Origin: a virus
DNA: 64,000 bases
Direction: 5' to 3' (one strand)
Virus record (IMG/VR): IMGVR_UViG_3300033545_000002
Span: 464-64,463 of that record
This document shows positions 1 through 64,000 of this stretch, piece by piece. The notes beneath the pieces were generated by a model. The model made no database searches and was not told where the DNA came from. It saw only the letters and a list, made by a program, of their open reading frames with translations. The number at the start of each line of letters is the position of its first letter. Position 1 is the first letter of the stretch. The position numbers and the translations under genes are program-made.

Positions 1-68
1 TTTAATAAAATTAGGCTTTGCTTTGCTTCAAGACAAATATAGGTTTTGTTACAATAAGAGATTTAAAC

Positions 69-272
69 ATGGAACAACTGATCGAAAATTGGACCACGCC
101 GCAGGCATTAGCTAAAGAATTGAATATTAACCCATCTGTGATATACGGCTGGATTAAAAAGAAACAGATCGTATCAAAGCAATTGCCGGGCGGAATAAAT
201 ACGCTCAAGGTTAGGTATTTGGTGGATAAGTCCAGTCAGCCGCCCATTCGTACACGCGGGAGAGTTTGGTAA
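69..272 (+). CDS. Small helix-turn-helix DNA-binding protein (excisionase/MerR-like)
   Basis: TTPQALAKELNINPSVIYGWIKK has an HTH pattern; ATG at 69 preferred over the ORF-track start at 18. Confidence 0.55.
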   Translation: MEQLIENWTTPQALAKELNINPSVIYGWIKKKQIVSKQLPGGINTLKVRYLVDKSSQPPIRTRGRVW

Positions 273-326
273 ACTAAGTAGTTCCCCTTACTAAAATAAA
301 ATACCCATAACATTATTCGTAATTTA

Positions 327-358
327 TTTGGAATTAAAGAAACCTCGCCATATCTTTA
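327..358 (+). promoter_or_regulatory. Bacteroidota sigma70-type early promoter
   Basis: TTTG (327-330), 20 bp spacer, TATCTTTA (351-358); one mismatch to the TTTG/TAnnTTTG consensus, upstream of the small-gene run. Confidence 0.5.
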
Positions 359-406
359 TATCAGAAACGAAAACAGAAAGATTAATAACCACTAAAACAG
401 TTTACC

Positions 407-658
407 ATGAAAGTATCATCAGACCATCTTGAAACGCTTAGGGGTTGGGCTCTGCAACAAATGAAGGACGACAACATTTCTAAGGAAGATTGGGAGACGC
501 TGTATTCTGGCTACACGGATCAGCGGAAAATAATGGATTTTTACTGGTTTGCAACAAAGTCGGCCATTGCGTCAATGACCGTTCGCCCACTATTCTACCG
601 ATACGATGACAGTCATATCGAAACCGCCGTCCGCAAGTTGTACAAAGAAATTCAATAA
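407..658 (+). CDS. Hypothetical phage protein
   Basis: 83 aa ORF with an AT-rich leader, first gene after the candidate promoter. Confidence 0.7.
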   Translation: MKVSSDHLETLRGWALQQMKDDNISKEDWETLYSGYTDQRKIMDFYWFATKSAIASMTVRPLFYRYDDSHIETAVRKLYKEIQ

Positions 659-694
659 CCATTTTAAATAACGAATTAAAAACTAAGAGACACA

Positions 695-925
695 ATGGAT
701 AATTGGGTAAACATCAAAGCCAGAAGGCCAGATAAAGGGCAGATGGTTCTTATATATGAACCTTCCCCAAGCGGAGAATTGTACGAGGGTACTATGTTTG
801 TATCGCATTGGGAGAAAACAGACGGACTTAGTGATCGGAAGTGGGCATTCCCCGATTTTCAGGACGAACAGCCAAGCTACTATTACCCTACCCATTGGAT
901 GCCGCTACCACCTAAGCCCCTTTAA
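695..925 (+). CDS. DUF551-like phage protein
   Basis: N-terminal WVNIKARRP and C-terminal PTHWMPLPPKP match the DUF551 pattern. Confidence 0.75.
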   Translation: MDNWVNIKARRPDKGQMVLIYEPSPSGELYEGTMFVSHWEKTDGLSDRKWAFPDFQDEQPSYYYPTHWMPLPPKPL

Positions 926-1061
926 CACTAACCTCTAATTATTAATTATAAATCAATCTGTTATGAATAATGATCTTGTGTCTTGGTCAACTGGATCGAC
1001 TGGCCCTAATTAATCTCTCTCTTTATTTAATCAAAAATAAGACCTATAAATTAAAATAGTT

Positions 1062-1271
1062 ATGAACACCAAACAGCAAGATAGATTTTTTGTTGCCTTC
1101 GATCACCAAGCAAAAGCAGAAGGTAACGAATATCAATGGCAACTGCGCAGACGTCAGGTTGGCCGATCTTCCAAATTGATTATGTCACTTATCTCTGAAG
1201 AAGAAGCCATTAAAGAGTGCGCACATTGGAATAAAAATCACTCTGATGATATAGAAGTCCTGAGTACCTAA
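1062..1271 (+). CDS. Hypothetical phage protein
   Basis: 69 aa ORF in the + strand gene run. Confidence 0.6.
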   Translation: MNTKQQDRFFVAFDHQAKAEGNEYQWQLRRRQVGRSSKLIMSLISEEEAIKECAHWNKNHSDDIEVLST

Positions 1272-1394
1272 CCTTCTGCTTTTGGAAGGATTGAAAAGCG
1301 AGAGCATTGAAGTTTATCAAAACAATATGAAAGAGCTTCGCCGAATGGCTCAATTGGCAGATGCTTATAACAAACGAATTAAAGCCGACCAAGC

Positions 1395-2000
1395 ATGTCA
1401 AAAATCTTAGTGGCCTGCGAAGAATCTCAAGTCGTTTGTTCAGCGTTCCGCGCTAAAGGAGATGAGGCTTATAGCTGTGATATATCCCCGTGTTCCGGAG
1501 GACATCCGGAATGGCATATTCAAAAAGATGTTCGAGATGTATTGCGCCATGATATTATCAGTCCATTTAATTGTGAATGGGAGATGGTGATTTGTTTTCC
1601 GCCGTGTACGGATTTAGCTGTAAGTGGCGCACGCTGGTTCAAAGAAAAGATTGAAGACGGACGCCAACAAATAAGTATACGTTTCTTCAACTTCTTTACT
1701 AACCTGCAGAATCCAAAGGTAGCTATAGAAAACCCTATAGGCATCATGTCAACTCTTTACCGTAAGCCTGATCAAATCATACAACCGTGGCAATTCGGAC
1801 ATGGAGAAACAAAAGCTACTTGCTTATGGTTAAAAGGATTGCCACTCCTAAACCCTACCAACATCGTCGAAGGACGAGAGGGCAAAGTATGGCGAATGGC
1901 TCCATCAGAACATCGTGCTAAAATGCGTTCTAAGGCTTGGCTTAAACGAGCATTTGATGTGGTATCTGTTAAATTCATTTCTCCTGCCGATATTAACTAA
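1395..2000 (+). CDS. Orphan C5-cytosine DNA methyltransferase-like protein (C-terminus atypical)
   Basis: KILVACEES (SAM-binding motif I variant), FPPCT (catalytic PC), IENP (motif VI). Confidence 0.75.
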   Translation: MSKILVACEESQVVCSAFRAKGDEAYSCDISPCSGGHPEWHIQKDVRDVLRHDIISPFNCEWEMVICFPPCTDLAVSGARWFKEKIEDGRQQISIRFFNFFTNLQNPKVAIENPIGIMSTLYRKPDQIIQPWQFGHGETKATCLWLKGLPLLNPTNIVEGREGKVWRMAPSEHRAKMRSKAWLKRAFDVVSVKFISPADIN

Positions 2001-2002
2001 TC

Positions 2003-2302
2003 ATGAATACAACTATTGTTAACATCAAACACGACCAACATTGGGATGTATATATCGGTAGAGCGGGTAAGGGCCAAGATGGTTATTTTGGCAATCCATT
2101 TAGACTAGGCAAAGATGAATCAAGAGGTGCTACATTAGAAAGATATAGAGAATACTTTCATAATCGTATTGCTACTGATCCTGAATTTAAGCACCGTATA
2201 CACAATCTTAAAGGAAGAGTATTAGGATGTTTCTGTAAGCCTCATCCTTGTCACGGCGATATAATCATTGAATATCTTAATAATCTGAAGGACAATCAAT
2301 AA
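2003..2302 (+). CDS. DUF4326 family protein
   Basis: DVYIGR...FGNPF...LGCFCKPHPCHGDII signature. Confidence 0.85.
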   Translation: MNTTIVNIKHDQHWDVYIGRAGKGQDGYFGNPFRLGKDESRGATLERYREYFHNRIATDPEFKHRIHNLKGRVLGCFCKPHPCHGDIIIEYLNNLKDNQ

Positions 2303-2329
2303 TCACCCTTATTTTAAATACGGTTTAAT

Positions 2330-2542
2330 ATGAGACAGAAAACAGCATACGCAGTATTTACCCTTACAAATTCAGGATTGGATTACATGGTAAAGGGCAA
2401 CTTTGGGAACGATAAGCCAGCCGCCAATAATTGGGCCGATTTCCACAAAAACGATACAGGTTATACTGAATGGCGATGCACTCCTGAATCGGAGGTTCCC
2501 AAATATCCACACGGATTATTTGTCAAAGAAGTAAAATATTAG
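2330..2542 (+). CDS. Hypothetical phage protein
   Basis: 70 aa ORF tightly packed in the operon. Confidence 0.6.
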   Translation: MRQKTAYAVFTLTNSGLDYMVKGNFGNDKPAANNWADFHKNDTGYTEWRCTPESEVPKYPHGLFVKEVKY

Positions 2543-2545
2543 GTT

Positions 2546-2752
2546 ATGAAGAATAAAGGCAGGAGACACAAAGCCGCCTACCGTGAAGACATGGCCGGAG
2601 TGCTGAATTGCAAGGGCGCTCTAACACATATCACAAGACCTATCACTAGCATATCTCCAAAGGGTCGTGCGATAGGCAAGTTCCTCAAAAAGAAGTGGTC
2701 TAAGAGGGTTAGAGGATATTTCAAATCACAAACAAAAGACATAATATGTTAA
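2546..2752 (+). CDS. Small basic hypothetical protein
   Basis: 68 aa, K/R-rich, tightly packed. Confidence 0.6.
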   Translation: MKNKGRRHKAAYREDMAGVLNCKGALTHITRPITSISPKGRAIGKFLKKKWSKRVRGYFKSQTKDIIC

Positions 2753-2946
2753 ACCCCGAATGTGTTGACTACAGTCAAGGCAAAATTAAGATAGTCTTTA
2801 CGGATGATGCCGTAGACCATGCCTTGACTGTTTATCTTACCGAGGATGATGCGTTTAGGCTTGCACAGATGCTAATCAACAAAACAAATTGGCCTGCCAG
2901 AAAAGCCAGACAAGGCCGTCACGATCCATTTGTCATCCACTTCTAA
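2746..2946 (+). CDS. Hypothetical phage protein
   Basis: 66 aa, overlaps the upstream stop. Confidence 0.6.
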   Translation: MLNPECVDYSQGKIKIVFTDDAVDHALTVYLTEDDAFRLAQMLINKTNWPARKARQGRHDPFVIHF

Positions 2947-3000
2947 CCCTCAGTAAAAATACTCTCCTTACAATTAATTTTTTAAAACACTACAGTATTT

Positions 3001-3429
3001 ATGAGCGATAATAAAATGACGCCGGGTCCGTGGGTAGCGGGCGGTTCTTTTCCATACAAAGGAAATGAAGGGTATATATTTTCTACTGCTTCTCGGCCTG
3101 AAGTATTGGTTTGCAAGACATTTGGTAACAAAGACGAAAACTCTCCGCCATTAGATGAGCAGTTTGAAAATTCAAAGGCCATAACATCCGCCATCAATTC
3201 CACCTACGGCAAAAACATTAACCCTGAGAGTGTACCTGATTTGCTCGAAGCGTTAAAGGGTATTGTGGCAAGAGAAGAAAAGGCATACGCGGGGCGGAAA
3301 CAATCTGCTGATCATTTCAATAATAACACTCCGGGAGTAGGGATAAAATTCGATTACGAGACCCCTGCTGCAATGCCACAATGGATTTATGAAGCCAAAG
3401 CAGCTATAGCTAAAGCTCAATTACATTAA
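3001..3429 (+). CDS. Hypothetical phage protein
   Basis: 142 aa with the common phage N-terminus MTPGPW and a C-terminal AKAAIAKA helix. Confidence 0.7.
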   Translation: MSDNKMTPGPWVAGGSFPYKGNEGYIFSTASRPEVLVCKTFGNKDENSPPLDEQFENSKAITSAINSTYGKNINPESVPDLLEALKGIVAREEKAYAGRKQSADHFNNNTPGVGIKFDYETPAAMPQWIYEAKAAIAKAQLH

Positions 3430-3455
3430 ATCATCCACTATTTAAATATGATATT

Positions 3456-3641
3456 ATGACAAAAAGGGAATTGCTCATCATCTTTGATACGCTTAGTTGG
3501 GCAACGGATCAAATAGATGATATTATAGGGCAAGGGCCAGATGATGAGAAATATTGGAAAAAAATAATGAGAAGAGCCCAAAAGTCTTTCGATATTGTCG
3601 CCAAAGAAATCCAAAAACGAAATAGGAAACGAAATCAATAA
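3456..3641 (+). CDS. Hypothetical phage protein
   Basis: 61 aa ORF in the operon. Confidence 0.6.
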   Translation: MTKRELLIIFDTLSWATDQIDDIIGQGPDDEKYWKKIMRRAQKSFDIVAKEIQKRNRKRNQ

Positions 3642-3663
3642 AACAGTAAAATAAACGTTTATT

Positions 3664-3936
3664 ATGGATAATTTAAAATCATCGGCGTATCGGTTGCATT
3701 GCGGCTGCATACCGGATGCGTCAGGTTACGGATATTGCCCTGAATGCGAGCTAAAACTAAAGGAAAAGATTTGGAGGCAGATGAGCCATGAAAAGCGCCA
3801 ATACGATAGGCATTTCGCACCAGCGCAAAGCGCGGTATTGGATAAATCAATACGCTATGGTGAGCCGTCTGGTTGCTCCTGTCACATTAATCCACCGTGC
3901 AGTTATTGCACAAATAAAACCGACGAAGATGAATAA
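3664..3936 (+). CDS. Cys-rich (putative zinc-binding) hypothetical protein
   Basis: CGC...CPEC and CSCHINPPCSYC clusters. Confidence 0.65.
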   Translation: MDNLKSSAYRLHCGCIPDASGYGYCPECELKLKEKIWRQMSHEKRQYDRHFAPAQSAVLDKSIRYGEPSGCSCHINPPCSYCTNKTDEDE

Positions 3937-4180
3937 AAGCACCACTTGGGATAAAGTAGAAGCCTACGCCAGATATGAATTAAAGCTATTGCTGGATCAA
4001 TGTACAGAACAGCAATTGCTTACATTCAAACGAATGTACTCACACACGGACTCATCGCTGGAAATATATAAGATAGTAGACGCAATGACATGGGACAAAA
4101 TAAAACACGCCATGTACCAATGCGAAAATTCTATAAAATCAAATAAGGCTAAAGCCGTACTCGAAGAAGCCAATAAATAA
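3929..4180 (+). CDS. Hypothetical phage protein
   Basis: ATG at 3929 overlaps the previous stop (MNKSTTWDKV...), 83 aa. Confidence 0.65.
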   Translation: MNKSTTWDKVEAYARYELKLLLDQCTEQQLLTFKRMYSHTDSSLEIYKIVDAMTWDKIKHAMYQCENSIKSNKAKAVLEEANK

Positions 4181-4200
4181 CCTCTTAAATATAAATCGTT

Positions 4201-4452
4201 ATGAAGATTGAATTAAGCAAAGAAACCTCGGTGAACAAAAAGACTGGCGATCCATCCATTTACTATTGGGTTAGAGCCTTTGAGGGGGATGACCCTATCT
4301 TCAGGAAAGACTACGTTACAGAATGCTTTTGGGAGGAAGATGCCGCCAAAAGATTCTATGAAGGTTGCAAAAAGCACCTTGAAAAGTACGGTACATACGC
4401 CAGCCAGACCGAAACGCTATTGTCCGAAACCATTGAACTTACCACAGCATGA
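4201..4452 (+). CDS. Hypothetical phage protein
   Basis: 83 aa ORF in the operon. Confidence 0.65.
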   Translation: MKIELSKETSVNKKTGDPSIYYWVRAFEGDDPIFRKDYVTECFWEEDAAKRFYEGCKKHLEKYGTYASQTETLLSETIELTTA

Positions 4453-4589
4453 CACGCGCTCAAACACTCGAAAAGAAGATAGCCAGAAGTGCCACTATCG
4501 TAAAATGGTCTTTTATCGGCCTGATGGCAGTATTAGCAGGAGAGATTGGATACTTGGCTTATGTGTGCTATATCCTGGTAAAGCATTAA
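4449..4589 (+). CDS. Small single-pass membrane protein (46 aa, not in the ORF track)
   Basis: ATGA overlap with the previous gene; MTRAQTLEKKIARSATIVKWSFIGLMAVLAGEIGYLAYVCYILVKH. Confidence 0.6.
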   Translation: MTRAQTLEKKIARSATIVKWSFIGLMAVLAGEIGYLAYVCYILVKH

Positions 4590-4614
4590 TCCTCATCAAA
4601 CAAATCTATAAGAA

Positions 4615-4833
4615 ATGACTAAGGAAGCATTGCAGGAGCAACACCGAATGATTATCAGCCTTAGCGACGGGTCAAGCGAAGACCCTACAAAACTAAGCAT
4701 TGAATACGCTATTAGTGTGCTGAAAGAACTGGAGAATGCCGATTACCAGATTATTACAGAGGATGGAGTTATATGCATTCCGCAAGGCACGATTTCCGAT
4801 AAGATAAAACATCTCAAAGTTCTCCTTAAATAG
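4615..4833 (+). CDS. Hypothetical phage protein
   Basis: 72 aa, last gene of the + run before the terminator. Confidence 0.6.
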   Translation: MTKEALQEQHRMIISLSDGSSEDPTKLSIEYAISVLKELENADYQIITEDGVICIPQGTISDKIKHLKVLLK

Positions 4834-4860
4834 CGACGGTTTGATGGCTTTGGTTATAGG

Positions 4861-4883
4861 CCCTCCTTATTGGAGGGTTTTTT
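4861..4883 (+). terminator. Rho-independent terminator at the convergence point
   Basis: CCCTCC-TTATT-GGAGGG followed by TTTTTT. Confidence 0.75.
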
Positions 4884-5061
4884 CTTTTGTCGTCAAGCAT
4901 TTGCATAGTTCTATCAGGTTCTTGTCAAATAGTTCACTGCCGCCATTTGGGGGGCCATACTTCTTACAGAATAGCGAAATGAGGGTATCGCAGCATTTAA
5001 CATGAAAAGAGCTTGTAGAGGTTTCTATGGCCTTCAAAACCCAGTTAAATGATTCGTTCAT
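4867..5061 (-). CDS. Hypothetical phage protein
   Basis: 64 aa ORF converging on the terminator. Confidence 0.55.
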   Translation of the reverse strand: MNESFNWVLKAIETSTSSFHVKCCDTLISLFCKKYGPPNGGSELFDKNLIELCKCLTTKEKTLQ

Positions 5062-5092
5062 GGAGTTGTATTTAGTAGTTTATGTGGCTTTT

Positions 5093-5596
5093 CTATTTAC
5101 AGTACAGTATTTTTCGCAGTTGCTTGATTTCATTGGGGGTGAGTGGGCAAACATCACCAGCGGATCGGTTTAAAAGAGTTATATCTACAGCTTCGACGCC
5201 GCCGCCGCGCACCGCCATCCACTTGTCGTAAATATGAAAGCTTTCAATGAAAAATTGGTTAGGAGTACCGTCAAATCCGTATCCCACCCGATCCCCTACC
5301 GTAAATACTTCTCCATCTGAAAGACGCTTGACGGAGTGGATAGGCCAATTGGACACCACGGCGATATTCCAAAAGTGATGTCGGCGGTCCACCCGACCAA
5401 TAGGCATGTCGGACATCGATCGCCGATCTTCGTAGGAAAGAATCTCCCATTCTGGCTTTGGCCGGTGCATATGTGCCCAATAGTCTTTGTATTCAGATAT
5501 GAATCTGTCAAGTTCTGGATGAACTTGGGAACCCGGGGCATAAGCAAACCAGCAAAAATCTTTCACAGTTTTATCATCCCATTTAAATTCACTCAT
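5093..5596 (-). CDS. Hypothetical phage protein
   Basis: Likely start MSEFKWDD at 5596, downstream of the terminator hairpin; contains SVKRLSDGEVFTVGD. Confidence 0.65.
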   Translation of the reverse strand: MSEFKWDDKTVKDFCWFAYAPGSQVHPELDRFISEYKDYWAHMHRPKPEWEILSYEDRRSMSDMPIGRVDRRHHFWNIAVVSNWPIHSVKRLSDGEVFTVGDRVGYGFDGTPNQFFIESFHIYDKWMAVRGGGVEAVDITLLNRSAGDVCPLTPNEIKQLRKILYCK

Positions 5597-5620
5597 ACAA
5601 CTGGTGTATTTTAAGATTAG

Positions 5621-5655
5621 TAAAAAGAGGGGCCAACTATGAAGATAGTAGCCCC
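5621..5655 (-). terminator. Rho-independent terminator
   Basis: Minus strand GGGGCTACTAT-CTTC-ATAGTTGGCCCC followed by TCTTTTT. Confidence 0.6.
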
Positions 5656-6047
5656 GTTCCATTAAACCTTATCCTATGAAAAAATTGCCGTGTTTAAAGA
5701 GGGAGAGGCCACCATTCAGCCCCTCCCAGAAATCAACGATTGCTTGCCGGACCCAGATAAGGATCACTCCTATTCCGGGTCTTTGTGAGCCTGCTGTCAG
5801 GGTATGAAGTTGCAACTTCACATGGTCCGCACGTACCTTCATCAGCATAGGCAGATTTACGGATACCACTCACATAAGGCTGGATGATCAGTCCTCTGGC
5901 CTTATAAGTTTTAAAAATAGCGTCCGGGAGCGGTGTGCTTACGTATGATTTCTCACTTAGGGTTTACACCAGACCTACCCCCTCTCCTGACCACCATTTT
6001 TGCAGGAACTCGCAGGGCTGTTACCTCCCCAAGCTCTCCTACGATCT
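5656..6047 (-). ncRNA. Candidate structured non-coding RNA, family unknown
   Basis: About 390 nt without a convincing ORF, several hairpins, ends at a terminator. Confidence 0.25.
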
Positions 6048-6173
6048 TTAATATCCCGAATACCTACCTGAAGTTGCCGGGCATCCCATTCGCCTGCCGC
6101 TGCTGCATCCGGTAAAAATAATCGATATAATGAGAAGAAATAAAATCCCTACGGCCATTGATGTACGTTTCAT
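6048..6173 (-). CDS. Small lipoprotein (41 aa, not in the ORF track)
   Basis: MKRTSMAVGILFLLIISIIFTG-CSSGRRMGCPATSGRYSGY: basic n-region, hydrophobic h-region, lipobox FTGC. Confidence 0.7.
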   Translation of the reverse strand: MKRTSMAVGILFLLIISIIFTGCSSGRRMGCPATSGRYSGY

Positions 6174-6197
6174 TTATGAGGGGTTTTAGTGTACGGT

Positions 6198-7046
6198 TTA
6201 GTTCTGATTTTGATTAATTACCAATTCGTCAGTTCCTTCGATACCCCATGCAGTTACAATGAGATAGCCATCTCTTACAGGCTGTAACACCACAGGATCG
6301 TAGACAAGGATATAGCCTTCTTTTACAACGTAGCCAGATGTATTGAAGTCCGTCTGTGGAGCGCAAATCTTGAAATCTGGTCGAATTTTTTCGACCTTCT
6401 TTTCTGGTTTTTTTTGATCTTTGGCCTCTTCAAAACTTCCCCACGGGTCGAAGCCTAACATGGAGACGCTTTTAAACATTTGTTTGTACTGCGCCATCCT
6501 ATCATTCGGTACAATCTGGCGTGGCCTCGAAGATACGACGCCCAGAAAAGGACTTTCATATACCGGCGGCGGCTCCAGCATAGGGAGGCCCATATATGTG
6601 GAAAGAAGCTTCGTAAACGTAGATTCATATGTCACCTGTTCGATGTAATCCTCTTTGCGAAGGTTGAACGCTTCGATCTCGAAGAGATTTTTTTCAGGAA
6701 TGTCCCCAAGATACTTGCCTGCTTCACCAAGCACCAAACAGTATTTTTCGCAAATCTTTTTTACTTCCACCTCTGTTATGAACTTGTAGTTAGGATAGTG
6801 AATACGCCAATATTCAATAGCCTTTATGAGTTTGTTGGCGTCAGTTACTTTTTCTGGATGACCAGCAACTTCTTTCACCAGCTTGGCGGCTCCGAAACCT
6901 AGCTTCTTAATCCGTTCGGCTTTCTTGGCCTTATCTTCCTGCGGAAAGTTCAAAAGGTCTTTAGCTTCCTGCAATAGCCTTTCATCGGCGGAATAGAATG
7001 CGTCGTGAATTTCAGCAACGAGTTCATCGTTTGTTTTTGTATTCAT
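6198..7046 (-). CDS. Hypothetical phage protein (282 aa)
   Basis: Long clean ORF with a globular charged composition; no function recognised. Confidence 0.75.
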   Translation of the reverse strand: MNTKTNDELVAEIHDAFYSADERLLQEAKDLLNFPQEDKAKKAERIKKLGFGAAKLVKEVAGHPEKVTDANKLIKAIEYWRIHYPNYKFITEVEVKKICEKYCLVLGEAGKYLGDIPEKNLFEIEAFNLRKEDYIEQVTYESTFTKLLSTYMGLPMLEPPPVYESPFLGVVSSRPRQIVPNDRMAQYKQMFKSVSMLGFDPWGSFEEAKDQKKPEKKVEKIRPDFKICAPQTDFNTSGYVVKEGYILVYDPVVLQPVRDGYLIVTAWGIEGTDELVINQNQN

Positions 7047-7067
7047 TATTGTAAATTTTAAATGTGA

Positions 7068-7259
7068 TTATTTTACTTTCTTCAATTTGTTCTTGTAGTG
7101 AATGCGCCCACGATCATCCACGAAGTCAATAATCTCTCGTGCTTCTTCTACCGGGTCTTTCTTCCTTGAGAAAATAAATAACAACGTCAATCCTACAACA
7201 CACACAATCAACCCAGCAATAGAGACCTGAAAGAAACGGGACATTAATAGAATATACAT
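7068..7259 (-). CDS. Small membrane-anchored protein
   Basis: Hydrophobic stretch VSIAGLIVCVVGLTLLFIF followed by a basic tail. Confidence 0.6.
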   Translation of the reverse strand: MYILLMSRFFQVSIAGLIVCVVGLTLLFIFSRKKDPVEEAREIIDFVDDRGRIHYKNKLKKVK

Positions 7260-7315
7260 GGCAATTATGGATTTTTAGCGGTTAATTGATTGAATGGGTA
7301 AGGTTTAAAAACACG

Positions 7316-7531
7316 TTATTGACGTTCGTGCTTGGTTTGTGAAGCGTAGATCATTCTGCCTTTTTGATTCTTGCCAACGGGCCATTTTTCTACTGTCTGC
7401 TTGAACAAATCCGTTCCCAATTCTCTTTTCAGATGTTTGCCTGTATAGTGGTATTCGGCTGGATAACGGGGCTTGGTTGATTTGCTGATGGTTTGGGTGG
7501 TATTCATAATTTGGGGGTTTATTTTATCCAA
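7316..7531 (-). CDS. Hypothetical phage protein
   Basis: 71 aa, start overlaps the stop of the RHH gene. Confidence 0.55.
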   Translation of the reverse strand: MDKINPQIMNTTQTISKSTKPRYPAEYHYTGKHLKRELGTDLFKQTVEKWPVGKNQKGRMIYASQTKHERQ

Positions 7532-7683
7532 ACGATTTTTAATTCGCGTACGGCATATTCCACGGTTTCCGATTCAGACAGCTTCAGTTTCTTAGCCAAC
7601 CTCGCAATATCGGCTATCGTTCCTTCATCCAATCGGTACGTTTTGGGGAGGCGTGGCCCGTTTTCGTTGTCTTTTGCCTTCAT
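7519..7683 (-). CDS. Ribbon-helix-helix (CopG/Arc-like) regulator
   Basis: PKTYRLDEGTIADIARLAKKLKLSESETVEYAV fits the beta-alpha-alpha RHH pattern; ATG at 7683. Confidence 0.7.
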   Translation of the reverse strand: MKAKDNENGPRLPKTYRLDEGTIADIARLAKKLKLSESETVEYAVRELKIVWIK

Positions 7684-7688
7684 GACTG

Positions 7689-7723
7689 CTAAAATAGTAC
7701 ACGTATACGACAATTCCAAATAA
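7689..7723 (-). promoter_or_regulatory. Bacteroidota-type promoter with a palindromic operator in the spacer
   Basis: Minus strand TTTG, 20 bp, TATTTTAG; shares TTATTTGGAATT with the promoter at 324-335; GTACACGTATAC dyad at 7697-7708. Confidence 0.5.
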
Positions 7724-7753
7724 AAAATGGCCGCACACCTATGAACGGCCATT
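7721..7753 (-). terminator. Terminator of the late/lysis operon
   Basis: 8 bp stem AATGGCCG/CGGCCATT, with a T-run on the minus strand. Confidence 0.7.
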
Positions 7754-7786
7754 GAACCATCTAAAACCCCTATGAATATGAACGGA

Positions 7787-8422
7787 TTAACTATTGAATA
7801 AAAGACTTGGTAAATCGCCAAGTAAGTCGGCTGAAATCGTGTCCGGGCCGTACGAAATCCCATTTAGGACTTTGTCTGTGTGCTGTTTAATCTGGAATCC
7901 GCGCGTAGGGATATTCTGATCAGTATTGTACGAAGCCCAATAACTTTTGAATTTCAGATTAACGAACAATTGGGTGTTCGATAAATTTGTACCGAAGCCG
8001 ACGTATATTCCTGGCGTGTAGCCTCCGCTGTTGACTTCTTCCCACCACGCATTGCAATATGCGATGACATCTAAATCACTTGCAGATGTTGCCACTCCTT
8101 CAAGGTCAAGAAAAGTACTTACTAATGGCGGCGCTCCAATTCCTTTTAAATAGGTTACTGCGTATGCGCCCCACTGTTTACCTAATGCTGCCGTCGGTAG
8201 CCAATTCGGTAGAGGGCAATGCTGAACGAAATACAAGGAGAGATATTCAAGGATAGCCTGCATTTCCGGCTGTGTAACATTCCCCGCTGCTAACGCTGGC
8301 TCTCTCGGGATATACCTTGAAATACCCAATATGCCATTGTCGGAAATCTCCTTTGCTTGGGCACCACTCAGAACTTGGTTAATATCCGCATACGCTCCCG
8401 GTATAGCTTGCTTAACTACCAT
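7787..8422 (-). CDS. DUF1906 / GH25-like glycoside hydrolase, putative endolysin
   Basis: ISRYIP, FLDLEG, YTPGIYVG and the FQIKQH pattern of GH25-like TIM-barrel muramidases; last gene of the lysis cassette. Confidence 0.7.
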   Translation of the reverse strand: MVVKQAIPGAYADINQVLSGAQAKEISDNGILGISRYIPREPALAAGNVTQPEMQAILEYLSLYFVQHCPLPNWLPTAALGKQWGAYAVTYLKGIGAPPLVSTFLDLEGVATSASDLDVIAYCNAWWEEVNSGGYTPGIYVGFGTNLSNTQLFVNLKFKSYWASYNTDQNIPTRGFQIKQHTDKVLNGISYGPDTISADLLGDLPSLLFNS

Positions 8423-8431
8423 AAAATAAAT

Positions 8432-8533
8432 TTATTCGGACCAAGGTGATAAAACAAAAATCCAGAAAACTGTCGCTGCTATAGCAAAGGCTACGCATAG
8501 AGCAATTAAAAAGTATCGATCTTTCTTAGGCAT
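8432..8533 (-). CDS. 33-aa single-TM peptide (not in the ORF track)
   Basis: MPKKDRYFLIALCVAFAIAATVFWIFVLSPWSE fills the gap between two lysis-region genes. Confidence 0.5.
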   Translation of the reverse strand: MPKKDRYFLIALCVAFAIAATVFWIFVLSPWSE

Positions 8534-9280
8534 TTACAATTTGATTACCCAGAAGTCCGAGCAAAGATTAGAGAAAAAATAAGCGTAATCCATGTAAAAA
8601 TACCCGTTGAGACCCCACGATGTCCCCCAACTATTCCTGACTTTGAAGGCTTGTTTGCTATCATCGTGACCGGCCAACATTACGCAATGGCCGCCTAGTA
8701 ATTGTTCTGATGCCGTTGGTCTATGCAAAATTCCTGTTTTTGCCACTTCATCCGATTCAAAGGCGGTGTACACATCGAATCCGAACACAATACCGCGTCC
8801 ATGCGCCAGTGTCAATTTAAAGCTATCCGCCGGGGCTCCATCCATGTTGGCGTACGTTCCGATTTCGTTTCCTTTAGCGGACAAATAGGCGGCAGGGGAT
8901 GGCTGGGTGAGCAACATAGATCGGTCGAACGGCCAATCCGTTTCAGGACAGTACCCCCACTTGTGAAGGCCAGAAAGTCCATCGTGGATCATCGCCCCGC
9001 CGTCTTGGTTTACATCCCCTTCGAGAACCCGTTCATTGTAGTAAAGAAAAAGTCTCGAAGGCATGACCAACGGAACTTTAGCATAGCTCATCGATGAAAG
9101 TAAAGCCCCTGCAATTCCGTTTCCGGTGCACGAGCTTGTATCTCCTTGATCAAAACATGGAGGTAACACTGGTTCCAAATCCGAAGTAGCTGGTATCGTA
9201 ACATCATAAGGGGCTACCATTCCGAACTTTAAATCTTCGAAATGTTTTGGAGATCGTTTCCAGTTATATACTCTTGGCAT
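8534..9280 (-). CDS. Papain-family (C1A) cysteine peptidase
   Basis: DQGDTSSC (catalytic Cys), GGHCV (His), VRNSWG (Asn), SRLFLYYNER. Confidence 0.9.
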   Translation of the reverse strand: MPRVYNWKRSPKHFEDLKFGMVAPYDVTIPATSDLEPVLPPCFDQGDTSSCTGNGIAGALLSSMSYAKVPLVMPSRLFLYYNERVLEGDVNQDGGAMIHDGLSGLHKWGYCPETDWPFDRSMLLTQPSPAAYLSAKGNEIGTYANMDGAPADSFKLTLAHGRGIVFGFDVYTAFESDEVAKTGILHRPTASEQLLGGHCVMLAGHDDSKQAFKVRNSWGTSWGLNGYFYMDYAYFFSNLCSDFWVIKL

Positions 9281-9286
9281 GGCGGG

Positions 9287-9772
9287 TTAGTTTAGCAGGA
9301 TGCCTATCGTAGCCAGAATGCCGAATTGCTGGTTTTTGGGCGCATTCGGGTTAAAGGACGGACCGATCTGAATCTCGCTGTTTCCCACCGGGAAAGGATT
9401 ATGGAAACCGAAAGTCAGACCCAACGTCTCGAACGATTGCAGTCCGGATATCGGCAGTGCGCTGTTGATCGGAAACCACGCCGCATTGACTGACCAAATC
9501 ACGGTCAGGGTTTGGGTAGCATAGTTGTAAGACTGATGCTCATACCCAAATTCACCGCCGGAAAGTGCGGATGACGTTCCGTTGAAGGAATAACCGTAGG
9601 CCGCAAAGTTCGCCGTAAACCGCCAGGCATTGACAATGCTATCCGGTTGAACGGTAGCCCCAAGTTTCAATCCGTGCGAAACTCCCGGTTTCGGTTCCGA
9701 TTTGAATGGAGATTGAGCACTTGCGCACAATCCGATAAATAAAGTAAAAAGAGCAATTAAGAGGTATCGCAT
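9287..9772 (-). CDS. Exported protein with a signal peptide, beta-strand-rich (outer-membrane/spanin-like candidate)
   Basis: MRYLLIALFTLFIGLCASA-Q signal peptide; alternating hydrophobic strands in the mature part; ATG at 9772. Confidence 0.6.
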   Translation of the reverse strand: MRYLLIALFTLFIGLCASAQSPFKSEPKPGVSHGLKLGATVQPDSIVNAWRFTANFAAYGYSFNGTSSALSGGEFGYEHQSYNYATQTLTVIWSVNAAWFPINSALPISGLQSFETLGLTFGFHNPFPVGNSEIQIGPSFNPNAPKNQQFGILATIGILLN

Positions 9773-9783
9773 AAAATTTGTTT

Positions 9784-10440
9784 TTAGTTGATTTCTCCTT
9801 CCGGGTGATTTAGTTTTCCTTCCTTTCTCGCTTCTGCAACAACCCAATTATGGAAATCTTCTTTTTCTTTTTTACTCTTTAATTTCAAATCCACTACTGT
9901 CCTCCAATACTCATATCGATTTAGAAGTGTATCGAATCTTTCTTTTGAAAATTGTGTTCTACCATTCATCATATCCAATACAGCAAAATAGGAGCTTTTG
10001 GCCGCTTCTTTTAATTCAGGCACCGACCAATACCAAATACCGGAAGTAATATACTTAGTCGAATCGGCTGGATTCAGATCACAGGCGGTCTGAGCTTTTG
10101 CCATGCAACTGACAAAAAGCAATGCAAGTACCAAAGATGCCTTACTTGTAAATGGCAATTTCGCCTGTAATTTGGCCGGTGGATTGGCTTGCGGAGGGGT
10201 CTGTACAGTCATGAGAGACATAAAAAACGCCACCGATGCAGCAATACCAACTGTTTTACTTTCCATCACAGTCAAGGCAGGGGGAAGCGTTACATTCAAT
10301 GCCGTTAAAAGGGCTGGCAATCCAGAAACGGCTACAACTGCCCCGCTGATCCATTGCCATATTTGGAAAAACTTAGGAGACTTAGCCGAAATGCGACCGA
10401 ATATTTCGATCAAAAAGGCGACTAGAGGATTACTTTGCAT
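9784..10440 (-). CDS. Holin-like membrane protein with a C-terminal extension
   Basis: Two N-terminal hydrophobic segments, then a signal-like segment KASLVLALLFVSCMAKA-Q and a soluble tail. Confidence 0.5.
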   Translation of the reverse strand: MQSNPLVAFLIEIFGRISAKSPKFFQIWQWISGAVVAVSGLPALLTALNVTLPPALTVMESKTVGIAASVAFFMSLMTVQTPPQANPPAKLQAKLPFTSKASLVLALLFVSCMAKAQTACDLNPADSTKYITSGIWYWSVPELKEAAKSSYFAVLDMMNGRTQFSKERFDTLLNRYEYWRTVVDLKLKSKKEKEDFHNWVVAEARKEGKLNHPEGEIN

Positions 10441-10444
10441 AAAA

Positions 10445-10732
10445 TTATTGTTTTGTTGATAGATGATCAGCGGCCATTGTTTCCAGTTTCGTTAACCGGG
10501 TAGATAAGTCGTCAATTTTCCTGGATTGTTCAGCGTCTACTTTATTCACATCTAAAATTGCGCTGGAATTAGCATTGATCAGGGGGATCATTCCAGCGAT
10601 TTTCTCATCCAGTTGGTTGATGCTAAAAAGTACCCACCCGGATAGGGTCATACAAACCGTTAATAGGATAGTATTCAAGTTTAATTGCACGTTCCCGTTC
10701 TTTTTTGTCGTCCCGTTTGTAAGTGGTTCCAT
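10445..10732 (-). CDS. Single-TM coiled-coil protein (holin/antiholin/spanin-like)
   Basis: True start MEPLT at 10732 (the ORF-track extension runs into the IS end); TM segment followed by heptad repeats. Confidence 0.55.
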   Translation of the reverse strand: MEPLTNGTTKKNGNVQLNLNTILLTVCMTLSGWVLFSINQLDEKIAGMIPLINANSSAILDVNKVDAEQSRKIDDLSTRLTKLETMAADHLSTKQ

Positions 10733-10807
10733 TGTTAAAGATAGGTATTTTTTATACATGTGCCGTAAAACCCCTATCCCTTTAGGGTAGGGGATGTAAG
10801 GCACGTT

Positions 10808-11227
10808 TTAGCCCTGTTCTTCAATATATTTTCGTATCGTTTCAGTTGAAGCGTCGCCGGTCGAACAAACAAAATAACCATCCGACCAAAATGTACGCTC
10901 CTTCCAAAAATGTTTTTTCAATTCCGTTGCATATTTTTTCCAGATTCTAAAAGTAGAAAGTTGCTTTAGCTGGTGAACGATTTGAAAAGCGGAAAGCGTT
11001 GGCGGAATATCTACTAAAATGTGGATATGGTCAATATCGCTCTGCATCGTATCAATCGTAAACCCTTTCTCCTGACTAATTTCAAATAACAACTGCTTCA
11101 TGTCTTCGTCCAAACTATCTACCAGCAACTTCTTTCTGTACTTGACTGCAAAAACTATATGCAACTTAATCAAGTATTTGGAATGACTGCTATGGTGGTA
11201 TTTGGCCTTCACAAAACAAATATACAA
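10808..11227 (-). CDS. tnpA: IS200/IS605 Y1 HUH transposase
   Basis: LHIVFAVKYR, HUH motif DHIHIL, FWSDGYF, catalytic Tyr in IRKYIEEQ; non-ATG start (TTG 11227 or GTG 11212). Confidence 0.95.
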   Translation of the reverse strand: MYICFVKAKYHHSSHSKYLIKLHIVFAVKYRKKLLVDSLDEDMKQLLFEISQEKGFTIDTMQSDIDHIHILVDIPPTLSAFQIVHQLKQLSTFRIWKKYATELKKHFWKERTFWSDGYFVCSTGDASTETIRKYIEEQG

Positions 11228-11264
11228 TATTTACAGAAATATATTGAAATGTTTTATATCTTTG
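11217..11264. promoter_or_regulatory. Divergent Bacteroidota -7 promoter elements inside the IS
   Basis: TATATTTG on the minus strand (11217-24, toward tnpA) and TATCTTTG on the plus strand (11257-64, toward the HNH gene). Confidence 0.6.
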
Positions 11265-11297
11265 TAAAAGTGTTTTTTAAAACATTTGGCAATAATA

Positions 11298-11993
11298 ATG
11301 ATAACGGCACAAAGCGAAATTTCAATAAAGGATAGCTACTTGCGAAAAGCAATGTATTCCATATACGATGGTAAATGCTTTTATACTGGTAGAGCAATTC
11401 CATTCGATGATATTCATATTGACCATATAATCCCCAAAGCAAAAGGCGGTAAAGATTGCGTTGAGAATTATGTTTTGTGTTGTGGGTACATAAATTGTAA
11501 AAAAAACGATAAGTTAGATTCTCTTTTTGTTGAAAGAATTTCTCTAATAAATAAACTCTTGTTTGTAGAAAAGGTGGTTTCTGAATACAATAATATTTGT
11601 TTAAATGGAGCAATAGAGGCGAGCATGATAAATATAAATGACTTTTTAAGAAATTATAAACTACATACTCATCCAAAAAGAACCTCCTTTGTACAGGGGG
11701 CAAAAAGAAACTTGCCGTACATTGAATATAGACCAATGGCATCTCCACAAAACGGCAAAAAGGGCTTATCAACGAAAAAGAGGTTCTATTTTGATAAAGA
11801 TTCATTACAGCAGTATTTTAATAAATTCAAATCGCCAGAAGAATGGCGTAATACATTAGAGCAATCATGCGGCACGCATCACGAAAGAGATGTAAATGCC
11901 GCTCAAAATATTAAGAGCTTCGGGCTTCGGAACAAGCCTACAGGTGCTAAGCCAGCAATAGTTGGTTTGCCTGCGAAGCCGCTACACCTTTAG
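11298..11993 (+). CDS. HNH endonuclease fused to a TnpB C-terminal remnant
   Basis: CFYTG...HIDHIIPKAKGG...NYVLCCGYINCKKND (HNH); C-terminal SCGTHHERDVNAAQNIK matches the TnpB zinc-ribbon end / RuvC-III segment. Confidence 0.85.
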   Translation: MITAQSEISIKDSYLRKAMYSIYDGKCFYTGRAIPFDDIHIDHIIPKAKGGKDCVENYVLCCGYINCKKNDKLDSLFVERISLINKLLFVEKVVSEYNNICLNGAIEASMININDFLRNYKLHTHPKRTSFVQGAKRNLPYIEYRPMASPQNGKKGLSTKKRFYFDKDSLQQYFNKFKSPEEWRNTLEQSCGTHHERDVNAAQNIKSFGLRNKPTGAKPAIVGLPAKPLHL

Positions 11994-12005
11994 GTTAGCG
12001 GTAGT

Positions 12006-14147
12006 TCACAAAGGTGCTATTCGTTGATCCCTCATTATGTGCCATCTTATAGGCGAACTTACATTGAATCCAGATACTTGAACTAATACAAGATTTGGTG
12101 TACCCTGTATCGAGTATCCGGATTGATGCGTTGATAGTCCGCTAGAAACATAGGGACTGTTATAGGAAATATATGGCGACCCATACGCATTACCGAATCT
12201 GGATAGCATGACTGTTTGCTGACCAACTCCGGTAAAATGTTGAACGGTATCGTATGAAAAATAAGATAGGTTAAAAACTCCTGAACTATTTGGGGGCAAT
12301 GCAAGCGTATCGGCTGTAACGTACGCGGCGGTGGTTGCTAATATTGAGTGAGAGTATATACTATCCAGTACTACCTTGCCGCCGCTCCCCGGAGAGATTG
12401 GTCCGATTGGGATAGACCCACCTACCGTAATGGTAGCCGTGACAGTTGTTTGTTTGTACTGATCATCCGTTGCGATGATCTGGATAGTATGCGTCCCGGT
12501 AGTGAGCCCTGAAATGGTTGTGGTCGCACTATAGGGTTGAGCGATCGTCGAAGTGGGGCAACCGTGAAGGGTCGTTTCCGATACCCGGATGTTGTTGACC
12601 GTGTGGCCACCGGCTGCTGTTATAGTGGGGCTGAAACTGGTAGATGTACTCGTTATCGTCTGATTCGACCATCCGGTGACGGTTGGGGGCGCTTCCGAAT
12701 AGTAGGTATAGGAGCTGCAATAGGTAGCCGTAGGAAGGGTATCGCAATAGGGGGAGTGACGCGCTACTCCCGCTACATCATTGAAGGGAAAGATCATATC
12801 GAGCCCCAGATGACTGCGAGAAGCCGTGTCGTAACTGTTAGGATAGATACTCTCCGGATTGCCGGAGATATACTGTTGATCATAGACGCCATTAGCCTGA
12901 ACGCCAGCCTTGTTTCTGCCCAGAGAATGGAGGACATGGTTAATATCTTCGGCGATCGTATAACAACCGAAGGTATGTCCAGCATAAACAGCCAGATAAG
13001 TGTGGCAGGAATCAAGTAATTTAGCTTGCACAACCCCGCTTTCCAATGGAACGGGTGTTTGGTCCTGATCCCATGCCCAAGGTGTTTTAGAGGCCCCGTA
13101 AAGCGGTGGACTTCCATAGGTATTCCAATGCGGTTTCGGGTTGATGCCTAAACTGGAACAAACATCATCTCCCCACCCATACAGATAACCGGTATTGAGG
13201 ATAGCGTAGGTGCAAATATCCCCAAATCCAAAGGAGGATATCGATCCGGCCGTCAGGCCTATGTTCGTCATCACATTGGTTGGAGTTGTCGGAGAGCTAC
13301 CCAGTGTTCCGCACCACGTCTGGTAATTGAATCCCCATCCGTATAAATTTCCGTCTGTCCCGAGATAGGCGAACCAGTAGACGCCGAGATCGATTTGTTT
13401 AGGAGTGGCGGCCAGCCCGGTCAATTTGTGGAGCGTCAGGTCCGAAGTCCCATTACCAGTGAAGGAAGAACTATTGCCAGAGGTATAGATTTTCCTTACC
13501 CCCGTTCCGTTTTTGGTCAGCACCATCAGGATGGCATCCCCCTTGGCGTCGATGATGGTATCCCCTGCATCAAACCCCGTAATCGGAACAAAATAGCCGT
13601 TGTCTGTGGTAGGGTTCGAACCATTTCCGCGAATGCCGCCTTCAAGCAATCCTGCCGCCCATAGGGTGTCGCCCTGCGCCCCGGATTTCCATGCTAGACA
13701 AAATGATCCGAACGTATTGGCAGAAGCAAAACACCCTGTAATGTTGTTGAAGACATGGCCCATACTGTCTTGTGTGACTGCGGTAAACTGACTTTGATTG
13801 CCGGCCGATCCACCCAGCCCCAGAGAATGGTTGTCGTTGATGCCCGTTCCGTATAAAATACCTTTTCGAATGGCAAACTGACTATGCAGGCACGACGACC
13901 CTCCGGTCACGCTATCCAGTGTCGCACCAGAACCTGCAATCTGTCCCGGACAAAGAAGGCCCGGCTTTCCATTGGTTCCAGGGGAGCTATTTCCAACTGC
14001 TCCGCCGATGTTGCCGCTTCCGAATCGCATGTTCACGATATCGGCGTATCCGCACTGATATTCACCGGGCCAGACGATATATTGAGGGGATTGGGCAGAC
14101 ACGCAAGTTGCCAGAAAGATCAACGCGATGGTCAATAGTTTTCTCAT
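12006..14147 (-). CDS. Exported RCC1-like beta-propeller plus Ig/PKD-like protein (putative adhesin / receptor-binding protein)
   Basis: Signal peptide MRKLLTIALIFLATCVSA-Q; repeats LGTDGNLYGWG and LNTGYLYGWG; Thr-rich Ig-like segment; ATGA overlap at 14147. Confidence 0.7.
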   Translation of the reverse strand: MRKLLTIALIFLATCVSAQSPQYIVWPGEYQCGYADIVNMRFGSGNIGGAVGNSSPGTNGKPGLLCPGQIAGSGATLDSVTGGSSCLHSQFAIRKGILYGTGINDNHSLGLGGSAGNQSQFTAVTQDSMGHVFNNITGCFASANTFGSFCLAWKSGAQGDTLWAAGLLEGGIRGNGSNPTTDNGYFVPITGFDAGDTIIDAKGDAILMVLTKNGTGVRKIYTSGNSSSFTGNGTSDLTLHKLTGLAATPKQIDLGVYWFAYLGTDGNLYGWGFNYQTWCGTLGSSPTTPTNVMTNIGLTAGSISSFGFGDICTYAILNTGYLYGWGDDVCSSLGINPKPHWNTYGSPPLYGASKTPWAWDQDQTPVPLESGVVQAKLLDSCHTYLAVYAGHTFGCYTIAEDINHVLHSLGRNKAGVQANGVYDQQYISGNPESIYPNSYDTASRSHLGLDMIFPFNDVAGVARHSPYCDTLPTATYCSSYTYYSEAPPTVTGWSNQTITSTSTSFSPTITAAGGHTVNNIRVSETTLHGCPTSTIAQPYSATTTISGLTTGTHTIQIIATDDQYKQTTVTATITVGGSIPIGPISPGSGGKVVLDSIYSHSILATTAAYVTADTLALPPNSSGVFNLSYFSYDTVQHFTGVGQQTVMLSRFGNAYGSPYISYNSPYVSSGLSTHQSGYSIQGTPNLVLVQVSGFNVSSPIRWHIMRDQRIAPL

Positions 14148-14452
14148 TGGCAGGGACATTTAAAGTACTTGTTTGGGTTCATGAACCTGAGATTCCGCTT
14201 CTGTTTTTTGGCGTCATACCTCTGCGGATCCCATTGCTGATAATACTCGAAAGCCATCTCCCTGAAATGTCTGGCTCGCCCATCGTAGAAGACAAAACTG
14301 TCTATTTCTCCAGCGTTCCGTGCGCAGATAGCCCGGCAGCGGTTAATGAAGAAGCTGTCTGTGGTCCGGTGCAGATTACACTGGACGCTATCAGTTTTCT
14401 GCGCCATCGCAGCCAGCGGGAGGAAAAAGAATATAGTTATAACGTATTTCAT
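14144..14452 (-). CDS. Small exported Cys-containing protein
   Basis: Signal peptide MKYVITIFFFLPLAAMA-Q. Confidence 0.7.
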   Translation of the reverse strand: MKYVITIFFFLPLAAMAQKTDSVQCNLHRTTDSFFINRCRAICARNAGEIDSFVFYDGRARHFREMAFEYYQQWDPQRYDAKKQKRNLRFMNPNKYFKCPCQ

Positions 14453-14464
14453 TTTTGAATATCT

Positions 14465-17400
14465 CTAAAATCCTGTGATAGAATAGTACCAACTGTATTG
14501 TGTTGCAGGGGTAAGGGCCGTTGTTCCGGCATTAATTGTCCAACTTAAGGGTGAGGCTGTGCTGGCATAGACCATTGTTACACCAGACAATAGGGCTGTA
14601 GCTGAATTTGCCGGGGTAAGGGTAATGAAGGGTTGGTTGGTATATCCAGAACTACCAGCAAATGTAATGGTAGCAATAATAGCGTTCGATCCAGAAGGCG
14701 TCGTCCCTATGGTAACAAACACTTGCCCCCCAACATTTGTACCATTAATTGAAATAGTAGGGGATGTTCCAGCTCCACCACCAGCGGCAATTCCGGGAAC
14801 AGAAGAATTACCGAAAATCAAATTGATGCCAGTTCCGTTGGCAGTGAAACTCCATATCCCAGTTGCCGTTTTGGTTCCTGCAATCGTTTGTGTTCCGGTG
14901 GACAGAATACCCGGATTACTTCCGGTGGCATACCCTAGCGTTAATGTGTTTCCTGAAATAGTAGCTCCATTGGTATAAGAGGTAGACGGCGAACCTATTG
15001 TTGTAACGCCGCCCCCAATTGCTGATACCGGCACTTCATCCCAAGCACTATCTGTACGATGAACCAGTATTTGATATCCTGTTCCCGGAGCCCCCGATAG
15101 ATTATTCAAATATTGTGGAACGGTGAAGTAATTTATTCGGTTGGTGAAGGCGAAATTGTAGGGATTTCCGGTTAAAAATCCGGCTAAATTAAGGCTATCG
15201 CCAACCGGCCAGATGTCTCCCGGTCGTATCACATCAGGGATGGTCTTTCCGACAATCGTTCCGGCCACCGTCATCGTTCCTGTTGTCGAGGATGAGAAAG
15301 TAACTGACGACCGGGTGCAGACCGTTATTACATAAGTGCCGTTGTAGCCAGATGGGGCAACTCCTGCAATAATGACCTTTGAACCGACTTTGAATGGCGG
15401 GATATCCTGCTGGGCGAAAAAGATCGTCACCGCGCTTCCGGTCGCTGTTATGGATGTGATCGTCAGGTTGTACCAGGTGATGTGAAGGGATGGGAAGCTG
15501 TCGAGATTGTTCCCCTGCGGTATGTCCACCATAGCGTAAGGCGTCTTCATCGAGAACCCCACGCGTTCGGCATCAGCACCGTTGCCTGCAATTATGGCAC
15601 AACCAGAACATCCGACCTGAGCGTTCTGCCCCAAAGCCGTGGAATTGGACAGGTTCGCCGTGCTGTCTGCACTGCCGATATTTCCGGCACTATACCCTAT
15701 ATAGGTATTGAATGAGCCGGATGTATTTGCCGTTCCTGCCGTGTAACCCACTCCCACATTCCCAGTGCCGGTCGTATTTTGAAAAACTGATCGACCTAAC
15801 CCACTATTGTAATTTCCGTTCGTTGTATAGAAGGCAAATTGCCCTATGCCCATATTATAAAGGCCGCTCGTCAAAGTGAAAAGAGACTGCGATCCTTCTG
15901 CACTATTACCGCTGCCGGTCGTCAAATGATTTAGGGCTTGATATCCGTTGGCTGTGTTTTGAGTGGCAGATGAAGTAGTGGCGGAAGCGAGAGCCTGATA
16001 ACCGACCGCCACGCTTTCAAGACAACCACTACAAGCGTCCAATGCCTGATTCCCGATAGCCACGTTATCTAGCGAAGTAAGTGCATTTTGCATGGCATTA
16101 TTCCCGATGGCCGTATTGCCGGTAAAAGATGCTGATGCTAAACCTTGACCATAAAGTGCGTATCTTCCAAGGGCGGTATTATCTGTGGGGGTGACACCTA
16201 TACCCCCCGCATAAAAGCCAATATAATTGTCATACAAACCAGTCCGATAGTTGACAGGAGAGGCCGGATAACAAAAACACAATCCTTCCGTATCCACAAT
16301 AACAGGTCCTCGCCCAAGTTCATAATTGTTTACTAGCAAATCCCCAGTGGCAAAAGTGGCTATGTATGGGCTATTGGATTGGGTCAATTTACTCGGATAG
16401 GGGATAAAGCTCCCCACCGTAAGATCATTAGCGATTACCCCAAACCCCTGTACCTCCAAACCCCCTACTCTTTGTAGAGAAGGGATAGCGGCCAATATAG
16501 CGTTCTTTATGTTGTAATGACCCGAACCGTTCGGATGTAAACTGTCGGACCAAACAGCAGCGTAACCGTCTCTGGCCTGCGTGTAGGCGTAGGCATTTGC
16601 GAATAAAGTCCCGAGCGAAGTCGCTGTCGTTTGCATTTGTGTGACGTAGGGAAGAAAAAGGGCATTATTCGTTGAGCCGGAGTAAGGTGCGCCGATCCAA
16701 ATAATCTGATTGAGCGACCAGCCTCTGGCAACGCAGGTATCGGTCACGGTAACCATCGCTGCCGCGAAAGTTGTTGTAGTAATCGGCGCGTCTCTGGCGT
16801 CATTGGCGAGATATTCGAAAGTGATATATCTGTAGTTGCTATTCCAGCGGGGGATATCGGCGATACGATCGATCATTGAACTGTCACCCGTCGACCGTTT
16901 AACGAGGGTTGTTCCTGATATTCCTCTATTCATGCCTATAGTTCCCAAATCGTGATTCAGTTGATAGGCAAACCCCAACGAGAGATAAATATTAGCAGTT
17001 GCTACGGATGTATGAGGAAGCCCTTGTCCCGATGCGGTTCCAGCTGTGATAGATGTACCGAAATTCCAAGTTGTATCTACCTGCGAGAATACGGAATCCC
17101 CCACTTGATTAACTCGATGCGTAAGATGGTTATTCGCATACGCGCTGTCAAATGCTTTAGGACCGCTGAAAGTTTGAGCCGCATTATTGACCATTCCCGG
17201 AACGGTTGTCGATGCGCTTTGGGCATAAATACTTGACCCATTAATCCTAAGACCATTGGGCAATCCCGCCGCACTGTCGATGGGACCGACGAGCGTCACT
17301 CCGCTACCACCCCCACCGCCTCCTGAAGGAATAGGCAATTTGTATAATTGCCCTGCAATCGTTTCGATCAATACGCTATCGGTAGACAGGGCCGTGCCCT

Positions 17401-18934
17401 TTCCTGGTAGCCCAGTAATAAAGAATGGAAATCCTGCTGTAAAAATCGTATCCGGTTGGTAAAATGTCCCGTAAGATGTCCCCAATTGAATAGAATCCCC
17501 ATGAGTTCCGGCAGGTCCGGTCCCCTCAACAGCATATATAAAAAACGGTTGTCCCCACTTCCACCCTATTTTCCCTGTTGCCGGATCAATGGTTACTAGA
17601 CTATCGTTTACCGTCCCGGTGAACCCGCTTCCGGTATAATTATTAAACTCCGCTTGCCCTGTTGACAATAGGGTTATCCCGGAAGTAGCCCCAATAGCTA
17701 AAGATGCGGAATTGCCCGTCGTACTGGACAGGGTGGCGGCAGCATCGGAATTGAACGTCCGGCCCCACACATGAGAAGCAGCGTCTGAAGAACTTCCAAT
17801 GGCATACGTGTTGTTTGCCGCAAAACTGATGCTAGACCCCATTGCTATTCCACCATTGAATGTATTGGTGGCCGTGAACGTTTGAACAGACCCCAATAGC
17901 GCAATAGAGCCGCTTGCCCATCCGTTAAGTATAGAAATTGATGGAACGGAGAATGCAGCCGGAGCGGAAGATCCGGTGTTATTCATGAATACCGAGTTGG
18001 CCGCTGCATTAACTGCTGTAAACGTCAGAGTAGACCCAGACACCCCATTGGTGAACAAAGGAGAGAAGCCACCACCGCCTGTCAAAGATCCGCCGCCTGA
18101 GCCGCTGGAAGCCACCGTTATTTGCCCTGCCGCATTATATGTAAGAGCGCAATTGGTACAAGTTCCTGCCGTAATAACAGAGAGTAATGTCGGGTTAGGA
18201 TAAGTCCCGGCCAATGCCCCACCTGCCCCTATCCCTGTAATCCCAGTTATATATCCAGGACCATTGGTGAATGATGAAAGATTAGTAGGGAAAGTAGCCA
18301 ACGATAGGTCTCCCCTAAAATATTGTGAGGTAGATCCGAGGGTTATAGTCCCTTGTTTGGACGCCAAATCGGAAGTGAGATTTGTTACTTGGCTTTCAGC
18401 TATCTGAATAGGAATTGAGCCAGCTATGGTGATCAATCCCTTCCCGTTGACTGTAAAATCGGCAACATGAGCCGCATCTCCAAAAGACCCAACGTTTGTA
18501 TTAACGGTTGCGAGAGTGAACGCCTGACTTCCAGACCCCGGTCCCGCTGTTCCATCGCCCGTAAGTTGAGTGATACCGCCTCCAACCGCGCAGGTCGGAC
18601 ATAGTATGCTGTCATTCCTGAAAACTATGGGAGAAACTCCCGTCAAAGAAGCTATTCCACCCCCTTTGCCTATTTCCTCCCATGTCGCTCCTGTCCATAA
18701 CCATAATGCGGTATCAATGCCAGTATGTACATATCCGACGACGGTGAAAGGAAATTTAGGGGTAAAAGTTGGAGTCCTGTTGGGAAATATATGTCCACTA
18801 TCATCCTGCATCCAACCAATTCTGTAGTATCCAGTTGAATACGGGGAGGGAAATCCGGATGGGGCCGGAAGCTGCGCTTTAGCTCCAAAAAATGTCATCA
18901 ACAAAAGAGACCATATAAGTATTTTAGTTCGCAT
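14465..18934 (-). CDS. Tail fibre/spike-like protein with an SGNH esterase domain and YadA-head-like repeats, carrying a signal peptide
   Basis: MRTKILIWSLLLMTFFGAKA-Q; SGNH blocks FGTSIT, NRGISG, LANDA, DSLHP; about 11 NTAIG/NVAIG-type repeats; G/S/T-rich. Confidence 0.8.
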   Translation of the reverse strand: MRTKILIWSLLLMTFFGAKAQLPAPSGFPSPYSTGYYRIGWMQDDSGHIFPNRTPTFTPKFPFTVVGYVHTGIDTALWLWTGATWEEIGKGGGIASLTGVSPIVFRNDSILCPTCAVGGGITQLTGDGTAGPGSGSQAFTLATVNTNVGSFGDAAHVADFTVNGKGLITIAGSIPIQIAESQVTNLTSDLASKQGTITLGSTSQYFRGDLSLATFPTNLSSFTNGPGYITGITGIGAGGALAGTYPNPTLLSVITAGTCTNCALTYNAAGQITVASSGSGGGSLTGGGGFSPLFTNGVSGSTLTFTAVNAAANSVFMNNTGSSAPAAFSVPSISILNGWASGSIALLGSVQTFTATNTFNGGIAMGSSISFAANNTYAIGSSSDAASHVWGRTFNSDAAATLSSTTGNSASLAIGATSGITLLSTGQAEFNNYTGSGFTGTVNDSLVTIDPATGKIGWKWGQPFFIYAVEGTGPAGTHGDSIQLGTSYGTFYQPDTIFTAGFPFFITGLPGKGTALSTDSVLIETIAGQLYKLPIPSGGGGGGSGVTLVGPIDSAAGLPNGLRINGSSIYAQSASTTVPGMVNNAAQTFSGPKAFDSAYANNHLTHRVNQVGDSVFSQVDTTWNFGTSITAGTASGQGLPHTSVATANIYLSLGFAYQLNHDLGTIGMNRGISGTTLVKRSTGDSSMIDRIADIPRWNSNYRYITFEYLANDARDAPITTTTFAAAMVTVTDTCVARGWSLNQIIWIGAPYSGSTNNALFLPYVTQMQTTATSLGTLFANAYAYTQARDGYAAVWSDSLHPNGSGHYNIKNAILAAIPSLQRVGGLEVQGFGVIANDLTVGSFIPYPSKLTQSNSPYIATFATGDLLVNNYELGRGPVIVDTEGLCFCYPASPVNYRTGLYDNYIGFYAGGIGVTPTDNTALGRYALYGQGLASASFTGNTAIGNNAMQNALTSLDNVAIGNQALDACSGCLESVAVGYQALASATTSSATQNTANGYQALNHLTTGSGNSAEGSQSLFTLTSGLYNMGIGQFAFYTTNGNYNSGLGRSVFQNTTGTGNVGVGYTAGTANTSGSFNTYIGYSAGNIGSADSTANLSNSTALGQNAQVGCSGCAIIAGNGADAERVGFSMKTPYAMVDIPQGNNLDSFPSLHITWYNLTITSITATGSAVTIFFAQQDIPPFKVGSKVIIAGVAPSGYNGTYVITVCTRSSVTFSSSTTGTMTVAGTIVGKTIPDVIRPGDIWPVGDSLNLAGFLTGNPYNFAFTNRINYFTVPQYLNNLSGAPGTGYQILVHRTDSAWDEVPVSAIGGGVTTIGSPSTSYTNGATISGNTLTLGYATGSNPGILSTGTQTIAGTKTATGIWSFTANGTGINLIFGNSSVPGIAAGGGAGTSPTISINGTNVGGQVFVTIGTTPSGSNAIIATITFAGSSGYTNQPFITLTPANSATALLSGVTMVYASTASPLSWTINAGTTALTPATQYSWYYSITGF

Positions 18935-19358
18935 AACTGTACATTATTATATATGTCTGCCCGGCTTGTACCGCCTGATTGAAAGTTATTGTCATGCTTG
19001 TATTACCGGTGTACGAAACCGTGTAGCTTACCTGAGTGTCATCATCCCGATCTAAAACAACACCGCCCAAAATTACGTTCACGCTGTCTTGTATGATATT
19101 GGCCTGATTAATCGGCAATACCGTTTGCCCTGCCGTCATCGGCGAACCAACATCCCCTATAGTAAACTGTAATGGAACAAAGACAATGCTATTCAGGAAG
19201 CAAGTAATAAGGCTTCCCATTGTCCTATGAGCATAGCCAACCGTATAGTTTCCGTTAGCATCCAATCCGCCTATCGCGTTGGCAACCACTATCAATTCAT
19301 TTGGTCCGGGACATCCGGTCAATATGGGGTATGAGATTTCGTCGATAGTACACGCCAT
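18924..19358 (-). CDS. Putative virion/tail accessory protein
   Basis: 144 aa beta-rich ORF directly upstream of the fibre gene. Confidence 0.6.
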   Translation of the reverse strand: MACTIDEISYPILTGCPGPNELIVVANAIGGLDANGNYTVGYAHRTMGSLITCFLNSIVFVPLQFTIGDVGSPMTAGQTVLPINQANIIQDSVNVILGGVVLDRDDDTQVSYTVSYTGNTSMTITFNQAVQAGQTYIIMYSYAN

Positions 19359-19368
19359 AGTTTTAAAA

Positions 19369-19773
19369 TTAATTCCTCACAACCTGACAACCGAATCTTG
19401 TCACACCACACCCGAATCTCGTTACATTGTAGCCGCCAGAGCAATTATTGAAAATAGTTACGTTACATCCATACCGTTGCACAAGGCAATTGTTTCTTGT
19501 CACAATCGCCGGAGCGCAAACGATCTTACAAGCATTATTCATGTACTGTGTAAATTGGAATACTCCTGTAAATTGAGTACTCCCAAAGACTTGACCTGCA
19601 TAATAGATTAGAAAAACCTTTTTGGCGACAATACACTCTGTCTTTGTGTACTGCCGGATGATATCGCATCCTAATGGTTTTACTAAGTCACACCTAAGAT
19701 TGAAGACCTTTGGAAATTCAAGAATTTTACCGTCAACCGTGTCGGCCAAAAAGATAAAAGTCTTGTATGCCAT
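19369..19773 (-). CDS. Cys-rich protein with C-terminal VTRFGC repeats
   Basis: ...NVTRFGCGVTRFGCQVVRN. Confidence 0.6.
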   Translation of the reverse strand: MAYKTFIFLADTVDGKILEFPKVFNLRCDLVKPLGCDIIRQYTKTECIVAKKVFLIYYAGQVFGSTQFTGVFQFTQYMNNACKIVCAPAIVTRNNCLVQRYGCNVTIFNNCSGGYNVTRFGCGVTRFGCQVVRN

Positions 19774-19774
19774 G

Positions 19775-20314
19775 TCATGCTATTTCTCGATTGGGGGGAT
19801 AAATGAACCCCTTAAGATTTAATTTCTCTCTACTGAAAGGCTGATCAATTGATTTGCCTTTCGATTCCTTTACCTGAATAAAATGTCCATCGCTTCCCGT
19901 TAAAATCCTTCCTTCTATGATATCGAATGAATCCTTATTTGGCGACACATCCGAAACGATGCCCAAATGACCCTGCCAGGATTGACCCCGTACCCATACG
20001 GCTATCGCCCCTTTTTGAGGAAGATTCCCCGTCTGATATTCCCGGCATCCCCGGAAATTGGCATGGGTGGCAACTGGCGAAGGACAGAACAACCGATCCA
20101 ATCGCTGACGTTCCGTGGTAGTCTCGCGGCCTATCGCTATCTGCCAAACTAATTCAACAAAAACGGTGGCGGCTGCAAATTGCAACTCCCATCCGAAGTG
20201 AATTAATTTGGCCTGATACATCGGCTCCCTAAATTCTCTTGAATCGTTGAAGTTTTTGTCGCCTAGAAATTCTTTTGCTGTAACTACGACCTTTTCCCAT
20301 AACATCGTTGGCAT
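19775..20314 (-). CDS. CHAP/NlpC-like amidase-fold protein, catalytic Cys apparently missing
   Basis: PQKGAIAVW, GHLGIV and IIEG match the CHAP C-terminal half; no Cys at the expected nucleophile position. Confidence 0.65.
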   Translation of the reverse strand: MPTMLWEKVVVTAKEFLGDKNFNDSREFREPMYQAKLIHFGWELQFAAATVFVELVWQIAIGRETTTERQRLDRLFCPSPVATHANFRGCREYQTGNLPQKGAIAVWVRGQSWQGHLGIVSDVSPNKDSFDIIEGRILTGSDGHFIQVKESKGKSIDQPFSREKLNLKGFIYPPNREIA

Positions 20315-20342
20315 GAAATGACCTTTGGGAATGAAAATTAGG

Positions 20343-20361
20343 TCTATAGAGCGAGTAAATA
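20343..20361 (-). promoter_or_regulatory. Candidate phage late-promoter motif
   Basis: TATTTACTCGCTCTATAGA, 15/19 identical to the motif upstream of the portal gene. Confidence 0.4.
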
Positions 20362-20365
20362 GGTG

Positions 20366-20406
20366 CTTTGTCCCTACAAATGAAGATATTCTTTGTCCCT
20401 ACAAAT
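20366..20406. repeat. Tandem 16-bp direct repeat, each copy with an internal dyad
   Basis: CTTTGTCCCTACAAAT at 20366-81 and 20391-406. Confidence 0.85.
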
Positions 20407-21809
20407 CAGAAATCGCCTGATATTAGTTTCTTGTCTTTCAGAAATTGAAGTCTATTTAGCACGCACTTTTCATTTTCCTTAGACAGAAAATCCGATTTAG
20501 GACGATAGTAAATCCCTTTCAAGGAAAAGTAATGAAGACTGTTGTATAAAGAGGTCACGGCCTCCTTAACGGTTTGGCCTCTACCAACCACATATCCCAA
20601 TGGGGCCGAGCTAAACCATCTGTACCCTATATTTACCATAGCATCTTTATCGGGATGCCTTTTGATTTGATATAAGAAGAAATCCTGTTCGTTCTCGGAA
20701 ATCGTCATGGGAATGTCACCTTGTGGTAATCCCGGCGCTTTATGATCGGCATCCAATGTATAAAGGGCCAGCGAAGCCCCAACATCATAATTATACGGAT
20801 TACCGCCTTCTTTTAGCCTTATAAAGTAATACCCAATGTTCCCGTTTTCGTCCATAGAGGCCGATAATTCAGAAAATATTCCACCCCATCCCCATCTACA
20901 TCCAGCGAATTCCGTAAAATACAAATCAGTTCCATCACTTAAAATTCCAGCATCCCTGATATAAATTCCTTTTCTTTTTTTAGCCTCTTTATACACTACT
21001 TCCGGGAATATTATTTTATTGATGGCGTCATCCAAAGGGATATTGATAACTATATTTTCATTCCCTCCGGTCTGAGGTCCAATATCGAGAGGGCCGAACA
21101 TCCTGGTTTCGATCTCAATTTGAGAATAGATCGGTTCGCCATCGTAAAATACCATTTGAGGGGTGAATTCTATAGGGTTCATTATTTTTTCTTCCGCCAT
21201 AATTTTACCCTTCTCGAAGTCCTTCCTGTTTTCTTCAAGCTCTGATATGACTTGATTGCGGCCCATCTCCAAATCATCCTTGTCGGGCACAAGCGTTTCT
21301 GCAAAATTACCGTCGCTCTTGATGACCCATAATTTATCTGACTCTTTTACAAACTTAATAACGTCGTCAACCCTCTTAAACTCCTGTGTCTCTTTTAGTT
21401 TTACGCCTTTATAATGTTTTTTCAGAAAGTCCTTTGCCATCTTTCGGTCCTTCTCCATTAAATAATCGTACTCCATAGGGAAAAGACCATGCTCATAGCC
21501 CATTTTTAAAACTTGTTCGGATATCTTATACTGATTGTTGTAATCAAATACGATAAACCAATCGTCCTTATTTTTCTGATATTTTAAAAATGTCAGCGTA
21601 GATTCTAATGAATACTTTTCAATGAACCCGTCGTATATTGACAGCCTTCTTTTTCTGCATTCCATCGCCTCGGCGTCATTAATCCAAGATGAAACACCGA
21701 GAGATGATGCATTGCGTATTTGGCAAACTCTTACTTCGTACCCTTCCAGCAATAGTTTTCTGGCAACACTTAGTATTGCGCAGTCGTAAGTAAAGAAGCA
21801 AAAACGCAT
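20406..21809 (-). CDS. PurD/GARS-like ATP-grasp ligase
   Basis: WVIKSDG, AEEKI..E, DIGPQTGG and YFTEFAGCRWG parallel the GARS ATP-grasp motifs; no purine operon context. Confidence 0.75.
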   Translation of the reverse strand: MRFCFFTYDCAILSVARKLLLEGYEVRVCQIRNASSLGVSSWINDAEAMECRKRRLSIYDGFIEKYSLESTLTFLKYQKNKDDWFIVFDYNNQYKISEQVLKMGYEHGLFPMEYDYLMEKDRKMAKDFLKKHYKGVKLKETQEFKRVDDVIKFVKESDKLWVIKSDGNFAETLVPDKDDLEMGRNQVISELEENRKDFEKGKIMAEEKIMNPIEFTPQMVFYDGEPIYSQIEIETRMFGPLDIGPQTGGNENIVINIPLDDAINKIIFPEVVYKEAKKRKGIYIRDAGILSDGTDLYFTEFAGCRWGWGGIFSELSASMDENGNIGYYFIRLKEGGNPYNYDVGASLALYTLDADHKAPGLPQGDIPMTISENEQDFFLYQIKRHPDKDAMVNIGYRWFSSAPLGYVVGRGQTVKEAVTSLYNSLHYFSLKGIYYRPKSDFLSKENEKCVLNRLQFLKDKKLISGDF

Positions 21810-21814
21810 GATTT

Positions 21815-22438
21815 TTAATTTTGAAGTAATTCAATCTTTTTACCCTCAAACCACAATGCCATATTATCATTCAAAAAAAGTATTGGCAGTTTATTTCTCG
21901 GTAATTTATCCATATTTCTTTTTGTGGACGGAATATAGTCTTTTTCCTGAGCATGGCACATAATATAAAAGGGGGACAACCCAATTCCATCCATATCCTT
22001 TAACTTTCCTACCATTCCGGCCTCTTGTTCATCTTCATCATCGCAGGCAAATGAGATATTTGGAGCCATAATCATAGACCCTGCACTTGTGCCTGTATAA
22101 ATGATCTGATTATTATTAATAGCGTTTTTAATCACCATAAACATTTTTTTATCCTTCAACAGTTTTAGGATATATAAAGCACTCCCGCCACAAATGTGTA
22201 AAATATCGAATTCTTTCATTCTTTTCTTAAACTCAACGCTCGTTATTCTCCTAAAATCGACATCCTCTACCTCAAAACCGTGAGACAAAAATGCTTTTCT
22301 ATCCTTATTTACCCATCTTTTACTTTTAAATGGATCAGCAGGGTTAGCAACAAATAACACCCTCGAATTATTTATACCTGCTCTTAGCACGAACAAATCA
22401 ATAGTATCAGATAGCGTTGAGGCTAGGAACATTCTCAT
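21815..22438 (-). CDS. Peptidase S51 (PepE/cyanophycinase-like)
   Basis: LHICGGS, nucleophile elbow GTSAG, His in CHAQE. Confidence 0.85.
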   Translation of the reverse strand: MRMFLASTLSDTIDLFVLRAGINNSRVLFVANPADPFKSKRWVNKDRKAFLSHGFEVEDVDFRRITSVEFKKRMKEFDILHICGGSALYILKLLKDKKMFMVIKNAINNNQIIYTGTSAGSMIMAPNISFACDDEDEQEAGMVGKLKDMDGIGLSPFYIMCHAQEKDYIPSTKRNMDKLPRNKLPILFLNDNMALWFEGKKIELLQN

Positions 22439-23135
22439 ATAGAAAATCAGTTACCTTGTTTAATAAAATGAACCCAGGATCGATAATTGGTATGTCTACA
22501 TCCTTCTGCTTAATTACCAGAGGCAATTCGGTACAGCCCAACACAATAGCTTGCGCCCCGTTGCTTTTGAGAGATTTAATGAAAAACTCCATTGTTTCCC
22601 TTTCTTCTTTACCAGACTTACCGCTTTGAACAGACAAGATTATTTCGTTAATTAATCCCTGCTCATACGGAATCCCAAGAGAATGACACTTAACCCCATT
22701 TTCTTCAAACCTATTCTTATAAATCTCAGACCTGTTAGTGCTTTCAGTACTTATCAGCCCAATGGAATGATACCCTGCGTTTTTGACATGATCGACGCAT
22801 TCATTTATCAGGTTTAGTATAGGTATGAAAGTATTGAATTGTAAATACTCATACACAATATGAGCCGTGTTGCAAGCTATGACTATGTAATCAACCTTTA
22901 AATATTCCATGTTTCTGATCGCATCCAACAAACTTTTCTTAACGGCTTCTTTATCCTCAATGCCCCTTTCGCTCCATCCTCCCATTGATAAACTATGGAT
23001 ATACATTTCTGGGTATTGCTCATCTTGGGTCAGTTGATATTTCTTTTCAAGGATATTCAATATCATCCTGTACCAATTGCAACTGGCTGACGGACCCATT
23101 CCTCCTAAAATCCCCAATTTTTTAACATTGTTCAT
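22407..23135 (-). CDS. Aspartate/glutamate racemase
   Basis: LGILGGMGP, IACNTAH and LGCTELP; both catalytic Cys present. Confidence 0.92.
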   Translation of the reverse strand: MNNVKKLGILGGMGPSASCNWYRMILNILEKKYQLTQDEQYPEMYIHSLSMGGWSERGIEDKEAVKKSLLDAIRNMEYLKVDYIVIACNTAHIVYEYLQFNTFIPILNLINECVDHVKNAGYHSIGLISTESTNRSEIYKNRFEENGVKCHSLGIPYEQGLINEIILSVQSGKSGKEERETMEFFIKSLKSNGAQAIVLGCTELPLVIKQKDVDIPIIDPGFILLNKVTDFLYENVPSLNAI

Positions 23136-23689
23136 TGAGTGGATTTAATCTTATACTTATCCGACAAGGATTTATCATTTAATGATCTAACGTATGATTC
23201 GATGTCAACTCCAAAATCGTAAGACCCTTCTGTGTTAGTGCCTCTGTGCGCTGTAGGATAGTACTCTCTCGAAGTTAGCGAACCGAGCCAGTTATCAACT
23301 TCGCTTATTGGCCTTGTCATATAAGCCGGGTTGAGACCTTTCCTGACGTAAGCCAATTCTTCCGGCTTCATTGTTCCGAATGAATCTCCTTTTCTAAGTT
23401 GGTATTGCTCGTATTGTATATCATCGATTAACTTTGGATCAATGGATTTGTCAGGATTTTCTTTATTGTATTTTGATAGGTATTGAAGCCCTAAAGTCTG
23501 ATCCCGTTTGTCCAAGTCTGCCGATCCGCCAACGCCCTCCTTTTGGAGGTAGTCGAGGAAATCGTTCCAATTTTTTCGCTGTACCAAAGTTAAGGGAGTG
23601 TAATCTTTTGGGGCATCGACTTTTTTAGCCGGTGTTTCTCCGCCCCCTTCGCTGTCATCAGTTGGGTAGTATAGTTTACAAAATATCAT
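23132..23689 (-). CDS. Hypothetical protein
   Basis: 185 aa ORF overlapping the racemase start by 4 nt. Confidence 0.65.
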   Translation of the reverse strand: MIFCKLYYPTDDSEGGGETPAKKVDAPKDYTPLTLVQRKNWNDFLDYLQKEGVGGSADLDKRDQTLGLQYLSKYNKENPDKSIDPKLIDDIQYEQYQLRKGDSFGTMKPEELAYVRKGLNPAYMTRPISEVDNWLGSLTSREYYPTAHRGTNTEGSYDFGVDIESYVRSLNDKSLSDKYKIKSTQ

Positions 23690-23767
23690 CTGGCCATTTT
23701 GGTGTGTGCTTTCCTCTCGTTCCCATATAAACGATAAATAACACGAATAATATAATTACTAAAGTTA

Positions 23768-26700
23768 TCATTTTTGATTTTTTTCGTAATAAGGATCATT
23801 TTCTCTTCGCTCATCTACCCTTTGCTGGCTGGCATCTATTTTGTCGGCCCTGTCTTCCTCAGCCTGTTCTTTCGTCGGAACAAAGCCTCTGCCTCCTACC
23901 CTGAGTAGGATATTTTGCCAAGGATTCTCGCCTTTTCTTTCGATCAATTTACCGTCCGCATCCGTATCGAAATACTCAGATATGTTTTTACCTGCCATTT
24001 GAGTAGTAAAGCTATTGAATAAATTGGCAGGAGACTGAGCAATATCTCCAAGGCTCTTTAAAGCGGATTCTTCCCATGCCGTCCGAACCACTTCGGAAAG
24101 TCCGTCAAAGGCTGCGGTTCCCTTGTCCGCCTCATCCTTGTAGTCTCCACGTTCATCCTTGTACTTTTGAACGTAGGTAGCCCCCATGACGGCAGGCATC
24201 AAGGGGGGCAAGTGCATAATTACCGCTGACCAAAACTTACCTACCTTGTGCCCGTTTATGGCTATTTCGCCGTAATTCAATTCTTCCAACTCCCCGGTAT
24301 CGGCATTCAGGAACTTTCTTTTCTTTTTACCCTCCCCATAAGCTCCCCCGAATACCAAATTACCTTTGGCAGCCATTGATCCTGCCACCATAGCCAATCC
24401 TAGACCTATAGCGCCCTTATTAAAGTATTGAATGATACTATCCCGCTTTTCGGCTGGTAGGCTTTGCATGTGCTCCCTGATAGCGTCCATTGTGCCGTTA
24501 AAGTCTTTGATTCCATCTTTTATGGTCAGATCGTTAGCGTTGAGGGCCATCCCTATCTCATAGAAGGTTTTGCCAATAGCAACAGGGATACCAGCCGTGT
24601 ATTTGAATAAGCCCTCCGCCTCAATATTCAACGGAACTTTCAAAACAGGGGTTACCGATTGCAGCCAGAAAGCGAACGCCTTCCCCAAAAATCCCCCTTC
24701 TGACGCCTTGGCTTCGGCTCCCCGGATCGCTTCGGCTACTGGATTCTTATTCTGGAATTTGCCGCCTAAAAAGTCGTTATAAGATTGTAAAGCGATACCC
24801 TCCAATTTTGAAGGCGTCAATTGCTCTCCGGCCTTGATCCTTTCGGATGCTCTTTTCAGAAACCCTTCGACAAATGCTTGACGGGCTGAAATATCTTTTT
24901 CGGCTCCGTGGGTACGGCCAAATATTTCGAGTGTATGAATGATCCGGTTTATGCCCGTTCCGATAGCATGTTTACTCTTTTCATCAGCCCATGTGGTGCC
25001 TCGATACCCGCCCATGCTTTCTTCAAAAGTGGATACACCTGATTGTAGAATTTTCAACCGTTCAGCCCATGAATTAGGAGCAATAAAATCATACATGGCA
25101 GCAGCGGCCCATTCGTATTGAGCGGACTGATAATCGTTGACTGCCTTGGTATATTCGTCGTCTTTGTATGGTTGGTATTCAGGTGTTCCTTTGAGTGAAT
25201 TTAATTGATCGTTTGCGGCCTGTAAATTAGTAGTAGCTGTTTCGAGTGCCTTTGTCGTAGTGCCTCGTTTTTCGGCTGCCTGCCGTTGCGTCATACCCTT
25301 GAAAGAATCCTCAAAAGAACGGATTGTAGCATCATTGTTCAATACTTCCCGCTCTCCTTTTAGCCCTAACATTCTAAGTGCCGGGGTCGTTACTGTGCCA
25401 ACCGTCCGCCTTACCAATGCATCCGAAACGGGCTTAACGACCGTAGCAACCAATACTTTCCCGTTGGTCATAATACCGGAAATTAGGTTGGCTCGTTGTA
25501 AACGTTGCAGACGGGTAATTTGCCGTTGCCAAAATCCTTGATTCTGTTTATGGTACTTGTCTATTTGGTAGGCTAAATCGTGTTCAGCCTTTTTTCGGTC
25601 GCGGGTTAGTTTCATCAATTCCTCATCCTTTTTATAGTCGGATAGTTTGTGGGCGTCTTCAAAATCACCGGCGGCCAACTTACGTTCAGCCTGTTCTTTA
25701 CGCGTAATCTCTCTATTCTTGACTTGCTCTAACTGAATATCCTGAAGGGAGGAGTTGTTATCTTTTTTAAGTTGAGTGCTGAGATTTTTAAGATCGGAAA
25801 GAATTTCGGCCTTTCGCCCGGTCAGCAGGTTAGTGATATTAGTCGTATGCAACCGACTTGCGGCGGCTTGTGCCTTTTTGATCTTATCATCCAACTCTCC
25901 GGCGTCAATTTTCACACCCATTTTATTCAACTCGCTTTGGACAGAACGGAGGGCCTTTTTATCTTCATCAGAAACGGTATCATCATTCAAGAGATCGGAT
26001 ATTTTATCCTTCAAATTACCGACGCGTTCGTTATGCGCTTCAATAACTTTTTCTTTGGCGGCGCGTGAATCTTTGCTTCCGGTTTCCAACTTAACCCCGT
26101 TCTTAATAAGCGCCTTCCTTAATTCCTCTCGCTTGGCGGCCAAGTCCTTATCAACGCCTTTACCTTTCTTGGCTTTCTCCCATACTTTTTGATGATTGTC
26201 TAAATCGGCAATACGTTTATCGTATTCGGCCAATCTTTCGGCCTTCTTTTGCGCGTCTTTTATGTCACGGGCCGCGCGACCACGTTCTTTCAATAACTGG
26301 GCCTTTTCGTCGCGTAGCTTTTGTTCATAATCGGAAATGATCTTGGATTTTTTTTCCTTGTCAGCACCATAAAGATCACTACCGGCTTCCAATGCTCCGA
26401 TATCTCTTTGCAGAACGGTAATGTCATGGAATGTCTGTGCGGACTTTTTTACCTGATCTTCTAAGTCTTTACTTTTCTCAGGAGTAAACTTGCCTTCTTT
26501 CAAATAGGCATCCCGTAGGGTCTTAGCGTCCAATCCTGGGAAGGCTTTACCCAATTCCTCCACTCCCTTGTCGAGAATCTTTTCCGGGTCCGTTTGGCCT
26601 CTTTTAGCTATATCATGGAGATAATCACGGACCAATCCATTATCCACCATTTTTTGAGTAATGGCCTTAACGTCTGAATTTTTGGCAATCTCTTTCATCT

Positions 26701-29700
26701 TGCCCAAAATGCCTTCCCGGTTGGTTTTGGCATTCAGGGTCTTGTCGTCCAAACCGGCATCTTTCAGACTACTTTTTATGTTTTCGGAAAGATCATCTTC
26801 GCTTAGATCCTTGTCTTTAAAGCGTTCGATAGCCTCAGAAATTAATTCAGGGATCTTTAAATCACCATTGGCTATTTTTTCGGCAATCCACCGGATAGCA
26901 TCGGCGATTTTCTTTTGAATGTCAGGGCCGAATCCGGCCTTTTGGGTGCCTTCTGGCAAGTCGGCGCGTCCAAATTTCTCAAATTTATCAGCAAAATCTT
27001 TTAGCTTACCGGCTATCTTCTGCGAACTTTCTTTGGTAACTCTCGTTCCCTTTTCAGGAGTTTTACCCTTCAGTGCCTCAGCGACGGCAGCCTTAATACG
27101 CTTATCGAATTCCTCCTTAGAAAATTTCTCATCCAGACTATTACGGGCTTTGTTTTCTTTTTGGTATTCCTCCTTCCACTTATTGAAAGCATCGTAGATC
27201 GGCTTAACTTTTTCCTGATCCGATTTACTCAGTTGTTTAAACTGCTCTTCGTTTTCTGGAATCTTTACGCCTACAGATGCGGAGGTAGCTTTACGCATGA
27301 TCTGAACCTTTCCGTCAACCCCCATCTTCAAAAGAGACTGACGGAATTGGAAGGCCCGACCAGCTTCGCCGAAACTTAACAACCGCTCGGCCTTCATTTG
27401 CTCATTTTCCAAAAAAGCAGTACGGGCGGTCTGTTGATCATCGGCGGGGTTGAATTCATTTACAGCAGCTTCGCCATTAATATCCATCAATCGAATTCCG
27501 ATTAATGCGAGCTGTTCGGTTGTAGGGTTAAACGCTTGCTTGATCGTCCCATCATCATTGAAAAACTCATTATGTAAAGCGTTCGTTTCAAACTCAGCCT
27601 GAGTCTGCCACGTCCTGCCATTCTTAGCGGCATCTTGGCTTAATCTACCAATCACCCTATCAACCGTCTCCCGGTTAGTTTCAGTGAAGGCATTTTCTTT
27701 TTGCACTCGCTCCGAAAGATCCTTTTTTTGGATGGACACCCATTCATTGTCATGAGGATGCAATCCATCCTCCGCAGGTCCGACGACCGGAGGCGGAGGT
27801 ACAGAAGGGGGAGGTTCGTCACCTTTCACCGTAGATTTATCCTCCCCCTCTTTTTCGTTTAGCAGGGCTTCCCGCCCTTCGGCTTCTTTGGATTTTTCAT
27901 CGCTTTCTGTTTTTATTGGTGAAGAAATAGTTTCTGGACTGACGACATTCGGTGGTTTAAGTTCCCCCGGCTGAATGACAGATATTTTAGACGGGTCTCT
28001 TTCTGTTGGAATAACATTCGGCGGCTTTAATTCGCCGGGTTGGATAACAGATATGCCGGACTTTTCTTTTAACTCCGCCCGCTTATCGTCGATCATTTTA
28101 TCCTGTCCGGCTTCGTCAAGTGTGGCGAACTTTTCTTTTTCTTCCGGCGTAAAGAAATCGGCTTTGGCGAAATAGTCATCACGAATATTTTTCTTATACT
28201 CCCCGGTAGGCTCCTTTTGTTCGTCCGACCCCGATGCCGGTTTTTCTGCTTCTGGCTTTACTTCTTCTGGGTACATTACTTTAGCCAAATCAACAATATC
28301 ATTACCATACTGATCTCTTACGGCCTGTTCTGCATTGGGTTGATTGGATGGACTGCCATCTGAATTTCTTCCAGCGGCTTGATCGGCGACGGCCTTATAG
28401 AAGGACTCCGGGTTTTCTTTCGCTACCCCGTAAAAAGTGCCCAACTTATCCTTATTTTCTTCGATAAGACCCTTGGCGTGGTCCATGATATCCTTTCCCT
28501 CTACGGTAGATTCGTCCTTTGCTGTGACAAATTCTTTATACCGTTGTGCAAATTCAGGATCATCACTTTTGTGAACGCCTTCGATAGTACCATCCTTTTG
28601 CCACTTAGCAATCGTTCCTTCCTGTTCCAATGTTTTGAATGACCGATCCGACATGAATATAGGATGCCCTTCACCGTTGACTAGATAAGTGAATTTCGCC
28701 TGATCTCCTGCCGCTGCCTCCGCTTGGCTCCGATAATCTTTGGCCTTATTCTTATAAATATCCGATAGATTCTTGTTGTCTTTTGAGGATTGTTCTGCAA
28801 GATAATCATGTTGATCTGCTAGTGCTAAGTTGTGTGCCTGATAAAGTTCTGTAATGTTTTTCGGGTCAAGGTTGGCTTGTCGGATATTCCTTTCAAGGTT
28901 GGTACTATACAACAATCCGGCTTTCAAGTCAGCTAAGTTTCTACGACCTTCCTCGTTCAATCCTTCGGGGTCTACATTGAAGATATGAAGTTTCAAAGCG
29001 TCCCGTAGAGCATTACCGTTACCGGCGAACTCTTGCCCGAGTGCGTAGTTCTGCGGGATCAAGTTCTTAAACTCCCCTTCGGACATATGGACCATTTTTG
29101 TCCAATTGTCCACGCTTTTCATATACTGTCCGGGCGCGTGTAAAAGAGAAAGGCCGCCGCCAACAATCATTCCGTTGATAAGATTATCCTTGAAGTCTTT
29201 CGACTGCATGTAATCCCAAAAATCTGTTTTCTTTCCTTGTGCCTCTTGAGCGGTGGAATAGTCGTTATATCCAGACCATGTAAAGAAGGGTTGCGCCTCT
29301 GCCGTTCCTAAAAGTGCTTTTCTAACCGCCCCGCCTATAGTTGGCTTAACGATGTTTTTTGCTTTGAATAAAGTGCCGGACGTAACGGCCATCATCAACA
29401 CGTTGGGTAAGAAGTCCTCACTCATTTGATTGGACATATAATGCGACGCATCGGCTTCTGTCAGCAAATTGCCCTGAGCGTCCCGCGTGTTTAGCATTTG
29501 ACTATACGTCGAAAGGCCGCTTTGTGCTGTGAATAGACCAGCGCTAGCCAACCAGCCGATATATTCCGGCATCCCTGCGCCATCTGTAGCCAATCCTACC
29601 GCACTTGCCCCTGCGATGACAGGAACCATTGACCCGGCTTTTGATAGCCAGAAATCAGGGTCTTTTAGCGATTCCAGACCCTTCCAATTCCATGAGGCCG

Positions 29701-31294
29701 CTACCTTAGATTGTTCGATTTGAGGGGATGAAATATCTTGAGCCTCGTAATATTGAACGTTCTTTTGGCCCCACTGAGTTTTGTTGAAGACATACTTAGA
29801 CATGGCCCCGGATAGGTCGCTCATGGCCCCGCCAACCGATCCCCAAAACGCCCCGACGGATTTAGCTTTCTTATCGGCTTCTTTCTGCCACGCCTCATTG
29901 GAATCAATACCCATCCCGATAGCTATAGCATTCAGCCCGCCTTCATATCGTTTAACTAAGTTTTTGTACTTGTCTTCGTCCATCCCGGACAGCCCTACCG
30001 TACCGTCTTTGTAGATGGTGAACTTAGGTTTGTCTTTTTTAAGCCCGGCGACAATGTATCCCTCAAAATCCTTTTGCGTTTTTTCGGTTATCTTTCGAAT
30101 CTCCGTTTCGTAGTTGTCATTCAGTGATTTGAGCGCCGGATTCTGCTTTAACTCTGCCTCGACTTGCTTTCTCGCCACCTCATCGGTCATCTTTCCCTCA
30201 CCTACTAATTTGGCGTATTTTTCCTGAATGTCAACAAAGTCTTTATTCTGATAAGCTAATCCACCTTTACCGAAATATTTATGTTGCGTAGTGAGAATAT
30301 CCTTATCTCTGTCTATGTTTACTTTGGCGTTAAGATCGGATATTTTATCCTTCGAAAAATATTCGTTAACCTCTTTATTCGCATTGAAGGCGTCCCTAAG
30401 TTCCGGGTGCCTTCTAGTGAATTCGTCGGTATACTCTTTCTGCTTTTTCTGGACAGGAATAGTATTCAGGTAATCAACAACCGATTTTGATACGTCCTGA
30501 TAGGTACGATCCTTTTTATCCAAATCACCTGAAACTTGTGCATTAATAGCCGCGTCCCCTTTTTTGTTCATAAAGTCATCGACGTGCTTAATAACCCATT
30601 CCGTAGACTGTGGCGTTAACTTGTGGGTATCGGCATTCCATTGAAGGGGGCTTTTCATTTTGATACCCAATACATCCTGATCCGGTTTGTTATAGGCATC
30701 TACCCAATCGGATACACCTACGACATTTTTTAAATGATCGACAATTTCAGGTACGGCCTTCCTTTTGCTTTCATCGTATGATTTTTGTATCTGCCCCCTG
30801 TAGTATTTTTCGCTATCCTGCAACTTGTCCAGACCGCCCGGATTGTTTGCGTTGTATATAGCCGTGTTTTTAGCACTTGCCGTTACCTGATTGATTTGTT
30901 CCTGGACAGCCTTATGCTGATCGACCAATGACTTTACGTAGTTGTCAGAAGAAGATTTTGACCAATCCGAAAGATTCTTACCCTTGTTGTTGAGTGCGCT
31001 TGAAATCTGTTCGAGAGGCGGACCAACGGGCATAGGGGCTGACCCTACGTCTTTTGGCGTGAGAACATTATTCTTGTAGTTCGCCGTTACTTGTTTCGGA
31101 TTTGAACCCCCAGTATCTACGTGTGGTTCCGTCTGCGAAGGTATCGGTAAAGAATCCGAAGGAGAAGGAGAGCCATCGGAGCCTTTTTTTTTTGGAACTG
31201 GCAATCCATCTTCGTCCAAAATAGAGGTATCCTTTTGAGAAGCTACCGGAATTGGAAGCCCTTCGTTATCATATCTGGTAGTAGTTCCGCCCAT
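23768..31294 (-). CDS. Giant ejection (internal virion) protein, 2508 aa
   Basis: Helical charged composition with hydrophobic AG-rich segments; last and largest of three genes after the tail genes, as in podovirus ejectosome operons. Confidence 0.7.
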   Translation of the reverse strand: MGGTTTRYDNEGLPIPVASQKDTSILDEDGLPVPKKKGSDGSPSPSDSLPIPSQTEPHVDTGGSNPKQVTANYKNNVLTPKDVGSAPMPVGPPLEQISSALNNKGKNLSDWSKSSSDNYVKSLVDQHKAVQEQINQVTASAKNTAIYNANNPGGLDKLQDSEKYYRGQIQKSYDESKRKAVPEIVDHLKNVVGVSDWVDAYNKPDQDVLGIKMKSPLQWNADTHKLTPQSTEWVIKHVDDFMNKKGDAAINAQVSGDLDKKDRTYQDVSKSVVDYLNTIPVQKKQKEYTDEFTRRHPELRDAFNANKEVNEYFSKDKISDLNAKVNIDRDKDILTTQHKYFGKGGLAYQNKDFVDIQEKYAKLVGEGKMTDEVARKQVEAELKQNPALKSLNDNYETEIRKITEKTQKDFEGYIVAGLKKDKPKFTIYKDGTVGLSGMDEDKYKNLVKRYEGGLNAIAIGMGIDSNEAWQKEADKKAKSVGAFWGSVGGAMSDLSGAMSKYVFNKTQWGQKNVQYYEAQDISSPQIEQSKVAASWNWKGLESLKDPDFWLSKAGSMVPVIAGASAVGLATDGAGMPEYIGWLASAGLFTAQSGLSTYSQMLNTRDAQGNLLTEADASHYMSNQMSEDFLPNVLMMAVTSGTLFKAKNIVKPTIGGAVRKALLGTAEAQPFFTWSGYNDYSTAQEAQGKKTDFWDYMQSKDFKDNLINGMIVGGGLSLLHAPGQYMKSVDNWTKMVHMSEGEFKNLIPQNYALGQEFAGNGNALRDALKLHIFNVDPEGLNEEGRRNLADLKAGLLYSTNLERNIRQANLDPKNITELYQAHNLALADQHDYLAEQSSKDNKNLSDIYKNKAKDYRSQAEAAAGDQAKFTYLVNGEGHPIFMSDRSFKTLEQEGTIAKWQKDGTIEGVHKSDDPEFAQRYKEFVTAKDESTVEGKDIMDHAKGLIEENKDKLGTFYGVAKENPESFYKAVADQAAGRNSDGSPSNQPNAEQAVRDQYGNDIVDLAKVMYPEEVKPEAEKPASGSDEQKEPTGEYKKNIRDDYFAKADFFTPEEKEKFATLDEAGQDKMIDDKRAELKEKSGISVIQPGELKPPNVIPTERDPSKISVIQPGELKPPNVVSPETISSPIKTESDEKSKEAEGREALLNEKEGEDKSTVKGDEPPPSVPPPPVVGPAEDGLHPHDNEWVSIQKKDLSERVQKENAFTETNRETVDRVIGRLSQDAAKNGRTWQTQAEFETNALHNEFFNDDGTIKQAFNPTTEQLALIGIRLMDINGEAAVNEFNPADDQQTARTAFLENEQMKAERLLSFGEAGRAFQFRQSLLKMGVDGKVQIMRKATSASVGVKIPENEEQFKQLSKSDQEKVKPIYDAFNKWKEEYQKENKARNSLDEKFSKEEFDKRIKAAVAEALKGKTPEKGTRVTKESSQKIAGKLKDFADKFEKFGRADLPEGTQKAGFGPDIQKKIADAIRWIAEKIANGDLKIPELISEAIERFKDKDLSEDDLSENIKSSLKDAGLDDKTLNAKTNREGILGKMKEIAKNSDVKAITQKMVDNGLVRDYLHDIAKRGQTDPEKILDKGVEELGKAFPGLDAKTLRDAYLKEGKFTPEKSKDLEDQVKKSAQTFHDITVLQRDIGALEAGSDLYGADKEKKSKIISDYEQKLRDEKAQLLKERGRAARDIKDAQKKAERLAEYDKRIADLDNHQKVWEKAKKGKGVDKDLAAKREELRKALIKNGVKLETGSKDSRAAKEKVIEAHNERVGNLKDKISDLLNDDTVSDEDKKALRSVQSELNKMGVKIDAGELDDKIKKAQAAASRLHTTNITNLLTGRKAEILSDLKNLSTQLKKDNNSSLQDIQLEQVKNREITRKEQAERKLAAGDFEDAHKLSDYKKDEELMKLTRDRKKAEHDLAYQIDKYHKQNQGFWQRQITRLQRLQRANLISGIMTNGKVLVATVVKPVSDALVRRTVGTVTTPALRMLGLKGEREVLNNDATIRSFEDSFKGMTQRQAAEKRGTTTKALETATTNLQAANDQLNSLKGTPEYQPYKDDEYTKAVNDYQSAQYEWAAAAMYDFIAPNSWAERLKILQSGVSTFEESMGGYRGTTWADEKSKHAIGTGINRIIHTLEIFGRTHGAEKDISARQAFVEGFLKRASERIKAGEQLTPSKLEGIALQSYNDFLGGKFQNKNPVAEAIRGAEAKASEGGFLGKAFAFWLQSVTPVLKVPLNIEAEGLFKYTAGIPVAIGKTFYEIGMALNANDLTIKDGIKDFNGTMDAIREHMQSLPAEKRDSIIQYFNKGAIGLGLAMVAGSMAAKGNLVFGGAYGEGKKKRKFLNADTGELEELNYGEIAINGHKVGKFWSAVIMHLPPLMPAVMGATYVQKYKDERGDYKDEADKGTAAFDGLSEVVRTAWEESALKSLGDIAQSPANLFNSFTTQMAGKNISEYFDTDADGKLIERKGENPWQNILLRVGGRGFVPTKEQAEEDRADKIDASQQRVDERRENDPYYEKNQK
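27944..28054 (-). repeat. Internal duplication in the giant protein (ISVIQPGELKPPNV twice, 23-aa period)
   Basis: Two copies 69 nt apart with synonymous differences. Confidence 0.85.
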
Positions 31295-32958
31295 TATTGC
31301 ATACCCGTTTGTTTGAGATAATCCGCGACACTCATTTTATATTTCTTAGCGCCTTTTTCGACTTGATCCTGAGTGAATTTTTTACCGTTCAGGGTGTACG
31401 TCTTACCGACAGCCGGTTTTTTATCCTGATGGGTTTGATCTATCGCCGTTCCGTCATCTTCCCCGGCATTGATCTTGTCGATAACATCATTCCCCTTTCC
31501 TTGTAAAGCCTTATCGGCTACATCAATGGCGTAAGATAGGATTTTAGTCTCTACCACTCCTTTACCCATTGTAGCAAGTAAATTTCTTCTCGGCACAACG
31601 CTAAACTTATCAATTATTGGATTGCCATTTGAATCCAGCATCACATCTCCCGGCTTTACCCCCGGTGGCCTTTTATGTGATTCGTCATACCTTTTGTAAA
31701 CAGACAATCGTAAATTTCCATCCGCCGTACGAGTGACCAAATCGGGATTGTTCCCTCTCAAAATCGTTTCCATGACAGGGCTAAAAGACTGGCCCTCTTT
31801 CAGCGTCTGCTTTTCTCCTTCGGCGTAGTTTTTCAAGATCGTTTGAGGCACATCTACCACATCTTCATTCTCAATTCTCCCTCCACCGATCTCTACAGGC
31901 TTTTTTTCCCCTGTCGTATTGCCCAACACGTTCGCATATTGACGGACTAAGAAATTAGCATTCTGCGGAGCGCCTTGCAATCTCAAATTCTCATGAACGG
32001 CCGCCAGCTTTTCCCGATTGCCTTCCCTGATGGCTTCCATGTACAAGTTAGCATTTTCTCTCATCCCTAATAAGGAATAAGGATTCGCTGTACGGGTTGC
32101 GGATTTTTCACCTACAATGTCTTTATCGGACCCGTACATCATTTTGCCTAAGTTCTCATAAAATTCTTGTGGGTCTTTCGGATTGCCGAACTTTTGCATT
32201 TGCGACGGATCGCCTTTAATTTTTTCAAACTGTTCTGTAGCCCATCTTTTTATAGGCTGATTGTTTTCATCGGTGCCGGTTTCGTATCCTTGATTCCACA
32301 TTCCTAAAGCGGAATTTCTATCATACCTTGTACCGGTCTCTTTGACCACCCATTCACTATGCGGCCCCTCGAAGGTTGAATTAGCAAAAGGTACTTCTAC
32401 TTGTTTTTGCTTCAATATATTCCCCATTGCCGCTTCTGGGTCAAATTTCACCGGCGTGTCTAAAATAAACTTTTGACGCTGTCCTAAGGGAGTGGCATTG
32501 AATGTAGCCACTTTTTGTTTATTGTCATTGGTTGCTAAAGACGGATCTGATTCTAATATTTTTTCATGAGCATCGTTATAAATATTATCCTGCTTGCTCG
32601 TGGTAGCGAGTGTTCTTAATTGACCAATCGACCTTTGGATTTCATTGAATCCGGGGCCTCCTAATGCGGCGTGAGGATCTTTAGCTATGACATTCAATAC
32701 GTCCCCCATCATTTTATTCAGTTTCGGTCGATCTTGTTGCATCACCGGCGTTTCCTGAATGGCTCCCAAGTCTTGATAAATCCCCTTCAGCATTTCTAAT
32801 TGCTGCGCATACCTTTTTTGCTTCATTTCCGCGTTAAACTGAGCGGATTGGTTGAGTTCATGTACCGCGTCGCGGCTATCAAGGATGACCCCCGGATTGA
32901 CCGTCGCTTCCGGTTTTATATTGGTAAATTCACTTAAAGAAGGTGCTTGTGCTGCCAT
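31294..32958 (-). CDS. Ejection (internal virion) protein
   Basis: 554 aa, Q/K-rich helical, located between the pilot-like and giant genes. Confidence 0.6.
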   Translation of the reverse strand: MAAQAPSLSEFTNIKPEATVNPGVILDSRDAVHELNQSAQFNAEMKQKRYAQQLEMLKGIYQDLGAIQETPVMQQDRPKLNKMMGDVLNVIAKDPHAALGGPGFNEIQRSIGQLRTLATTSKQDNIYNDAHEKILESDPSLATNDNKQKVATFNATPLGQRQKFILDTPVKFDPEAAMGNILKQKQVEVPFANSTFEGPHSEWVVKETGTRYDRNSALGMWNQGYETGTDENNQPIKRWATEQFEKIKGDPSQMQKFGNPKDPQEFYENLGKMMYGSDKDIVGEKSATRTANPYSLLGMRENANLYMEAIREGNREKLAAVHENLRLQGAPQNANFLVRQYANVLGNTTGEKKPVEIGGGRIENEDVVDVPQTILKNYAEGEKQTLKEGQSFSPVMETILRGNNPDLVTRTADGNLRLSVYKRYDESHKRPPGVKPGDVMLDSNGNPIIDKFSVVPRRNLLATMGKGVVETKILSYAIDVADKALQGKGNDVIDKINAGEDDGTAIDQTHQDKKPAVGKTYTLNGKKFTQDQVEKGAKKYKMSVADYLKQTGMQ

Positions 32959-32959
32959 T

Positions 32960-33763
32960 TTATTCTAAGGTAGAAATGTCTTGATCGGTATTCCAATAAT
33001 TAGGCAACTGCCCAACTTTTGTTATATCTGGTGCCTTTGGATCGATATAATTTATATTGGCGGCCGGACTTCCAGCCGTTCCGCCCCCCGTATCCGACAA
33101 GCCAAACGTCCGATTATACGGTGTCACCTTGCTGTAATCCGGTTGGGCAGGTGTCCCCGGATTTGTTTTCATATAACTGTTTACTCCCGTTGCCGCCGCG
33201 CTTAGTGATCCTATCCCCTCATTCACCGCGTTATTTTCATTTGTCTTTGCTGCAATACGGCGGTCCTGAATTTCTTTTAGTTTACTTTCATACGGCTGTA
33301 GTTCATTGATACCGAATTGTATTCCTTTTTGTGCGGATATTTCACTGTTAGCTTTTGTGAACATATCAATATTCTGCTTATGCTCTTGCGCGTCCAATGC
33401 GGATTGACTTTTTAAACTATCGGCAAATACCTGATTCAATTCACCAAACTGATTAACCCCTGCTCCTGTTTCACTGAGCGCATGCGTAGATGTTGCAAGG
33501 CCGCGCTCTCGTTGCTCACCGGAGTATTGTTTTTCGCCAGAAGTGAGCCCTTGCGTTGCGAGATTTCCATAAATATTTCTGTTGATTATGTCCTCGCTTG
33601 GAATGGAGTAGAACGGCCGCTTCATGGCCGCACCCTCACGGGCCGCCTTCTTATCTTGACTTTCGGCATGAAGCCCCTTGTATATTGAAAGCCCGGCGCT
33701 GACACCTGCGACGCCAACGGAAACCCAAGTTCTCTGAAAGCTATCTCCGAAATTAAGTCTCAT
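32960..33763 (-). CDS. Pilot-type ejection protein
   Basis: N-terminal WVSVGVAGVSAGLSIYKG amphipathic G/A segment followed by coiled coil. Confidence 0.65.
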   Translation of the reverse strand: MRLNFGDSFQRTWVSVGVAGVSAGLSIYKGLHAESQDKKAAREGAAMKRPFYSIPSEDIINRNIYGNLATQGLTSGEKQYSGEQRERGLATSTHALSETGAGVNQFGELNQVFADSLKSQSALDAQEHKQNIDMFTKANSEISAQKGIQFGINELQPYESKLKEIQDRRIAAKTNENNAVNEGIGSLSAAATGVNSYMKTNPGTPAQPDYSKVTPYNRTFGLSDTGGGTAGSPAANINYIDPKAPDITKVGQLPNYWNTDQDISTLE

Positions 33764-34187
33764 TTGTCAAAAGATTATTCGTATGATGCTCGATTATTCT
33801 GGCCTCGATTTCTTCCAAATCTTCAGTATCATCAGGATTGCTGTGGATAGTTATCCAATTACAATCTTCTATTACATCCAACACTCGGCGCGTTCCTGGT
33901 TCTGTTATTCCACAATGAGGGGCTTCTATCAACTCCCACCCTTTACCATCCTGCCACACTCTAACCTTACCCCTCAATACAAAGAATGGATGACGAAATT
34001 TATGTATCCGGCTGGTGATCTTGCTTCCGGCTGCCATGAAAATCTCTCTCATATACATGCCCGGCATGAAGGTATGGGCCAGTGGGAAATCAGCCTTCTG
34101 GTAACGATCCAATAGCGCCCCTTCCAAAGCATCTATGCAATCGTTAACCTCTGGCCTTACCAATGATTCGGTATTAGTATAACACAT
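33753..34187 (-). CDS. Cupin-fold phage protein
   Basis: HTFMPGMYMREI, IHKFRHPFFVLRG, GITEPGTRRV. Confidence 0.75.
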   Translation of the reverse strand: MCYTNTESLVRPEVNDCIDALEGALLDRYQKADFPLAHTFMPGMYMREIFMAAGSKITSRIHKFRHPFFVLRGKVRVWQDGKGWELIEAPHCGITEPGTRRVLDVIEDCNWITIHSNPDDTEDLEEIEARIIEHHTNNLLTNET

Positions 34188-34473
34188 CTTTAGGGTTTAT
34201 TTTTATCGTTACCGGACCATCGGTAGCAGGACCTTTGAATGTCTTAATATCACATGAATCATATTCTGCCCAATAAAATTCTGTAGTCTTCATTTGTGTA
34301 AACAATGGGAACAAGGCTTGCATTTGCCAAAACAGAGTAGTGCTGTTATCAAAGGGAATTGCAGGTGGGCCAACTACCGGTTCCTGCTTTTGGATGGCTT
34401 TTAATACGGAGCCGGGTACTATTGCCGCTCCTATTGCGAATAAAGCTCTTTTGAAGAATGATTTTCTGTCCAT
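34174..34473 (-). CDS. Small protein with a Tat-signal-like N-terminus
   Basis: MDRKSFFKRALFAIGAAIVPGSVLKA. Confidence 0.55.
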   Translation of the reverse strand: MDRKSFFKRALFAIGAAIVPGSVLKAIQKQEPVVGPPAIPFDNSTTLFWQMQALFPLFTQMKTTEFYWAEYDSCDIKTFKGPATDGPVTIKINPKDVLY

Positions 34474-34479
34474 ATCGGG

Positions 34480-34827
34480 TCAATAAAGAATATCTTGTAA
34501 AAAAGTGTTTTGCTGTATAAATGTATTGATTATCTGTGATATTCCGCTAGAAAAAGGGACAGCAGCGGGACGGAGGACCGTAAAAACTATCCCTACCGCC
34601 CCTGGATTCGTGTTTATAGCTACGATTCCGCCCAAATTTCCGTTCAAAGTCTCAATCCGGTATAGGATAACCCCCGGCAACATCTCCTGAATTAAACTCT
34701 GAGAATAGGCATAAACAGCCTGCCCGGTGGCATTCGACCCCAATGAAGGTATGACCGACCGACTATCGTTGACAACGGCCATTATGAGCCTTTGGGTATC
34801 GATCTCATATTTTAGGCTATAAGTCAT
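34480..34827 (-). CDS. Hypothetical virion-region protein
   Basis: 115 aa ORF coupled to the large tail gene. Confidence 0.6.
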   Translation of the reverse strand: MTYSLKYEIDTQRLIMAVVNDSRSVIPSLGSNATGQAVYAYSQSLIQEMLPGVILYRIETLNGNLGGIVAINTNPGAVGIVFTVLRPAAVPFSSGISQIINTFIQQNTFLQDILY

Positions 34828-37800
34828 TTCTTTTGATTCACCGTATCTGCCACAAGGTTATAAATAGTTTTCAGTTCAAAATACTTTCCCCGGTTGTTCG
34901 GATCGCCAATCAACCGGAACAAGAGGTAAAGGTTATAGATTCGTTTCCCGTCGATCAGCGTGGACCTGAAGGCATCCTGAATGCCAGGGGGGAAGAAAGA
35001 CCACATATTTCTTTGCAGGGTAAGGTAGTACTTATTCTCAATCTTTTTAACTAGGTTCATGGGCACATAAGAAAAACTATTCGGGTCGTTGGTCCGTAAA
35101 AAGTCGATATACATGCCCGGTCCGTTGGTGTCCAAAACTAAGTTAGCGAATACTTTACTGACCTCCTGATTTTGGTTGAATACCCCTATTATCGAAACGT
35201 CGTACTGGATTCCGTAGAACTGGTTGAAAGAAGTATTACCACTATTGTGAAGATACGGCACCCCGGCAGCAAAAGTCACCAATTGAATGCCTGTAGTCTT
35301 CCCTTTCATTTTTCCATAGGCTTCCGGTGTGAAGTTTTCGAACCTAACGAATCTTCCTGTTATGGTATTATATACTAATGTTTCCTGATGATTGAGGTCA
35401 ATATTTTCACGCGTTGACCCGTAAGACGTTGGATCATTACTATTATTCCGGCGGGGGCGGAAGGTCAGGTACAGATTCCCCCTTTCTGTATCCACTCCCC
35501 CGATTACATCGAACCGGCTTGAATTTGGAGCCGTTGCATTCCAGTTTGATATAGCCCTTGTTTTGCTATTGAGGTATGAACTCATACCTCCCGTTACACC
35601 TTCTTTCGGATTGAACAAACTAATGTCCTTTGCCTGTCGGTAGTCCGATATGACCCATGCCTGATTTTTAAGGTCGAACCATGAAATCATATCTTCGTAG
35701 ATAACTACAGATCCCGTGTCCTCCTGCCTCATCCCGTAGTTGCTTCCGATTTTGGGATGCGCAGATCCTAATGCCTCATCTAAGTTCGCTACTTGTACCC
35801 CTTGTTCGTTCGCGTAGATATACTGAAAATTATAGTCGGTGACAAAGAAATCATTTTCACAAAGGAAGAACACTACGTTACGAACGGCGATAACCATAAC
35901 TATCGCGCCGGACTTGAAATCTATAAACCGTTTTGCATTCGAAATCATAAAAGTTCCTACTCCGTTCAAAGTTCCGTTGCTGATAAAATTATCTGATTTA
36001 GCGGCCTCATCAGTATACCACATCTGTTTGGCCAGATTATTATTGAAATTTACCCGTCCTCCGCTGGCTAGATCATACCCGAACGTATCGCTGATGTTCT
36101 GGCTTTCGAAAGGATGAGAAAAATACTTATCCCCTATTAACGGAATGGTTATGTTCCTTTGAAATAAATAGGTATCCCAAAATGTAATATCAATTTCAGT
36201 CGGATAACTATAAGTCGGAACGCCATTTTCGTACCCTTCAAATTCTGCCACTTCGCCGTTAATGATCGGATAGAATCCTTGCGTTTCTGAAAACTGTAAA
36301 ATACTGGATTGATCGGCAGGGGTCCAAAGCTCTATCCACATCCCTTTGGCATTAATAAGTGGAGTCAATCTTGGATCGTATAGGACATATATGGTGATAG
36401 CCTGAGTATTTTGAACCGTCTGAAGGGATACGGTTGTTCCCGTCGTTCCTGATCCGTCCGTTACACTAGTAGTGACGGATTGGGTATTACTTAGATTATT
36501 GTTGATAATCGGGACCGTGCTGGTGCTCGGAATCAGGCCGGATGTTTGTGCCGCCTGATTGTAGTTAGATCCCAATATCTTTAAATCAATAGGATTGCCG
36601 GTTAGTAAATTTCCGTTCCCGTCGTCCATGATGATAACTCTGTCTCCCGGTGTAAACTGATAGGTAGCCAGTGTGGAAAAGTTCCTTGCAACATTGTAAT
36701 TATACAAACTCGTAATGCTTATAGAACAATATACCGCACTTGATGCGTCACTGACCACATTACCGTTATTGTCAATGTACTCGATATAATCTCCCACCCA
36801 TTCCGTATAGGCCGATTCTCTCAGGTTTTTGCTGACTCCCGGTGCTATCCATTTCCAATCTGGGTTAACTTGGTTTAGATTCAACGGCCCATTAATTAAC
36901 CACTGAAAATACGTAGCCAATGTATTCCCCCTTTCGGTAAATGACGGGACAGGATTTTTACTGATGATATTCATAAAGGAAAGCCTGCCTGCCAAGTCTC
37001 CGACCACAACCGAATTAACATAAATACCCCCTGACTTTAGCGATTGTTCACTAGTATTCTGAATGTATATAGCCAACTTTAATAGTATAGGATAATTCCT
37101 GATATTGCACGGGATGCAAGGAACTAATGCCTCATTGTATTGAGTAATAGGAATATTTCCGCAATCAGATATTGTAATGACAAAATTACCGCCCGAATTA
37201 ACATAAACATTACTCACTCTTGGAGTTGGAAATCCGTTGTGAATGATGAGGGTAAATTGTCCGTTTTCATTTGTCAAAACAGTCGCGCCGTCTTTTATTG
37301 AAACTGCGATATTGGAATACGGTATAGTTCCATCCAGTGAAGTGATTGTCCCGGATAAAAGAACCCTATTACAATCTCCTATAATCCCTGCGTTGTGGTC
37401 GGACAGATAAGCAGTAGGGTTTTGTTTCCACCCTGTTCCGCCCTGAGCGGTTTTTATATCAAAGTTGACCTGAACGCAATTGATATTCCCGATGATGTGA
37501 ACGTCTGAAATACCGGCACTTGAACTAACGATATAAGCCCAATAAAAACCGTTTTTGTCTGTATACTTCCCCCAATCACTACCGCCTATTGATCCTCCTG
37601 TTTGTGTTTGATAGGAGTATAACTCCATGCCTAACGGACTATTTTGCGACTCCTGAAAATATCCTTCTATGAATCTGAAATTATAAATGCTCACATACGG
37701 ACAATAAATATAGAAAAGGTCAGCCCCGTTTCCCCATACATCTACATTCCCGGCAGTGCAATCAATCTCTATTTCCTTAGAATAAGTGACGATAGCGTTC

Positions 37801-39632
37801 GGTCTTATGGTATTCGTTTGAGAATTGACCGGGCTGGTTGACCTGGAATTCGCTATCCCGTAAATGTAAGTGCTTGTATCCTGAAAATCTCCGGCGCTGG
37901 GTACACTATGCCTCCCAATAGTAGCTATATATCTTCCGGCAGGTATGGTGAAGGTAAACACACAAACAAAAAAACCTCCCGATATAAAGACGTTTCTAGC
38001 TAATGTCAACACATCTGGATTGCTAAAATCAAGCAAAGCGGGTAGCGGAACCAAACTAAAATCCTGGTTCACTTGATACCATTGCCCATCCGTGTAATAA
38101 GGAGTGCCTTTCATGTAACACCTGAAAGCATCCTTGTCTGCGAAGTTGAGTCCGAAGTCTTTGCTTATATTAAAATCTATTCCGGCTTCCGTTGGCGATC
38201 CGCCTGTTCCTCCATAATTCAAGCCGCCAAATCTCATTGTCGTATCCGCTCCGTTATAATACCCAACTTGTGAAATATACCATGCTGAATCTGTCGCCAT
38301 CCCGATATACGCATAAAGCTGAACAGTTCGAGTTGGAACTAAGCACCCGACTTGCGGCTGTTCGGCCACATTAATACTCATGTTGCCCAAAACGGAACTG
38401 CTTAGGTTATCATAATTCCTACGGTTATTAACCAGCAATTCCCCGTCTCCTAAATCGCTGAGTCCGATACTGATCTGAGGAATATCATTTTGCAACCTGA
38501 CAAAATCAGTCTGATCTACTAATTGCAATACATTCGAATTATCGAAGGTGTATTGAATCTGATTCAGATTTGAATTGTAGTTATAGTTAGACCAAGGATT
38601 TGTTCTTGTCCAATAAGGTGTTCCTAAGACCGACGAATCGCTGGTTGATGATCCAGAAAATTTATAAATCGTATCATACAAATACCAATCTGACCATTCC
38701 GTTTCCGGTGGAATATTATTAACAGCGTTGGTATTCTTTCTGATAAAAATATCTATACTTTCCACCATGCAAGACCCGGCGAACAAAGTAAACAGGGCCG
38801 TCTTTGGTAAGATATTAGGATTACTAAGATAATCTTCTGACTTTATGATGAGAGGTAAGGAGTAAGGGCTTGCAGTCGTCTGCCGTCCGTCTGTATAATT
38901 GAATCGATACGCTACCTGAAAAGCCGTATCTATTAACCGATTTACTTGATTAATGAGCGCCGGGGTATTAGCTATCGTCGCCACCAAAGGGGAATACATG
39001 GGTGGACGCATGGGCCATTCCAGCAACTCCCTACGGTCAAAATGCGGAGGAGTAAGCTGCCAGTAAGGGAATAGAGCAGGATTAAACCCGCTGGTTGCAA
39101 TAGCCGCATTGACGTTTATAAATCCCTGCCAGCCTTTGCCGTTCGTATAGACAAGAAACTTTTCGACTATCTGCTTATTGGCATTCAAGACAAACCGAAT
39201 CGACCACCGATGATCGGCCATGAACGCTTCCTGGTCTTCCGAAAAAGGCAAATTCGGGTCAACCACAATAGTACTCACTGCCCCAGTATCACAATTGACC
39301 ACATATAAGCCGTGATTACCGTTTTGGTTGATATTCGCCCAGTAAAGTTCGTTGGTTTCTACGCTAAAGAAACTACCTCCGTTTTTATTCCATCCTGCCG
39401 GGTAAAAGTTTGCTGGGATACCGGAAAGAATTTGATTACTTCGGATCGGGCTTTGCACAAGGGCATTATATCCGGTTTGCGTTCCGTCTTTTGTCCCGGC
39501 TTCTTCCGAAGGATTACCATGCTGATCGAAGCCGACGCCCTTCAAGAAAATTGTCTCTTGCGGAGTGAGGCGCTCGACGGCATTATCAGTGTTTAGGAAA
39601 ATTGGTAGTATTTGTTCTTCCTTTTGCGCCAT
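34824..39632 (-). CDS. Tail nozzle/stabilisation (muzzle-like) protein, 1602 aa
   Basis: Beta-rich, N/S/T-rich; sits after the ring proteins and before the ejection genes as in crAss-like/P22-like tails. Confidence 0.7.
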   Translation of the reverse strand: MAQKEEQILPIFLNTDNAVERLTPQETIFLKGVGFDQHGNPSEEAGTKDGTQTGYNALVQSPIRSNQILSGIPANFYPAGWNKNGGSFFSVETNELYWANINQNGNHGLYVVNCDTGAVSTIVVDPNLPFSEDQEAFMADHRWSIRFVLNANKQIVEKFLVYTNGKGWQGFINVNAAIATSGFNPALFPYWQLTPPHFDRRELLEWPMRPPMYSPLVATIANTPALINQVNRLIDTAFQVAYRFNYTDGRQTTASPYSLPLIIKSEDYLSNPNILPKTALFTLFAGSCMVESIDIFIRKNTNAVNNIPPETEWSDWYLYDTIYKFSGSSTSDSSVLGTPYWTRTNPWSNYNYNSNLNQIQYTFDNSNVLQLVDQTDFVRLQNDIPQISIGLSDLGDGELLVNNRRNYDNLSSSVLGNMSINVAEQPQVGCLVPTRTVQLYAYIGMATDSAWYISQVGYYNGADTTMRFGGLNYGGTGGSPTEAGIDFNISKDFGLNFADKDAFRCYMKGTPYYTDGQWYQVNQDFSLVPLPALLDFSNPDVLTLARNVFISGGFFVCVFTFTIPAGRYIATIGRHSVPSAGDFQDTSTYIYGIANSRSTSPVNSQTNTIRPNAIVTYSKEIEIDCTAGNVDVWGNGADLFYIYCPYVSIYNFRFIEGYFQESQNSPLGMELYSYQTQTGGSIGGSDWGKYTDKNGFYWAYIVSSSAGISDVHIIGNINCVQVNFDIKTAQGGTGWKQNPTAYLSDHNAGIIGDCNRVLLSGTITSLDGTIPYSNIAVSIKDGATVLTNENGQFTLIIHNGFPTPRVSNVYVNSGGNFVITISDCGNIPITQYNEALVPCIPCNIRNYPILLKLAIYIQNTSEQSLKSGGIYVNSVVVGDLAGRLSFMNIISKNPVPSFTERGNTLATYFQWLINGPLNLNQVNPDWKWIAPGVSKNLRESAYTEWVGDYIEYIDNNGNVVSDASSAVYCSISITSLYNYNVARNFSTLATYQFTPGDRVIIMDDGNGNLLTGNPIDLKILGSNYNQAAQTSGLIPSTSTVPIINNNLSNTQSVTTSVTDGSGTTGTTVSLQTVQNTQAITIYVLYDPRLTPLINAKGMWIELWTPADQSSILQFSETQGFYPIINGEVAEFEGYENGVPTYSYPTEIDITFWDTYLFQRNITIPLIGDKYFSHPFESQNISDTFGYDLASGGRVNFNNNLAKQMWYTDEAAKSDNFISNGTLNGVGTFMISNAKRFIDFKSGAIVMVIAVRNVVFFLCENDFFVTDYNFQYIYANEQGVQVANLDEALGSAHPKIGSNYGMRQEDTGSVVIYEDMISWFDLKNQAWVISDYRQAKDISLFNPKEGVTGGMSSYLNSKTRAISNWNATAPNSSRFDVIGGVDTERGNLYLTFRPRRNNSNDPTSYGSTRENIDLNHQETLVYNTITGRFVRFENFTPEAYGKMKGKTTGIQLVTFAAGVPYLHNSGNTSFNQFYGIQYDVSIIGVFNQNQEVSKVFANLVLDTNGPGMYIDFLRTNDPNSFSYVPMNLVKKIENKYYLTLQRNMWSFFPPGIQDAFRSTLIDGKRIYNLYLLFRLIGDPNNRGKYFELKTIYNLVADTVNQKK

Positions 39633-39634
39633 GA

Positions 39635-40825
39635 TTAATAGTAATATCCATAATAACGATCTTCCCGATGATCCATATAGCTAGGTACGAATGCTCTGGG
39701 AGCAATTGTCTTTCCTAATTCCGCTATCCTCATCTTATTTAATTCCAAAAACAGACCCCACTTTTCCCTAGAATATTGCTGGCCAAATGACCCGGCCATA
39801 TCTCTTAATTCAGGATTTTGCTTCATAGAAAAATATTGCACCCCTGTCATGAATGTATCCTTTGCGATATAAGGAATCAGTAAATTTTTCAGATCAATAT
39901 CTTCATAAAATCTTACCAATGCTTTTTCAAATCCGAAGTCATGTGGGAATACCAATCGGTTTCCGTTTTCACTGATATTATATACGTTCCGGTATTCTCT
40001 CCTGAATCTTCCCGGTTCACATCCGCACTGAATGGAAAACCAATCCATTTTATTATCGCAGTAATAAACCCATTCGTTATCATTTGGACTGGGCGGACAC
40101 ATGGCCGTACCGCCAACCGCATAAGGTTCGGTAACGGTTGTTAAATTTCCGGGGTTGATGTTGTTCTGAAAATTACGAATACCACAACTTTCGCAAAGAA
40201 GGTTCACATTCTGTTCCGTATCGCAGATACAACCGTTGGCGTCCGTTTCACATTGACACATCTGGGTTGAGGTCGTTACCAAAATCGTATCCGTCCAAAC
40301 GCTATTTGTATAAACCCTTTGAATGCCCTGGCTCTCTTGATAGACCACTCCGTTTTCTCCAACTGCCAACCGGCTAATGGCATTAAAAGAAATAGGATTT
40401 CCATTCGGCAAAAAGTCGGATACCGTAGTCTGTACGGCTACATACCCTTTTATCGTGTTGCAGAGATTATATCCGCACTTTTTTTCGCAAGCGCAATTTT
40501 TTTCGGCGGGGACTTCTACAATATCGTCAGAAATTTGTACGTTACGGTAAATAACATGCATGACCCCTCTTTCGTCAATAACATTGACCGAACTAACTCT
40601 ATTTGAATTGCATGGCAGGTCCAAAGAATTAGTTCTCTTGTTGACGGAGAATTCTTTTCGTATTGGTATTTTTAGCCTTTTGGCTATTTTTAAAGTTGTT
40701 TCGTTCAGATCATTCCACACATCTTTGGAGCAAGACAGATAAACCCCTTTTTTTCGACGCAATAAATCGCCGCTCCGCAAGCAGAGGTCATCAATTACAT
40801 CCATACAAGGTTGAAATCTGGCCAT
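39635..40825 (-). CDS. Tail ring/adaptor protein with Cys-rich insertions
   Basis: Position in the neck module; clusters CACEKKC and CQC...CIC...CESC. Confidence 0.55.
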   Translation of the reverse strand: MARFQPCMDVIDDLCLRSGDLLRRKKGVYLSCSKDVWNDLNETTLKIAKRLKIPIRKEFSVNKRTNSLDLPCNSNRVSSVNVIDERGVMHVIYRNVQISDDIVEVPAEKNCACEKKCGYNLCNTIKGYVAVQTTVSDFLPNGNPISFNAISRLAVGENGVVYQESQGIQRVYTNSVWTDTILVTTSTQMCQCETDANGCICDTEQNVNLLCESCGIRNFQNNINPGNLTTVTEPYAVGGTAMCPPSPNDNEWVYYCDNKMDWFSIQCGCEPGRFRREYRNVYNISENGNRLVFPHDFGFEKALVRFYEDIDLKNLLIPYIAKDTFMTGVQYFSMKQNPELRDMAGSFGQQYSREKWGLFLELNKMRIAELGKTIAPRAFVPSYMDHREDRYYGYYY

Positions 40826-41499
40826 TATTGAACTTCTGTTTGTTGATTAGGTATTCTTTGCTTTAACTCCTTTTGTTGAGGGGTATAGCTATTATCAATT
40901 CCCTTATTCATAAATTCCGGCATCCCCAACATCTTTCCCAGAACCAAGTTAGATGCGTCGAATGCTACATCCCTGGATATATCCGGATCGATTCCGGGAG
41001 CGTCAAAACTAGATTCCACATCCAATTTAGTAACACATGGAGGGAGATTATACGTGTTTAACCCAGTTCCTTTTATTACAGCGAATTTGAAAAAATTGTA
41101 TTCCGCCTTCCCCTCGTAAAAATATTCTTCTCCGGCTTCAACCAAATCTATTGACTTGCAATCCCCTCCATCATTGCACCCAATAGGATACATACTTACG
41201 ATATGGGCATCGTGCGGCATCCGGAACATATCAAATCCGGTCATGTCCGCCCGTCTCATTCCTATTAGATTAGCTTCGCCCAGTTTAAACGGAAGAATAG
41301 ACAGCAACGGAGATATAAAGTAAAAGGCGTTCCCGTCTTTATTTCTTTTGCTGGCGTTGTAGTATATCCTGAAAACTTCCGCCACAGATAATTTTAAAAA
41401 TTCAAGCACATCTTCTTTACTAAAGCTCCTACTAGTTGCTTTAGCTCTGCCAGAATTGTACATCTGCCAGTTAAGTTCGGAAAGAGTGCTTAATAACAT
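40825..41499 (-). CDS. Tail ring/adaptor protein
   Basis: 224 aa, size and position typical of crAss-like ring proteins. Confidence 0.5.
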   Translation of the reverse strand: MLLSTLSELNWQMYNSGRAKATSRSFSKEDVLEFLKLSVAEVFRIYYNASKRNKDGNAFYFISPLLSILPFKLGEANLIGMRRADMTGFDMFRMPHDAHIVSMYPIGCNDGGDCKSIDLVEAGEEYFYEGKAEYNFFKFAVIKGTGLNTYNLPPCVTKLDVESSFDAPGIDPDISRDVAFDASNLVLGKMLGMPEFMNKGIDNSYTPQQKELKQRIPNQQTEVQ

Positions 41500-41798
41500 T
41501 ATATTTTCTTAAAAAGATAAAAATTTACATAAACTAAAACAAAAATGTCAAATACCCATGCAAATAATTCTATGGGCCTCCATCCAAAAGCGTACAAAGC
41601 AGAAGGCCAAAAAGTAATTGTTCCGCCGACCGACGCACTACATTTTATGCACAACCCCATCGGATTCGAAAACCATAATTTCTGTTTCTTCAACCATTTT
41701 TTATAGCCTTCCAAAATCATTCCGTCGCCCATCGCCTGTTGAAATCCATTTATAGCCAATCCTTGAAAAATAACAAATATCAATATTTCTAACATCAT
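41499..41798 (-). CDS. Small multi-pass membrane protein with CxxC
   Basis: ATGA overlap at 41798; hydrophobic helices and a CIKCSAS motif. Confidence 0.6.
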   Translation of the reverse strand: MMLEILIFVIFQGLAINGFQQAMGDGMILEGYKKWLKKQKLWFSNPMGLCIKCSASVGGTITFWPSALYAFGWRPIELFAWVFDIFVLVYVNFYLFKKI

Positions 41799-42550
41799 AC
41801 TATACTTATTTGGCTTAATGCTTGCGCCCAATCTGAAAACTGTTTATCTCTTGCGTAAATTCCAAACAAATGATTCAGCGCCTTAAAAAGAGGCTGAAAG
41901 GCCGCGTTACCCCACTCCGTATCCACGGTTGTAGTGGCACTTATTGTCCAGGTATCATCCGGATTCATATCGTAACCCACCGTATAAACCAACTCCTGTC
42001 GTACATATAGGATGAAAACTTTGCTCAAATCCGCTGGGCATATACGTATCTGCACCTGTCCTGTTTCTGCATTCTGACCGGTATTGAAACCAATCGGATT
42101 CCAGTATGTTGGAGCCTTGTAAGAACTTGTTGTAAGGTAATCAAATTCTGATTGCGGGACAATAGCAATCGGTCGGCGCTGGCATCCTCCTTTTAAAGTA
42201 GCGGTTAAGAATTGTTGCGCTGTGGAAATTGGAACAACAACCTCCCCGCATTCACCCGCTTTATTTACGATAACGCTAGGCGCTCCTAATATATTCCGGT
42301 AGTTGGTCGGCAAGGATATTAACCCTCCGGATGGTGGAATGCAGGCCACTTGCACAAAGGGAGCAATAATATCTAAAAGCTGAGCATTGTCTGGATATAG
42401 TGCTACGCATTTGTCAATCAAAAAAGAGGTGGCCGTGTTAATCATCGAACTGAATACCCATGGGGGTAGGAAAAAATTCTGAGAACCGTTGCTGACCGAA
42501 ATGAGCGCGGTATATAGATTTTGAAGAGATGATTTGCTACTGTTAAGCAC
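41795..42550 (-). CDS. Head-tail adaptor / ring protein
   Basis: 251 aa, helical N- and C-termini around a beta core, first gene of the neck module. Confidence 0.55.
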   Translation of the reverse strand: MLNSSKSSLQNLYTALISVSNGSQNFFLPPWVFSSMINTATSFLIDKCVALYPDNAQLLDIIAPFVQVACIPPSGGLISLPTNYRNILGAPSVIVNKAGECGEVVVPISTAQQFLTATLKGGCQRRPIAIVPQSEFDYLTTSSYKAPTYWNPIGFNTGQNAETGQVQIRICPADLSKVFILYVRQELVYTVGYDMNPDDTWTISATTTVDTEWGNAAFQPLFKALNHLFGIYARDKQFSDWAQALSQISIV

Positions 42551-42573
42551 ATTTTTTTATTTTAAACATCTTA

Positions 42574-45500
42574 TTAGCATCCGGAACCATTAGCGCCAAC
42601 GAAAATCTGATCCGTGGCTAGGTAGGTCCTGGATGGGAAAGTATACGTACCTGCTGATGTAATCGCAATACAGCTTATTTCAGTCCCGTTCACTTCCAAT
42701 ACCACACTGGACGGAATAACACTAGGCGTTCCGCTGATCGTTATTGAAATAGACCCGGTGAAAGCCGAATGCGTTCCCGTTACTTCGCCGCCAGGATTGA
42801 CAGGGAAGCTACCCCCAGTAATTGCAAATCCTACAATGCCGTTAACGGATGTAATTTGAGATCCTACCATATCGCTCGTAACCTGAACTGTATTGCCGGT
42901 GCAAGACGATCCGGTGTATGATCCCACGACGCCAGTGGACGAATTCAAATTAAATATTTCAGTACTTGCAGACTGAACAACATAAGTATCTCCTGTGACA
43001 GGAGTAGTCAAAGCGCTATCCAGATAAAGAACTTGTCCTACTCCGAAGGCTCCGTTTGTATAGAGCGTTACCGTAGAACCAGAGCAAATCGTTCCGGGGT
43101 TAGTTCCTAAAATATAGGTTCCTGCTGTACCGGATGTACAATTGCTTCCTGTTGCACTTCCTACTACTCCGGTTGTGGAATTAAGATTGTAAATGGCTCC
43201 GTTTAATGTGTTCGCAATCAAAGTGTAGCCAGTTACAGGAGTGGTCAAACCGGAATTGGTATACATAGTCGTTCCCGGACCGAAAGCAACATTCGAGTAA
43301 AGGATAACTGGAGAATCCCCGCATATAGCATAAATCACATTATCCAATAAGAAATTACCGCTAAGAACCCCACCGGCTTGCGTGGTGACTTGGGAAATGA
43401 ATGGCGTTCCGCCGCAATTATTCCCTACCGAAACGTCATAAGTCGTTCCGGGAGTCAATCCTGTAATAAGATACGGAGTAGTCCCGTTTATATTTCCATT
43501 CGGGAAAAGATTTATGCCGCTATTGGCTGTGATCCATGTAGTCGTTCCGTGTATCCGGTATTGCAGGGTAACGATCTGGTTGGCCGTAGGGACGGGCGAA
43601 AAGGTAACGCCATAAAACCCAATCGTACTTGTGCTTGTAGATGAAAAGTTGACCGCAGAAATACCCGGACAAGTCCCCGGAGCAGTGCAGACTATAGCGC
43701 AAAAAGCCTGTTTTACTGCTGTGTTAGCATTAACGGCATTAATGAACGCCATGGCTGCCTGGCTTGAAGTCAAGGTTGTACAAGCTCCGCCTACGATGGA
43801 CAAAAACCGGTCGCTGGCATAGTTGAAGGTAGCATTAGGATTGTCTGAGAAAAGGGCCTGCAATTTTGCGCAAGTGAATGCCACAAGCGTATTGATCCTG
43901 TTGCAAATATTGCAAATCGCGTTTGTCAAGGCTCCATTGTATGACTGCTGAGTGGTATTGGCTTGATAAGTGGTTTGGACGACATTGTTATTGTAATCCA
44001 AGGTGCAAAGTGTGAGTGCATTACCTAATGCCACTTGAAGGGCTGTTAAGTTGCACAAGAAATTGATGATAGCTTGCAAGACTTGAACCAAAGTAACGCT
44101 AGTGGCCTGGAATGCCTGCGTAACATTCGGACTGCTGAAGGTCATGGTGGCGGCCACGTTGGTATTATTAACCGATAAGATCGTCAGGGTGCCGCTGGTC
44201 ACCGTTGCGCTGAAAGTTCCCAATGTGAGGCTATTCAACCAAGCAGCGACCGCCGTAGGATTGTTCCCGAACAGATTAGCAGGAGCGGCATAGGTATTCC
44301 CGTTTATAACCACATTGACCAAAAGAGTAGACCCGGTCACCGCCTGAGAAAGGGAATAGTTTACTTCAGAGGTATTGATAACGCACAAGCCGTTTAATCC
44401 CAAAATACTCCCCGCTGCCGTTACCAATGAATTCAACTGAGCTAACAACGTAGGATCATCTGCAATGGCTGTCAGGATATACCCGGCCATTGTATCATAA
44501 TTGAAGGTTATGATGTACTGAACGGTGTTTGAAATGGCGGTATTTATCTGAATGGTAAATGCCAAATCCCCAGTATTCCCCTTTACTATTTGATAAACGT
44601 TAGAGGCAATATCATAAATTAGGGTATCTCCGGCAGCCGTTGGCGACGGTACGGTTGTTCCCCCCACTCCATTCAAAACGATGGAGGTAACCGCCGGATT
44701 GATTGGGGTAAATTCACTTTGAGTAAGAGAAGATGACCCGCAATCACAAGAAAGATATTTTTTAATATAATCAACTTCAAATTGGGCATCCTGTCCGCTG
44801 GACTGTTTCATAAATCCACTAAGGACAAACATGGAAATATCGGCAATCTGCTGTTTTGCGTTGGCCCCTATAGCATTATTGCATTCCCGGATGGCCGTCT
44901 GCTGAATTTTTTGGATGCAACAAAGGATCTGAGACATTTTATTGTTGCAGGTCACAGGAAAGACTCCCGGCCCGTTGGCTCCTATGATGTACGATACTAG
45001 CACATAAACATCCTGCCCAATGGCATAGGTTGCCACGGATGTACATTGTATACTATATTGACCCGTGTAGACGACGTTATTTGTGATTGGGGTTCTGGTG
45101 AAACTTAGAGGCCCGAGTGTGCCCACTGGATAGTACAAAGTACCGGTTTTTGTGACCGACTGCGGCTGAAGGCCGTTGTAAACCATTGGTGTAACCTCTT
45201 TAACGGTCAGAACGGAATTAATACAATCAGGAGTTAAGGAAAATATTCCGGTAACATAACCGCTGTCCGTTAAATTGGTCGGCTGGCAAATAGTGCTATA
45301 GATAATGTTCGTTTGGTAAATCTGCCCTCCCGTATCTTGTATGGCCGCGTAGATAGCATACGTCTGAAATAAGAAAGCGAAATTGACACTCGACAAATCC
45401 AACACCCATGAAGTAGTTGTTCCGGCATTTGGTATCTGAGGCGTTGTAAAATTGATAGATGCTAACGTAACACCATCCTGATCAATAACACTAAATGAAA

Positions 45501-45633
45501 CAGGGCGGTTGGCTAAGTTCGGCCCTACGGTGAAGGGAAGTAAATTGAAGGTCATCCTCCGATTGTAGATATCAATATTGACACTCCAACCGAAGCTCGT
45601 AATTGTCCCACTATTCACCGATATTTGAGGCAT
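42574..45633 (-). CDS. Large Cys-rich structural protein with FN3/Ig-like C-terminal domains
   Basis: LQYRIHG...ITGLTPGTTYDVSV (FN3); T/S/N-rich; no signal peptide. Confidence 0.65.
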   Translation of the reverse strand: MPQISVNSGTITSFGWSVNIDIYNRRMTFNLLPFTVGPNLANRPVSFSVIDQDGVTLASINFTTPQIPNAGTTTSWVLDLSSVNFAFLFQTYAIYAAIQDTGGQIYQTNIIYSTICQPTNLTDSGYVTGIFSLTPDCINSVLTVKEVTPMVYNGLQPQSVTKTGTLYYPVGTLGPLSFTRTPITNNVVYTGQYSIQCTSVATYAIGQDVYVLVSYIIGANGPGVFPVTCNNKMSQILCCIQKIQQTAIRECNNAIGANAKQQIADISMFVLSGFMKQSSGQDAQFEVDYIKKYLSCDCGSSSLTQSEFTPINPAVTSIVLNGVGGTTVPSPTAAGDTLIYDIASNVYQIVKGNTGDLAFTIQINTAISNTVQYIITFNYDTMAGYILTAIADDPTLLAQLNSLVTAAGSILGLNGLCVINTSEVNYSLSQAVTGSTLLVNVVINGNTYAAPANLFGNNPTAVAAWLNSLTLGTFSATVTSGTLTILSVNNTNVAATMTFSSPNVTQAFQATSVTLVQVLQAIINFLCNLTALQVALGNALTLCTLDYNNNVVQTTYQANTTQQSYNGALTNAICNICNRINTLVAFTCAKLQALFSDNPNATFNYASDRFLSIVGGACTTLTSSQAAMAFINAVNANTAVKQAFCAIVCTAPGTCPGISAVNFSSTSTSTIGFYGVTFSPVPTANQIVTLQYRIHGTTTWITANSGINLFPNGNINGTTPYLITGLTPGTTYDVSVGNNCGGTPFISQVTTQAGGVLSGNFLLDNVIYAICGDSPVILYSNVAFGPGTTMYTNSGLTTPVTGYTLIANTLNGAIYNLNSTTGVVGSATGSNCTSGTAGTYILGTNPGTICSGSTVTLYTNGAFGVGQVLYLDSALTTPVTGDTYVVQSASTEIFNLNSSTGVVGSYTGSSCTGNTVQVTSDMVGSQITSVNGIVGFAITGGSFPVNPGGEVTGTHSAFTGSISITISGTPSVIPSSVVLEVNGTEISCIAITSAGTYTFPSRTYLATDQIFVGANGSGC

Positions 45634-45654
45634 CTACTATTTTTTATTCTTATT

Positions 45655-45685
45655 AAAAAAGGCCGTCCTGTGATGAACGGCCCTT
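45655..45685 (-). terminator. Rho-independent terminator after the capsid gene block
   Basis: Minus strand GGCCGT-TCATCACAGG-ACGGCC-TTTTTT. Confidence 0.65.
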
Positions 45686-45723
45686 GACCTGTCTTTACAG
45701 GATATAATTTACTAACCCAATCC

Positions 45724-46335
45724 CTAAGACGTACACGAACCAGCCGTAATTTGGTCAAGGCTCCAACTAGTGCTAGGCACCCCCGGCTGCGGGCAAAGTT
45801 GAGCAATCGGGAAAGTATAAGAGAATACGATGTAATGCGATACGGAACTTATGTTCGATCTTAAACGCACGTTGCCTATATACTGACCCACATAAGCCTG
45901 AGAAATTAATCCATGTGCATCTGCGGACCCGTTGTCGGCGCGAGATATACAATAAGCAAGCGCGGTCGGTGTCACAAAAAGTGGAATGCCTCCGGGCTGA
46001 CCGATATAGGTTGTAGTAAGGCTTCCGGTTCCGTTAAAGGCTGCTTCTGCATTGGCTACGGAGATACAATCAATGACCACTCCCTGGCCATTCTGTTCGA
46101 CGTACACACCGGTTAAGATGTTTGGATCTGCAAGGTCTGCGGATGACGGCTCAAAGGTTACCAGATATTGAATCTGGTTTTGGCCAGGCACCAAATACCG
46201 CTTAATCCAGGCTGGTCGGGGCGTAAAAGCTCCGATCAAGTCCGCATTAATCGATATCTGATTATTGCTATCGTACCCGGTAAAATGCGGGGCCTTATAG
46301 AGCGCGTATGCCGCTGTTAAAATCGTGTTTGCCAT
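45724..46335 (-). CDS. Putative capsid-associated structural protein
   Basis: 203 aa beta-rich ORF downstream of the MCP block. Confidence 0.55.
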   Translation of the reverse strand: MANTILTAAYALYKAPHFTGYDSNNQISINADLIGAFTPRPAWIKRYLVPGQNQIQYLVTFEPSSADLADPNILTGVYVEQNGQGVVIDCISVANAEAAFNGTGSLTTTYIGQPGGIPLFVTPTALAYCISRADNGSADAHGLISQAYVGQYIGNVRLRSNISSVSHYIVFSYTFPIAQLCPQPGVPSTSWSLDQITAGSCTS

Positions 46336-46340
46336 TTAGC

Positions 46341-47339
46341 TTATTTTAGCTTTGAAACCAATTCTTTAAATGATTGCGTTGCCATGAAAACCTGGTCCTC
46401 GATATAATGATCTAACATCCACTGAATCATTCCCTCTCCTTTTGCCTTGATGTCTGACATGATCAAGTTCTTTTTACCATTCACTTCCAAGGCAATGTGT
46501 CCGTCTTTTGTCAGATCCAATGCTTTGTAGGATTCTGCCTTTCTGAAAGCGTCCTCTACCCCTGCTTTGTACTGACCGATCAGGTAGAAAAAATCTACAG
46601 GTTCGGCATTGGCGTACTCTAAAAGAACTTTATAAATCTGAAGGTCTCCTGACAACAGATTTGTGTCTCCGAATTCAGGCCTGTCCCCCATGATTTTGAA
46701 CAAGTTCTTTATCTCGCTGGGCTTGTTCGAAAGGGTCTTAACGAATATGCCTGCATCGATACTGCTCTCAATCCTCTTTATCGAACCCTGATCAACGTGT
46801 TCATCCGTAATCTCGTAATATCTGTACCCTTTTATGGCCGGGTCCGGATTCTTTGATTTACTGTCCCTGCTTGAAGGATGAACCCGCAAGAAGGTGATAA
46901 ACAACTCATCTTTTTTCGGATCAAACTTATTTTCACCGGCCGAAAGAACAATGGACGCTCCTTTTACATGATTCCCTTCCTGATTATCTCTTACGACGAT
47001 CTTTTGAACATTCTGCTGGTATTCGAAATCCAATGAGCGGCTTTGGGGAAGATACCGAATTTCAATCGCATACCCTCCATTCGTTCCCCAATCCATGAAT
47101 TCGATCTCTCCTTTGTATCCAGGCGTGTTAAACTCAATCTCTGTCCCGTCAGCTTTAGGTTTTCCCGCAATCACTCTCCGTCCCCACACCCTGGCCTGAT
47201 TGATGATCAAGTGACTCCCCACGGGAATATACCTTTTCATCTGTGGCCCCGTAGGCTCTCCTGTTTTCTTGTTTACCTGAGCAACGATTGCCTCTCCCGG
47301 CCTTTCGTTACCTACCTGGATAACATAACCTCCTGCCAT
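46341..47339 (-). CDS. Hypothetical protein downstream of MCP
   Basis: 332 aa clean ORF. Confidence 0.65.
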   Translation of the reverse strand: MAGGYVIQVGNERPGEAIVAQVNKKTGEPTGPQMKRYIPVGSHLIINQARVWGRRVIAGKPKADGTEIEFNTPGYKGEIEFMDWGTNGGYAIEIRYLPQSRSLDFEYQQNVQKIVVRDNQEGNHVKGASIVLSAGENKFDPKKDELFITFLRVHPSSRDSKSKNPDPAIKGYRYYEITDEHVDQGSIKRIESSIDAGIFVKTLSNKPSEIKNLFKIMGDRPEFGDTNLLSGDLQIYKVLLEYANAEPVDFFYLIGQYKAGVEDAFRKAESYKALDLTKDGHIALEVNGKKNLIMSDIKAKGEGMIQWMLDHYIEDQVFMATQSFKELVSKLK

Positions 47340-47392
47340 AAAACACCTTTTTAAAATTTCATCAAATGTTCGACCTCATATAAAGACTACCC

Positions 47393-48841
47393 TTAGTTGG
47401 TAGACTGTTTCGTCAAAAGGCCCAGTGCGGTCGGGCGGTGGAATTCGATTCCGTAGGTAGTGGAAACGTACACATTCAACGTACGGCCACCCTGTTTCCT
47501 GAAATCGAACTGCCAGATATTGTCTACCATTGCGGGTTCGGCACCTTCCAGATAGCAGAAGGTAATGAACGGAATGGTATTCCCGGCCTGATCCTTGAAT
47601 TTGGCCAAAGGCATCATCAGGGCGAAATATTCCAGGATATTACCATACCGACGGTGATCCAGAATGTCGATCATGTACGGGGTAAACTTGTATCCGAAGG
47701 CTTCGAAGTTCTTGAAGTCGAAGTAGGTGAAATCCCTTGCTCCTGTTCCGCCGGGGCCAAACAGTTCATAGACATAGTTCTGACCGGATGCGGCAATCAT
47801 CAAACCGATGCTTTCCGACCAATCTTCCCAAAAGCCAAAGTCGTGAATCAGCATGTATTCGTTACAGCCATTCACCCGGCGAAGGGTCTTGATCATCCCG
47901 AAAAGGATCTGTTTCAGAGAAACGCTGGAAAAAATATCATACCCGGCATTGAACATGCCGTAAGTTGTAGCTATAGGAACAAGTCCGTCCATGCCCTTCG
48001 CGTTGCCGTAGTCCCTTTGACCAAACAGCAAGTTGATGTTCATGTTATCCTTGATGAACGCTTCGCATTGGCCATGAAGAGCAGGGATGTAGAAGAAATC
48101 CACCGCTTCCCCACGCGTATTCAGACCCTTGATGACTTTGAAGTCCCGGTCATACACGTAGTTGTTGATTTCCGACTGATCCACGAAGAACCCTTTTTCA
48201 AAGGTCTGGGCATACGCCTTGTACATCGTCGGAGGGTTCAAAACGAGACCTTCCGTAATGATATTGTTCGTATCCAGCATGGTATAATGCCGGAGCGGAT
48301 CGATGATGATTGTGTATCGGGAATAAGCGGAAAAGTTGATCGATTGGCCGTTGATCGGCGTGAAGGTGACGACGTTGGTCGTCTTATTGACGGCAGTGAT
48401 AAAGACTTTCTGCCGGTTAAGTTCCTTGATATAAGCGTAATAACCTTCTATGGGTTTGGTGTAGTTTCCAACTTGGCTAGACGAAAGCGCATCAATAGTG
48501 CCGGTCACCGGAGCGCCGGGAGCGCCTACATTGCTATTCCCGTCTATTACAAAGGTCAGCGTATCGTAGGAATCGTATTCCAGCCAATAAAACTGATTGG
48601 CCGGAACGGTCCGATTTTCGGAACCAAACGCGGCCATCATCTGCGAAAACAACGCTTCCGGGCTTCTCTCATCGTAGGGCATGATTACCTGAGCGCCAGA
48701 ACCGCCCCTCAACTGCCGGATGGCAGGTAATAGAGCGGCTTGCTTTAGGGAGTCATACATGACTAGCGGTGTTTGACCCGCGATTACCTGATCTATCGAA
48801 AAGTTCCCAGCATCGCACTGGAAAGTGTTAAGATTCGCCAT
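47393..48841 (-). CDS. Major capsid protein (HK97-fold, crAss-like)
   Basis: Follows the scaffold gene; GMDGLV segment and C-terminal YGIEFHRPTALGLLT; strongly biased codon usage. Confidence 0.8.
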   Translation of the reverse strand: MANLNTFQCDAGNFSIDQVIAGQTPLVMYDSLKQAALLPAIRQLRGGSGAQVIMPYDERSPEALFSQMMAAFGSENRTVPANQFYWLEYDSYDTLTFVIDGNSNVGAPGAPVTGTIDALSSSQVGNYTKPIEGYYAYIKELNRQKVFITAVNKTTNVVTFTPINGQSINFSAYSRYTIIIDPLRHYTMLDTNNIITEGLVLNPPTMYKAYAQTFEKGFFVDQSEINNYVYDRDFKVIKGLNTRGEAVDFFYIPALHGQCEAFIKDNMNINLLFGQRDYGNAKGMDGLVPIATTYGMFNAGYDIFSSVSLKQILFGMIKTLRRVNGCNEYMLIHDFGFWEDWSESIGLMIAASGQNYVYELFGPGGTGARDFTYFDFKNFEAFGYKFTPYMIDILDHRRYGNILEYFALMMPLAKFKDQAGNTIPFITFCYLEGAEPAMVDNIWQFDFRKQGGRTLNVYVSTTYGIEFHRPTALGLLTKQSTN

Positions 48842-48860
48842 AAATTGTTTTATTTAAAAA

Positions 48861-49937
48861 CTACTTCTTTCCTTGTAAAGAATCCATCACTTGCTGCTGT
48901 GCGCTTCCTTTGTCTGCCCCGCCGGTTACTTTCGGATCTTGTAACAATGGGAATGGATTTTTAGCCCCGACCGATCCTCTTTTGTAACCTTTTTCATCAC
49001 CTCTTTTCAGGAACGTTTCAGCTATTTTTTGCAGTCCGGTTTCTCGTTGTGTAGACCAAATTTCGGCTTCCGCTTCTCTTTTGGCTATCTCTCCCAACTG
49101 CTTCAAATCACCCTTTTTGTATAACTGGAAGGTGCTGGCGTTCCTCATTTTCTTATCGACCTTCGCGTAAATTTCTTTGCGCTGGTCGTCCGTCAAGTCA
49201 ATTTCCACCGGCACTGTATCCTCTCCGTCTTTGGTTTCGAACAGCTTGACTTTAGCCGGGATGTTCTCCTGAATGAATCCGGCCATCTTTTTGTTGTAGT
49301 CCGGGAGGTCATTCTTTATCGACCGATCTTCGTCAAATTCTGTTTTTACCCTTGTATAAGAACTTTCCAGCGGGGAGCGCATTTCAGTCGCCTCTTTCGT
49401 TATTTTTGCTAGTCCCCTAGCCTTTGTTTTTTCGTTCGTGCTGTTCAGATGATACTCGGACTCAAAATCTTCTTTTGCCCTTGTTTCCACATCTGCCGGA
49501 TCAACATCCGGATTTTCTGCTTTCCAGGCCGGGAGCCAGCTTTCGTAAACGGCGGTCCTGTCATCCTTTTGTTTCAGCGTTTCCAGTTTCGTAAATTCGT
49601 CGGGTTTCATCAGACCTTGCTCCACAGCGTATTTCTGCATTTCTACCCGGTATAGGTTTTCCCTTTTTTCTATTTCTTCTGAGCTTTCTAACTTGTCCTC
49701 TTTGGGCTTCAAACGCTCCTTCAGGGCGTCCAAGCTCTCTAATCCCAACTCTTCGAGTAATCCCTTGTATGGGTCAACTACGGGAGCATCTTCTTTCTTC
49801 TCGGTATTCGCGCCGCCTGCGGGAGCTACTACTGGTTCGACCTTCTTTTCTTCTGGATTTTTGACCTCGGTAGTTTCTTTTATTTTGGCGGCATGTTGGG
49901 TGACTATATCGTTCACCGTTAAAGTTTCATCTGCCAT
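48861..49937 (-). CDS. Capsid scaffolding protein
   Basis: Highly charged E/K/D coiled-coil protein directly upstream of MCP; start MADETL at 49937. Confidence 0.65.
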   Translation of the reverse strand: MADETLTVNDIVTQHAAKIKETTEVKNPEEKKVEPVVAPAGGANTEKKEDAPVVDPYKGLLEELGLESLDALKERLKPKEDKLESSEEIEKRENLYRVEMQKYAVEQGLMKPDEFTKLETLKQKDDRTAVYESWLPAWKAENPDVDPADVETRAKEDFESEYHLNSTNEKTKARGLAKITKEATEMRSPLESSYTRVKTEFDEDRSIKNDLPDYNKKMAGFIQENIPAKVKLFETKDGEDTVPVEIDLTDDQRKEIYAKVDKKMRNASTFQLYKKGDLKQLGEIAKREAEAEIWSTQRETGLQKIAETFLKRGDEKGYKRGSVGAKNPFPLLQDPKVTGGADKGSAQQQVMDSLQGKK

Positions 49938-50037
49938 GTAAAACGCTTTATAGTAGTAAAATAAAGGGTGTTTTATTAATAATTTGTATGTTTGTGGCAA
50001 CAAAACCCATTATTTTTAATTTCAACTCCAAAAATCT

Positions 50038-50346
50038 ATGCCTAGAAACAACCGTATTGTTGAAATTTATAAAGGCATTATCATCCGAGAAAGCAATATT
50101 TACAGTCAACGTTTCAATGCGGTGCAGTACAAAATGCTAATACTGGACTCGGAAAGGACCGGTTTGCCAATAAGCCAAATTTTATCACTAAGCTCTAAGC
50201 CATGTGAAAAATGCGTTAATATAGATGTGATAGCCTATAATCAAGATTCACAAAAAGTATCTATCAAAAGAGGGATATTATACGACAACGGAAAGCAGCG
50301 AAGTGGAGTTTCAATCATAAAACAAGCTCATGCAAAAACCAAATGA
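50038..50346 (+). CDS. Hypothetical protein on the opposite strand
   Basis: 102 aa; TATGTTTG element at 49987-94 upstream. Confidence 0.55.
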   Translation: MPRNNRIVEIYKGIIIRESNIYSQRFNAVQYKMLILDSERTGLPISQILSLSSKPCEKCVNIDVIAYNQDSQKVSIKRGILYDNGKQRSGVSIIKQAHAKTK

Positions 50347-51049
50347 TTCAATTATTCTCGCCCAAAAGATGCTTCTTGATTTGGAGAAAAATTATCTTCC
50401 TGATCTAGAACTTATAAACCTTCACACAATCTTTCGTCCTGTATACAAACATAATCTTACCATATTAAATCAGAATGCTATTGTCGCTTTCGTAATATTC
50501 GCATATTCTGAAGAAAGTCCTTGGTTAAACCCCCGTCAAGATCGTTTGGCGAATAAGAAATACATTTTATCGGGTATCAGCGTAGATCCCTCCCATAGGA
50601 TTTACAAAGAAATTATCGAATATCAAAATGACGCCATACAGGAAGTCATTCTTAATTACTTACTTTTCTGCACCGATTCCAGATGGCGGGAAATTATTTC
50701 TTTATTGGAGTACCATGATAAAATGTTCCTATTCTGTAATCAACGAACTTCCGACAAGCAAAAAACCGGCACTTCTGTAGCCGAGGGAGGGGCGATAACT
50801 GAAACTTTTGAATATATCGATCAAATAGATGTAGCCAAAATAAATAAAGAGAAAGGAGAGTTGATGATTAAAGCCATTGAAGCCAGGCAAAAAGCTGAAA
50901 CACTTCTCAAGACATTAGAAAGTGATTATCAAAAAACCGATTCGGCAACGCAGTCTGATTTTGGTTTTCAATTTTCCGATGTCCGCAAGTACGATCCCCT
51001 AAAATGGGAAGATCGTATCCGTCGTAGACATCAGGAAAATAAATCTTAG
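50330..51049 (+). CDS. Hypothetical protein on the opposite strand
   Basis: 239 aa clean ORF converging on the portal gene with a 4-nt overlap. Confidence 0.7.
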   Translation: MQKPNDSIILAQKMLLDLEKNYLPDLELINLHTIFRPVYKHNLTILNQNAIVAFVIFAYSEESPWLNPRQDRLANKKYILSGISVDPSHRIYKEIIEYQNDAIQEVILNYLLFCTDSRWREIISLLEYHDKMFLFCNQRTSDKQKTGTSVAEGGAITETFEYIDQIDVAKINKEKGELMIKAIEARQKAETLLKTLESDYQKTDSATQSDFGFQFSDVRKYDPLKWEDRIRRRHQENKS

Positions 51050-53568
51050 ACCGACGCCGGTTGCAATGCATCAGCCGTCTCGTTCTGTCGCTGTAATTGG
51101 GCCTTGTTGTTATCTGCGGAAATTTTATTATTCTTAAGTTGTTCTTTCTGAGTGGCCATTGTCTGAGCCTTTAATTTATTTTCCAGATCCAACAACCTAG
51201 CATCTATACTTCCCTGATTGTTTTGGTTTTGGTCCTTTCCGTCTGCTTTTGCTTTTTGAAGGGCTTGTGCTATTTTTAGATCAGCATCTTTCTGCTCCAT
51301 TATCTGTTGGTGCTGTAGCTCGGCTTGTGCCGCGGCCTCCTTCTTTTTCTTAGTGAGCGACATTCTCATCAGACAGAACGATTCCTTCCAGTTGTCAGCC
51401 CCCAATAGCAAATATAAAATATCTTCATCTAACTTTCCTTGTGCTACTAAGTTTTCGGCTAACTTCATAACAAATTCTTTTTTACCAGAATTGTCCACAT
51501 AGTTTATGGACAACCCAACCGACTCGGGAGGCACATCCTCCATCCCTTCAATTAATAATCCGTCTGTCACCCCGAGTATATTTCTAAACTCATCGTAACG
51601 ATCAGTTATTCCCAATTCCTTCGATTCTTCGCCACACATCAAAATGTATCGAACAAATCTTTCAGCGGTGGCCTTCACGATAAATTCATAAGCCTTCTGT
51701 AAGAACCATTTAGAATTGTCGCTACCTTTAACGGCCTCTTGAATTCCGGTTGTAGTTACGCGAGGCTTTGCCGCGTTGGGATCATTCCCGAGTGCAATAT
51801 TAAGTTGACTATAAAGATTTACTATTTGTCCGAGAAATTTATCCGCCCTGTCTAACCACCCATTCTTATAAACCAATATCAATTTTTGAGGGTCTATAAT
51901 CTGCTTGCCCTGCTTGTCAACCATTTTTAAAAATCCTTTCCCAGACTGTTTTATCATCCTGAATTGTTCTTGAGCGGCCTCTACTTCGTTCCCACCTGTC
52001 GGTTCTGTTCCTTCACCAGGATTAATGGCGTTTTCCTCATCGACTGAGGCCAATAATCCACCCATCAATTCATCTGAAAGTATTGTAGCGTCAATATCGT
52101 TAACTAAACAGTTTTGATAAGAATTCCATGCGAAATTTATCTTTCCCATGTACGCCTGTACAATATCGGTAGTGGATGCCTGTTTAGAGTTGTCGTAAAT
52201 AACAAGTGGACATTTCGAGTATCGCCCATCCTCTCCGGTCCTAAATTGATCTTGATTTTTTCTTATATCGAAAATAAAGTTAGCCTGCCATGCATAGTCA
52301 GCATTGGATAACTGGGCATCGGTCGGGGGTATATAATAAAAACTACGCCAAACGTTGTAATTTTTTTCTTTTCGCTGTATTTCATATTGATTTTTGACAT
52401 AGACATCCCATGTCATTCCCGTTCGTTCGTAGTTTGGCCAATTGGCAACCACCTCATCCATGTTTATTTCATAGTCCTGAGACAAAACACCACATCTGCC
52501 TATTCTAATCATAGCATCATCTCTTATTCGATTGGGTCTTTCTACGTTTTCAATCCAATCAATACCATGACTAGTCCCTTGACTTTTATTCCAAAGGAAA
52601 ACTTCTTTTAGCTTTTCCGGCTTCAATCCGAATCCGCATGTTTTTACAAAGTCAGCAAAAGTTATCTCATATTCAATGAAATAATACTGAATATCTTCAC
52701 CATCTTTTCTTCGAAATGGGCTGATAAATAAAATGGCCGGATCAAATCCCTCTATCACTGGCCGTCCGGTTATCCTGTCGGTATACCATTCTAAACATTC
52801 TTTATTAAAGTGCCTGAGATTATCAAAGACTTCATCCGCCCATCGATCATCCCAGCGGTTGAGTTTGAACATATAGTAATCGATGCCTTTTTCAATAGCC
52901 TGTTCATAATCCCCCTTATAGACCATTTCGTTATAAAGCATCAAATCTTCATTGCTCTCGATTTTGTTTTTTATTAGGTCGGAAAATTTTGAAACTACGT
53001 CGTTACCCATCTCCTTTCCGTCGTTTCCTTTTTGTTGGTGTTCTGAAAAGTTTTTGATCCACTTGTATGGATCTTGACTTTCGGAGATGCCTGGGATACC
53101 CAACTCTTTACAAAAGTCATTGATGATCCAACGAACTTGACGGCTATAAAGGGCCTTATAGCTGTCTCTCATCTTACGTGTCTTAGAGTATTTATCGGTA
53201 AAATTGGCTTCTATCTGTTTGCCCATGCGCTGAATTTCGGCCCGCATGTTATTGAGTAAGTGAATATAGACCGGATTGGCTTTTCGATCAGCGGTTACAT
53301 AGGTGGCAAGTCCGCCGCCGCCTTCGGGAGTTATGGGATCAAACATTTGATCCATTTCTTTTTCATCAATCTCTAGCAAATCTGTCTTTCTGTATTTTAT
53401 CGCCCGCTTGGGATCAAGAAACCTCTTACAATTTTTCTTTGCAAAATAAATTACCTGAGCCGCCCAGACCTCATTCTTAAGGTCAATCGGGAAATACGAT
53501 AAATCACTGAAAAAATTGGTCCTATCTTTAAGGGAGGGCTTTTTCGAGTCTTTTTTCTCCTTGGCCAT
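51046..53568 (-). CDS. Portal protein
   Basis: 840 aa between the terminase region and the scaffold/MCP genes; long C-terminal Q/K/A coiled coil (barrel) as in podovirus portals. Confidence 0.8.
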   Translation of the reverse strand: MAKEKKDSKKPSLKDRTNFFSDLSYFPIDLKNEVWAAQVIYFAKKNCKRFLDPKRAIKYRKTDLLEIDEKEMDQMFDPITPEGGGGLATYVTADRKANPVYIHLLNNMRAEIQRMGKQIEANFTDKYSKTRKMRDSYKALYSRQVRWIINDFCKELGIPGISESQDPYKWIKNFSEHQQKGNDGKEMGNDVVSKFSDLIKNKIESNEDLMLYNEMVYKGDYEQAIEKGIDYYMFKLNRWDDRWADEVFDNLRHFNKECLEWYTDRITGRPVIEGFDPAILFISPFRRKDGEDIQYYFIEYEITFADFVKTCGFGLKPEKLKEVFLWNKSQGTSHGIDWIENVERPNRIRDDAMIRIGRCGVLSQDYEINMDEVVANWPNYERTGMTWDVYVKNQYEIQRKEKNYNVWRSFYYIPPTDAQLSNADYAWQANFIFDIRKNQDQFRTGEDGRYSKCPLVIYDNSKQASTTDIVQAYMGKINFAWNSYQNCLVNDIDATILSDELMGGLLASVDEENAINPGEGTEPTGGNEVEAAQEQFRMIKQSGKGFLKMVDKQGKQIIDPQKLILVYKNGWLDRADKFLGQIVNLYSQLNIALGNDPNAAKPRVTTTGIQEAVKGSDNSKWFLQKAYEFIVKATAERFVRYILMCGEESKELGITDRYDEFRNILGVTDGLLIEGMEDVPPESVGLSINYVDNSGKKEFVMKLAENLVAQGKLDEDILYLLLGADNWKESFCLMRMSLTKKKKEAAAQAELQHQQIMEQKDADLKIAQALQKAKADGKDQNQNNQGSIDARLLDLENKLKAQTMATQKEQLKNNKISADNNKAQLQRQNETADALQPASV

Positions 53569-53578
53569 TTACAGAATT

Positions 53579-53597
53579 TCTATAAAACTAGCAAATA
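53579..53597 (-). promoter_or_regulatory. Candidate phage late-promoter motif
   Basis: TATTTGCTAGTTTTATAGA upstream of the portal ATG. Confidence 0.4.
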
Positions 53598-53619
53598 TTT
53601 CTATTTTCTGCGGAAAAAT

Positions 53620-54036
53620 TCAGTTTAGCAGCAACCCAGCGTTTTCTACAAGAAGGAGTTCGGCGGCATCGTAGTTGTTGGAGTAGTGGTCTTTTAGCCG
53701 TTCAAAAAGCTGCATAAACCAGTTGAAATAGTAGGAGCCATACCAATTTTCTTGAATGAACTTCGCGGCATCTAAGGCAAGATCATTATCGTTTCGCAGG
53801 TCATAAAATCGCATCAGCCATGACTTGTAATCCTTTGATACTTCTATATACGTGATGTATCGACCGCAGACGCATATCTGGATAGCATAGGGCAAATTTC
53901 CGTTCTCCAATTCAACCATAAAGCCGTCAAAATAAGATTGACTTATCAGCATTAGATTATGAGAGACGGAACGAGAATCGGTCGCCTCACCAATTAATCC
54001 GCTTTCGTTGATCTTATTTACAAGAAATTTCGTCAT
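53620..54036 (-). CDS. Hypothetical protein
   Basis: 138 aa aromatic-rich ORF. Confidence 0.6.
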   Translation of the reverse strand: MTKFLVNKINESGLIGEATDSRSVSHNLMLISQSYFDGFMVELENGNLPYAIQICVCGRYITYIEVSKDYKSWLMRFYDLRNDNDLALDAAKFIQENWYGSYYFNWFMQLFERLKDHYSNNYDAAELLLVENAGLLLN

Positions 54037-54757
54037 CAGCTAAAAGTATATCCCCTTTAAATGCGACGGCAATACGATACGCCGCTATTTCTCTGTCGAA
54101 CCAATCGTCCTTTTTCAAAAAAATTGCCTGCCCGCATTTGAAAATACAATCTTCAGGAACGGCAATCACTTTTCTGACTACGACTGGATTTGTTTCCCTC
54201 ATTGCTTCCCCTCTTGCACTTACTATTTTTAGGTAATCTGGTTTGTACTCCATAAAAACATATGGGTCGAACGGAATCAATTCCTCCCCTCTCACAATCC
54301 CCAATATCCTGGATATATGATTATAATCTCCTTTTACCCATGCTCTCCTTCCATTAATAAGGGGTGAGTTTGTATCATGGTAGGTCGTGTGCGCCACTAT
54401 AGAAATCAATTGGTCCTTTTTTACAAAACCTATGCAGTCGTCGGTCAAATTAGACACGAGATAATCCAGAATAAGTGTGTCCCCTACTTCTACATCATGC
54501 ACACTTATCCCCACAGCTATGCACTCTCCTACACAAACGTTTTGTTGAAATCTTCGCTCGTACCCCTCCTCAAAATGGATCGGCTCGAAGAATAATCTTT
54601 TCTTCGTCCCATCTTCTAGGACAATTTCCTTGCTGATCAAATCCTGAATCTGCTGTTGTGTGATCCGGATAAGTACACGGTCTGGAGCCGGGATGATAGA
54701 TAGCCGATCATAGAAATGGTTAACCCTATCGAATACGCTTCTTTTATTTTTTCCCAT
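54014..54757 (-). CDS. GroES-like protein, apparently two tandem domains
   Basis: IPAPDRVLIR...GECIAVG...VEVGDTLI and a second unit IPFDPYVFM...KVIAVP...KCGQAIF. Confidence 0.6.
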   Translation of the reverse strand: MGKNKRSVFDRVNHFYDRLSIIPAPDRVLIRITQQQIQDLISKEIVLEDGTKKRLFFEPIHFEEGYERRFQQNVCVGECIAVGISVHDVEVGDTLILDYLVSNLTDDCIGFVKKDQLISIVAHTTYHDTNSPLINGRRAWVKGDYNHISRILGIVRGEELIPFDPYVFMEYKPDYLKIVSARGEAMRETNPVVVRKVIAVPEDCIFKCGQAIFLKKDDWFDREIAAYRIAVAFKGDILLADDEISCK

Positions 54758-55040
54758 CTGTCACGAATTTGCAAAGAATGTTCTGATGATTTATGGTAAA
54801 ATAAACCTTCCCATCCTCTTCTATTTTAGTGCTTGCGGCCCGATAAAATGACACAAAGTCCCCCTTTTTCCAGAACTTCACATCGTCGCCGACCGCAAAT
54901 ATAGTTCCCCGATTCTGGGCTTTTTTTTCGTTCTCTTTTTGAATATCCGACTTGACTATTTTTGTTTCTCCTAAATCAATTTCATCCTCTAATTTTTCAG
55001 GGATGATTAACACTAAGTCTAAGTTTGGAACCGGGATCAT
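54744..55040 (-). CDS. GroES/Cpn10-like co-chaperonin
   Basis: IPVPNLDLVLI...RGTIFAVGDDV...KKGDFVSF...NIL. Confidence 0.8.
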   Translation of the reverse strand: MIPVPNLDLVLIIPEKLEDEIDLGETKIVKSDIQKENEKKAQNRGTIFAVGDDVKFWKKGDFVSFYRAASTKIEEDGKVYFTINHQNILCKFVTDGKK

Positions 55041-55064
55041 ATATTTATTTTTGTTTTTTATTTA

Positions 55065-57071
55065 TCATCTGACCGGAGGGAACACAGATTGAGACGCTTT
55101 TAGCATCCGTTGTACGCTGTTGTCTGTAGTGTTTGTAAATACAAGTTGATCGGCTCCATATTCACACATGATTGTCGCCATCGTTACGTGGGAATTTTGA
55201 GAATTGGCAATGTCAAAGTTAATGAAATCCAAAAGCCCATCTTCAAAAGGATAGCACTCTACCTGATCTTTATCTTCCTCCGGATTTTTTGGAGCGGCAA
55301 ATTTAGTGGCCAACCGCTGAACGCCATTCTCGGTTGTCTTATCTGTCGTGTGCATCCCGAAAATTCCTTTCTTGTCAGTCAATAAGAAATCTTCCATCCC
55401 GTTATCTATAAAGACATCATCGGTATCCCCTACGTTTCTTTCCACTTTTATCGGAGCGCCGTAATACCTACAGGCTTTTACCGCTTCGAAGTGTGCGTCT
55501 TTTGGATCATCTGGCCTATGCAACATCAACGCACAATACTCATTTACAACTCCACTGCCAAAATAATCAAACTTTTTCCAGACAACCAAGCAGGCTAATG
55601 ACAAGTTTTTGCTTGTAGTGTTTTTCTTCTTAAACTTTATGGGGTCGTACCCAATTACAAATTCAGGATTGGTAGGTTTCAAATACTGACCTTTTACACT
55701 GCTCCGCCATCTATTTCTAGTATCAATATTCCGTTCTGCCGAAAAAAATGGGTGGATAGCGATCAACCATATCCCACCTTCATCTGGTTCAAATGAAACT
55801 CGCCCTTTCATATCCGGCATACTAAAGTTGCCTCTTACATACGGTTTTTTGTCTCTCGGCAAAAGGTTCAGTGCGTCAAGTCTATCTTGCATCCTTAATG
55901 CCGGTAGATAATCCTTGCTCGTCGCTGCCAGCAATCCGTGTTTCCTTATCAATGGCAACCGGCGCATTTCAAAGATTCTCGCTTTGGAATTAGCCGGATG
56001 TTTATTAACTTCCCCTTTTACATAGGCTTCGGCGCTATCCTTGTTTATTTTTCCGAACTTTGTATAAGCTGGGTCGCGGTGTTCCTCTGGAATATCCGCT
56101 GAATGAATGGCGCTAATAAACCATTCGTAAAGTCCGCTAGTCGTTCTACCGTTGGCATCCCTTATCTTTGGATTACTATCATAGACTATTTTGCACCCTT
56201 CTTTAACGGACTGGGCAACGTCGTCTGAATCTCCCATCGTGGAAAGCACATCGACCTTTCCTTTGATCCCATATTCCACCACGCATTTTTTGTTGACCCC
56301 AAGCGTTTCTTCAATGGATGCCTCCGTCCATTTAAAGGCTTCGTCCATTATAATCAGCTTCTTCTTGTAGGTGTCTACCGCATGGGCAACGGTGGGATAG
56401 GCCATAACAGTACCCTTCAAATAATCGTCAGGCACATCGTTTAAAACATCAACCTTATTATTGACAAGCTCTAAGGCATTCCTCGGCTTTTTCCCGTTGG
56501 GCGCATAGAACATCCCTCGCATCCAGCGGGGCCTTTCCATGTACGAATCAATGATTGGTCGCAAAAGCGATTGGATGCATTTCGGGTGATCAGTGCTTTG
56601 TAGTGCAATCTTGTGGTTTTCATCTTCAATAAGGGTATATATTGCTTCCTCTAATTCCTCCGTTGTGATTCCGCACCGCCTGCACTTTAAAATCGCTTTG
56701 CCGTAACAATAAGGGTCTTTCCGCACCAAGTCCCGGAAGTAAAAGTCAAACCGCTGCTGCTCCAAATATTGAGCATACCCAAACTCCCATTTAGACATCT
56801 GCATGAAGTCCCAATGCATTCCTGTTATCCAAATCAACTCACCGCCAATGAACATCCACATCCCGTTATAGAAGTAGTCGTCCATTTTTTCGATGTACTC
56901 TCCCCTCTCTCTTACCGTCATCCTCTTTACGTCTCTTATCTCCGGCCGCCGCCATATCTGGTCCTCTTTTTTCTTATCGTAGTTCAGAATTAGCTTTTCG
57001 TCTCTGGGCTCAGGCGGCAAAGAATATTCGTATAAGCCGTCCATTAACTGTATAATATTCCCTTTAGCCAT
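55065..57071 (-). CDS. terL: Terminase large subunit
   Basis: Walker A-like LKCRRCGITT, Walker B IIMDEAFK, nuclease motif VIGYDPI; start MAKGN at 57071. Confidence 0.9.
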   Translation of the reverse strand: MAKGNIIQLMDGLYEYSLPPEPRDEKLILNYDKKKEDQIWRRPEIRDVKRMTVRERGEYIEKMDDYFYNGMWMFIGGELIWITGMHWDFMQMSKWEFGYAQYLEQQRFDFYFRDLVRKDPYCYGKAILKCRRCGITTEELEEAIYTLIEDENHKIALQSTDHPKCIQSLLRPIIDSYMERPRWMRGMFYAPNGKKPRNALELVNNKVDVLNDVPDDYLKGTVMAYPTVAHAVDTYKKKLIIMDEAFKWTEASIEETLGVNKKCVVEYGIKGKVDVLSTMGDSDDVAQSVKEGCKIVYDSNPKIRDANGRTTSGLYEWFISAIHSADIPEEHRDPAYTKFGKINKDSAEAYVKGEVNKHPANSKARIFEMRRLPLIRKHGLLAATSKDYLPALRMQDRLDALNLLPRDKKPYVRGNFSMPDMKGRVSFEPDEGGIWLIAIHPFFSAERNIDTRNRWRSSVKGQYLKPTNPEFVIGYDPIKFKKKNTTSKNLSLACLVVWKKFDYFGSGVVNEYCALMLHRPDDPKDAHFEAVKACRYYGAPIKVERNVGDTDDVFIDNGMEDFLLTDKKGIFGMHTTDKTTENGVQRLATKFAAPKNPEEDKDQVECYPFEDGLLDFINFDIANSQNSHVTMATIMCEYGADQLVFTNTTDNSVQRMLKASQSVFPPVR

Positions 57072-57258
57072 TATGCAATTTATAGAATTCAAGGGCTTTC
57101 CCAATCAATTCCCTTCTATTAGAATGCCAGTTAGCCATGTACTCTGATTTGCAGGTCCGGCAATAAGCCTGTTTTTTAGCCAATAACTCAGGTTCTATAG
57201 GATGCCCGCAGTTAGAGCAATCAGCTTTCCGATGTCCTTTTTTTGACCTGATTATCAT
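57064..57258 (-). CDS. Small zinc-finger protein
   Basis: CSNC...CRTC; start at 57258 (alternative 57291). Confidence 0.6.
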   Translation of the reverse strand: MIIRSKKGHRKADCSNCGHPIEPELLAKKQAYCRTCKSEYMANWHSNRRELIGKALEFYKLHNG

Positions 57259-57282
57259 TTTAACTTCTACTAGACGTTCTTT

Positions 57283-57334
57283 GTGGAACATCCGTGGAAC
57301 CAAATATACGAAATCGTGGAACTTTTCGTGAAAC
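57283..57334 (-). promoter_or_regulatory. Promoter (TATATTTG, 57301-08) flanked by four GTT(C/T)CAC direct repeats
   Basis: GTGGAAC on + at 57283, 57294, 57316 and GTGAAAC at 57328. Confidence 0.55.
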
Positions 57335-57356
57335 ACCAAAACAGACAGAATAAAAT

Positions 57357-58151
57357 TCAGCAATTAACGGCATACTTCGAAATAATGTCGTTCGCCATAG
57401 CTATCCCCAATGCTGTAATTCTGAGTTTAACGCCCTTGCTTCGCCCGATCTTATCCACCAATCCTTTCCTTTGCAGGCTGCCGAAGGCTAGTCTTATTTG
57501 AGTGCCGCTGGCGTTGTAAGCGTACTTGTAAACCTCTTTATATATCTGACTGCTAACCATTTCCCGGCCGTGGTAGAGGAAAATAAGGACTAGGAATTCG
57601 GGCATTCCGATGCCTATGCTCATTACCCACTTCTTCTTTTGGGATTCGTAAAAGGATAAAAATCGGCAGATATACTCCATTTGCGTCTTATATTCGCCAA
57701 TCTTTGTATTTTTTTGATTTTTATTCTGAATTAAAAAGTTGTATGCTGGGCTAACTGATAAGGAATTCATCCTCCCATACGTATCCATCAATTCTTTTCC
57801 CGCCAAACAGAAATCTCCGTGCGAAATTAGCTTTCCAGCTTCCTCAACGGTATTCCCTCCTTTCTTTAAAGACGCCTTCCAAGCCAGAAACTCGCCCTCA
57901 GTCATGCCCTCCTTCTCGTCCTCTACCATCAAAATCCAGCGTTTATTTAACGCTTTTAGCAGCACATACATCTTCCCAGCTAAACCAAGTTTGTTAGAAG
58001 ATTTGGCATCATACACGGCCCCGCGCCGGAACATTTTAAACATTAATTCTTTGGGCAACTGGCTCTTTTCCAAAGGCCCCATGTTCTCGGCCAACTTAGC
58101 GAACAAGAGGTCGAAATTGTCGTTTTCGATATCGAATCTAAGTTTCGGCAC
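57357..58151 (-). CDS. Protein with a C-terminal MarR-like winged helix
   Basis: EFLVLIFL...IRLAFGSLQRKGLVDK...LRITALG. Confidence 0.65.
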   Translation of the reverse strand: MPKLRFDIENDNFDLLFAKLAENMGPLEKSQLPKELMFKMFRRGAVYDAKSSNKLGLAGKMYVLLKALNKRWILMVEDEKEGMTEGEFLAWKASLKKGGNTVEEAGKLISHGDFCLAGKELMDTYGRMNSLSVSPAYNFLIQNKNQKNTKIGEYKTQMEYICRFLSFYESQKKKWVMSIGIGMPEFLVLIFLYHGREMVSSQIYKEVYKYAYNASGTQIRLAFGSLQRKGLVDKIGRSKGVKLRITALGIAMANDIISKYAVNC

Positions 58152-58765
58152 TATATGTTGTGGGTATACATTTTAAAGGACTGAGCTTGGTAAGCAGACC
58201 AATCTATGTCTCGTTTTTCGATGCTCGAATATCCTGGGCGCTGGTTACTCAACATTGGCAGAGTGCAAAAACTCTTATTTAACGGCTGAATGAACCGCAT
58301 GAGCAGAATATCGTAAGCCAGGGTGGGATTCTTTTCAATAAGGGGTACGATGAGTTTCATAGCCTCCGAGCTGTAAACTATAGCGTTAGTGGAGTACGAT
58401 GAACGGATACGTAGAATATTTTGTGATACTCTTTCAGGACGCGACAATAAATTACAGGATAAGAAAAGACAGTGGTAGTCTTTCGGAACTTGTGGCCATA
58501 TTTCGTCCATTGCTGGCCAGAATGGTACAAGGAAATGATTGTCATCCTCTAAGACCAAAACATTTTTTTCTTTCTTCGCTACGGTACAAGTAAACAGTCG
58601 GTGCATTGTCAGAAGCAACCCAACTACTCCGTTTTCGTGTTCTGTCGCTTCCCATCTCGCAGACTGAATATCATGCTCCTGAAGCTCAGGCCAAATTACC
58701 TCAGTACGCTTCGCCCCAACTTCATTAGGTAGAGAGATTACAAATATTTTGTCGAAGTACTTCAT
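58151..58765 (-). CDS. Glycosyltransferase family 25
   Basis: FDKIFVISL, VLVLEDD, STNAIVYS. Confidence 0.8.
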   Translation of the reverse strand: MKYFDKIFVISLPNEVGAKRTEVIWPELQEHDIQSARWEATEHENGVVGLLLTMHRLFTCTVAKKEKNVLVLEDDNHFLVPFWPAMDEIWPQVPKDYHCLFLSCNLLSRPERVSQNILRIRSSYSTNAIVYSSEAMKLIVPLIEKNPTLAYDILLMRFIQPLNKSFCTLPMLSNQRPGYSSIEKRDIDWSAYQAQSFKMYTHNI

Positions 58766-59385
58766 TTTTTGACCAAAAGGGCATCACCCCAATTAGTATT
58801 ACCGGCCCACATGGTTTCTACCCTCACAAGATCAAATTTAGCCAAAAATTCGTCAAGTTCTTCAATGAGAGGACAACCGACATACAGGTGCGCCTTATTG
58901 ACCTCCAAATAAACCCATTTGAATTGGTTAAGCAACCCGCCCATCCCTCTCAGGGCAAACAATTCCGCCCCCTGTATATCAATGTTCAGGAAATCAAAAT
59001 CATTCAACTCGCCGTTCGGAAATAAGGAATCTATCCTCCATATTTTACAAGGAATGTCCCTTGTATAGAAAACGTCCGGGTGAACGACCTTGTGGGTTCC
59101 TAGCTCAAGTATTGAACTTGACTGCCCGGCGTTGTTCGATTCATGTAGCACAACATCCCCGTTTATATCGCCTATGCAAACATTGTATGCCGTGGCCTCT
59201 GGATTAGATGAAATGTTACTGACCAATTTTTTATAGATGTCGGGGTTCGGCTCTATCCAAATCTGTTTTTTTACTCCAAGTTCCATATACACGGGAAATT
59301 CCTCCCCAATATTTCCGCCAATATGAAGCACTCCTTTCGGATGAATCTTGTATTTCGGCCAAAGACCTCTGAAATCTATAAGCAT
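58762..59385 (-). CDS. FkbM-family methyltransferase
   Basis: VLHIGGNIGEE, IEPNP, FLNIDIQGAEL. Confidence 0.9.
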   Translation of the reverse strand: MLIDFRGLWPKYKIHPKGVLHIGGNIGEEFPVYMELGVKKQIWIEPNPDIYKKLVSNISSNPEATAYNVCIGDINGDVVLHESNNAGQSSSILELGTHKVVHPDVFYTRDIPCKIWRIDSLFPNGELNDFDFLNIDIQGAELFALRGMGGLLNQFKWVYLEVNKAHLYVGCPLIEELDEFLAKFDLVRVETMWAGNTNWGDALLVKK

Positions 59386-59388
59386 TTG

Positions 59389-59931
59389 TTACGGTTTACG
59401 TACCCAAAAAGAAGCCATTGCCGGTTCTTCATCAGGCACTATATTTATTTCAAGACCTTTCTCTTTGAAAAAATCGTTCACCGCCTTGTTTACCCCATAA
59501 GATAAGTTCAAATAGTCATGCCCGCTGATAATGCCACCTGAAACGACTTTGGGGAAAGATAATACCAGATCGTTCATCACATTGTAGTAGTCGTGCGCCG
59601 CGTCGATGTAAATAAGGCCAAATGTATTGTCAGGCAATAGTGGAATTTTGTCTTTCGTAAGTCCCCTCAATTCAAAAACTTTATAATCCCACGGCTTAAT
59701 TCGCTGCATTGCTTCGTAGTGATTATTGTCATGCCATGATTGGTTAAACCCTCCGTCGCCAGCTTGACCAGGAATACAAGCCCAGTTGTCGATCATATAG
59801 AACACGTCCACATTCCATCCGCATATCTGCTGGCTGAATCTTCCTTCGGCGCAACCTAATTCGGCCACAATTCTAGGAAGTTTAAACTCATCCAGCAATT
59901 TACCAAGCTCCGATCTGAAATTTATTTGCAT
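59389..59931 (-). CDS. Class I SAM methyltransferase (Methyltransf_24-like)
   Basis: AELGCAEG, IYIDAAHDY, GGIISGHDY. Confidence 0.88.
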   Translation of the reverse strand: MQINFRSELGKLLDEFKLPRIVAELGCAEGRFSQQICGWNVDVFYMIDNWACIPGQAGDGGFNQSWHDNNHYEAMQRIKPWDYKVFELRGLTKDKIPLLPDNTFGLIYIDAAHDYYNVMNDLVLSFPKVVSGGIISGHDYLNLSYGVNKAVNDFFKEKGLEINIVPDEEPAMASFWVRKP

Positions 59932-60707
59932 TCTACAAAGTTAAATGTTGCCGGATCAAAATCTGTTATCTTATCCTGCCACCAATATCTTGAATTTTCA
60001 ATACTTCCATTCAGCTTACTAAACCCAGAGAAGCGAGTAATCCCGGTCCCGATGTCAGATAAATTATCAATCTGTTTCACTGCCCCCGGCAAAAGGCAGT
60101 ACGTCTTTAACATGGGTTGCATTCGGATCATGCTGTAGTCGATCCCTATTGAAGTCGGGATTTGGCTTTCTAAGGTGCCTAAGACCTGTTCAATGCTATT
60201 CTTGTTCACTATATAGGCATACGTGCAGAAGCAAGCCAAAGTTCTTAATATGCGAGGGTCATCTGTACGGTCTGCATCCCTGCCCAAATCAATACCGGGC
60301 AAAAGCGGATTGTGTCCTGTGTACCAATGCGGCGGTCCGATATGCACGGTAGCTCCAAGCCAAATTATATCCCAATTCTTCCCGTCAAGATATTTTTCAA
60401 AGTACTCGATCCTTTCGTGGAAGTCTGAACAAATGTCCAAATCATCCTCCATCACGAATGCATGTTTATTAACAGACAACGCCTTTTGCATTACTCCCAT
60501 TTGACTAGCATAGCATCCGCAAGCGCCAGGAGTGCGCCTTAGCATGGTCCCCCATTTATTATGATCCCATTGATGATCTCGCGTCCTTATCGCATCAAAT
60601 CGCTCTGCTTTGATCCCTACGCGCTCCAATTCTTTCTCCATTCGCTCCCGCCTGTCTGTTCGGTGCGCTAAATTTACATAGGCTATATAGCAGTCGTCTA
60701 AAAGCAT
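59922..60707 (-). CDS. Glycosyltransferase family 25
   Basis: YVNLAHRTDRR, RFDAI, GACGCYASQ, FVMEDD. Confidence 0.85.
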   Translation of the reverse strand: MLLDDCYIAYVNLAHRTDRRERMEKELERVGIKAERFDAIRTRDHQWDHNKWGTMLRRTPGACGCYASQMGVMQKALSVNKHAFVMEDDLDICSDFHERIEYFEKYLDGKNWDIIWLGATVHIGPPHWYTGHNPLLPGIDLGRDADRTDDPRILRTLACFCTYAYIVNKNSIEQVLGTLESQIPTSIGIDYSMIRMQPMLKTYCLLPGAVKQIDNLSDIGTGITRFSGFSKLNGSIENSRYWWQDKITDFDPATFNFVECK

Positions 60708-61267
60708 GGTACATTGTCGTTTTTAACAACAGACCAGACCCCATGCCCGTCCCTTGTGGAAGCGATATAAAGCCGGTCGGCTGGAATTATTTCTCTTACG
60801 GCCCTGCCAACTTCCGGATTTTCGGTGGACAGTACATCATGTCCCGAAAGTATCCCATCATGGAGTAGCTTTCTGTTCCAAAGAAAAATTTCGGCGCGGG
60901 TCTGATTATATTTATGAGAACTGTCGATAAAAATATGGTGGAAATAGCCGTCTGGGAATTTCGTGGACGCGTCAAGCGAACTCATTTCCAAAAACTCAAT
61001 CTTATTCCCCAATCCGCTATTCACTAAGTTACTGATTATTTCGTTCCGCTGGCTTGCTCCTCCGTAGTCGCAATTATCAACGGCAATGAATCTTTCGATC
61101 TCTTTGCCAGCGTTCAGTATGGCTTCTGCCAAAAATATGCAACTCTTACCCGTTCCCAATCCCACTTCCACCACCCTTGCAGGTGACGGTATCCGTTCTG
61201 CAACGCTCAGGTAATACGATTCGTAATCAAACATACTTCCGCCTATTTGTGCCGAGTAATTCCGCAT
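60698..61267 (-). CDS. Class I SAM methyltransferase (Methyltransf_24-like)
   Basis: VEVGLGTGKS, IFIDSSHKY, GILSGHD. Confidence 0.88.
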   Translation of the reverse strand: MRNYSAQIGGSMFDYESYYLSVAERIPSPARVVEVGLGTGKSCIFLAEAILNAGKEIERFIAVDNCDYGGASQRNEIISNLVNSGLGNKIEFLEMSSLDASTKFPDGYFHHIFIDSSHKYNQTRAEIFLWNRKLLHDGILSGHDVLSTENPEVGRAVREIIPADRLYIASTRDGHGVWSVVKNDNVPCF

Positions 61268-61279
61268 AGTTAAATACTT

Positions 61280-61588
61280 TTAATTCATCCCCGTCGATGG
61301 CCTTAATCTTGATTGAAGTTGCTCTATAGATTCGGCCATGTCTTTTTTATATCTAGGTTCGCAGTTTTCAGCGTATTCCTGTTGACCCGCGTACGTCTCA
61401 ATAAGAAATCTGTTCATTACTCCCATCTGCATTTCAATTGGGATGTCTTCGAATTGCACTCCGTCCCTAAATAGATTTCGCCATACTTCTTTCTTTTGAT
61501 AGCCGATTATCCATTTTTTGAAAACATCTATAGCGTAAGGGCATTTTTCCTCCATTTCTTCAAAAAACGCTTTATCCAGTCTTCCCAT
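61280..61588 (-). CDS. Hypothetical protein
   Basis: Likely start MGRLDK at 61588, 102 aa. Confidence 0.55.
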   Translation of the reverse strand: MGRLDKAFFEEMEEKCPYAIDVFKKWIIGYQKKEVWRNLFRDGVQFEDIPIEMQMGVMNRFLIETYAGQQEYAENCEPRYKKDMAESIEQLQSRLRPSTGMN

Positions 61589-61590
61589 TG

Positions 61591-62745
61591 TCAAATATTT
61601 TGCTCCCACCTGAATTGAAGTGTTTTTTCGGCTCCGCATCCGCAGTCGGACCAAAAACCTTTTAGTCTCTTGCAATCACATTCCTTTACCCCTTCGAATT
61701 CATCTCCCGGTTGACCAGGTATCACTCCGTTGATAACATGCGCTCCCGCTTTTAAACAGGCGTCTGCGTAATAGACCTCCACATCTTGCGATTTGATATT
61801 TTGGACAACACCCATCATTTCTTTTATCCTTGCTGTCCATGTGTGGTTTGCTAAAACGTATTGCCTACCCGCTTCGCCGATTCTCTTTGCAGATTCTGGC
61901 CTGGCTAAATAATATTCAATCTTTTCCTTTAGGAAATGGAAGTCGGGCCACCAATCCAGCACGTCTACATCAAACAACTTTTCTACCCCTTTAAAATGCT
62001 TTGTCAGGCAAAGTACTCCGCACATCATAGCCCTCCAAATTCTATCCGACTGGTAAAGAGTATGATTGAAATTATTGTGACAAACGACGATAGCGGCAGA
62101 TTGATAAATCTCTACTTCCTCTTTTTGACCGATCATTTTACTACCATCCCAATTGTTGCCGTATACTTTGAAATCGTCCGGGAACTCTTTCTGCAAAAAC
62201 TCTACCATTTCAACCCGCTCTTTTGATAACGGGAATTGATGGTTTGTGTTCATAAAATTGTTTCCGATGAACACAACGCCTTTTCGCTCCTTAGTTTCGT
62301 CCGGCTTGTAGATGTCAGGGTCCGCACTGCTCTGTAAACACATGACGTTATTGTACCCACGCCTATTGCATTCGTCTACGTCCTCCTGATTTGAAAAACA
62401 CATTAAACCGATATGAGGAACGAGATTGTACATCCATTGTGTTTTCTCGTTGATACGAATATCGAAAGTAAAGTTGACAGTGAAAGCTATTTTTGAAAGA
62501 GCCTGCCATGTTTCTAAGTCTATGATGTCGCTCGATTGTATTTGGGCAAAGATCAGGTCCGGCTTCATCTTCTCGGCCTCATGGATCATCGCACGTTGCA
62601 TCAAGTCTTTGCCTATCTGGTATCTTTCCAGTTGAAAATCGAAACACTTGTAATCCACAAATCCTGCCTGCATAAATCCGTCCATGATACCCTTGTTGGA
62701 ATATCCGTTCGGAGCAATCAACGCGATATGGAAAACTTTGGTCAT
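61591..62745 (-). CDS. GT-B glycosyltransferase (CgeB / Glyco_trans_1_2-like)
   Basis: SADPDIYKP, VVFIGN, SDRIWRAMMCG, NHTWTARI; ATGA overlap at 62745. Confidence 0.8.
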   Translation of the reverse strand: MTKVFHIALIAPNGYSNKGIMDGFMQAGFVDYKCFDFQLERYQIGKDLMQRAMIHEAEKMKPDLIFAQIQSSDIIDLETWQALSKIAFTVNFTFDIRINEKTQWMYNLVPHIGLMCFSNQEDVDECNRRGYNNVMCLQSSADPDIYKPDETKERKGVVFIGNNFMNTNHQFPLSKERVEMVEFLQKEFPDDFKVYGNNWDGSKMIGQKEEVEIYQSAAIVVCHNNFNHTLYQSDRIWRAMMCGVLCLTKHFKGVEKLFDVDVLDWWPDFHFLKEKIEYYLARPESAKRIGEAGRQYVLANHTWTARIKEMMGVVQNIKSQDVEVYYADACLKAGAHVINGVIPGQPGDEFEGVKECDCKRLKGFWSDCGCGAEKTLQFRWEQNI

Positions 62746-63506
62746 AACTTTATCCATTCTGGTAAAAGAATATCTTTTGTATCAACGTCCCGATTGTATT
62801 CGTCTTTCCAAAAATCTTGGAACCATTTTTTTTGAGTAATGACCAACTTATCCGGATTCCTGTTCAAATACGCTCCCCACCAAGAAAAGGTGCTACTGCT
62901 AGAAATATTACAGGCGCAACAACTAATCTCAATCAAATCTTCCTCTATACTTTTATTTTCGCTGTATTCGAAATCATAAATATGACCGAACGTCGCCTTG
63001 AAGTATGGAATGTCGTCCGAATAAACACGAAACCGTTTAATGCCCTTTGTTTCCCTTACTAGATCGATAGATGCTCTTATGTATGGCTCGTCGATCAAAA
63101 TATGTTTTCCAGGTATCGTCCTGAAGTCACCAAACCTCCCGTGCAAACTACAAACATCTTCAATACATTTCCAAGGATAGTTAAACAGTTCTATAATCTT
63201 ATCTCTGTACTCATCAAAGAAAAGAGGACTTTGCCAGTAACCGCGAAGGACAACCTGCAAGCCATCCCATTCTTTCTTGTACTCAATCGGCGCATGATGG
63301 AAGTGCTGCTCTACTATTTCAATGTCTTGCCTTCCTTGAACCCAGTTAGGATTTACTAAGTGTTGCAGGTAAATTGGACAATGGTATTGATCATGCGTCC
63401 GATTTGGTACGGTAAACTCTACTCCATTTTTTAATGACAGCCCTGCCGCTGTAGCAGTCTGAAATAAAAAATTCCCCATTCGACCACCGTGGATAAACCC
63501 GATCAT
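62742..63506 (-). CDS. Alpha-1,2-fucosyltransferase-like (GT11)
   Basis: GRMGNFLFQ, GYWQS, HGRFGDF, VYSDD, STFSWWGAYL. Confidence 0.9.
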   Translation of the reverse strand: MIGFIHGGRMGNFLFQTATAAGLSLKNGVEFTVPNRTHDQYHCPIYLQHLVNPNWVQGRQDIEIVEQHFHHAPIEYKKEWDGLQVVLRGYWQSPLFFDEYRDKIIELFNYPWKCIEDVCSLHGRFGDFRTIPGKHILIDEPYIRASIDLVRETKGIKRFRVYSDDIPYFKATFGHIYDFEYSENKSIEEDLIEISCCACNISSSSTFSWWGAYLNRNPDKLVITQKKWFQDFWKDEYNRDVDTKDILLPEWIKL

Positions 63507-64000
63507 TTAGTAAATCTTTTATAATACTCCCCTTCAACAAACTTTGTTTTGCGCGTTATACTCTCCCCTCCTGCCTCTGGATTATACTTTGAGATCGGCA
63601 ACACGCGAAAATCCATAGATACGCGAGTTTTCCCGGTCTTATTAGACCTGTTTCCATGTCGGAGAACATTTCCGTCGAATTGAATAAGTCGCCCTATTTG
63701 GAGCGGTATTGGCTCAAAATCGTTCTTCCCCGGTTCGGATTCTACCCACGGGCATGCGGTATCTTTTGAATCTGTGAGCGGAATGATAAAGTTTAGTTCC
63801 CCGGCAGGGTGATGAAATTCTGCATCCGTATGGAAGTCCCCGACCGCTACGTTACCTGGAAGATGCACTCTGAAAGTCGGAAATTTTTGATAAAGGAAGT
63901 CCTCATCGAATAACGGTGCAACAACTTCCGAAACAAACCATTCGTACATCAATTCAAAATCAGGCCAACCACCTTTATACCGTTCGTAAAAACGCTCATG
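63503..64000 (-). CDS. 2OG-Fe(II) dioxygenase-like protein (StrG-like), 5' end outside the window
   Basis: FHTD...HGN...RVSMDFR facial-triad pattern; frame stays open to base 64000. Confidence 0.75.
   Translation of the reverse strand, partial: HERFYERYKGGWPDFELMYEWFVSEVVAPLFDEDFLYQKFPTFRVHLPGNVAVGDFHTDAEFHHPAGELNFIIPLTDSKDTACPWVESEPGKNDFEPIPLQIGRLIQFDGNVLRHGNRSNKTGKTRVSMDFRVLPISKYNPEAGGESITRKTKFVEGEYYKRFTK

Follow-up and report, generated by a model that had tools for sequence, protein, structure and literature searches.

Why would fibre-like late proteins of a tailed phage carry secretion leaders, and where would such proteins mature? Tailed-phage virions are taken to assemble wholly in the cytoplasm, and late phage proteins that are exported usually serve in lysis or are exclusion lipoproteins. 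The locus that raises the question belongs to an uncultured soil phage of Bacteroidota with an 86-kb genome, of which a stretch of 64,000 nucleotides, here called the window, was analysed. The TerL of this phage is ~26% identical to that of phi38:1, and a match to the crAss muzzle C-domain is weak and just sub-threshold (26.4 bits vs the 27-bit cut-off). Comparisons were made with seven related loci (L010, L011, L012, L013, L014, L085 and L086), one of which, L013, carries an integrase and represents a temperate relative. The IS200 TnpA was uninformative as a clue to the host, its best matches (72%) lying on small MAG contigs from a mix of unrelated phyla. The phage occurs in metagenomes from root, rhizosphere and soil. 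Contigs from RNA libraries (soil, rhizosphere) cover the window between 12.1 and 19.6 kb, including the leader-coding end, with DNA carry-over possible. We found no description of a leader-bearing fibre family in the literature on signal peptides of Bacteroidota phage fibres.

Secretion leaders and their conservation

A first-pass annotation of the sequence had reported four signal peptides and a fifth inside an open reading frame at 9784-10440, each with Gln at +1, and all five were found as described. The fibre gene at 14465-18934 (-) encodes a 20-residue leader (nt 18875-18934) that ends in GAKA and is followed by QLPAPS. The leaders of the 102-aa protein at 14144-14452 (-), the 717-aa RCC1-like propeller at 12006-14159 (-) and the 161-aa protein at 9287-9772 (-), which starts from an ATG at 9772, run LAAMA-QKT, TCVSA-QSP and LCASA-QSP, respectively, across the predicted cleavage sites. 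The ORF at 9784-10440 (-) has an internal segment, SCMAKA-QTA, for which a TTG at 10158 would yield a 22-residue leader. Features common to the five leaders are a basic n-region, a hydrophobic stretch of 10-14 residues, Gln at +1 and a small residue at both -3 and -1. When the ~118 ORFs of at least 50 aa in the 86-kb genome were scanned with a crude n-h-c/AxA heuristic, not SignalP, AxA-Q leaders came up only in four adjacent genes, those of the fibre, the 102-aa protein, the propeller and the 161-aa protein. In the window, three leaders carry a Cys at -4 that is variable in homologues, where the kept feature is A, G or S followed by Gln; a lipoprotein (SPII) identity was rejected since the Cys is not kept. 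No NCBIfam or Pfam match to a T9SS C-terminal sorting domain (type A or B CTD) was obtained with the five leader proteins, and their identity as T9SS cargo was rejected for that reason.

In an alignment of 18 fibre sequences, pairwise identity is 29% within the leader vs 56% over mature residues 21-60, and Gln21 is the first invariant column. Leader length ranges from 19 to 25 residues, 17 of the 18 homologues have a K or R among their first 8 residues, the residue at -1 is always A, G or S, and that at -3 is small or aliphatic in 17 of 18. The family defined by the fibre N-terminal domain has 195 representatives at E <=0.001, of which the best 150 were inspected for leaders. A full leader with Gln at +1 was present in 135 of these 150, and the domain started at Met in none; it nearly always begins at residue 20-31. 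The remaining 15 are mostly truncated gene calls still ending in KA-Q, or carry Asn, Ser or Gly after the leader, and two of the 150 are unrelated matches. Leader and Gln are also kept in the ~30 closest fibre homologues, bar one N-terminally aberrant gene call, and distant homologues of the fibre in other types of phage lack the leader. The N-domain family is known from metagenomes only, on phage-sized contigs of up to 92 kb. A dual cytoplasmic isoform made from an internal start was rejected, given that Met42 is not kept in homologues.

These data rule out chance as the origin of the pattern, since the leader is kept across the family while its sequence drifts and conservation begins at Gln +1. 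The leaders also obey the Bacteroidota Q-rule, which the first-pass annotation had invoked and which describes Sec/SPI substrates of that phylum (Bochtler et al. 2018, PMC5837995; PMC10653852). The phage proteins resemble Q-rule substrates in having an n-h-c leader with a small residue at -1 ahead of Gln +1, which is invariant across the phage family. They differ in being encoded by lytic-type tailed phages, as fibre-like late proteins of 1000-2000 residues, and in that cleavage and pyroglutamate are predicted only. Five Q-rule ORFs of unassigned function have been described in Porphyromonas gingivalis prophages, where they were interpreted as altering the host envelope (Matrishin et al. 2023, PMC10367356). 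Those ORFs share the predicted SPI cleavage that exposes Gln, which was taken as adaptation to the host's secretion system (PMC10367356), whereas the present leaders occur in a tail-fibre-like recognition module and a lysis cassette, are an obligatory trait of a family of at least 195 protein clusters, and go together with sequon enrichment. That the leaders are genuine Sec/signal-peptidase-I signals adapted to a Bacteroidota host is well supported by sequence comparison, as is the predicted export of the leader proteins through Sec. These proteins very probably mature outside the cytoplasm.

Sequons in the leader proteins

The Bacteroidota O-glycosylation motif, D-(S/T)-(A/I/L/V/M/T), was counted as a sequon. 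The five leader proteins of the window contain 27 sequons vs 7.4 expected (O/E 3.6, z 7.2), with at least one in every protein, 14 vs 4.6 expected in the fibre and 9 vs 2.6 in the propeller; for 28 other phage proteins O/E is 0.70. Six control tripeptides gave O/E values of 0.7-1.9, none of them significant, and the reversed motif was not enriched. A D74-(S/T) site is conserved within the fibre N-domain in the alignment. Across the seven related loci, whose homologues are not phylogenetically independent, O/E was 3.01 for 22 leader proteins vs 1.02 for 77 neighbours, and the 15 leader proteins other than fibres, with the same kinship among them, reached 3.77. Leaderless fibre homologues with the same repeat modules gave 0.76. 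The crAss001 fibres gp22-26, also without a leader, ranged from 0.3 to 2.1 (overall 16 observed vs 13.2 expected).

According to a review of Bacteroidota O-glycosylation, which does not mention phages, only non-cytoplasmic proteins are glycosylated at this motif, and such proteins are enriched in it (PMC12871550). The same sequon is enriched here only in predicted non-cytoplasmic proteins, but the putative substrates are phage proteins. Bacteroidota build their O-glycans, in which fucose and O-methyl sugars occur, in the cytoplasm on undecaprenyl phosphate (PMC12871550, PMC8698959). At 58762-63506 (-), the window encodes a cytoplasmic glycan-tailoring cluster with Pfam assignments to GT11, GT25, Glyco_trans_1_2, FkbM and two Methyltransf_24; it is speculative to tie this cluster to glycosylation of the exported proteins.

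Periplasmic maturation, with disulfides and glycans, had been proposed in the first-pass annotation. The leaders speak for it, and the specific 3- to 3.6-fold sequon excess, found in leader proteins only, adds a hint of glycans and is an independent sign that suggests periplasmic modification. The leader proteins are probably O-glycosylated. As to disulfides, conserved CxxC pairs are a hint only.

Recognition genes and lysis cassette

The five proteins had initially been taken together as fibre- or adhesin-like. Two of them, the 161-aa protein and the one encoded inside 9784-10440, instead belong to a conserved lysis cassette made up of TM proteins, these two and a lysin.

The fibre is a protein of 1489 aa in which the leader (1-20) precedes a conserved N-terminal domain (~21-330), an SGNH/GDSL esterase domain (~625-806; Lipase_GDSL_2, E 1.3e-8, above the curated cut-off), tailspike-like repeats (903-1044; phrog_4636 tailspike, E 2.6e-15) and a variable distal part. 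Identity to homologues of 64-85% is limited to 18-35% of the query at the N-terminus, and distal parts differ. With the whole fibre, tblastn matched annotated tail proteins of cultured phages over 8-12% of the length only, and against 50,697 phage records neither tblastn with the N-domain nor megablast with the region gave matches. Sequence searches of the PDB with the fibre, a 1019-aa protein and a 1602-aa protein gave none either. The AF2 model of fibre residues 1-345 (pLDDT 42.7) was too poor for fold comparison, its only helix lying at residues 2-19, and an ESM Atlas feature search with the N-domain returned scores below 0.9, which are leads only.

The virion module ends with the fibre gene, in synteny across the seven loci. 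Its start is overlapped by the stop of a leaderless 144-aa protein gene (18924-19358, (-)). Homologues of this protein precede every fibre with a PSGF/PTGF N-domain for which an upstream gene is called (L010, L011, L085), and fibres with other N-domain types have unrelated genes upstream (L013, L014, L086). The 144-aa protein is thus a candidate virion adaptor or fibre partner; a complex prediction with three copies of the fibre N-domain scored 0.00 and was counted neither for nor against the pairing. No other fibre-like or leaderless RBP gene was recognised in the 86-kb genome, which is estimated to be only 72% complete, so another fibre gene could sit in the unrecovered part. In its place at the end of the virion module, its repeats, its esterase/depolymerase domain and its mosaic distal part, the fibre is like crAss001 gp22-26, gp085/gp087 of the Cellulophaga phage phi38:1 and esterase tailspikes. 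Unlike it, these fibres of cultured Bacteroidota podophages start at Met, have neither leader nor sequon excess and are assembled in the cytoplasm.

Directly downstream of the fibre gene is that of the 102-aa protein, which is Cys-rich and predicted to be exported. Homologues with leader and Gln occur in L011 (102 aa) and L086 (76 aa), and profile searches gave no family match. Its gene position, usual for a fibre-assembly chaperone, makes it a putative one. The propeller, a predicted exported RCC1-like beta-propeller/PKD protein, matches PF25390 with E 1.1e-12 and 48.4 bits, far below the 150-bit curated cut-off, and its PKD match in Pfam is weak and sub-threshold. Among the copies in the window and the seven relatives, leader and Gln are clear in six, absent in one and unclear in one; the leaderless copy is that of L013, and export is therefore not obligatory for the propeller. 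It is probably a second host-recognition protein.

In the lysis cassette, codon listing and hydropathy indicate that the 218-aa ORF at 9784-10440 (-) is an in-frame fusion, with a holin-like TM protein in residues 1-94 and an exported protein of ~124 aa in residues 95-218 (nt 9784-10158). The two halves are separate genes in L086, at 20358-20768, with a weak Phage_holin_10 match, and at 20775-21140, with its own ATG and a leader reading SAKA-QEG. Homologues of the 161-aa protein, with leader and an invariant Gln20, are encoded immediately ahead of the lysin in L010, L011 and L014; in L012 and L086 a patatin gene separates the two. The AF2 model of this protein (pLDDT 62.7) has six long antiparallel strands and weakly matches outer-membrane beta-barrel domains among AFDB clusters (TM 0.42-0.51); Foldseek against the PDB gave no significant match. 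It may be a small outer-membrane beta-barrel that acts as an outer-membrane disruptor. A TM and coiled-coil protein is encoded at 10445-10804 (-), its likely start being an internal ATG. It weakly matches phrog_4172, and conserved homologues of 91-94 aa occupy the same place in L010 and L014. The product is a candidate i-spanin-like signal anchor or, alternatively, a holin. The papain-family C1 peptidase at 8534-9280 (-) (PF00112, E 6.6e-9) and the Rv2525c-like glycoside-hydrolase lysin at 7787-8422 (-) (PF08924, E 2.5e-13) have no leader, and the lysin is kept at the cassette end in L010, L011, L012, L085 and L086.

The order in which the ~124-aa and 161-aa exported proteins lie between holin and endolysin is kept in L010, L011, L012, L014 and L086. 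In being predicted to be exported and in standing between holin-like TM proteins and a lysin, the two resemble SAR endolysins and spanins. They differ from o-spanins in having no lipobox and no sequence match to known spanins, and the 161-aa protein differs further in its resemblance, a weak lead, to a small beta-barrel. For these two leader proteins of the lysis cassette, export is ordinary.

Proposed maturation route and possible fates of the fibres

We propose that the fibre, its 102-aa neighbour, the propeller and the two lysis-cassette proteins would pass through Sec unfolded and be cut before the invariant Gln, which host glutaminyl cyclase would convert to pyroglutamate; O-glycosylation on D-(S/T)-hydrophobic sequons would follow in the periplasm. 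The fibre, the 102-aa putative periplasmic chaperone and the propeller would form a host-recognition module; a lysis module would comprise the ~124-aa and 161-aa proteins, the latter possibly an outer-membrane barrel, set between holin-like TM proteins and the lysin. More speculatively, fibres would fold, trimerise and become glycosylated in the periplasm. The last step, also speculative, is that the conserved N-domain would dock fibres onto particles that still lack them as holin and lysin unite cytoplasm and periplasm, at or just before the burst. We tentatively regard this whole route, from Sec export and Q-cleavage through O-glycosylation to docking at lysis, as the best explanation, at slightly less than even probability. 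A fuller version, possible rather than likely, is that fibres, a dedicated chaperone and the propeller are built outside the cytoplasm, capped with pyroglutamate and O-glycosylated by the general system of the host, perhaps with a glycan retailored by the glycosyltransferase and methyltransferase cluster of the phage, and mounted on particles assembled in the cytoplasm only at lysis. A virion role is favoured by the place of the fibre gene at the end of the virion module, overlapping an upstream gene that co-varies with N-domain type, and by the conserved N-terminus, mosaic distal part, tailspike and SGNH domains and the want of another recognised fibre-like gene. Against docking, we know of no tailed phage that adds Sec-exported fibres, there is no recognisable route from the periplasm to the cell surface, and attachment at lysis would compete with dilution.

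Export and sequon excess fit equally well if the fibre and propeller are exported yet never join the virion, remaining in the cell envelope, during infection or lysogeny, or being released free, an alternative that we consider somewhat doubtful. They could then be MAT-like adhesins linking an infected cell to new hosts, matrix-degrading enzymes, or, for the SGNH esterase, which could act on envelope glycans, a means of destroying or masking receptors against superinfection and loss of progeny on debris. Exported phage proteins encoded beside fibre genes have precedent in T5 Llp, lambda Lom/Bor and Cor, and one relative, L013, is temperate. The MAT fibres of Bdellovibrio bacteriovorus, which have a beta-rich N-domain of ~130 aa and a long trimeric phage-like fibre, offer a model for such adhesins: like the phage fibres they combine a signal peptide, a conserved N-terminal domain and mosaic, interchangeable tips, a likeness in layout alone, and they stand on the cell surface (Caulton et al. 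2024, PMC10769870). MATs, however, are chromosomal and displayed on the predator's own surface, whereas the fibres here lie in phage virion operons, where the fibre gene comes last and overlaps a gene that co-varies with its N-domain. Cell display also sits poorly with the failure to recognise an alternative leaderless fibre or RBP in the genome (at its estimated 72% completeness), with the want of a T9SS CTD or lipobox by which to reach or anchor at the surface, and with the large family, mosaic tips and exclusively phage-sized contigs, which resemble those of receptor-binding proteins.

Hydrophobic N-terminal helices can serve as signal anchors, as in SAR endolysins, and the sole helix of the AF2 model coincides with the leader. 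An uncleaved N-terminus that acts as a membrane tether or assembly element and keeps the fibre bound to the inner membrane up to lysis is nevertheless improbable: A, G or S at -1 with Gln at +1 in 18 of 18 homologues is the signature of a cleavage site, needless for an anchor, and the sequon excess implies periplasmic exposure. Even if tethered, the bulk of the protein would be periplasmic, given leaders of 19-25 residues with basic n-regions. Least credible by far is chance or artefact, through wrong starts, composition or a sequon excess arising from fibre repeats, since this reading, for all that the leader scan is heuristic, fibres are repetitive and Ser/Thr/Asp-rich and counts on related homologues are not independent, is already contradicted by comparative data: the leader is kept in at least 135 of 150 divergent representatives with conservation beginning exactly at +1, control tripeptides and the reversed motif are flat, leaderless fibres with the same repeats show no excess, and small non-fibre leader proteins do (O/E 3.8).

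Q-rule leaders and a 3-fold sequon excess mark the fibre-like recognition proteins of a whole phage family, the leaders as an obligatory trait. If the fibres reach particles, as in the preferred docking route, this would be a two-compartment route of morphogenesis and the first virion glycosylation by a periplasmic en-bloc system, which would affect host range, immune recognition and the stability of the fibres. If they remain cell-bound, the virion operon would be a source of MAT-like adhesins or receptor-modifying enzymes deployed by tailed phages. Under either fate, the combination of leader, Gln and sequon density would provide a simple marker of host phylum for uncultured phages.

Signal peptides and their conservation

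The five Sec-type signal peptides that the first-pass annotation had described on late proteins, each followed by Gln at +1, were all found in the sequence as described. Four are N-terminal: those of the 1489-aa fibre (14465-18934; ..GAKA then QLP), the 102-aa protein (14144-14452; ..AAMA then QKT), the 717-aa propeller (12006-14159; ..CVSA then QSP) and the 161-aa protein (9287-9772; ..CASA then QSP), all on the minus strand. The fifth (..MAKA then QTA) occupies residues 95-116 of a 218-aa minus-strand ORF (9784-10440), in which a TTG at 10158 is a possible start of a 22-residue leader. In the related contig L086, the halves of this ORF are two genes, one of which weakly matches Phage_holin_10; the other, 121 aa long, has a leader and an ATG of its own and is a homologue of window residues 117-218. 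This arrangement shows that the fifth leader is real and that the window ORF is either fused in frame or a gene with two starts. No further AxA-Gln leaders turned up when the ~118 ORFs of the whole genome were crudely scanned, and the leader observation is far beyond chance. The Q-rule, by which signal peptidase I (SPI) products often begin with Gln, is already established in Bacteroidota (PMC5837995). Phage ORFs that follow it have been noted once, as five genes of unknown function in P. gingivalis prophages that were read as envelope modifiers (PMC10367356).

A whole-fibre search returned 66 relatives. In the ~30 closest, all on contigs of at most 92 kb, a leader of varying sequence followed by Gln is kept, except in one N-terminally aberrant gene call; distant homologues from other phage types begin at Met-Ala/Ser and have no leader. 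Across an alignment of 18 fibre homologues, the leader measures 19-25 residues, only A, G or S occurs at position -1, the first column without variation is Gln21, and pairwise identity is 29% in the leader versus 56% in residues 21-60. When HMMER was run exhaustively with the mature fibre N-domain (residues 21-130; E up to 0.001), it gave 195 cluster representatives, with the domain nearly always starting at protein residue 20-31. A full leader and Gln are present in 135 of the best 150 of these. The other 15 comprise eight truncated gene calls (seven still ending in Ala or Ser, then Gln), five proteins in which Asn, Ser or Gly follows the leader, and two unrelated matches; in none of the 150 does the N-domain begin directly at Met. 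On fibres that are otherwise related, such leaders precede mature N-domains of at least four unrelated types. This leader-bearing family is known from metagenomes only, and differs from the leaderless fibres of phi38:1 (gp085, gp087) and crAss001 (gp22-26).

Export through Sec, with SPI cutting ahead of the Gln, is predicted with high confidence. Basic n-regions predict translocation of most of each leader protein, and the periplasm is the apparent endpoint. No T9SS C-terminal domain was found on the leader proteins. A lipoprotein assignment was rejected: there is no conserved lipobox, and the Cys that three of the window leaders have at -4 is not kept in homologues.

Sequon enrichment in the exported proteins

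The Bacteroidota O-glycosylation sequon, D-(S/T)-(A/I/L/V/M/T), is glycosylated solely in non-cytoplasmic proteins, in which it is enriched phylum-wide, and engineered motifs gain glycan; the 2025 review that describes this nowhere mentions phages (PMC12871550). Sequons were counted as D[ST][AILVMT], with expectation taken from composition. The mature parts of the five leader proteins hold 27 versus 7.4 expected (observed/expected, O/E, 3.6; z 7.2), whereas 28 other late and lysis proteins of the phage have an O/E of 0.70. Six control tripeptides, which had Glu or Asn in place of Asp, ended in a non-hydrophobic residue, had Ala/Gly at the centre, ran the motif backwards or started with Gly, gave O/E values of 0.7-1.9 in the leader proteins, none significant. 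Among homologues, which are not independent samples, O/E is 2.7 in 27 leader-bearing fibre relatives versus 0.76 in 19 leaderless ones; at the seven related loci it is 3.01 in 22 leader proteins (179 versus 59.4) versus 1.02 in 77 neighbours, reaching 3.77 in the 15 non-fibre leader proteins, and every leader protein carries at least one sequon. The fibre N-domain has a conserved D74-(S/T) site. Unlike the window family, the fibres of crAss001, the only cultured-phage fibres scored, have no sequon excess. The within-genome contrast and the tripeptide specificity are hard to explain otherwise, and the excess suggests an independent signature of periplasmic exposure. If the proteins are exported, O-glycosylation is probable. 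Our literature searches yielded no earlier account of tail-fibre-like proteins that have leaders and are rich in sequons.

In crAss001 (L084), the signal-anchor 'lysis regulatory protein' gp27 (25093-25695) has 4 sequons versus 0.3 expected, so sequon loading of exported lysis proteins may be general in Bacteroidota phages. The window phage also encodes a minus-strand cytoplasmic glycan-tailoring cluster (58762-63506 and beyond; GT11, GT25, Glyco_trans_1_2, FkbM and two Methyltransf_24) upstream of the packaging genes, every gene of which lacks a leader. Bacteroidota O-glycans, which include fucose and O-methyl sugars, are assembled in the cytoplasm on undecaprenyl phosphate (PMC12871550, PMC8698959). 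The phage cluster could tailor an undecaprenyl-linked glycan; linking it to glycosylation of the leader proteins is attractive, yet pure speculation.

Recognition and lysis genes in the late operon

The window covers bases 464-64463 of an 86,051-bp IMG/VR virus record, which has inverted terminal repeats and which CheckV estimates to be 72% complete. The record is that of a tailed phage whose DNA was found in root, rhizosphere and soil metagenomes. The nearest cultured relatives of its large terminase (55065-57104; phrog_6681, E 4e-40), at ~26% identity, are those of the Flavobacteriia podophages Cellulophaga phi38:1 and Calle, Flavobacterium 'elemo' phages and Maribacter Panino, and a 1602-aa protein weakly matches the crAss muzzle C-terminal domain (E 9.7e-6; 26.4 bits versus a 27-bit cut-off). 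On the minus strand, a single long late operon leads from packaging genes into virion genes and the gene of a 2508-aa giant protein, then into the leader-protein region and finally the lysis enzymes. Cys is very unequally distributed among its leaderless virion-module proteins, with 10 in a 134-aa (19369-19773), 18 in a 396-aa (39635-40825) and 26 in a 1019-aa protein (42574-45633) versus zero in the giant protein (23768-31294) and a 554-aa protein (31294-32958). The sole further exported-looking protein of the operon is a 99-aa ORF within the virion block (34174-34473, minus strand), which starts with a Tat-like leader (..DRKSFFKRALFAIGAAIV..LKA then IQ) with an R-K pair at the twin-arginine position.

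One cassette is common to the seven related contigs (L010-L014, L085, L086). It opens with a leaderless gene co-varying with fibre N-domain type, followed by the leader-bearing fibre and, in many cases, a small leader protein of 76-102 aa. A large RCC1/PKD protein and TM proteins resembling i-spanin or holin come next, then small leader proteins (one or two), in some cases a patatin, and finally the lysin. In the window and its seven relatives, the RCC1/PKD protein has a clear leader and Gln in six cases, none in L013 and an unclear one in the remaining case. This shared order argues that the five window proteins split into two modules, a putative recognition module (fibre, 102-aa protein and propeller) and two probable lysis-cassette members, the ~124-aa protein within ORF 9784-10440 and the 161-aa protein. 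Export is ordinary for lysis-cassette proteins.

Contigs from two soil/rhizosphere metatranscriptome libraries span 12.1-19.6 kb (propeller, 102-aa, fibre including its 5' end, and 144-aa genes) and do not span 19.6-21.0 kb (neighbouring CHAP and ATP-grasp genes). This coverage, of low depth, patchy and possibly including DNA carry-over, is compatible with transcription; differential transcription between 12100-19600 and 19600-21000 is possible.

Gln20 is invariant in the 161-aa family. The predicted structure has long antiparallel strands (pLDDT 62.7), and because its matches to small outer-membrane beta-barrel domains are weak (TM 0.42-0.51), a barrel identity is a lead and no more. A strain variant in rhizosphere DNA run X3 has 551 other bases in place of 8436-9717, a stretch containing the C1 peptidase gene and almost the entire mature 161-aa protein, and retains the leader-coding start (9717-9772), which suggests module swapping directly behind the leader. 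That papain-family C1 peptidase (8534-9280) lies where related phages encode a patatin-family phospholipase, missing from the window, between small exported protein and lysin (L012 20125-20997; L086 21610-22476); the patatin could be a lipid-attacking lysis factor. The propeller's C-terminal motif ..RWHI..DQ.IAPL (12006-12100) also ends a separate 154-aa leader protein (L011 18919-19383) and a 696-aa PKD protein (L014 15346-17436), and appears to be a mobile module. An IS200/IS605-type element (10756-12009), with an IS200-like Y1 TnpA (10808-11227) and an HNH ORF whose C-terminal tail is TnpB-like (11286-11993), separates the two modules. Local GC falls to 38% there, and contigs from other samples have 1182 letters instead of 10808-11974 or 1037 instead of 11243-11865.

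Placement of the fibre

Behind its leader, the fibre has a conserved N-terminal part (~310 residues, paired CxxC motifs), a GDSL/SGNH esterase domain (residues 625-806; E 1.3e-8, over the curated cut-off), a tailspike-like repeat region (903-1044; phrog_4636, E 2.6e-15) and a variable distal tip. Its relatives share the N-terminal part (64-85% identity) and exchange what lies behind it. A leaderless gene of 144 aa ends in a stop that overlaps the fibre start. This gene travels with the window-type N-domain in L010, L011 and L085, and fibres with other N-domains have unrelated genes upstream. Within the genome as recovered (72% completeness estimate), no second gene resembling a fibre was recognised. 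The fibre thus bears hallmarks of a virion receptor-binding protein, with placement on the particle as a candidate role. The main rival, that the fibre and propeller act off the virion in the envelope or medium, has an exact architectural precedent in the Bdellovibrio MAT fibres, which share the layout of signal peptide, ~130-aa conserved N-domain and mosaic fibre (PMC10769870); we regard it as less likely than not, at somewhat lower odds than the docking reading that follows.

In the reading favoured here, the fibres would mature in the periplasm after Sec export, with the 102-aa protein as a co-exported chaperone, and holin and lysin would then merge the compartments and let the matured fibres dock onto fibreless particles. 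This entire chain, including a weaker form that mounts only some of the fibres, is put forward tentatively. The first-pass annotation had proposed periplasmic maturation, followed by joining the particle at lysis or display on the infected cell, for all five proteins. Its export step is supported by the conserved leaders with Gln and its glycans are made probable by the sequon excess; its scope narrows, as two of the five belong with the lysis cassette. There is a sizeable chance that the phage uses a truly new morphogenesis route.

What the first reader, a model, noticed from the sequence alone, without database searches (positions are those of the whole stretch)
10756..12009. IS605-type element in which an HNH nuclease has replaced TnpB, fused to the TnpB tail
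Seen: intact TnpA (HUH and catalytic Tyr); both ends have the correct guide/cleavage pairs (AAAA/TTAT, GAAG/TCAC). Where tnpB belongs there is a 231-aa ORF made of an N-terminal HNH domain, a basic middle region that may bind DNA, and an in-frame TnpB C-terminus (SCGTHHERDVNAAQNIK...). There is no PLMP, RuvC-I/II or bridge helix, so it is neither IscB nor TnpB. Known: TnpB and IscB act as homing nucleases that cut the empty donor site. Inference: the element swapped its RNA-guided nuclease for an HNH nuclease that may do the same job, which would be a new IS200/IS605 accessory-nuclease architecture.
Basis: partly seen in the sequence, partly recalled or inferred. Interest (0 to 1): 0.85.

Follow-up and report, generated by a model that had tools for sequence, protein, structure and literature searches.

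The report
Transposon carrying HNH nuclease instead of TnpB
A small jumping gene in a phage genome has had its RNA-guided nuclease gene (tnpB) swapped for a stand-alone, Cas9-like HNH nuclease gene. The "fusion" to the tnpB tail is a one-off leftover, but the same HNH gene sits in the tnpB slot of many related elements, a combination I found in no paper.

Summary
Window 10756-12009 is a complete IS200/IS605-type element with an intact tnpA and a 231-aa ORF made of an HNH protein plus the last 42 codons of tnpB.

The fusion itself is a recent chimera. Sister phage contigs that are 98-99.5% identical in the flanks carry a full tnpA-tnpB element at the same site. Here a 621-bp HNH segment has replaced 1,037 bp of tnpB. 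The tail is 100% identical to that TnpB's C-terminus and is predicted disordered. No other homologue found carries it.

The HNH is not an accident, however. It belongs to a family of 170-210-aa proteins: a Cas9/IscB-type HNH plus a small C-terminal domain that may bind DNA. This family recurs inside IS605-type elements in three arrangements:
- tnpA-HNH-tnpB;
- HNH plus a tnpB tail and the right end;
- left end-HNH-right end only.

These elements share the window's ends, with covarying hairpins and guide/cleavage pairs. HNH genes also move between element backbones.

My best reading is that the HNH is a protein-guided, homing-type nuclease module living in the orfB slot, and that the tail survives because the right-end module is needed in cis. 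The closest known relative is IshB, but no PLMP domain and no IscB-type RNA were found. I class it as a new variant of a known kind.

The parts
10752..10755 (+). Target/cleavage tetranucleotide TTAT directly left of the element
   Evidence: Read from the sequence. TTTAT precedes the left end of related elements L004, L005, L008, L017, L018 and L021. L007 has TTAG together with a matching guide change.
10756..10810 (+). Left end (LE): guide AAAA at 10767-10770 and subterminal hairpin at 10771-10793
   Evidence: LE covariance model R2 hits window 10745-10810 at E 9e-17 and the LEs of 10 other loci. Alignment A5.
10808..11227 (-). tnpA, the Y1 HUH transposase, intact
   Evidence: Y1_Tnp E 1.8e-36; NF033573 E 6e-39. 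HUH and Tyr align with IS608 TnpA 2VHG. 99% identical to the tnpA of L003.
11228..11243 (.). Last bases shared with the tnpA-tnpB sister element; the left recombination junction is at about 11243/11244, in the shared motif TAYAGAAATA
   Evidence: blastn against L003 ends at 11243, and similarity to L004 starts at 11231. Three-way alignment.
11244..11864 (+). HNH segment (621 bp) that replaced 1,037 bp of tnpB. It brings its own upstream leader with a TAnnTTTG-like box at 11257-11264.
   Evidence: 89% identical to the HNH-only element in L004 and 79% to L005, with no flank similarity. L003 positions 616-1652 are missing. The promoter box is my inference from the sequence.
11298..11993 (+). 231-aa chimeric ORF: HNH protein (aa 1 to about 189) plus the TnpB C-terminal 42 aa
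   Evidence: This exact protein is seen only on contigs of this virus.
11376..11534 (+). Cas9/IscB-type HNH catalytic core (D42-H43, N57, N66 in 231-aa numbering)
   Evidence: HNH_4 E 7e-9; Cas9d model E 3e-15. Cas9d PDB chains E 2e-11. IscB Z 6.7, rmsd 2.5 A. These residues are invariant in the family.
11622..11855 (+). C-terminal alpha/beta domain of the HNH family (aa 109-186), a possible DNA-binding domain
   Evidence: Confident AF2 model (pLDDT 89.8). Only weak fold matches, Z 4.6-5.0, to XPA/Rad14, pSK1 Par and MerR-type DNA-binding domains.
11865..11993 (+). tnpB remnant: the last 42 codons (RuvC-III motif and C-tail) plus the stop, read in frame by the HNH ORF
   Evidence: 100% identical to the C-terminus of the 382-aa TnpB P0026. 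99% DNA identity to L003/L002. pLDDT below 50 in the model of the whole ORF.
11865..12009 (+). Retained 145-nt right-end module: the part of tnpB that normally encodes the omega-RNA scaffold, plus the right end (RE), with guide GAAG at 11975-11978, hairpin at 11979-12001 and cleavage site TCAC at 12006-12009
   Evidence: RE model R1 hits 11963-12009 at E 1.7e-9. Stem covariation. Folds at -55.2 kcal/mol, z -4.5. Comparable modules of 110-185 nt are kept in L010, L034 and L004-type elements.

Best explanation
Window 10756-12009 is a recombinant IS200/IS605-family element in a phage genome. Its ancestor was an ordinary element: left end, tnpA, tnpB, right end. That ancestor is still present at the same site in near-identical phage contigs.

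A 621-bp segment carrying a stand-alone HNH nuclease gene and its leader came from a related non-autonomous element of the form left end-HNH-right end. It replaced all of tnpB except the last 145 nt, with junctions at short shared motifs. The ORF happens to run on, in frame, through the leftover 42 tnpB codons. I read this tail as a passenger of the cis-acting right-end module (the TnpA-recognised hairpin plus the former omega-RNA region), not as a protein domain.

Shown: the element keeps what TnpA needs, namely both ends and intact guide/cleavage pairs, so it should still move by peel-and-paste transposition.

Inferred (about 40% on its own): the HNH protein, a Cas9/IscB-type HNH plus a small domain that may bind DNA, is a protein-guided nicking or cutting enzyme of the homing type. 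It would live in the orfB slot of this IS605 subfamily and spread between element copies by break-induced gene conversion. It would neither be a guide-RNA-dependent substitute for TnpB nor be needed for TnpA's chemistry.
For: Replacement:
- L003 (tnpA + 382-aa tnpB) matches window 10630-11243 at 98% and 11865-12072 at 99%.
- L002 matches 11865-15993 at 99.5%.
- L004 (HNH only) matches just 11231-11854, at 89%.
- The tail is 100% identical to TnpB P0026.

The fusion is unique:
- 25 of the 27 hits are HNH proteins of 161-218 aa, the 26th is the 382-aa TnpB P0026 and the 27th is a weak 168-aa HNH_4 hit. None covers more than 79% of the query.
- The tail is disordered in the model.

The chimera is real: one unitig spans both junctions at flank depth.

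The HNH family is carried by IS elements:
- Left end-HNH-right end elements with both ends detected by the covariance models occur in five different genomic contexts: L004, L005, L007, L017 and L034/L038.
- tnpA-HNH-tnpB occurs in L008, L020, L021 and L023, and HNH-tnpB in L019.
- HNH plus a tnpB tail and right end occurs in L010, L034 and L032.
- A second IS605 end type follows the HNH in L022, L046 and L048.

The ends work by the IS608 rule:
- The right-end stem has 6 of 7 pairs with compensatory changes.
- L007 has target TTAG with guide AAAC, against TTAT with AAAA elsewhere.

The HNH moves relative to the backbones:
- The window's HNH is sister to L004 inside the HNH-only clade.
- The TnpBs of L019 and L020 are 78% identical, but their HNHs are 42% identical and fall in different clades. 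DNA similarity starts exactly at the tnpB ATG.
- L053/L056 have tnpB 88-91% identical (DNA) to that of L008 but lack the HNH.

Protein: the catalytic D-H...N...N residues are invariant. The HNH fold is nearest to Cas9d, Cas9 and IscB. The C-domain weakly resembles DNA-binding folds.
Against: - No cleavage site or activity is known, so the homing idea rests on distribution patterns only.
- The tnpA-HNH-tnpB clade (L008, L020, L021, L023) has diverged to about 50% identity together with its backbone. That also fits a stably inherited accessory gene with a benefit to the element.
- The tnpB-tail remnant lies in the HNH frame in three to four cases (window, L010, L034, L004 type). I cannot explain this. 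It could hint at a function for read-through products.
- All retained right-end modules are longer than TnpA alone should need, and the window's module is strongly structured. An RNA role is therefore not excluded.
- No empty site for this insertion was found.
- The C-domain fold matches are weak (Z at most 5).
Confidence: 0.62

Rival explanations
1. The HNH protein, with its TnpB tail, is a functional substitute for TnpB. It cuts the vacated donor site (TTAT + right flank) so that the element is restored by recombination, possibly using right-end RNA.
For: - The HNH occupies the tnpB slot behind the same leader.
- HNH-only derivatives always keep 110-185 nt of the right end, more than the TnpA hairpin.
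- The window's 145-nt module folds with z -4.5, and one stem shows two compensatory changes between the window and L034.
- The HNH is of the Cas9/IscB type.
Against: - No PLMP, WED, REC, bridge-helix or other known RNA-binding part is present.
- The tail is unique to this locus and disordered.
- The HNH co-occurs with TnpB that keeps its D-E-D residues.
- A protein-only enzyme cannot be retargeted to each new flank.
- L004-, L022-, L046- and L048-type elements have short or quite different 3' modules.
Confidence: 0.1
2. The HNH is a stably inherited accessory or cargo gene of this IS605 subfamily, and its benefit is not homing. It might nick DNA to give TnpA single-stranded substrate, or act at phage level in exclusion of competing phages, defence or counter-defence.
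For: - It has been kept over long divergence in tnpA-HNH-tnpB elements, with its stop 1-45 bp from the tnpB start.
- The catalytic residues are conserved.
- Most loci that can be placed are phage contigs.
- Wider relatives of the HNH core carry other N-terminal extensions or domains.
Against: - HNH lineages are exchanged between close backbones, and the gene is present or absent among near-identical elements. That is more typical of a selfish module.
- No partner or target is known.
Confidence: 0.18
3. A pure accident. An ordinary free-standing phage homing endonuclease gene landed in this IS once, and there is no wider link between this HNH and IS605 elements.
For: - The fusion protein occurs only in this virus.
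- The junctions are at short motifs, as in illegitimate recombination.
Against: - About 16 of the 20 loci in the core HNH clade carry IS605-type ends, tnpA, tnpB or a tnpB tail.
- Even the 'free-standing' close relatives are bounded by the same left and right ends.
Confidence: 0.05
4. Assembly chimera. Two different elements with the same ends in one metagenome were joined by the assembler.
For: The source sample holds several elements with the same ends. End words are at depth about 50 against 20.7 inside, and a second unitig has 1,182 other letters between the same ends.
Against: - The junctions (about 11243/11244 and 11864/11865) lie far from the shared ends, in motifs too short for a k-mer join.
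- One Logan unitig, 10773-12003, crosses both at depth 20.7, equal to the flanks.
- The JGI and Logan assemblies both give the same protein.
Confidence: 0.03

Closest known systems
[quoted passage not shown] 2021, as summarised in PMC10734217 and PMC11610941)
   Same: A nuclease of about 180 aa with an HNH domain and no RuvC, encoded as the orfB of IS200/IS605-type elements. The HNH is of the Cas9/IscB kind.
   Different: - IshB is described as PLMP + HNH and belongs to the IscB lineage. [quoted passage not shown]
- Here the HNH starts about 12 residues from the N-terminus. No PLMP match was found: only positions 182-252 of the IscB profile align.
- No HEARO/IscB-type RNA was found.
- The elements have TnpB-type backbones, right ends and tnpB remnants.
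- I could not compare with reference IshB sequences.
IS605/IS608/ISDra2-type elements (tnpA + tnpB, peel-and-paste transposition; TnpB-omega-RNA homing, Meers et al., 10.1101/2023.03.14.532601)
   Same: - A Y1 HUH TnpA.
- Subterminal hairpins.
- Guide/cleavage tetranucleotide pairs following the IS608 rule.
- Insertion 3' of TTAT.
- A right-end module derived from tnpB.
   Different: tnpB is reduced to 42 codons, and an unrelated stand-alone HNH gene sits in its place. In relatives the HNH sits between the orfB leader and an intact tnpB.
Free-standing HNH homing endonuclease genes of phages (my knowledge: I-HmuI, T4 mob genes)
   Same: - A small HNH enzyme with a separate domain that may bind DNA.
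- Its own leader.
- Patchy presence among near-identical genomes.
- Movement as a short cassette.
   Different: The cassette lives inside, and travels with, an IS200/IS605 element. Close relatives are bounded by TnpA-type ends instead of lying in plain intergenic DNA. No target site is known.
Non-autonomous IS200/IS605 derivatives that keep the ends and the omega-RNA (PATE-like or stand-alone omega-RNA elements); IStrons as another nested selfish element in IS605 (10.1101/2023.11.20.567912)
   Same: tnpB and/or tnpA are lost while the ends and the right-end RNA region are kept. One selfish module is nested in another.
   Different: These derivatives carry a protein-coding nuclease gene of a different fold.

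Membership tests
IS200/IS605 family element | Y1 HUH transposase TnpA with the HUH motif and catalytic Tyr | tested here: met
   (aligned to IS608 TnpA; DHIHIL and YIExQ conserved).
IS200/IS605 family element | Subterminal imperfect hairpins at both ends, with no terminal inverted repeats | tested here: met
   The right-end stem is 95.7% paired, 6 of 7 pairs carry compensatory changes, and 0 of 500 shuffles reach that level.
IS200/IS605 family element | Insertion 3' of a fixed tetranucleotide that pairs with a guide beside the hairpin (IS608 rule) | tested here: met
   TTAT/AAAA and TCAC/GAAG in the window. The same pairs occur in relatives, and L007 has TTAG/AAAC.
IS200/IS605 family element | An empty site or a different occupancy at the same locus | tested here: inconclusive
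   No empty site was found. The same site is occupied by the tnpA-tnpB form in L002/L003.
TnpB (RNA-guided nuclease) | WED/REC, RuvC-I, RuvC-II, zinc finger and RuvC-III in one protein | tested here: not met
   Only the last 20-30 profile positions match (positions 338-366 of 399).
IscB / IshB (OMEGA, Cas9 lineage) | HNH domain of the Cas9/IscB type | tested here: met
IscB / IshB (OMEGA, Cas9 lineage) | N-terminal PLMP domain | tested here: not met
   The NF040563 match is confined to profile positions 182-252. Only about 12 residues precede the HNH helix.
IscB / IshB (OMEGA, Cas9 lineage) | Omega-RNA (HEARO-type) upstream of the gene | tested here: not met
   No Rfam match at E up to 1 in 10700-12100.
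IscB / IshB (OMEGA, Cas9 lineage) | Sequence relationship to reference IshB proteins | not testable with these tools
   The original paper and its sequences are not held.
Free-standing HNH homing endonuclease | Intact HNH catalytic residues | tested here: met
   D-H, N, N are invariant in the family and present here.
Free-standing HNH homing endonuclease | A separate DNA-binding domain | tested here: inconclusive
   The domain at aa 109-186 is confidently folded, but its fold matches reach only Z 4.6-5.0.
Free-standing HNH homing endonuclease | Presence/absence among near-identical hosts with sharp cassette borders | tested here: met
   Window against L003/L002; L008 against L053/L056; L019 against L020.
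Free-standing HNH homing endonuclease | Cleaves the allele that lacks it | not testable with these tools
   Needs biochemistry or a genetic test.

The most novel reading that the evidence does not exclude
A stand-alone Cas9/IscB-type HNH nuclease is a regular, exchangeable third module of TnpB-type IS605 elements, placed directly upstream of tnpB or in its place. It either works together with the element's right-end RNA or TnpB as a second nuclease, or it represents the kind of IS-resident HNH gene from which RuvC nucleases of the IscB/Cas9 line acquired their HNH insertion.
Probability: 0.15. Interest if true: 0.85.

Novelty: new variant of a known kind. Interest (0 to 1): 0.6.

Why it matters
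IS200/IS605 elements are the cradle of Cas9 and Cas12, and their accessory nucleases (TnpB, IscB, IsrB, IshB) are intensively studied.

This locus led to a family of IS605-type elements in which a stand-alone Cas9-like HNH nuclease occupies the orfB slot. It is found with an intact TnpB, with only a tnpB stump, or alone between transposon ends. The HNH gene also hops between element backbones.

If the enzyme is a protein-guided homing nuclease, these would be three-layer selfish elements: a phage, an IS inside it, and a nuclease cassette inside the IS. They would also be a natural case of a programmable nuclease being displaced by a non-programmable one.

If the enzyme instead needs the retained right-end RNA, it would be a very small new RNA-guided nickase.

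Either way, it offers a concrete candidate for where HNH domains in the IscB/Cas9 lineage could have come from.

The specific "HNH fused to the TnpB tail" protein is of little interest in itself.

Tried and rejected
- Empty-site search in viral contigs, once with the joined flanks and once with the left flank alone: no match.
Relatives cannot be drawn for a virus record.
- GenBank phages searched with tblastn: no match.
- Rfam on 10700-12100: nothing.
- Consensus RNA structure of nine right-end modules: the alignment was too divergent, and only the terminal hairpin was recovered.
- Complex prediction of L008 TnpB with its neighbouring HNH: no verdict (score 0.00). This is evidence neither for nor against binding.
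- Foldseek against the PDB and AlphaFold DB clusters matched only the HNH part.
- I looked for PLMP-bearing proteins of about 180 aa among hits with an N-terminal extension. None has the motif, and they carry other N-terminal domains.
- The original IshB paper is not held.
- Literature searches found no stand-alone HNH described in TnpB-type IS605 elements.
- Rejected: IscB or TnpB identity for the ORF.
- Rejected: assembly chimera.
- Rejected: 'one-off accident with no wider link'.
- An earlier-findings search returned nothing that bore on this.


Full report
**1. What is at 10756-12009**

The window is part of an 86-kb virus record with inverted terminal repeats. The interval holds a complete IS200/IS605-type element.

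- tnpA lies at 10808-11227 on the minus strand. It matches Y1_Tnp end to end (E 1.8e-36) and the IS200 transposase equivalog (E 6e-39). It aligns with IS608 TnpA, with the HUH motif and the C-terminal tyrosine in place.
- On the plus strand an ORF runs from the ATG at 11298 to the stop at 11991-11993 (231 aa).
- ORF residues 31-83 (235-aa numbering) match HNH_4, HNH_5 and HNH. The best NCBIfam matches are the HNH parts of Cas9d (E 3e-15), Cas9 and IscB.
- ORF residues 193-213 match only the very end of the TnpB profiles.
TTAT (10752-10755) precedes the element. Guide AAAA abuts the left hairpin (10771-10793). Guide GAAG abuts the right hairpin (11979-12001). The element ends in TCAC at 12009.

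**2. The fusion is a recent chimera**

A search of 5.8 billion proteins returned 27 hits.

- Twenty-five are stand-alone HNH proteins of 161-218 aa that align only to residues 1 to about 189. The closest, P0001, is 92% identical.
- One is a weak 168-aa HNH_4 hit.
- One, P0026, is a full 382-aa TnpB. Its last 42 residues are 100% identical to the ORF's tail.

The contigs that encode that TnpB are the same phage.

- L003 (tnpA plus tnpB) matches window 10630-11243 at 98% and 11865-12072 at 99%.
- L002 continues into the neighbouring 713-aa gene and matches 11865-15993 at 99.5%.
- So window 11244-11864 (621 bp) stands where L003 has 1,037 bp, running from 17 bp before the tnpB start to about codon 340.
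- That 621-bp segment is 89% identical to L004. L004 is a different phage context in which nothing else matches the window.
- Both junctions sit in short shared motifs.

The chimera is real. In the source metagenome one Logan unitig covers 10773-12003 at depth 20.7, the same as the flanks.

An AlphaFold model of the whole ORF gives the tail (residues 196-235) pLDDT below 50. The HNH part alone models at pLDDT 89.8.

**3. The HNH is not a stray gene: it belongs to IS605-type elements**

The close 'free-standing' relatives (L004, L005, L007, L017) sit in discrete cassettes of about 800 bp. The cassette borders are the same in four unrelated contexts. Those borders are transposon ends of the window's type:

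- TTTAT, a few bases, a GCGTAAAACCC-hairpin and GGGATGTAAGCGAC on the left;
- GAAGCC, a hairpin and GGTAGTTCAC on the right.

Covariance models built from these ends give clear hits.

- They find both ends around the HNH in L004, L005, L007, L017 and L034/L038.
- They find both ends around tnpA-HNH-tnpB in L008.
- In L018, which is cut by its contig end, they find the HNH element's left end (3867-3930, +), head to head with a complete tnpB-only element on the opposite strand (LE 3790-3861, RE 2545-2596).

The right-end stem shows compensatory changes in 6 of 7 pairs, and no shuffle or slid register comes near that. L007 has target TTAG with guide AAAC, where the others have TTAT with AAAA. This is the change the IS608 guide rule predicts.

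Other arrangements are also found.

- tnpA, then HNH, then a full tnpB starting 1-45 bp after the HNH stop: L008/L009, L020, L021 and L023. L019 has HNH-tnpB. These TnpBs keep their D-E-D residues.
- HNH, stop codons, then a tnpB stump (zinc finger plus RuvC-III, or RuvC-III alone) and the right end: L010 and L034.
- L032 has tnpA, a broken HNH and a tnpB stump.
- L022, L046 and L048 have the HNH followed at once by the right end of a different IS605 subtype.
- The C-terminal extension of P0001-type proteins (PSLEGAL...) matches the extreme C-tail of L042-type TnpB. Those ORFs therefore also read into a shrunken tnpB remnant.

In the tree, about 16 of the 20 loci in the well-supported core clade show such IS features. 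The window's HNH is sister to L004 within the HNH-only clade. The profile search of 1.84 billion representatives finds about 50 clusters at E below 1e-30. Most of the top-ranked ones match the whole profile (HNH core plus C-terminal domain). A far larger set shares only the HNH core.

**4. The HNH moves relative to its carriers**

- At this site the backbone is 98-99% identical to L003, but the HNH is 89% identical to L004.
- L053 and L056 carry tnpB 88-91% identical (DNA) to that of L008 but have no HNH. In L008 the HNH with a short leader sits between the orfB leader motif and the tnpB ATG.
- The TnpBs of L019 and L020 are 78% identical. Their HNHs are only 42% identical and fall in different clades, and DNA similarity begins exactly at the tnpB ATG. 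In L019 the HNH lies upstream of the leader motif, not downstream as in L008.

So HNH genes have entered the same interval of about 50 bp more than once.

**5. What the protein looks like**

The N-terminal 100 residues are a Cas9/IscB-type HNH.

- Cas9d chains match at E 2e-11 by sequence.
- IscB matches at Z 6.5-6.7 with rmsd 2.5-3.1 A, and Cas9 HNH domains match by Foldseek.
- D-H, N and N are invariant.

Two long helices follow. Then comes an alpha/beta domain (aa 109-186). It has only weak likeness (Z 4.6-5.0) to small DNA-binding domains such as XPA/Rad14, pSK1 Par and MerR-type. Nothing resembles PLMP, WED, REC or a bridge helix.

**6. How it most likely works**

Shown: the element has everything TnpA needs. 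Most of its relatives, including those without tnpA, lie 3' of TTAT (L007: TTAG) and follow the guide rule. Transposition by TnpA, in cis here and in trans for the HNH-only forms, is therefore the well-founded part.

Inferred: every HNH-bearing derivative keeps 110-185 nt of the right end. I take this to be why the tnpB tail survives. The tail is part of a cis-acting module: the right-end hairpin plus the former omega-RNA region. The window's 145 nt fold at -55.2 kcal/mol with z -4.5.

For the HNH itself I favour a protein-guided nicking or cutting enzyme of the homing type that spreads among element copies by break repair (about 40%). This reading explains four things:
- its fixed place behind the orfB leader;
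- its patchy presence;
- the exchanges between backbones;
- the conversion seen in this window.

The alternatives are these:
- a stably kept accessory or cargo nuclease (about 18%);
- pure accident (about 5%);
- an assembly artefact (about 3%).

One point remains unexplained. The tnpB stump is in the HNH frame in the window, L010, L034 and the L004 type.

**7. Comparison with what is known**

The nearest described thing is IshB, the 'HNH-like OrfB' of about 180 aa (PMC10734217, PMC11610941, PMC13284715). This family differs in three ways:
- there is no PLMP match;
- there is no HEARO-type RNA;
- the elements have a TnpB-type context.

I could not obtain IshB sequences to test the relationship directly. 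A 2026 review of homing endonucleases and OMEGA systems mentions no stand-alone HNH in TnpB-type elements. My other searches found none either.

**8. Verdict**

- Observation: confirmed.
- Interpretation: partly supported. 'HNH in place of TnpB' is real and recurrent. 'Fused to the TnpB tail' is a one-off by-product. 'Does the same job' is untested and, in my view, unlikely.
- Novelty: a new variant of a known kind.
- Interest: moderate to high for the family, low for the fusion itself.

Noticed in passing
window 12006-12008 and 10752-10755: The element sits exactly on the stop codon of the 717-aa minus-strand gene (12006-14159). With the element the gene ends ...CCT TTG TGA. The reconstructed empty site would give ...CCT TTA TAA. 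The protein therefore ends in P-L either way, and the insertion is silent.
   Followed up: partly
source sample X1, laid on window 10600-12200: The left- and right-end hairpin words are at depth about 50, against 20.7 inside the element. A second unitig (depth 5.5) has the same ends with 1,182 other letters between them, a size that fits a tnpB-only element. Two other flanks appear as loose ends. Several elements with the same ends therefore co-exist in that root metagenome.
   Followed up: no
L018 3790-3930: Two elements lie head to head with their left ends 5 bp apart: a tnpB-only element on the minus strand and an HNH element on the plus strand. The TTTAT|AAA boundary of one creates a TTTAT target on the other strand.
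   Followed up: partly
L007 3849-3915: This HNH-only element sits 3' of TTAG instead of TTAT, and its left-end guide is AAAC instead of AAAA. This is a compensatory change in target choice.
   Followed up: partly
window 11865-11993; L010 2829-2981; L034 676-842; L004 5575-5633: The tnpB remnant is in the same reading frame as the HNH ORF in three to four separate arrangements. It is fused in the window and the L004 type, and lies behind stop codons in L010 and L034. Only L032 is out of frame. I have no explanation.
   Followed up: no
L032 1450-3385: The HNH gene of this tnpA-linked element is split into two pieces about 1.4 kb apart. The intervening DNA looks like another inserted gene, so this copy is probably dead.
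   Followed up: no
G000:C1:71009-71461 (outside the window; L063 1240-1692, minus strand): The same phage encodes a second, unrelated 150-aa HNH protein of the CxxC...HH...CxxC type.
   Followed up: partly
L040/L041 versus L042: The identical 177-aa HNH protein P0021 occurs in two contexts that part company about 96 bp after its stop. One continues into phage capsid-region genes. The other continues to a complete tnpB-only element whose left end starts about 310 bp downstream of the HNH.
   Followed up: partly
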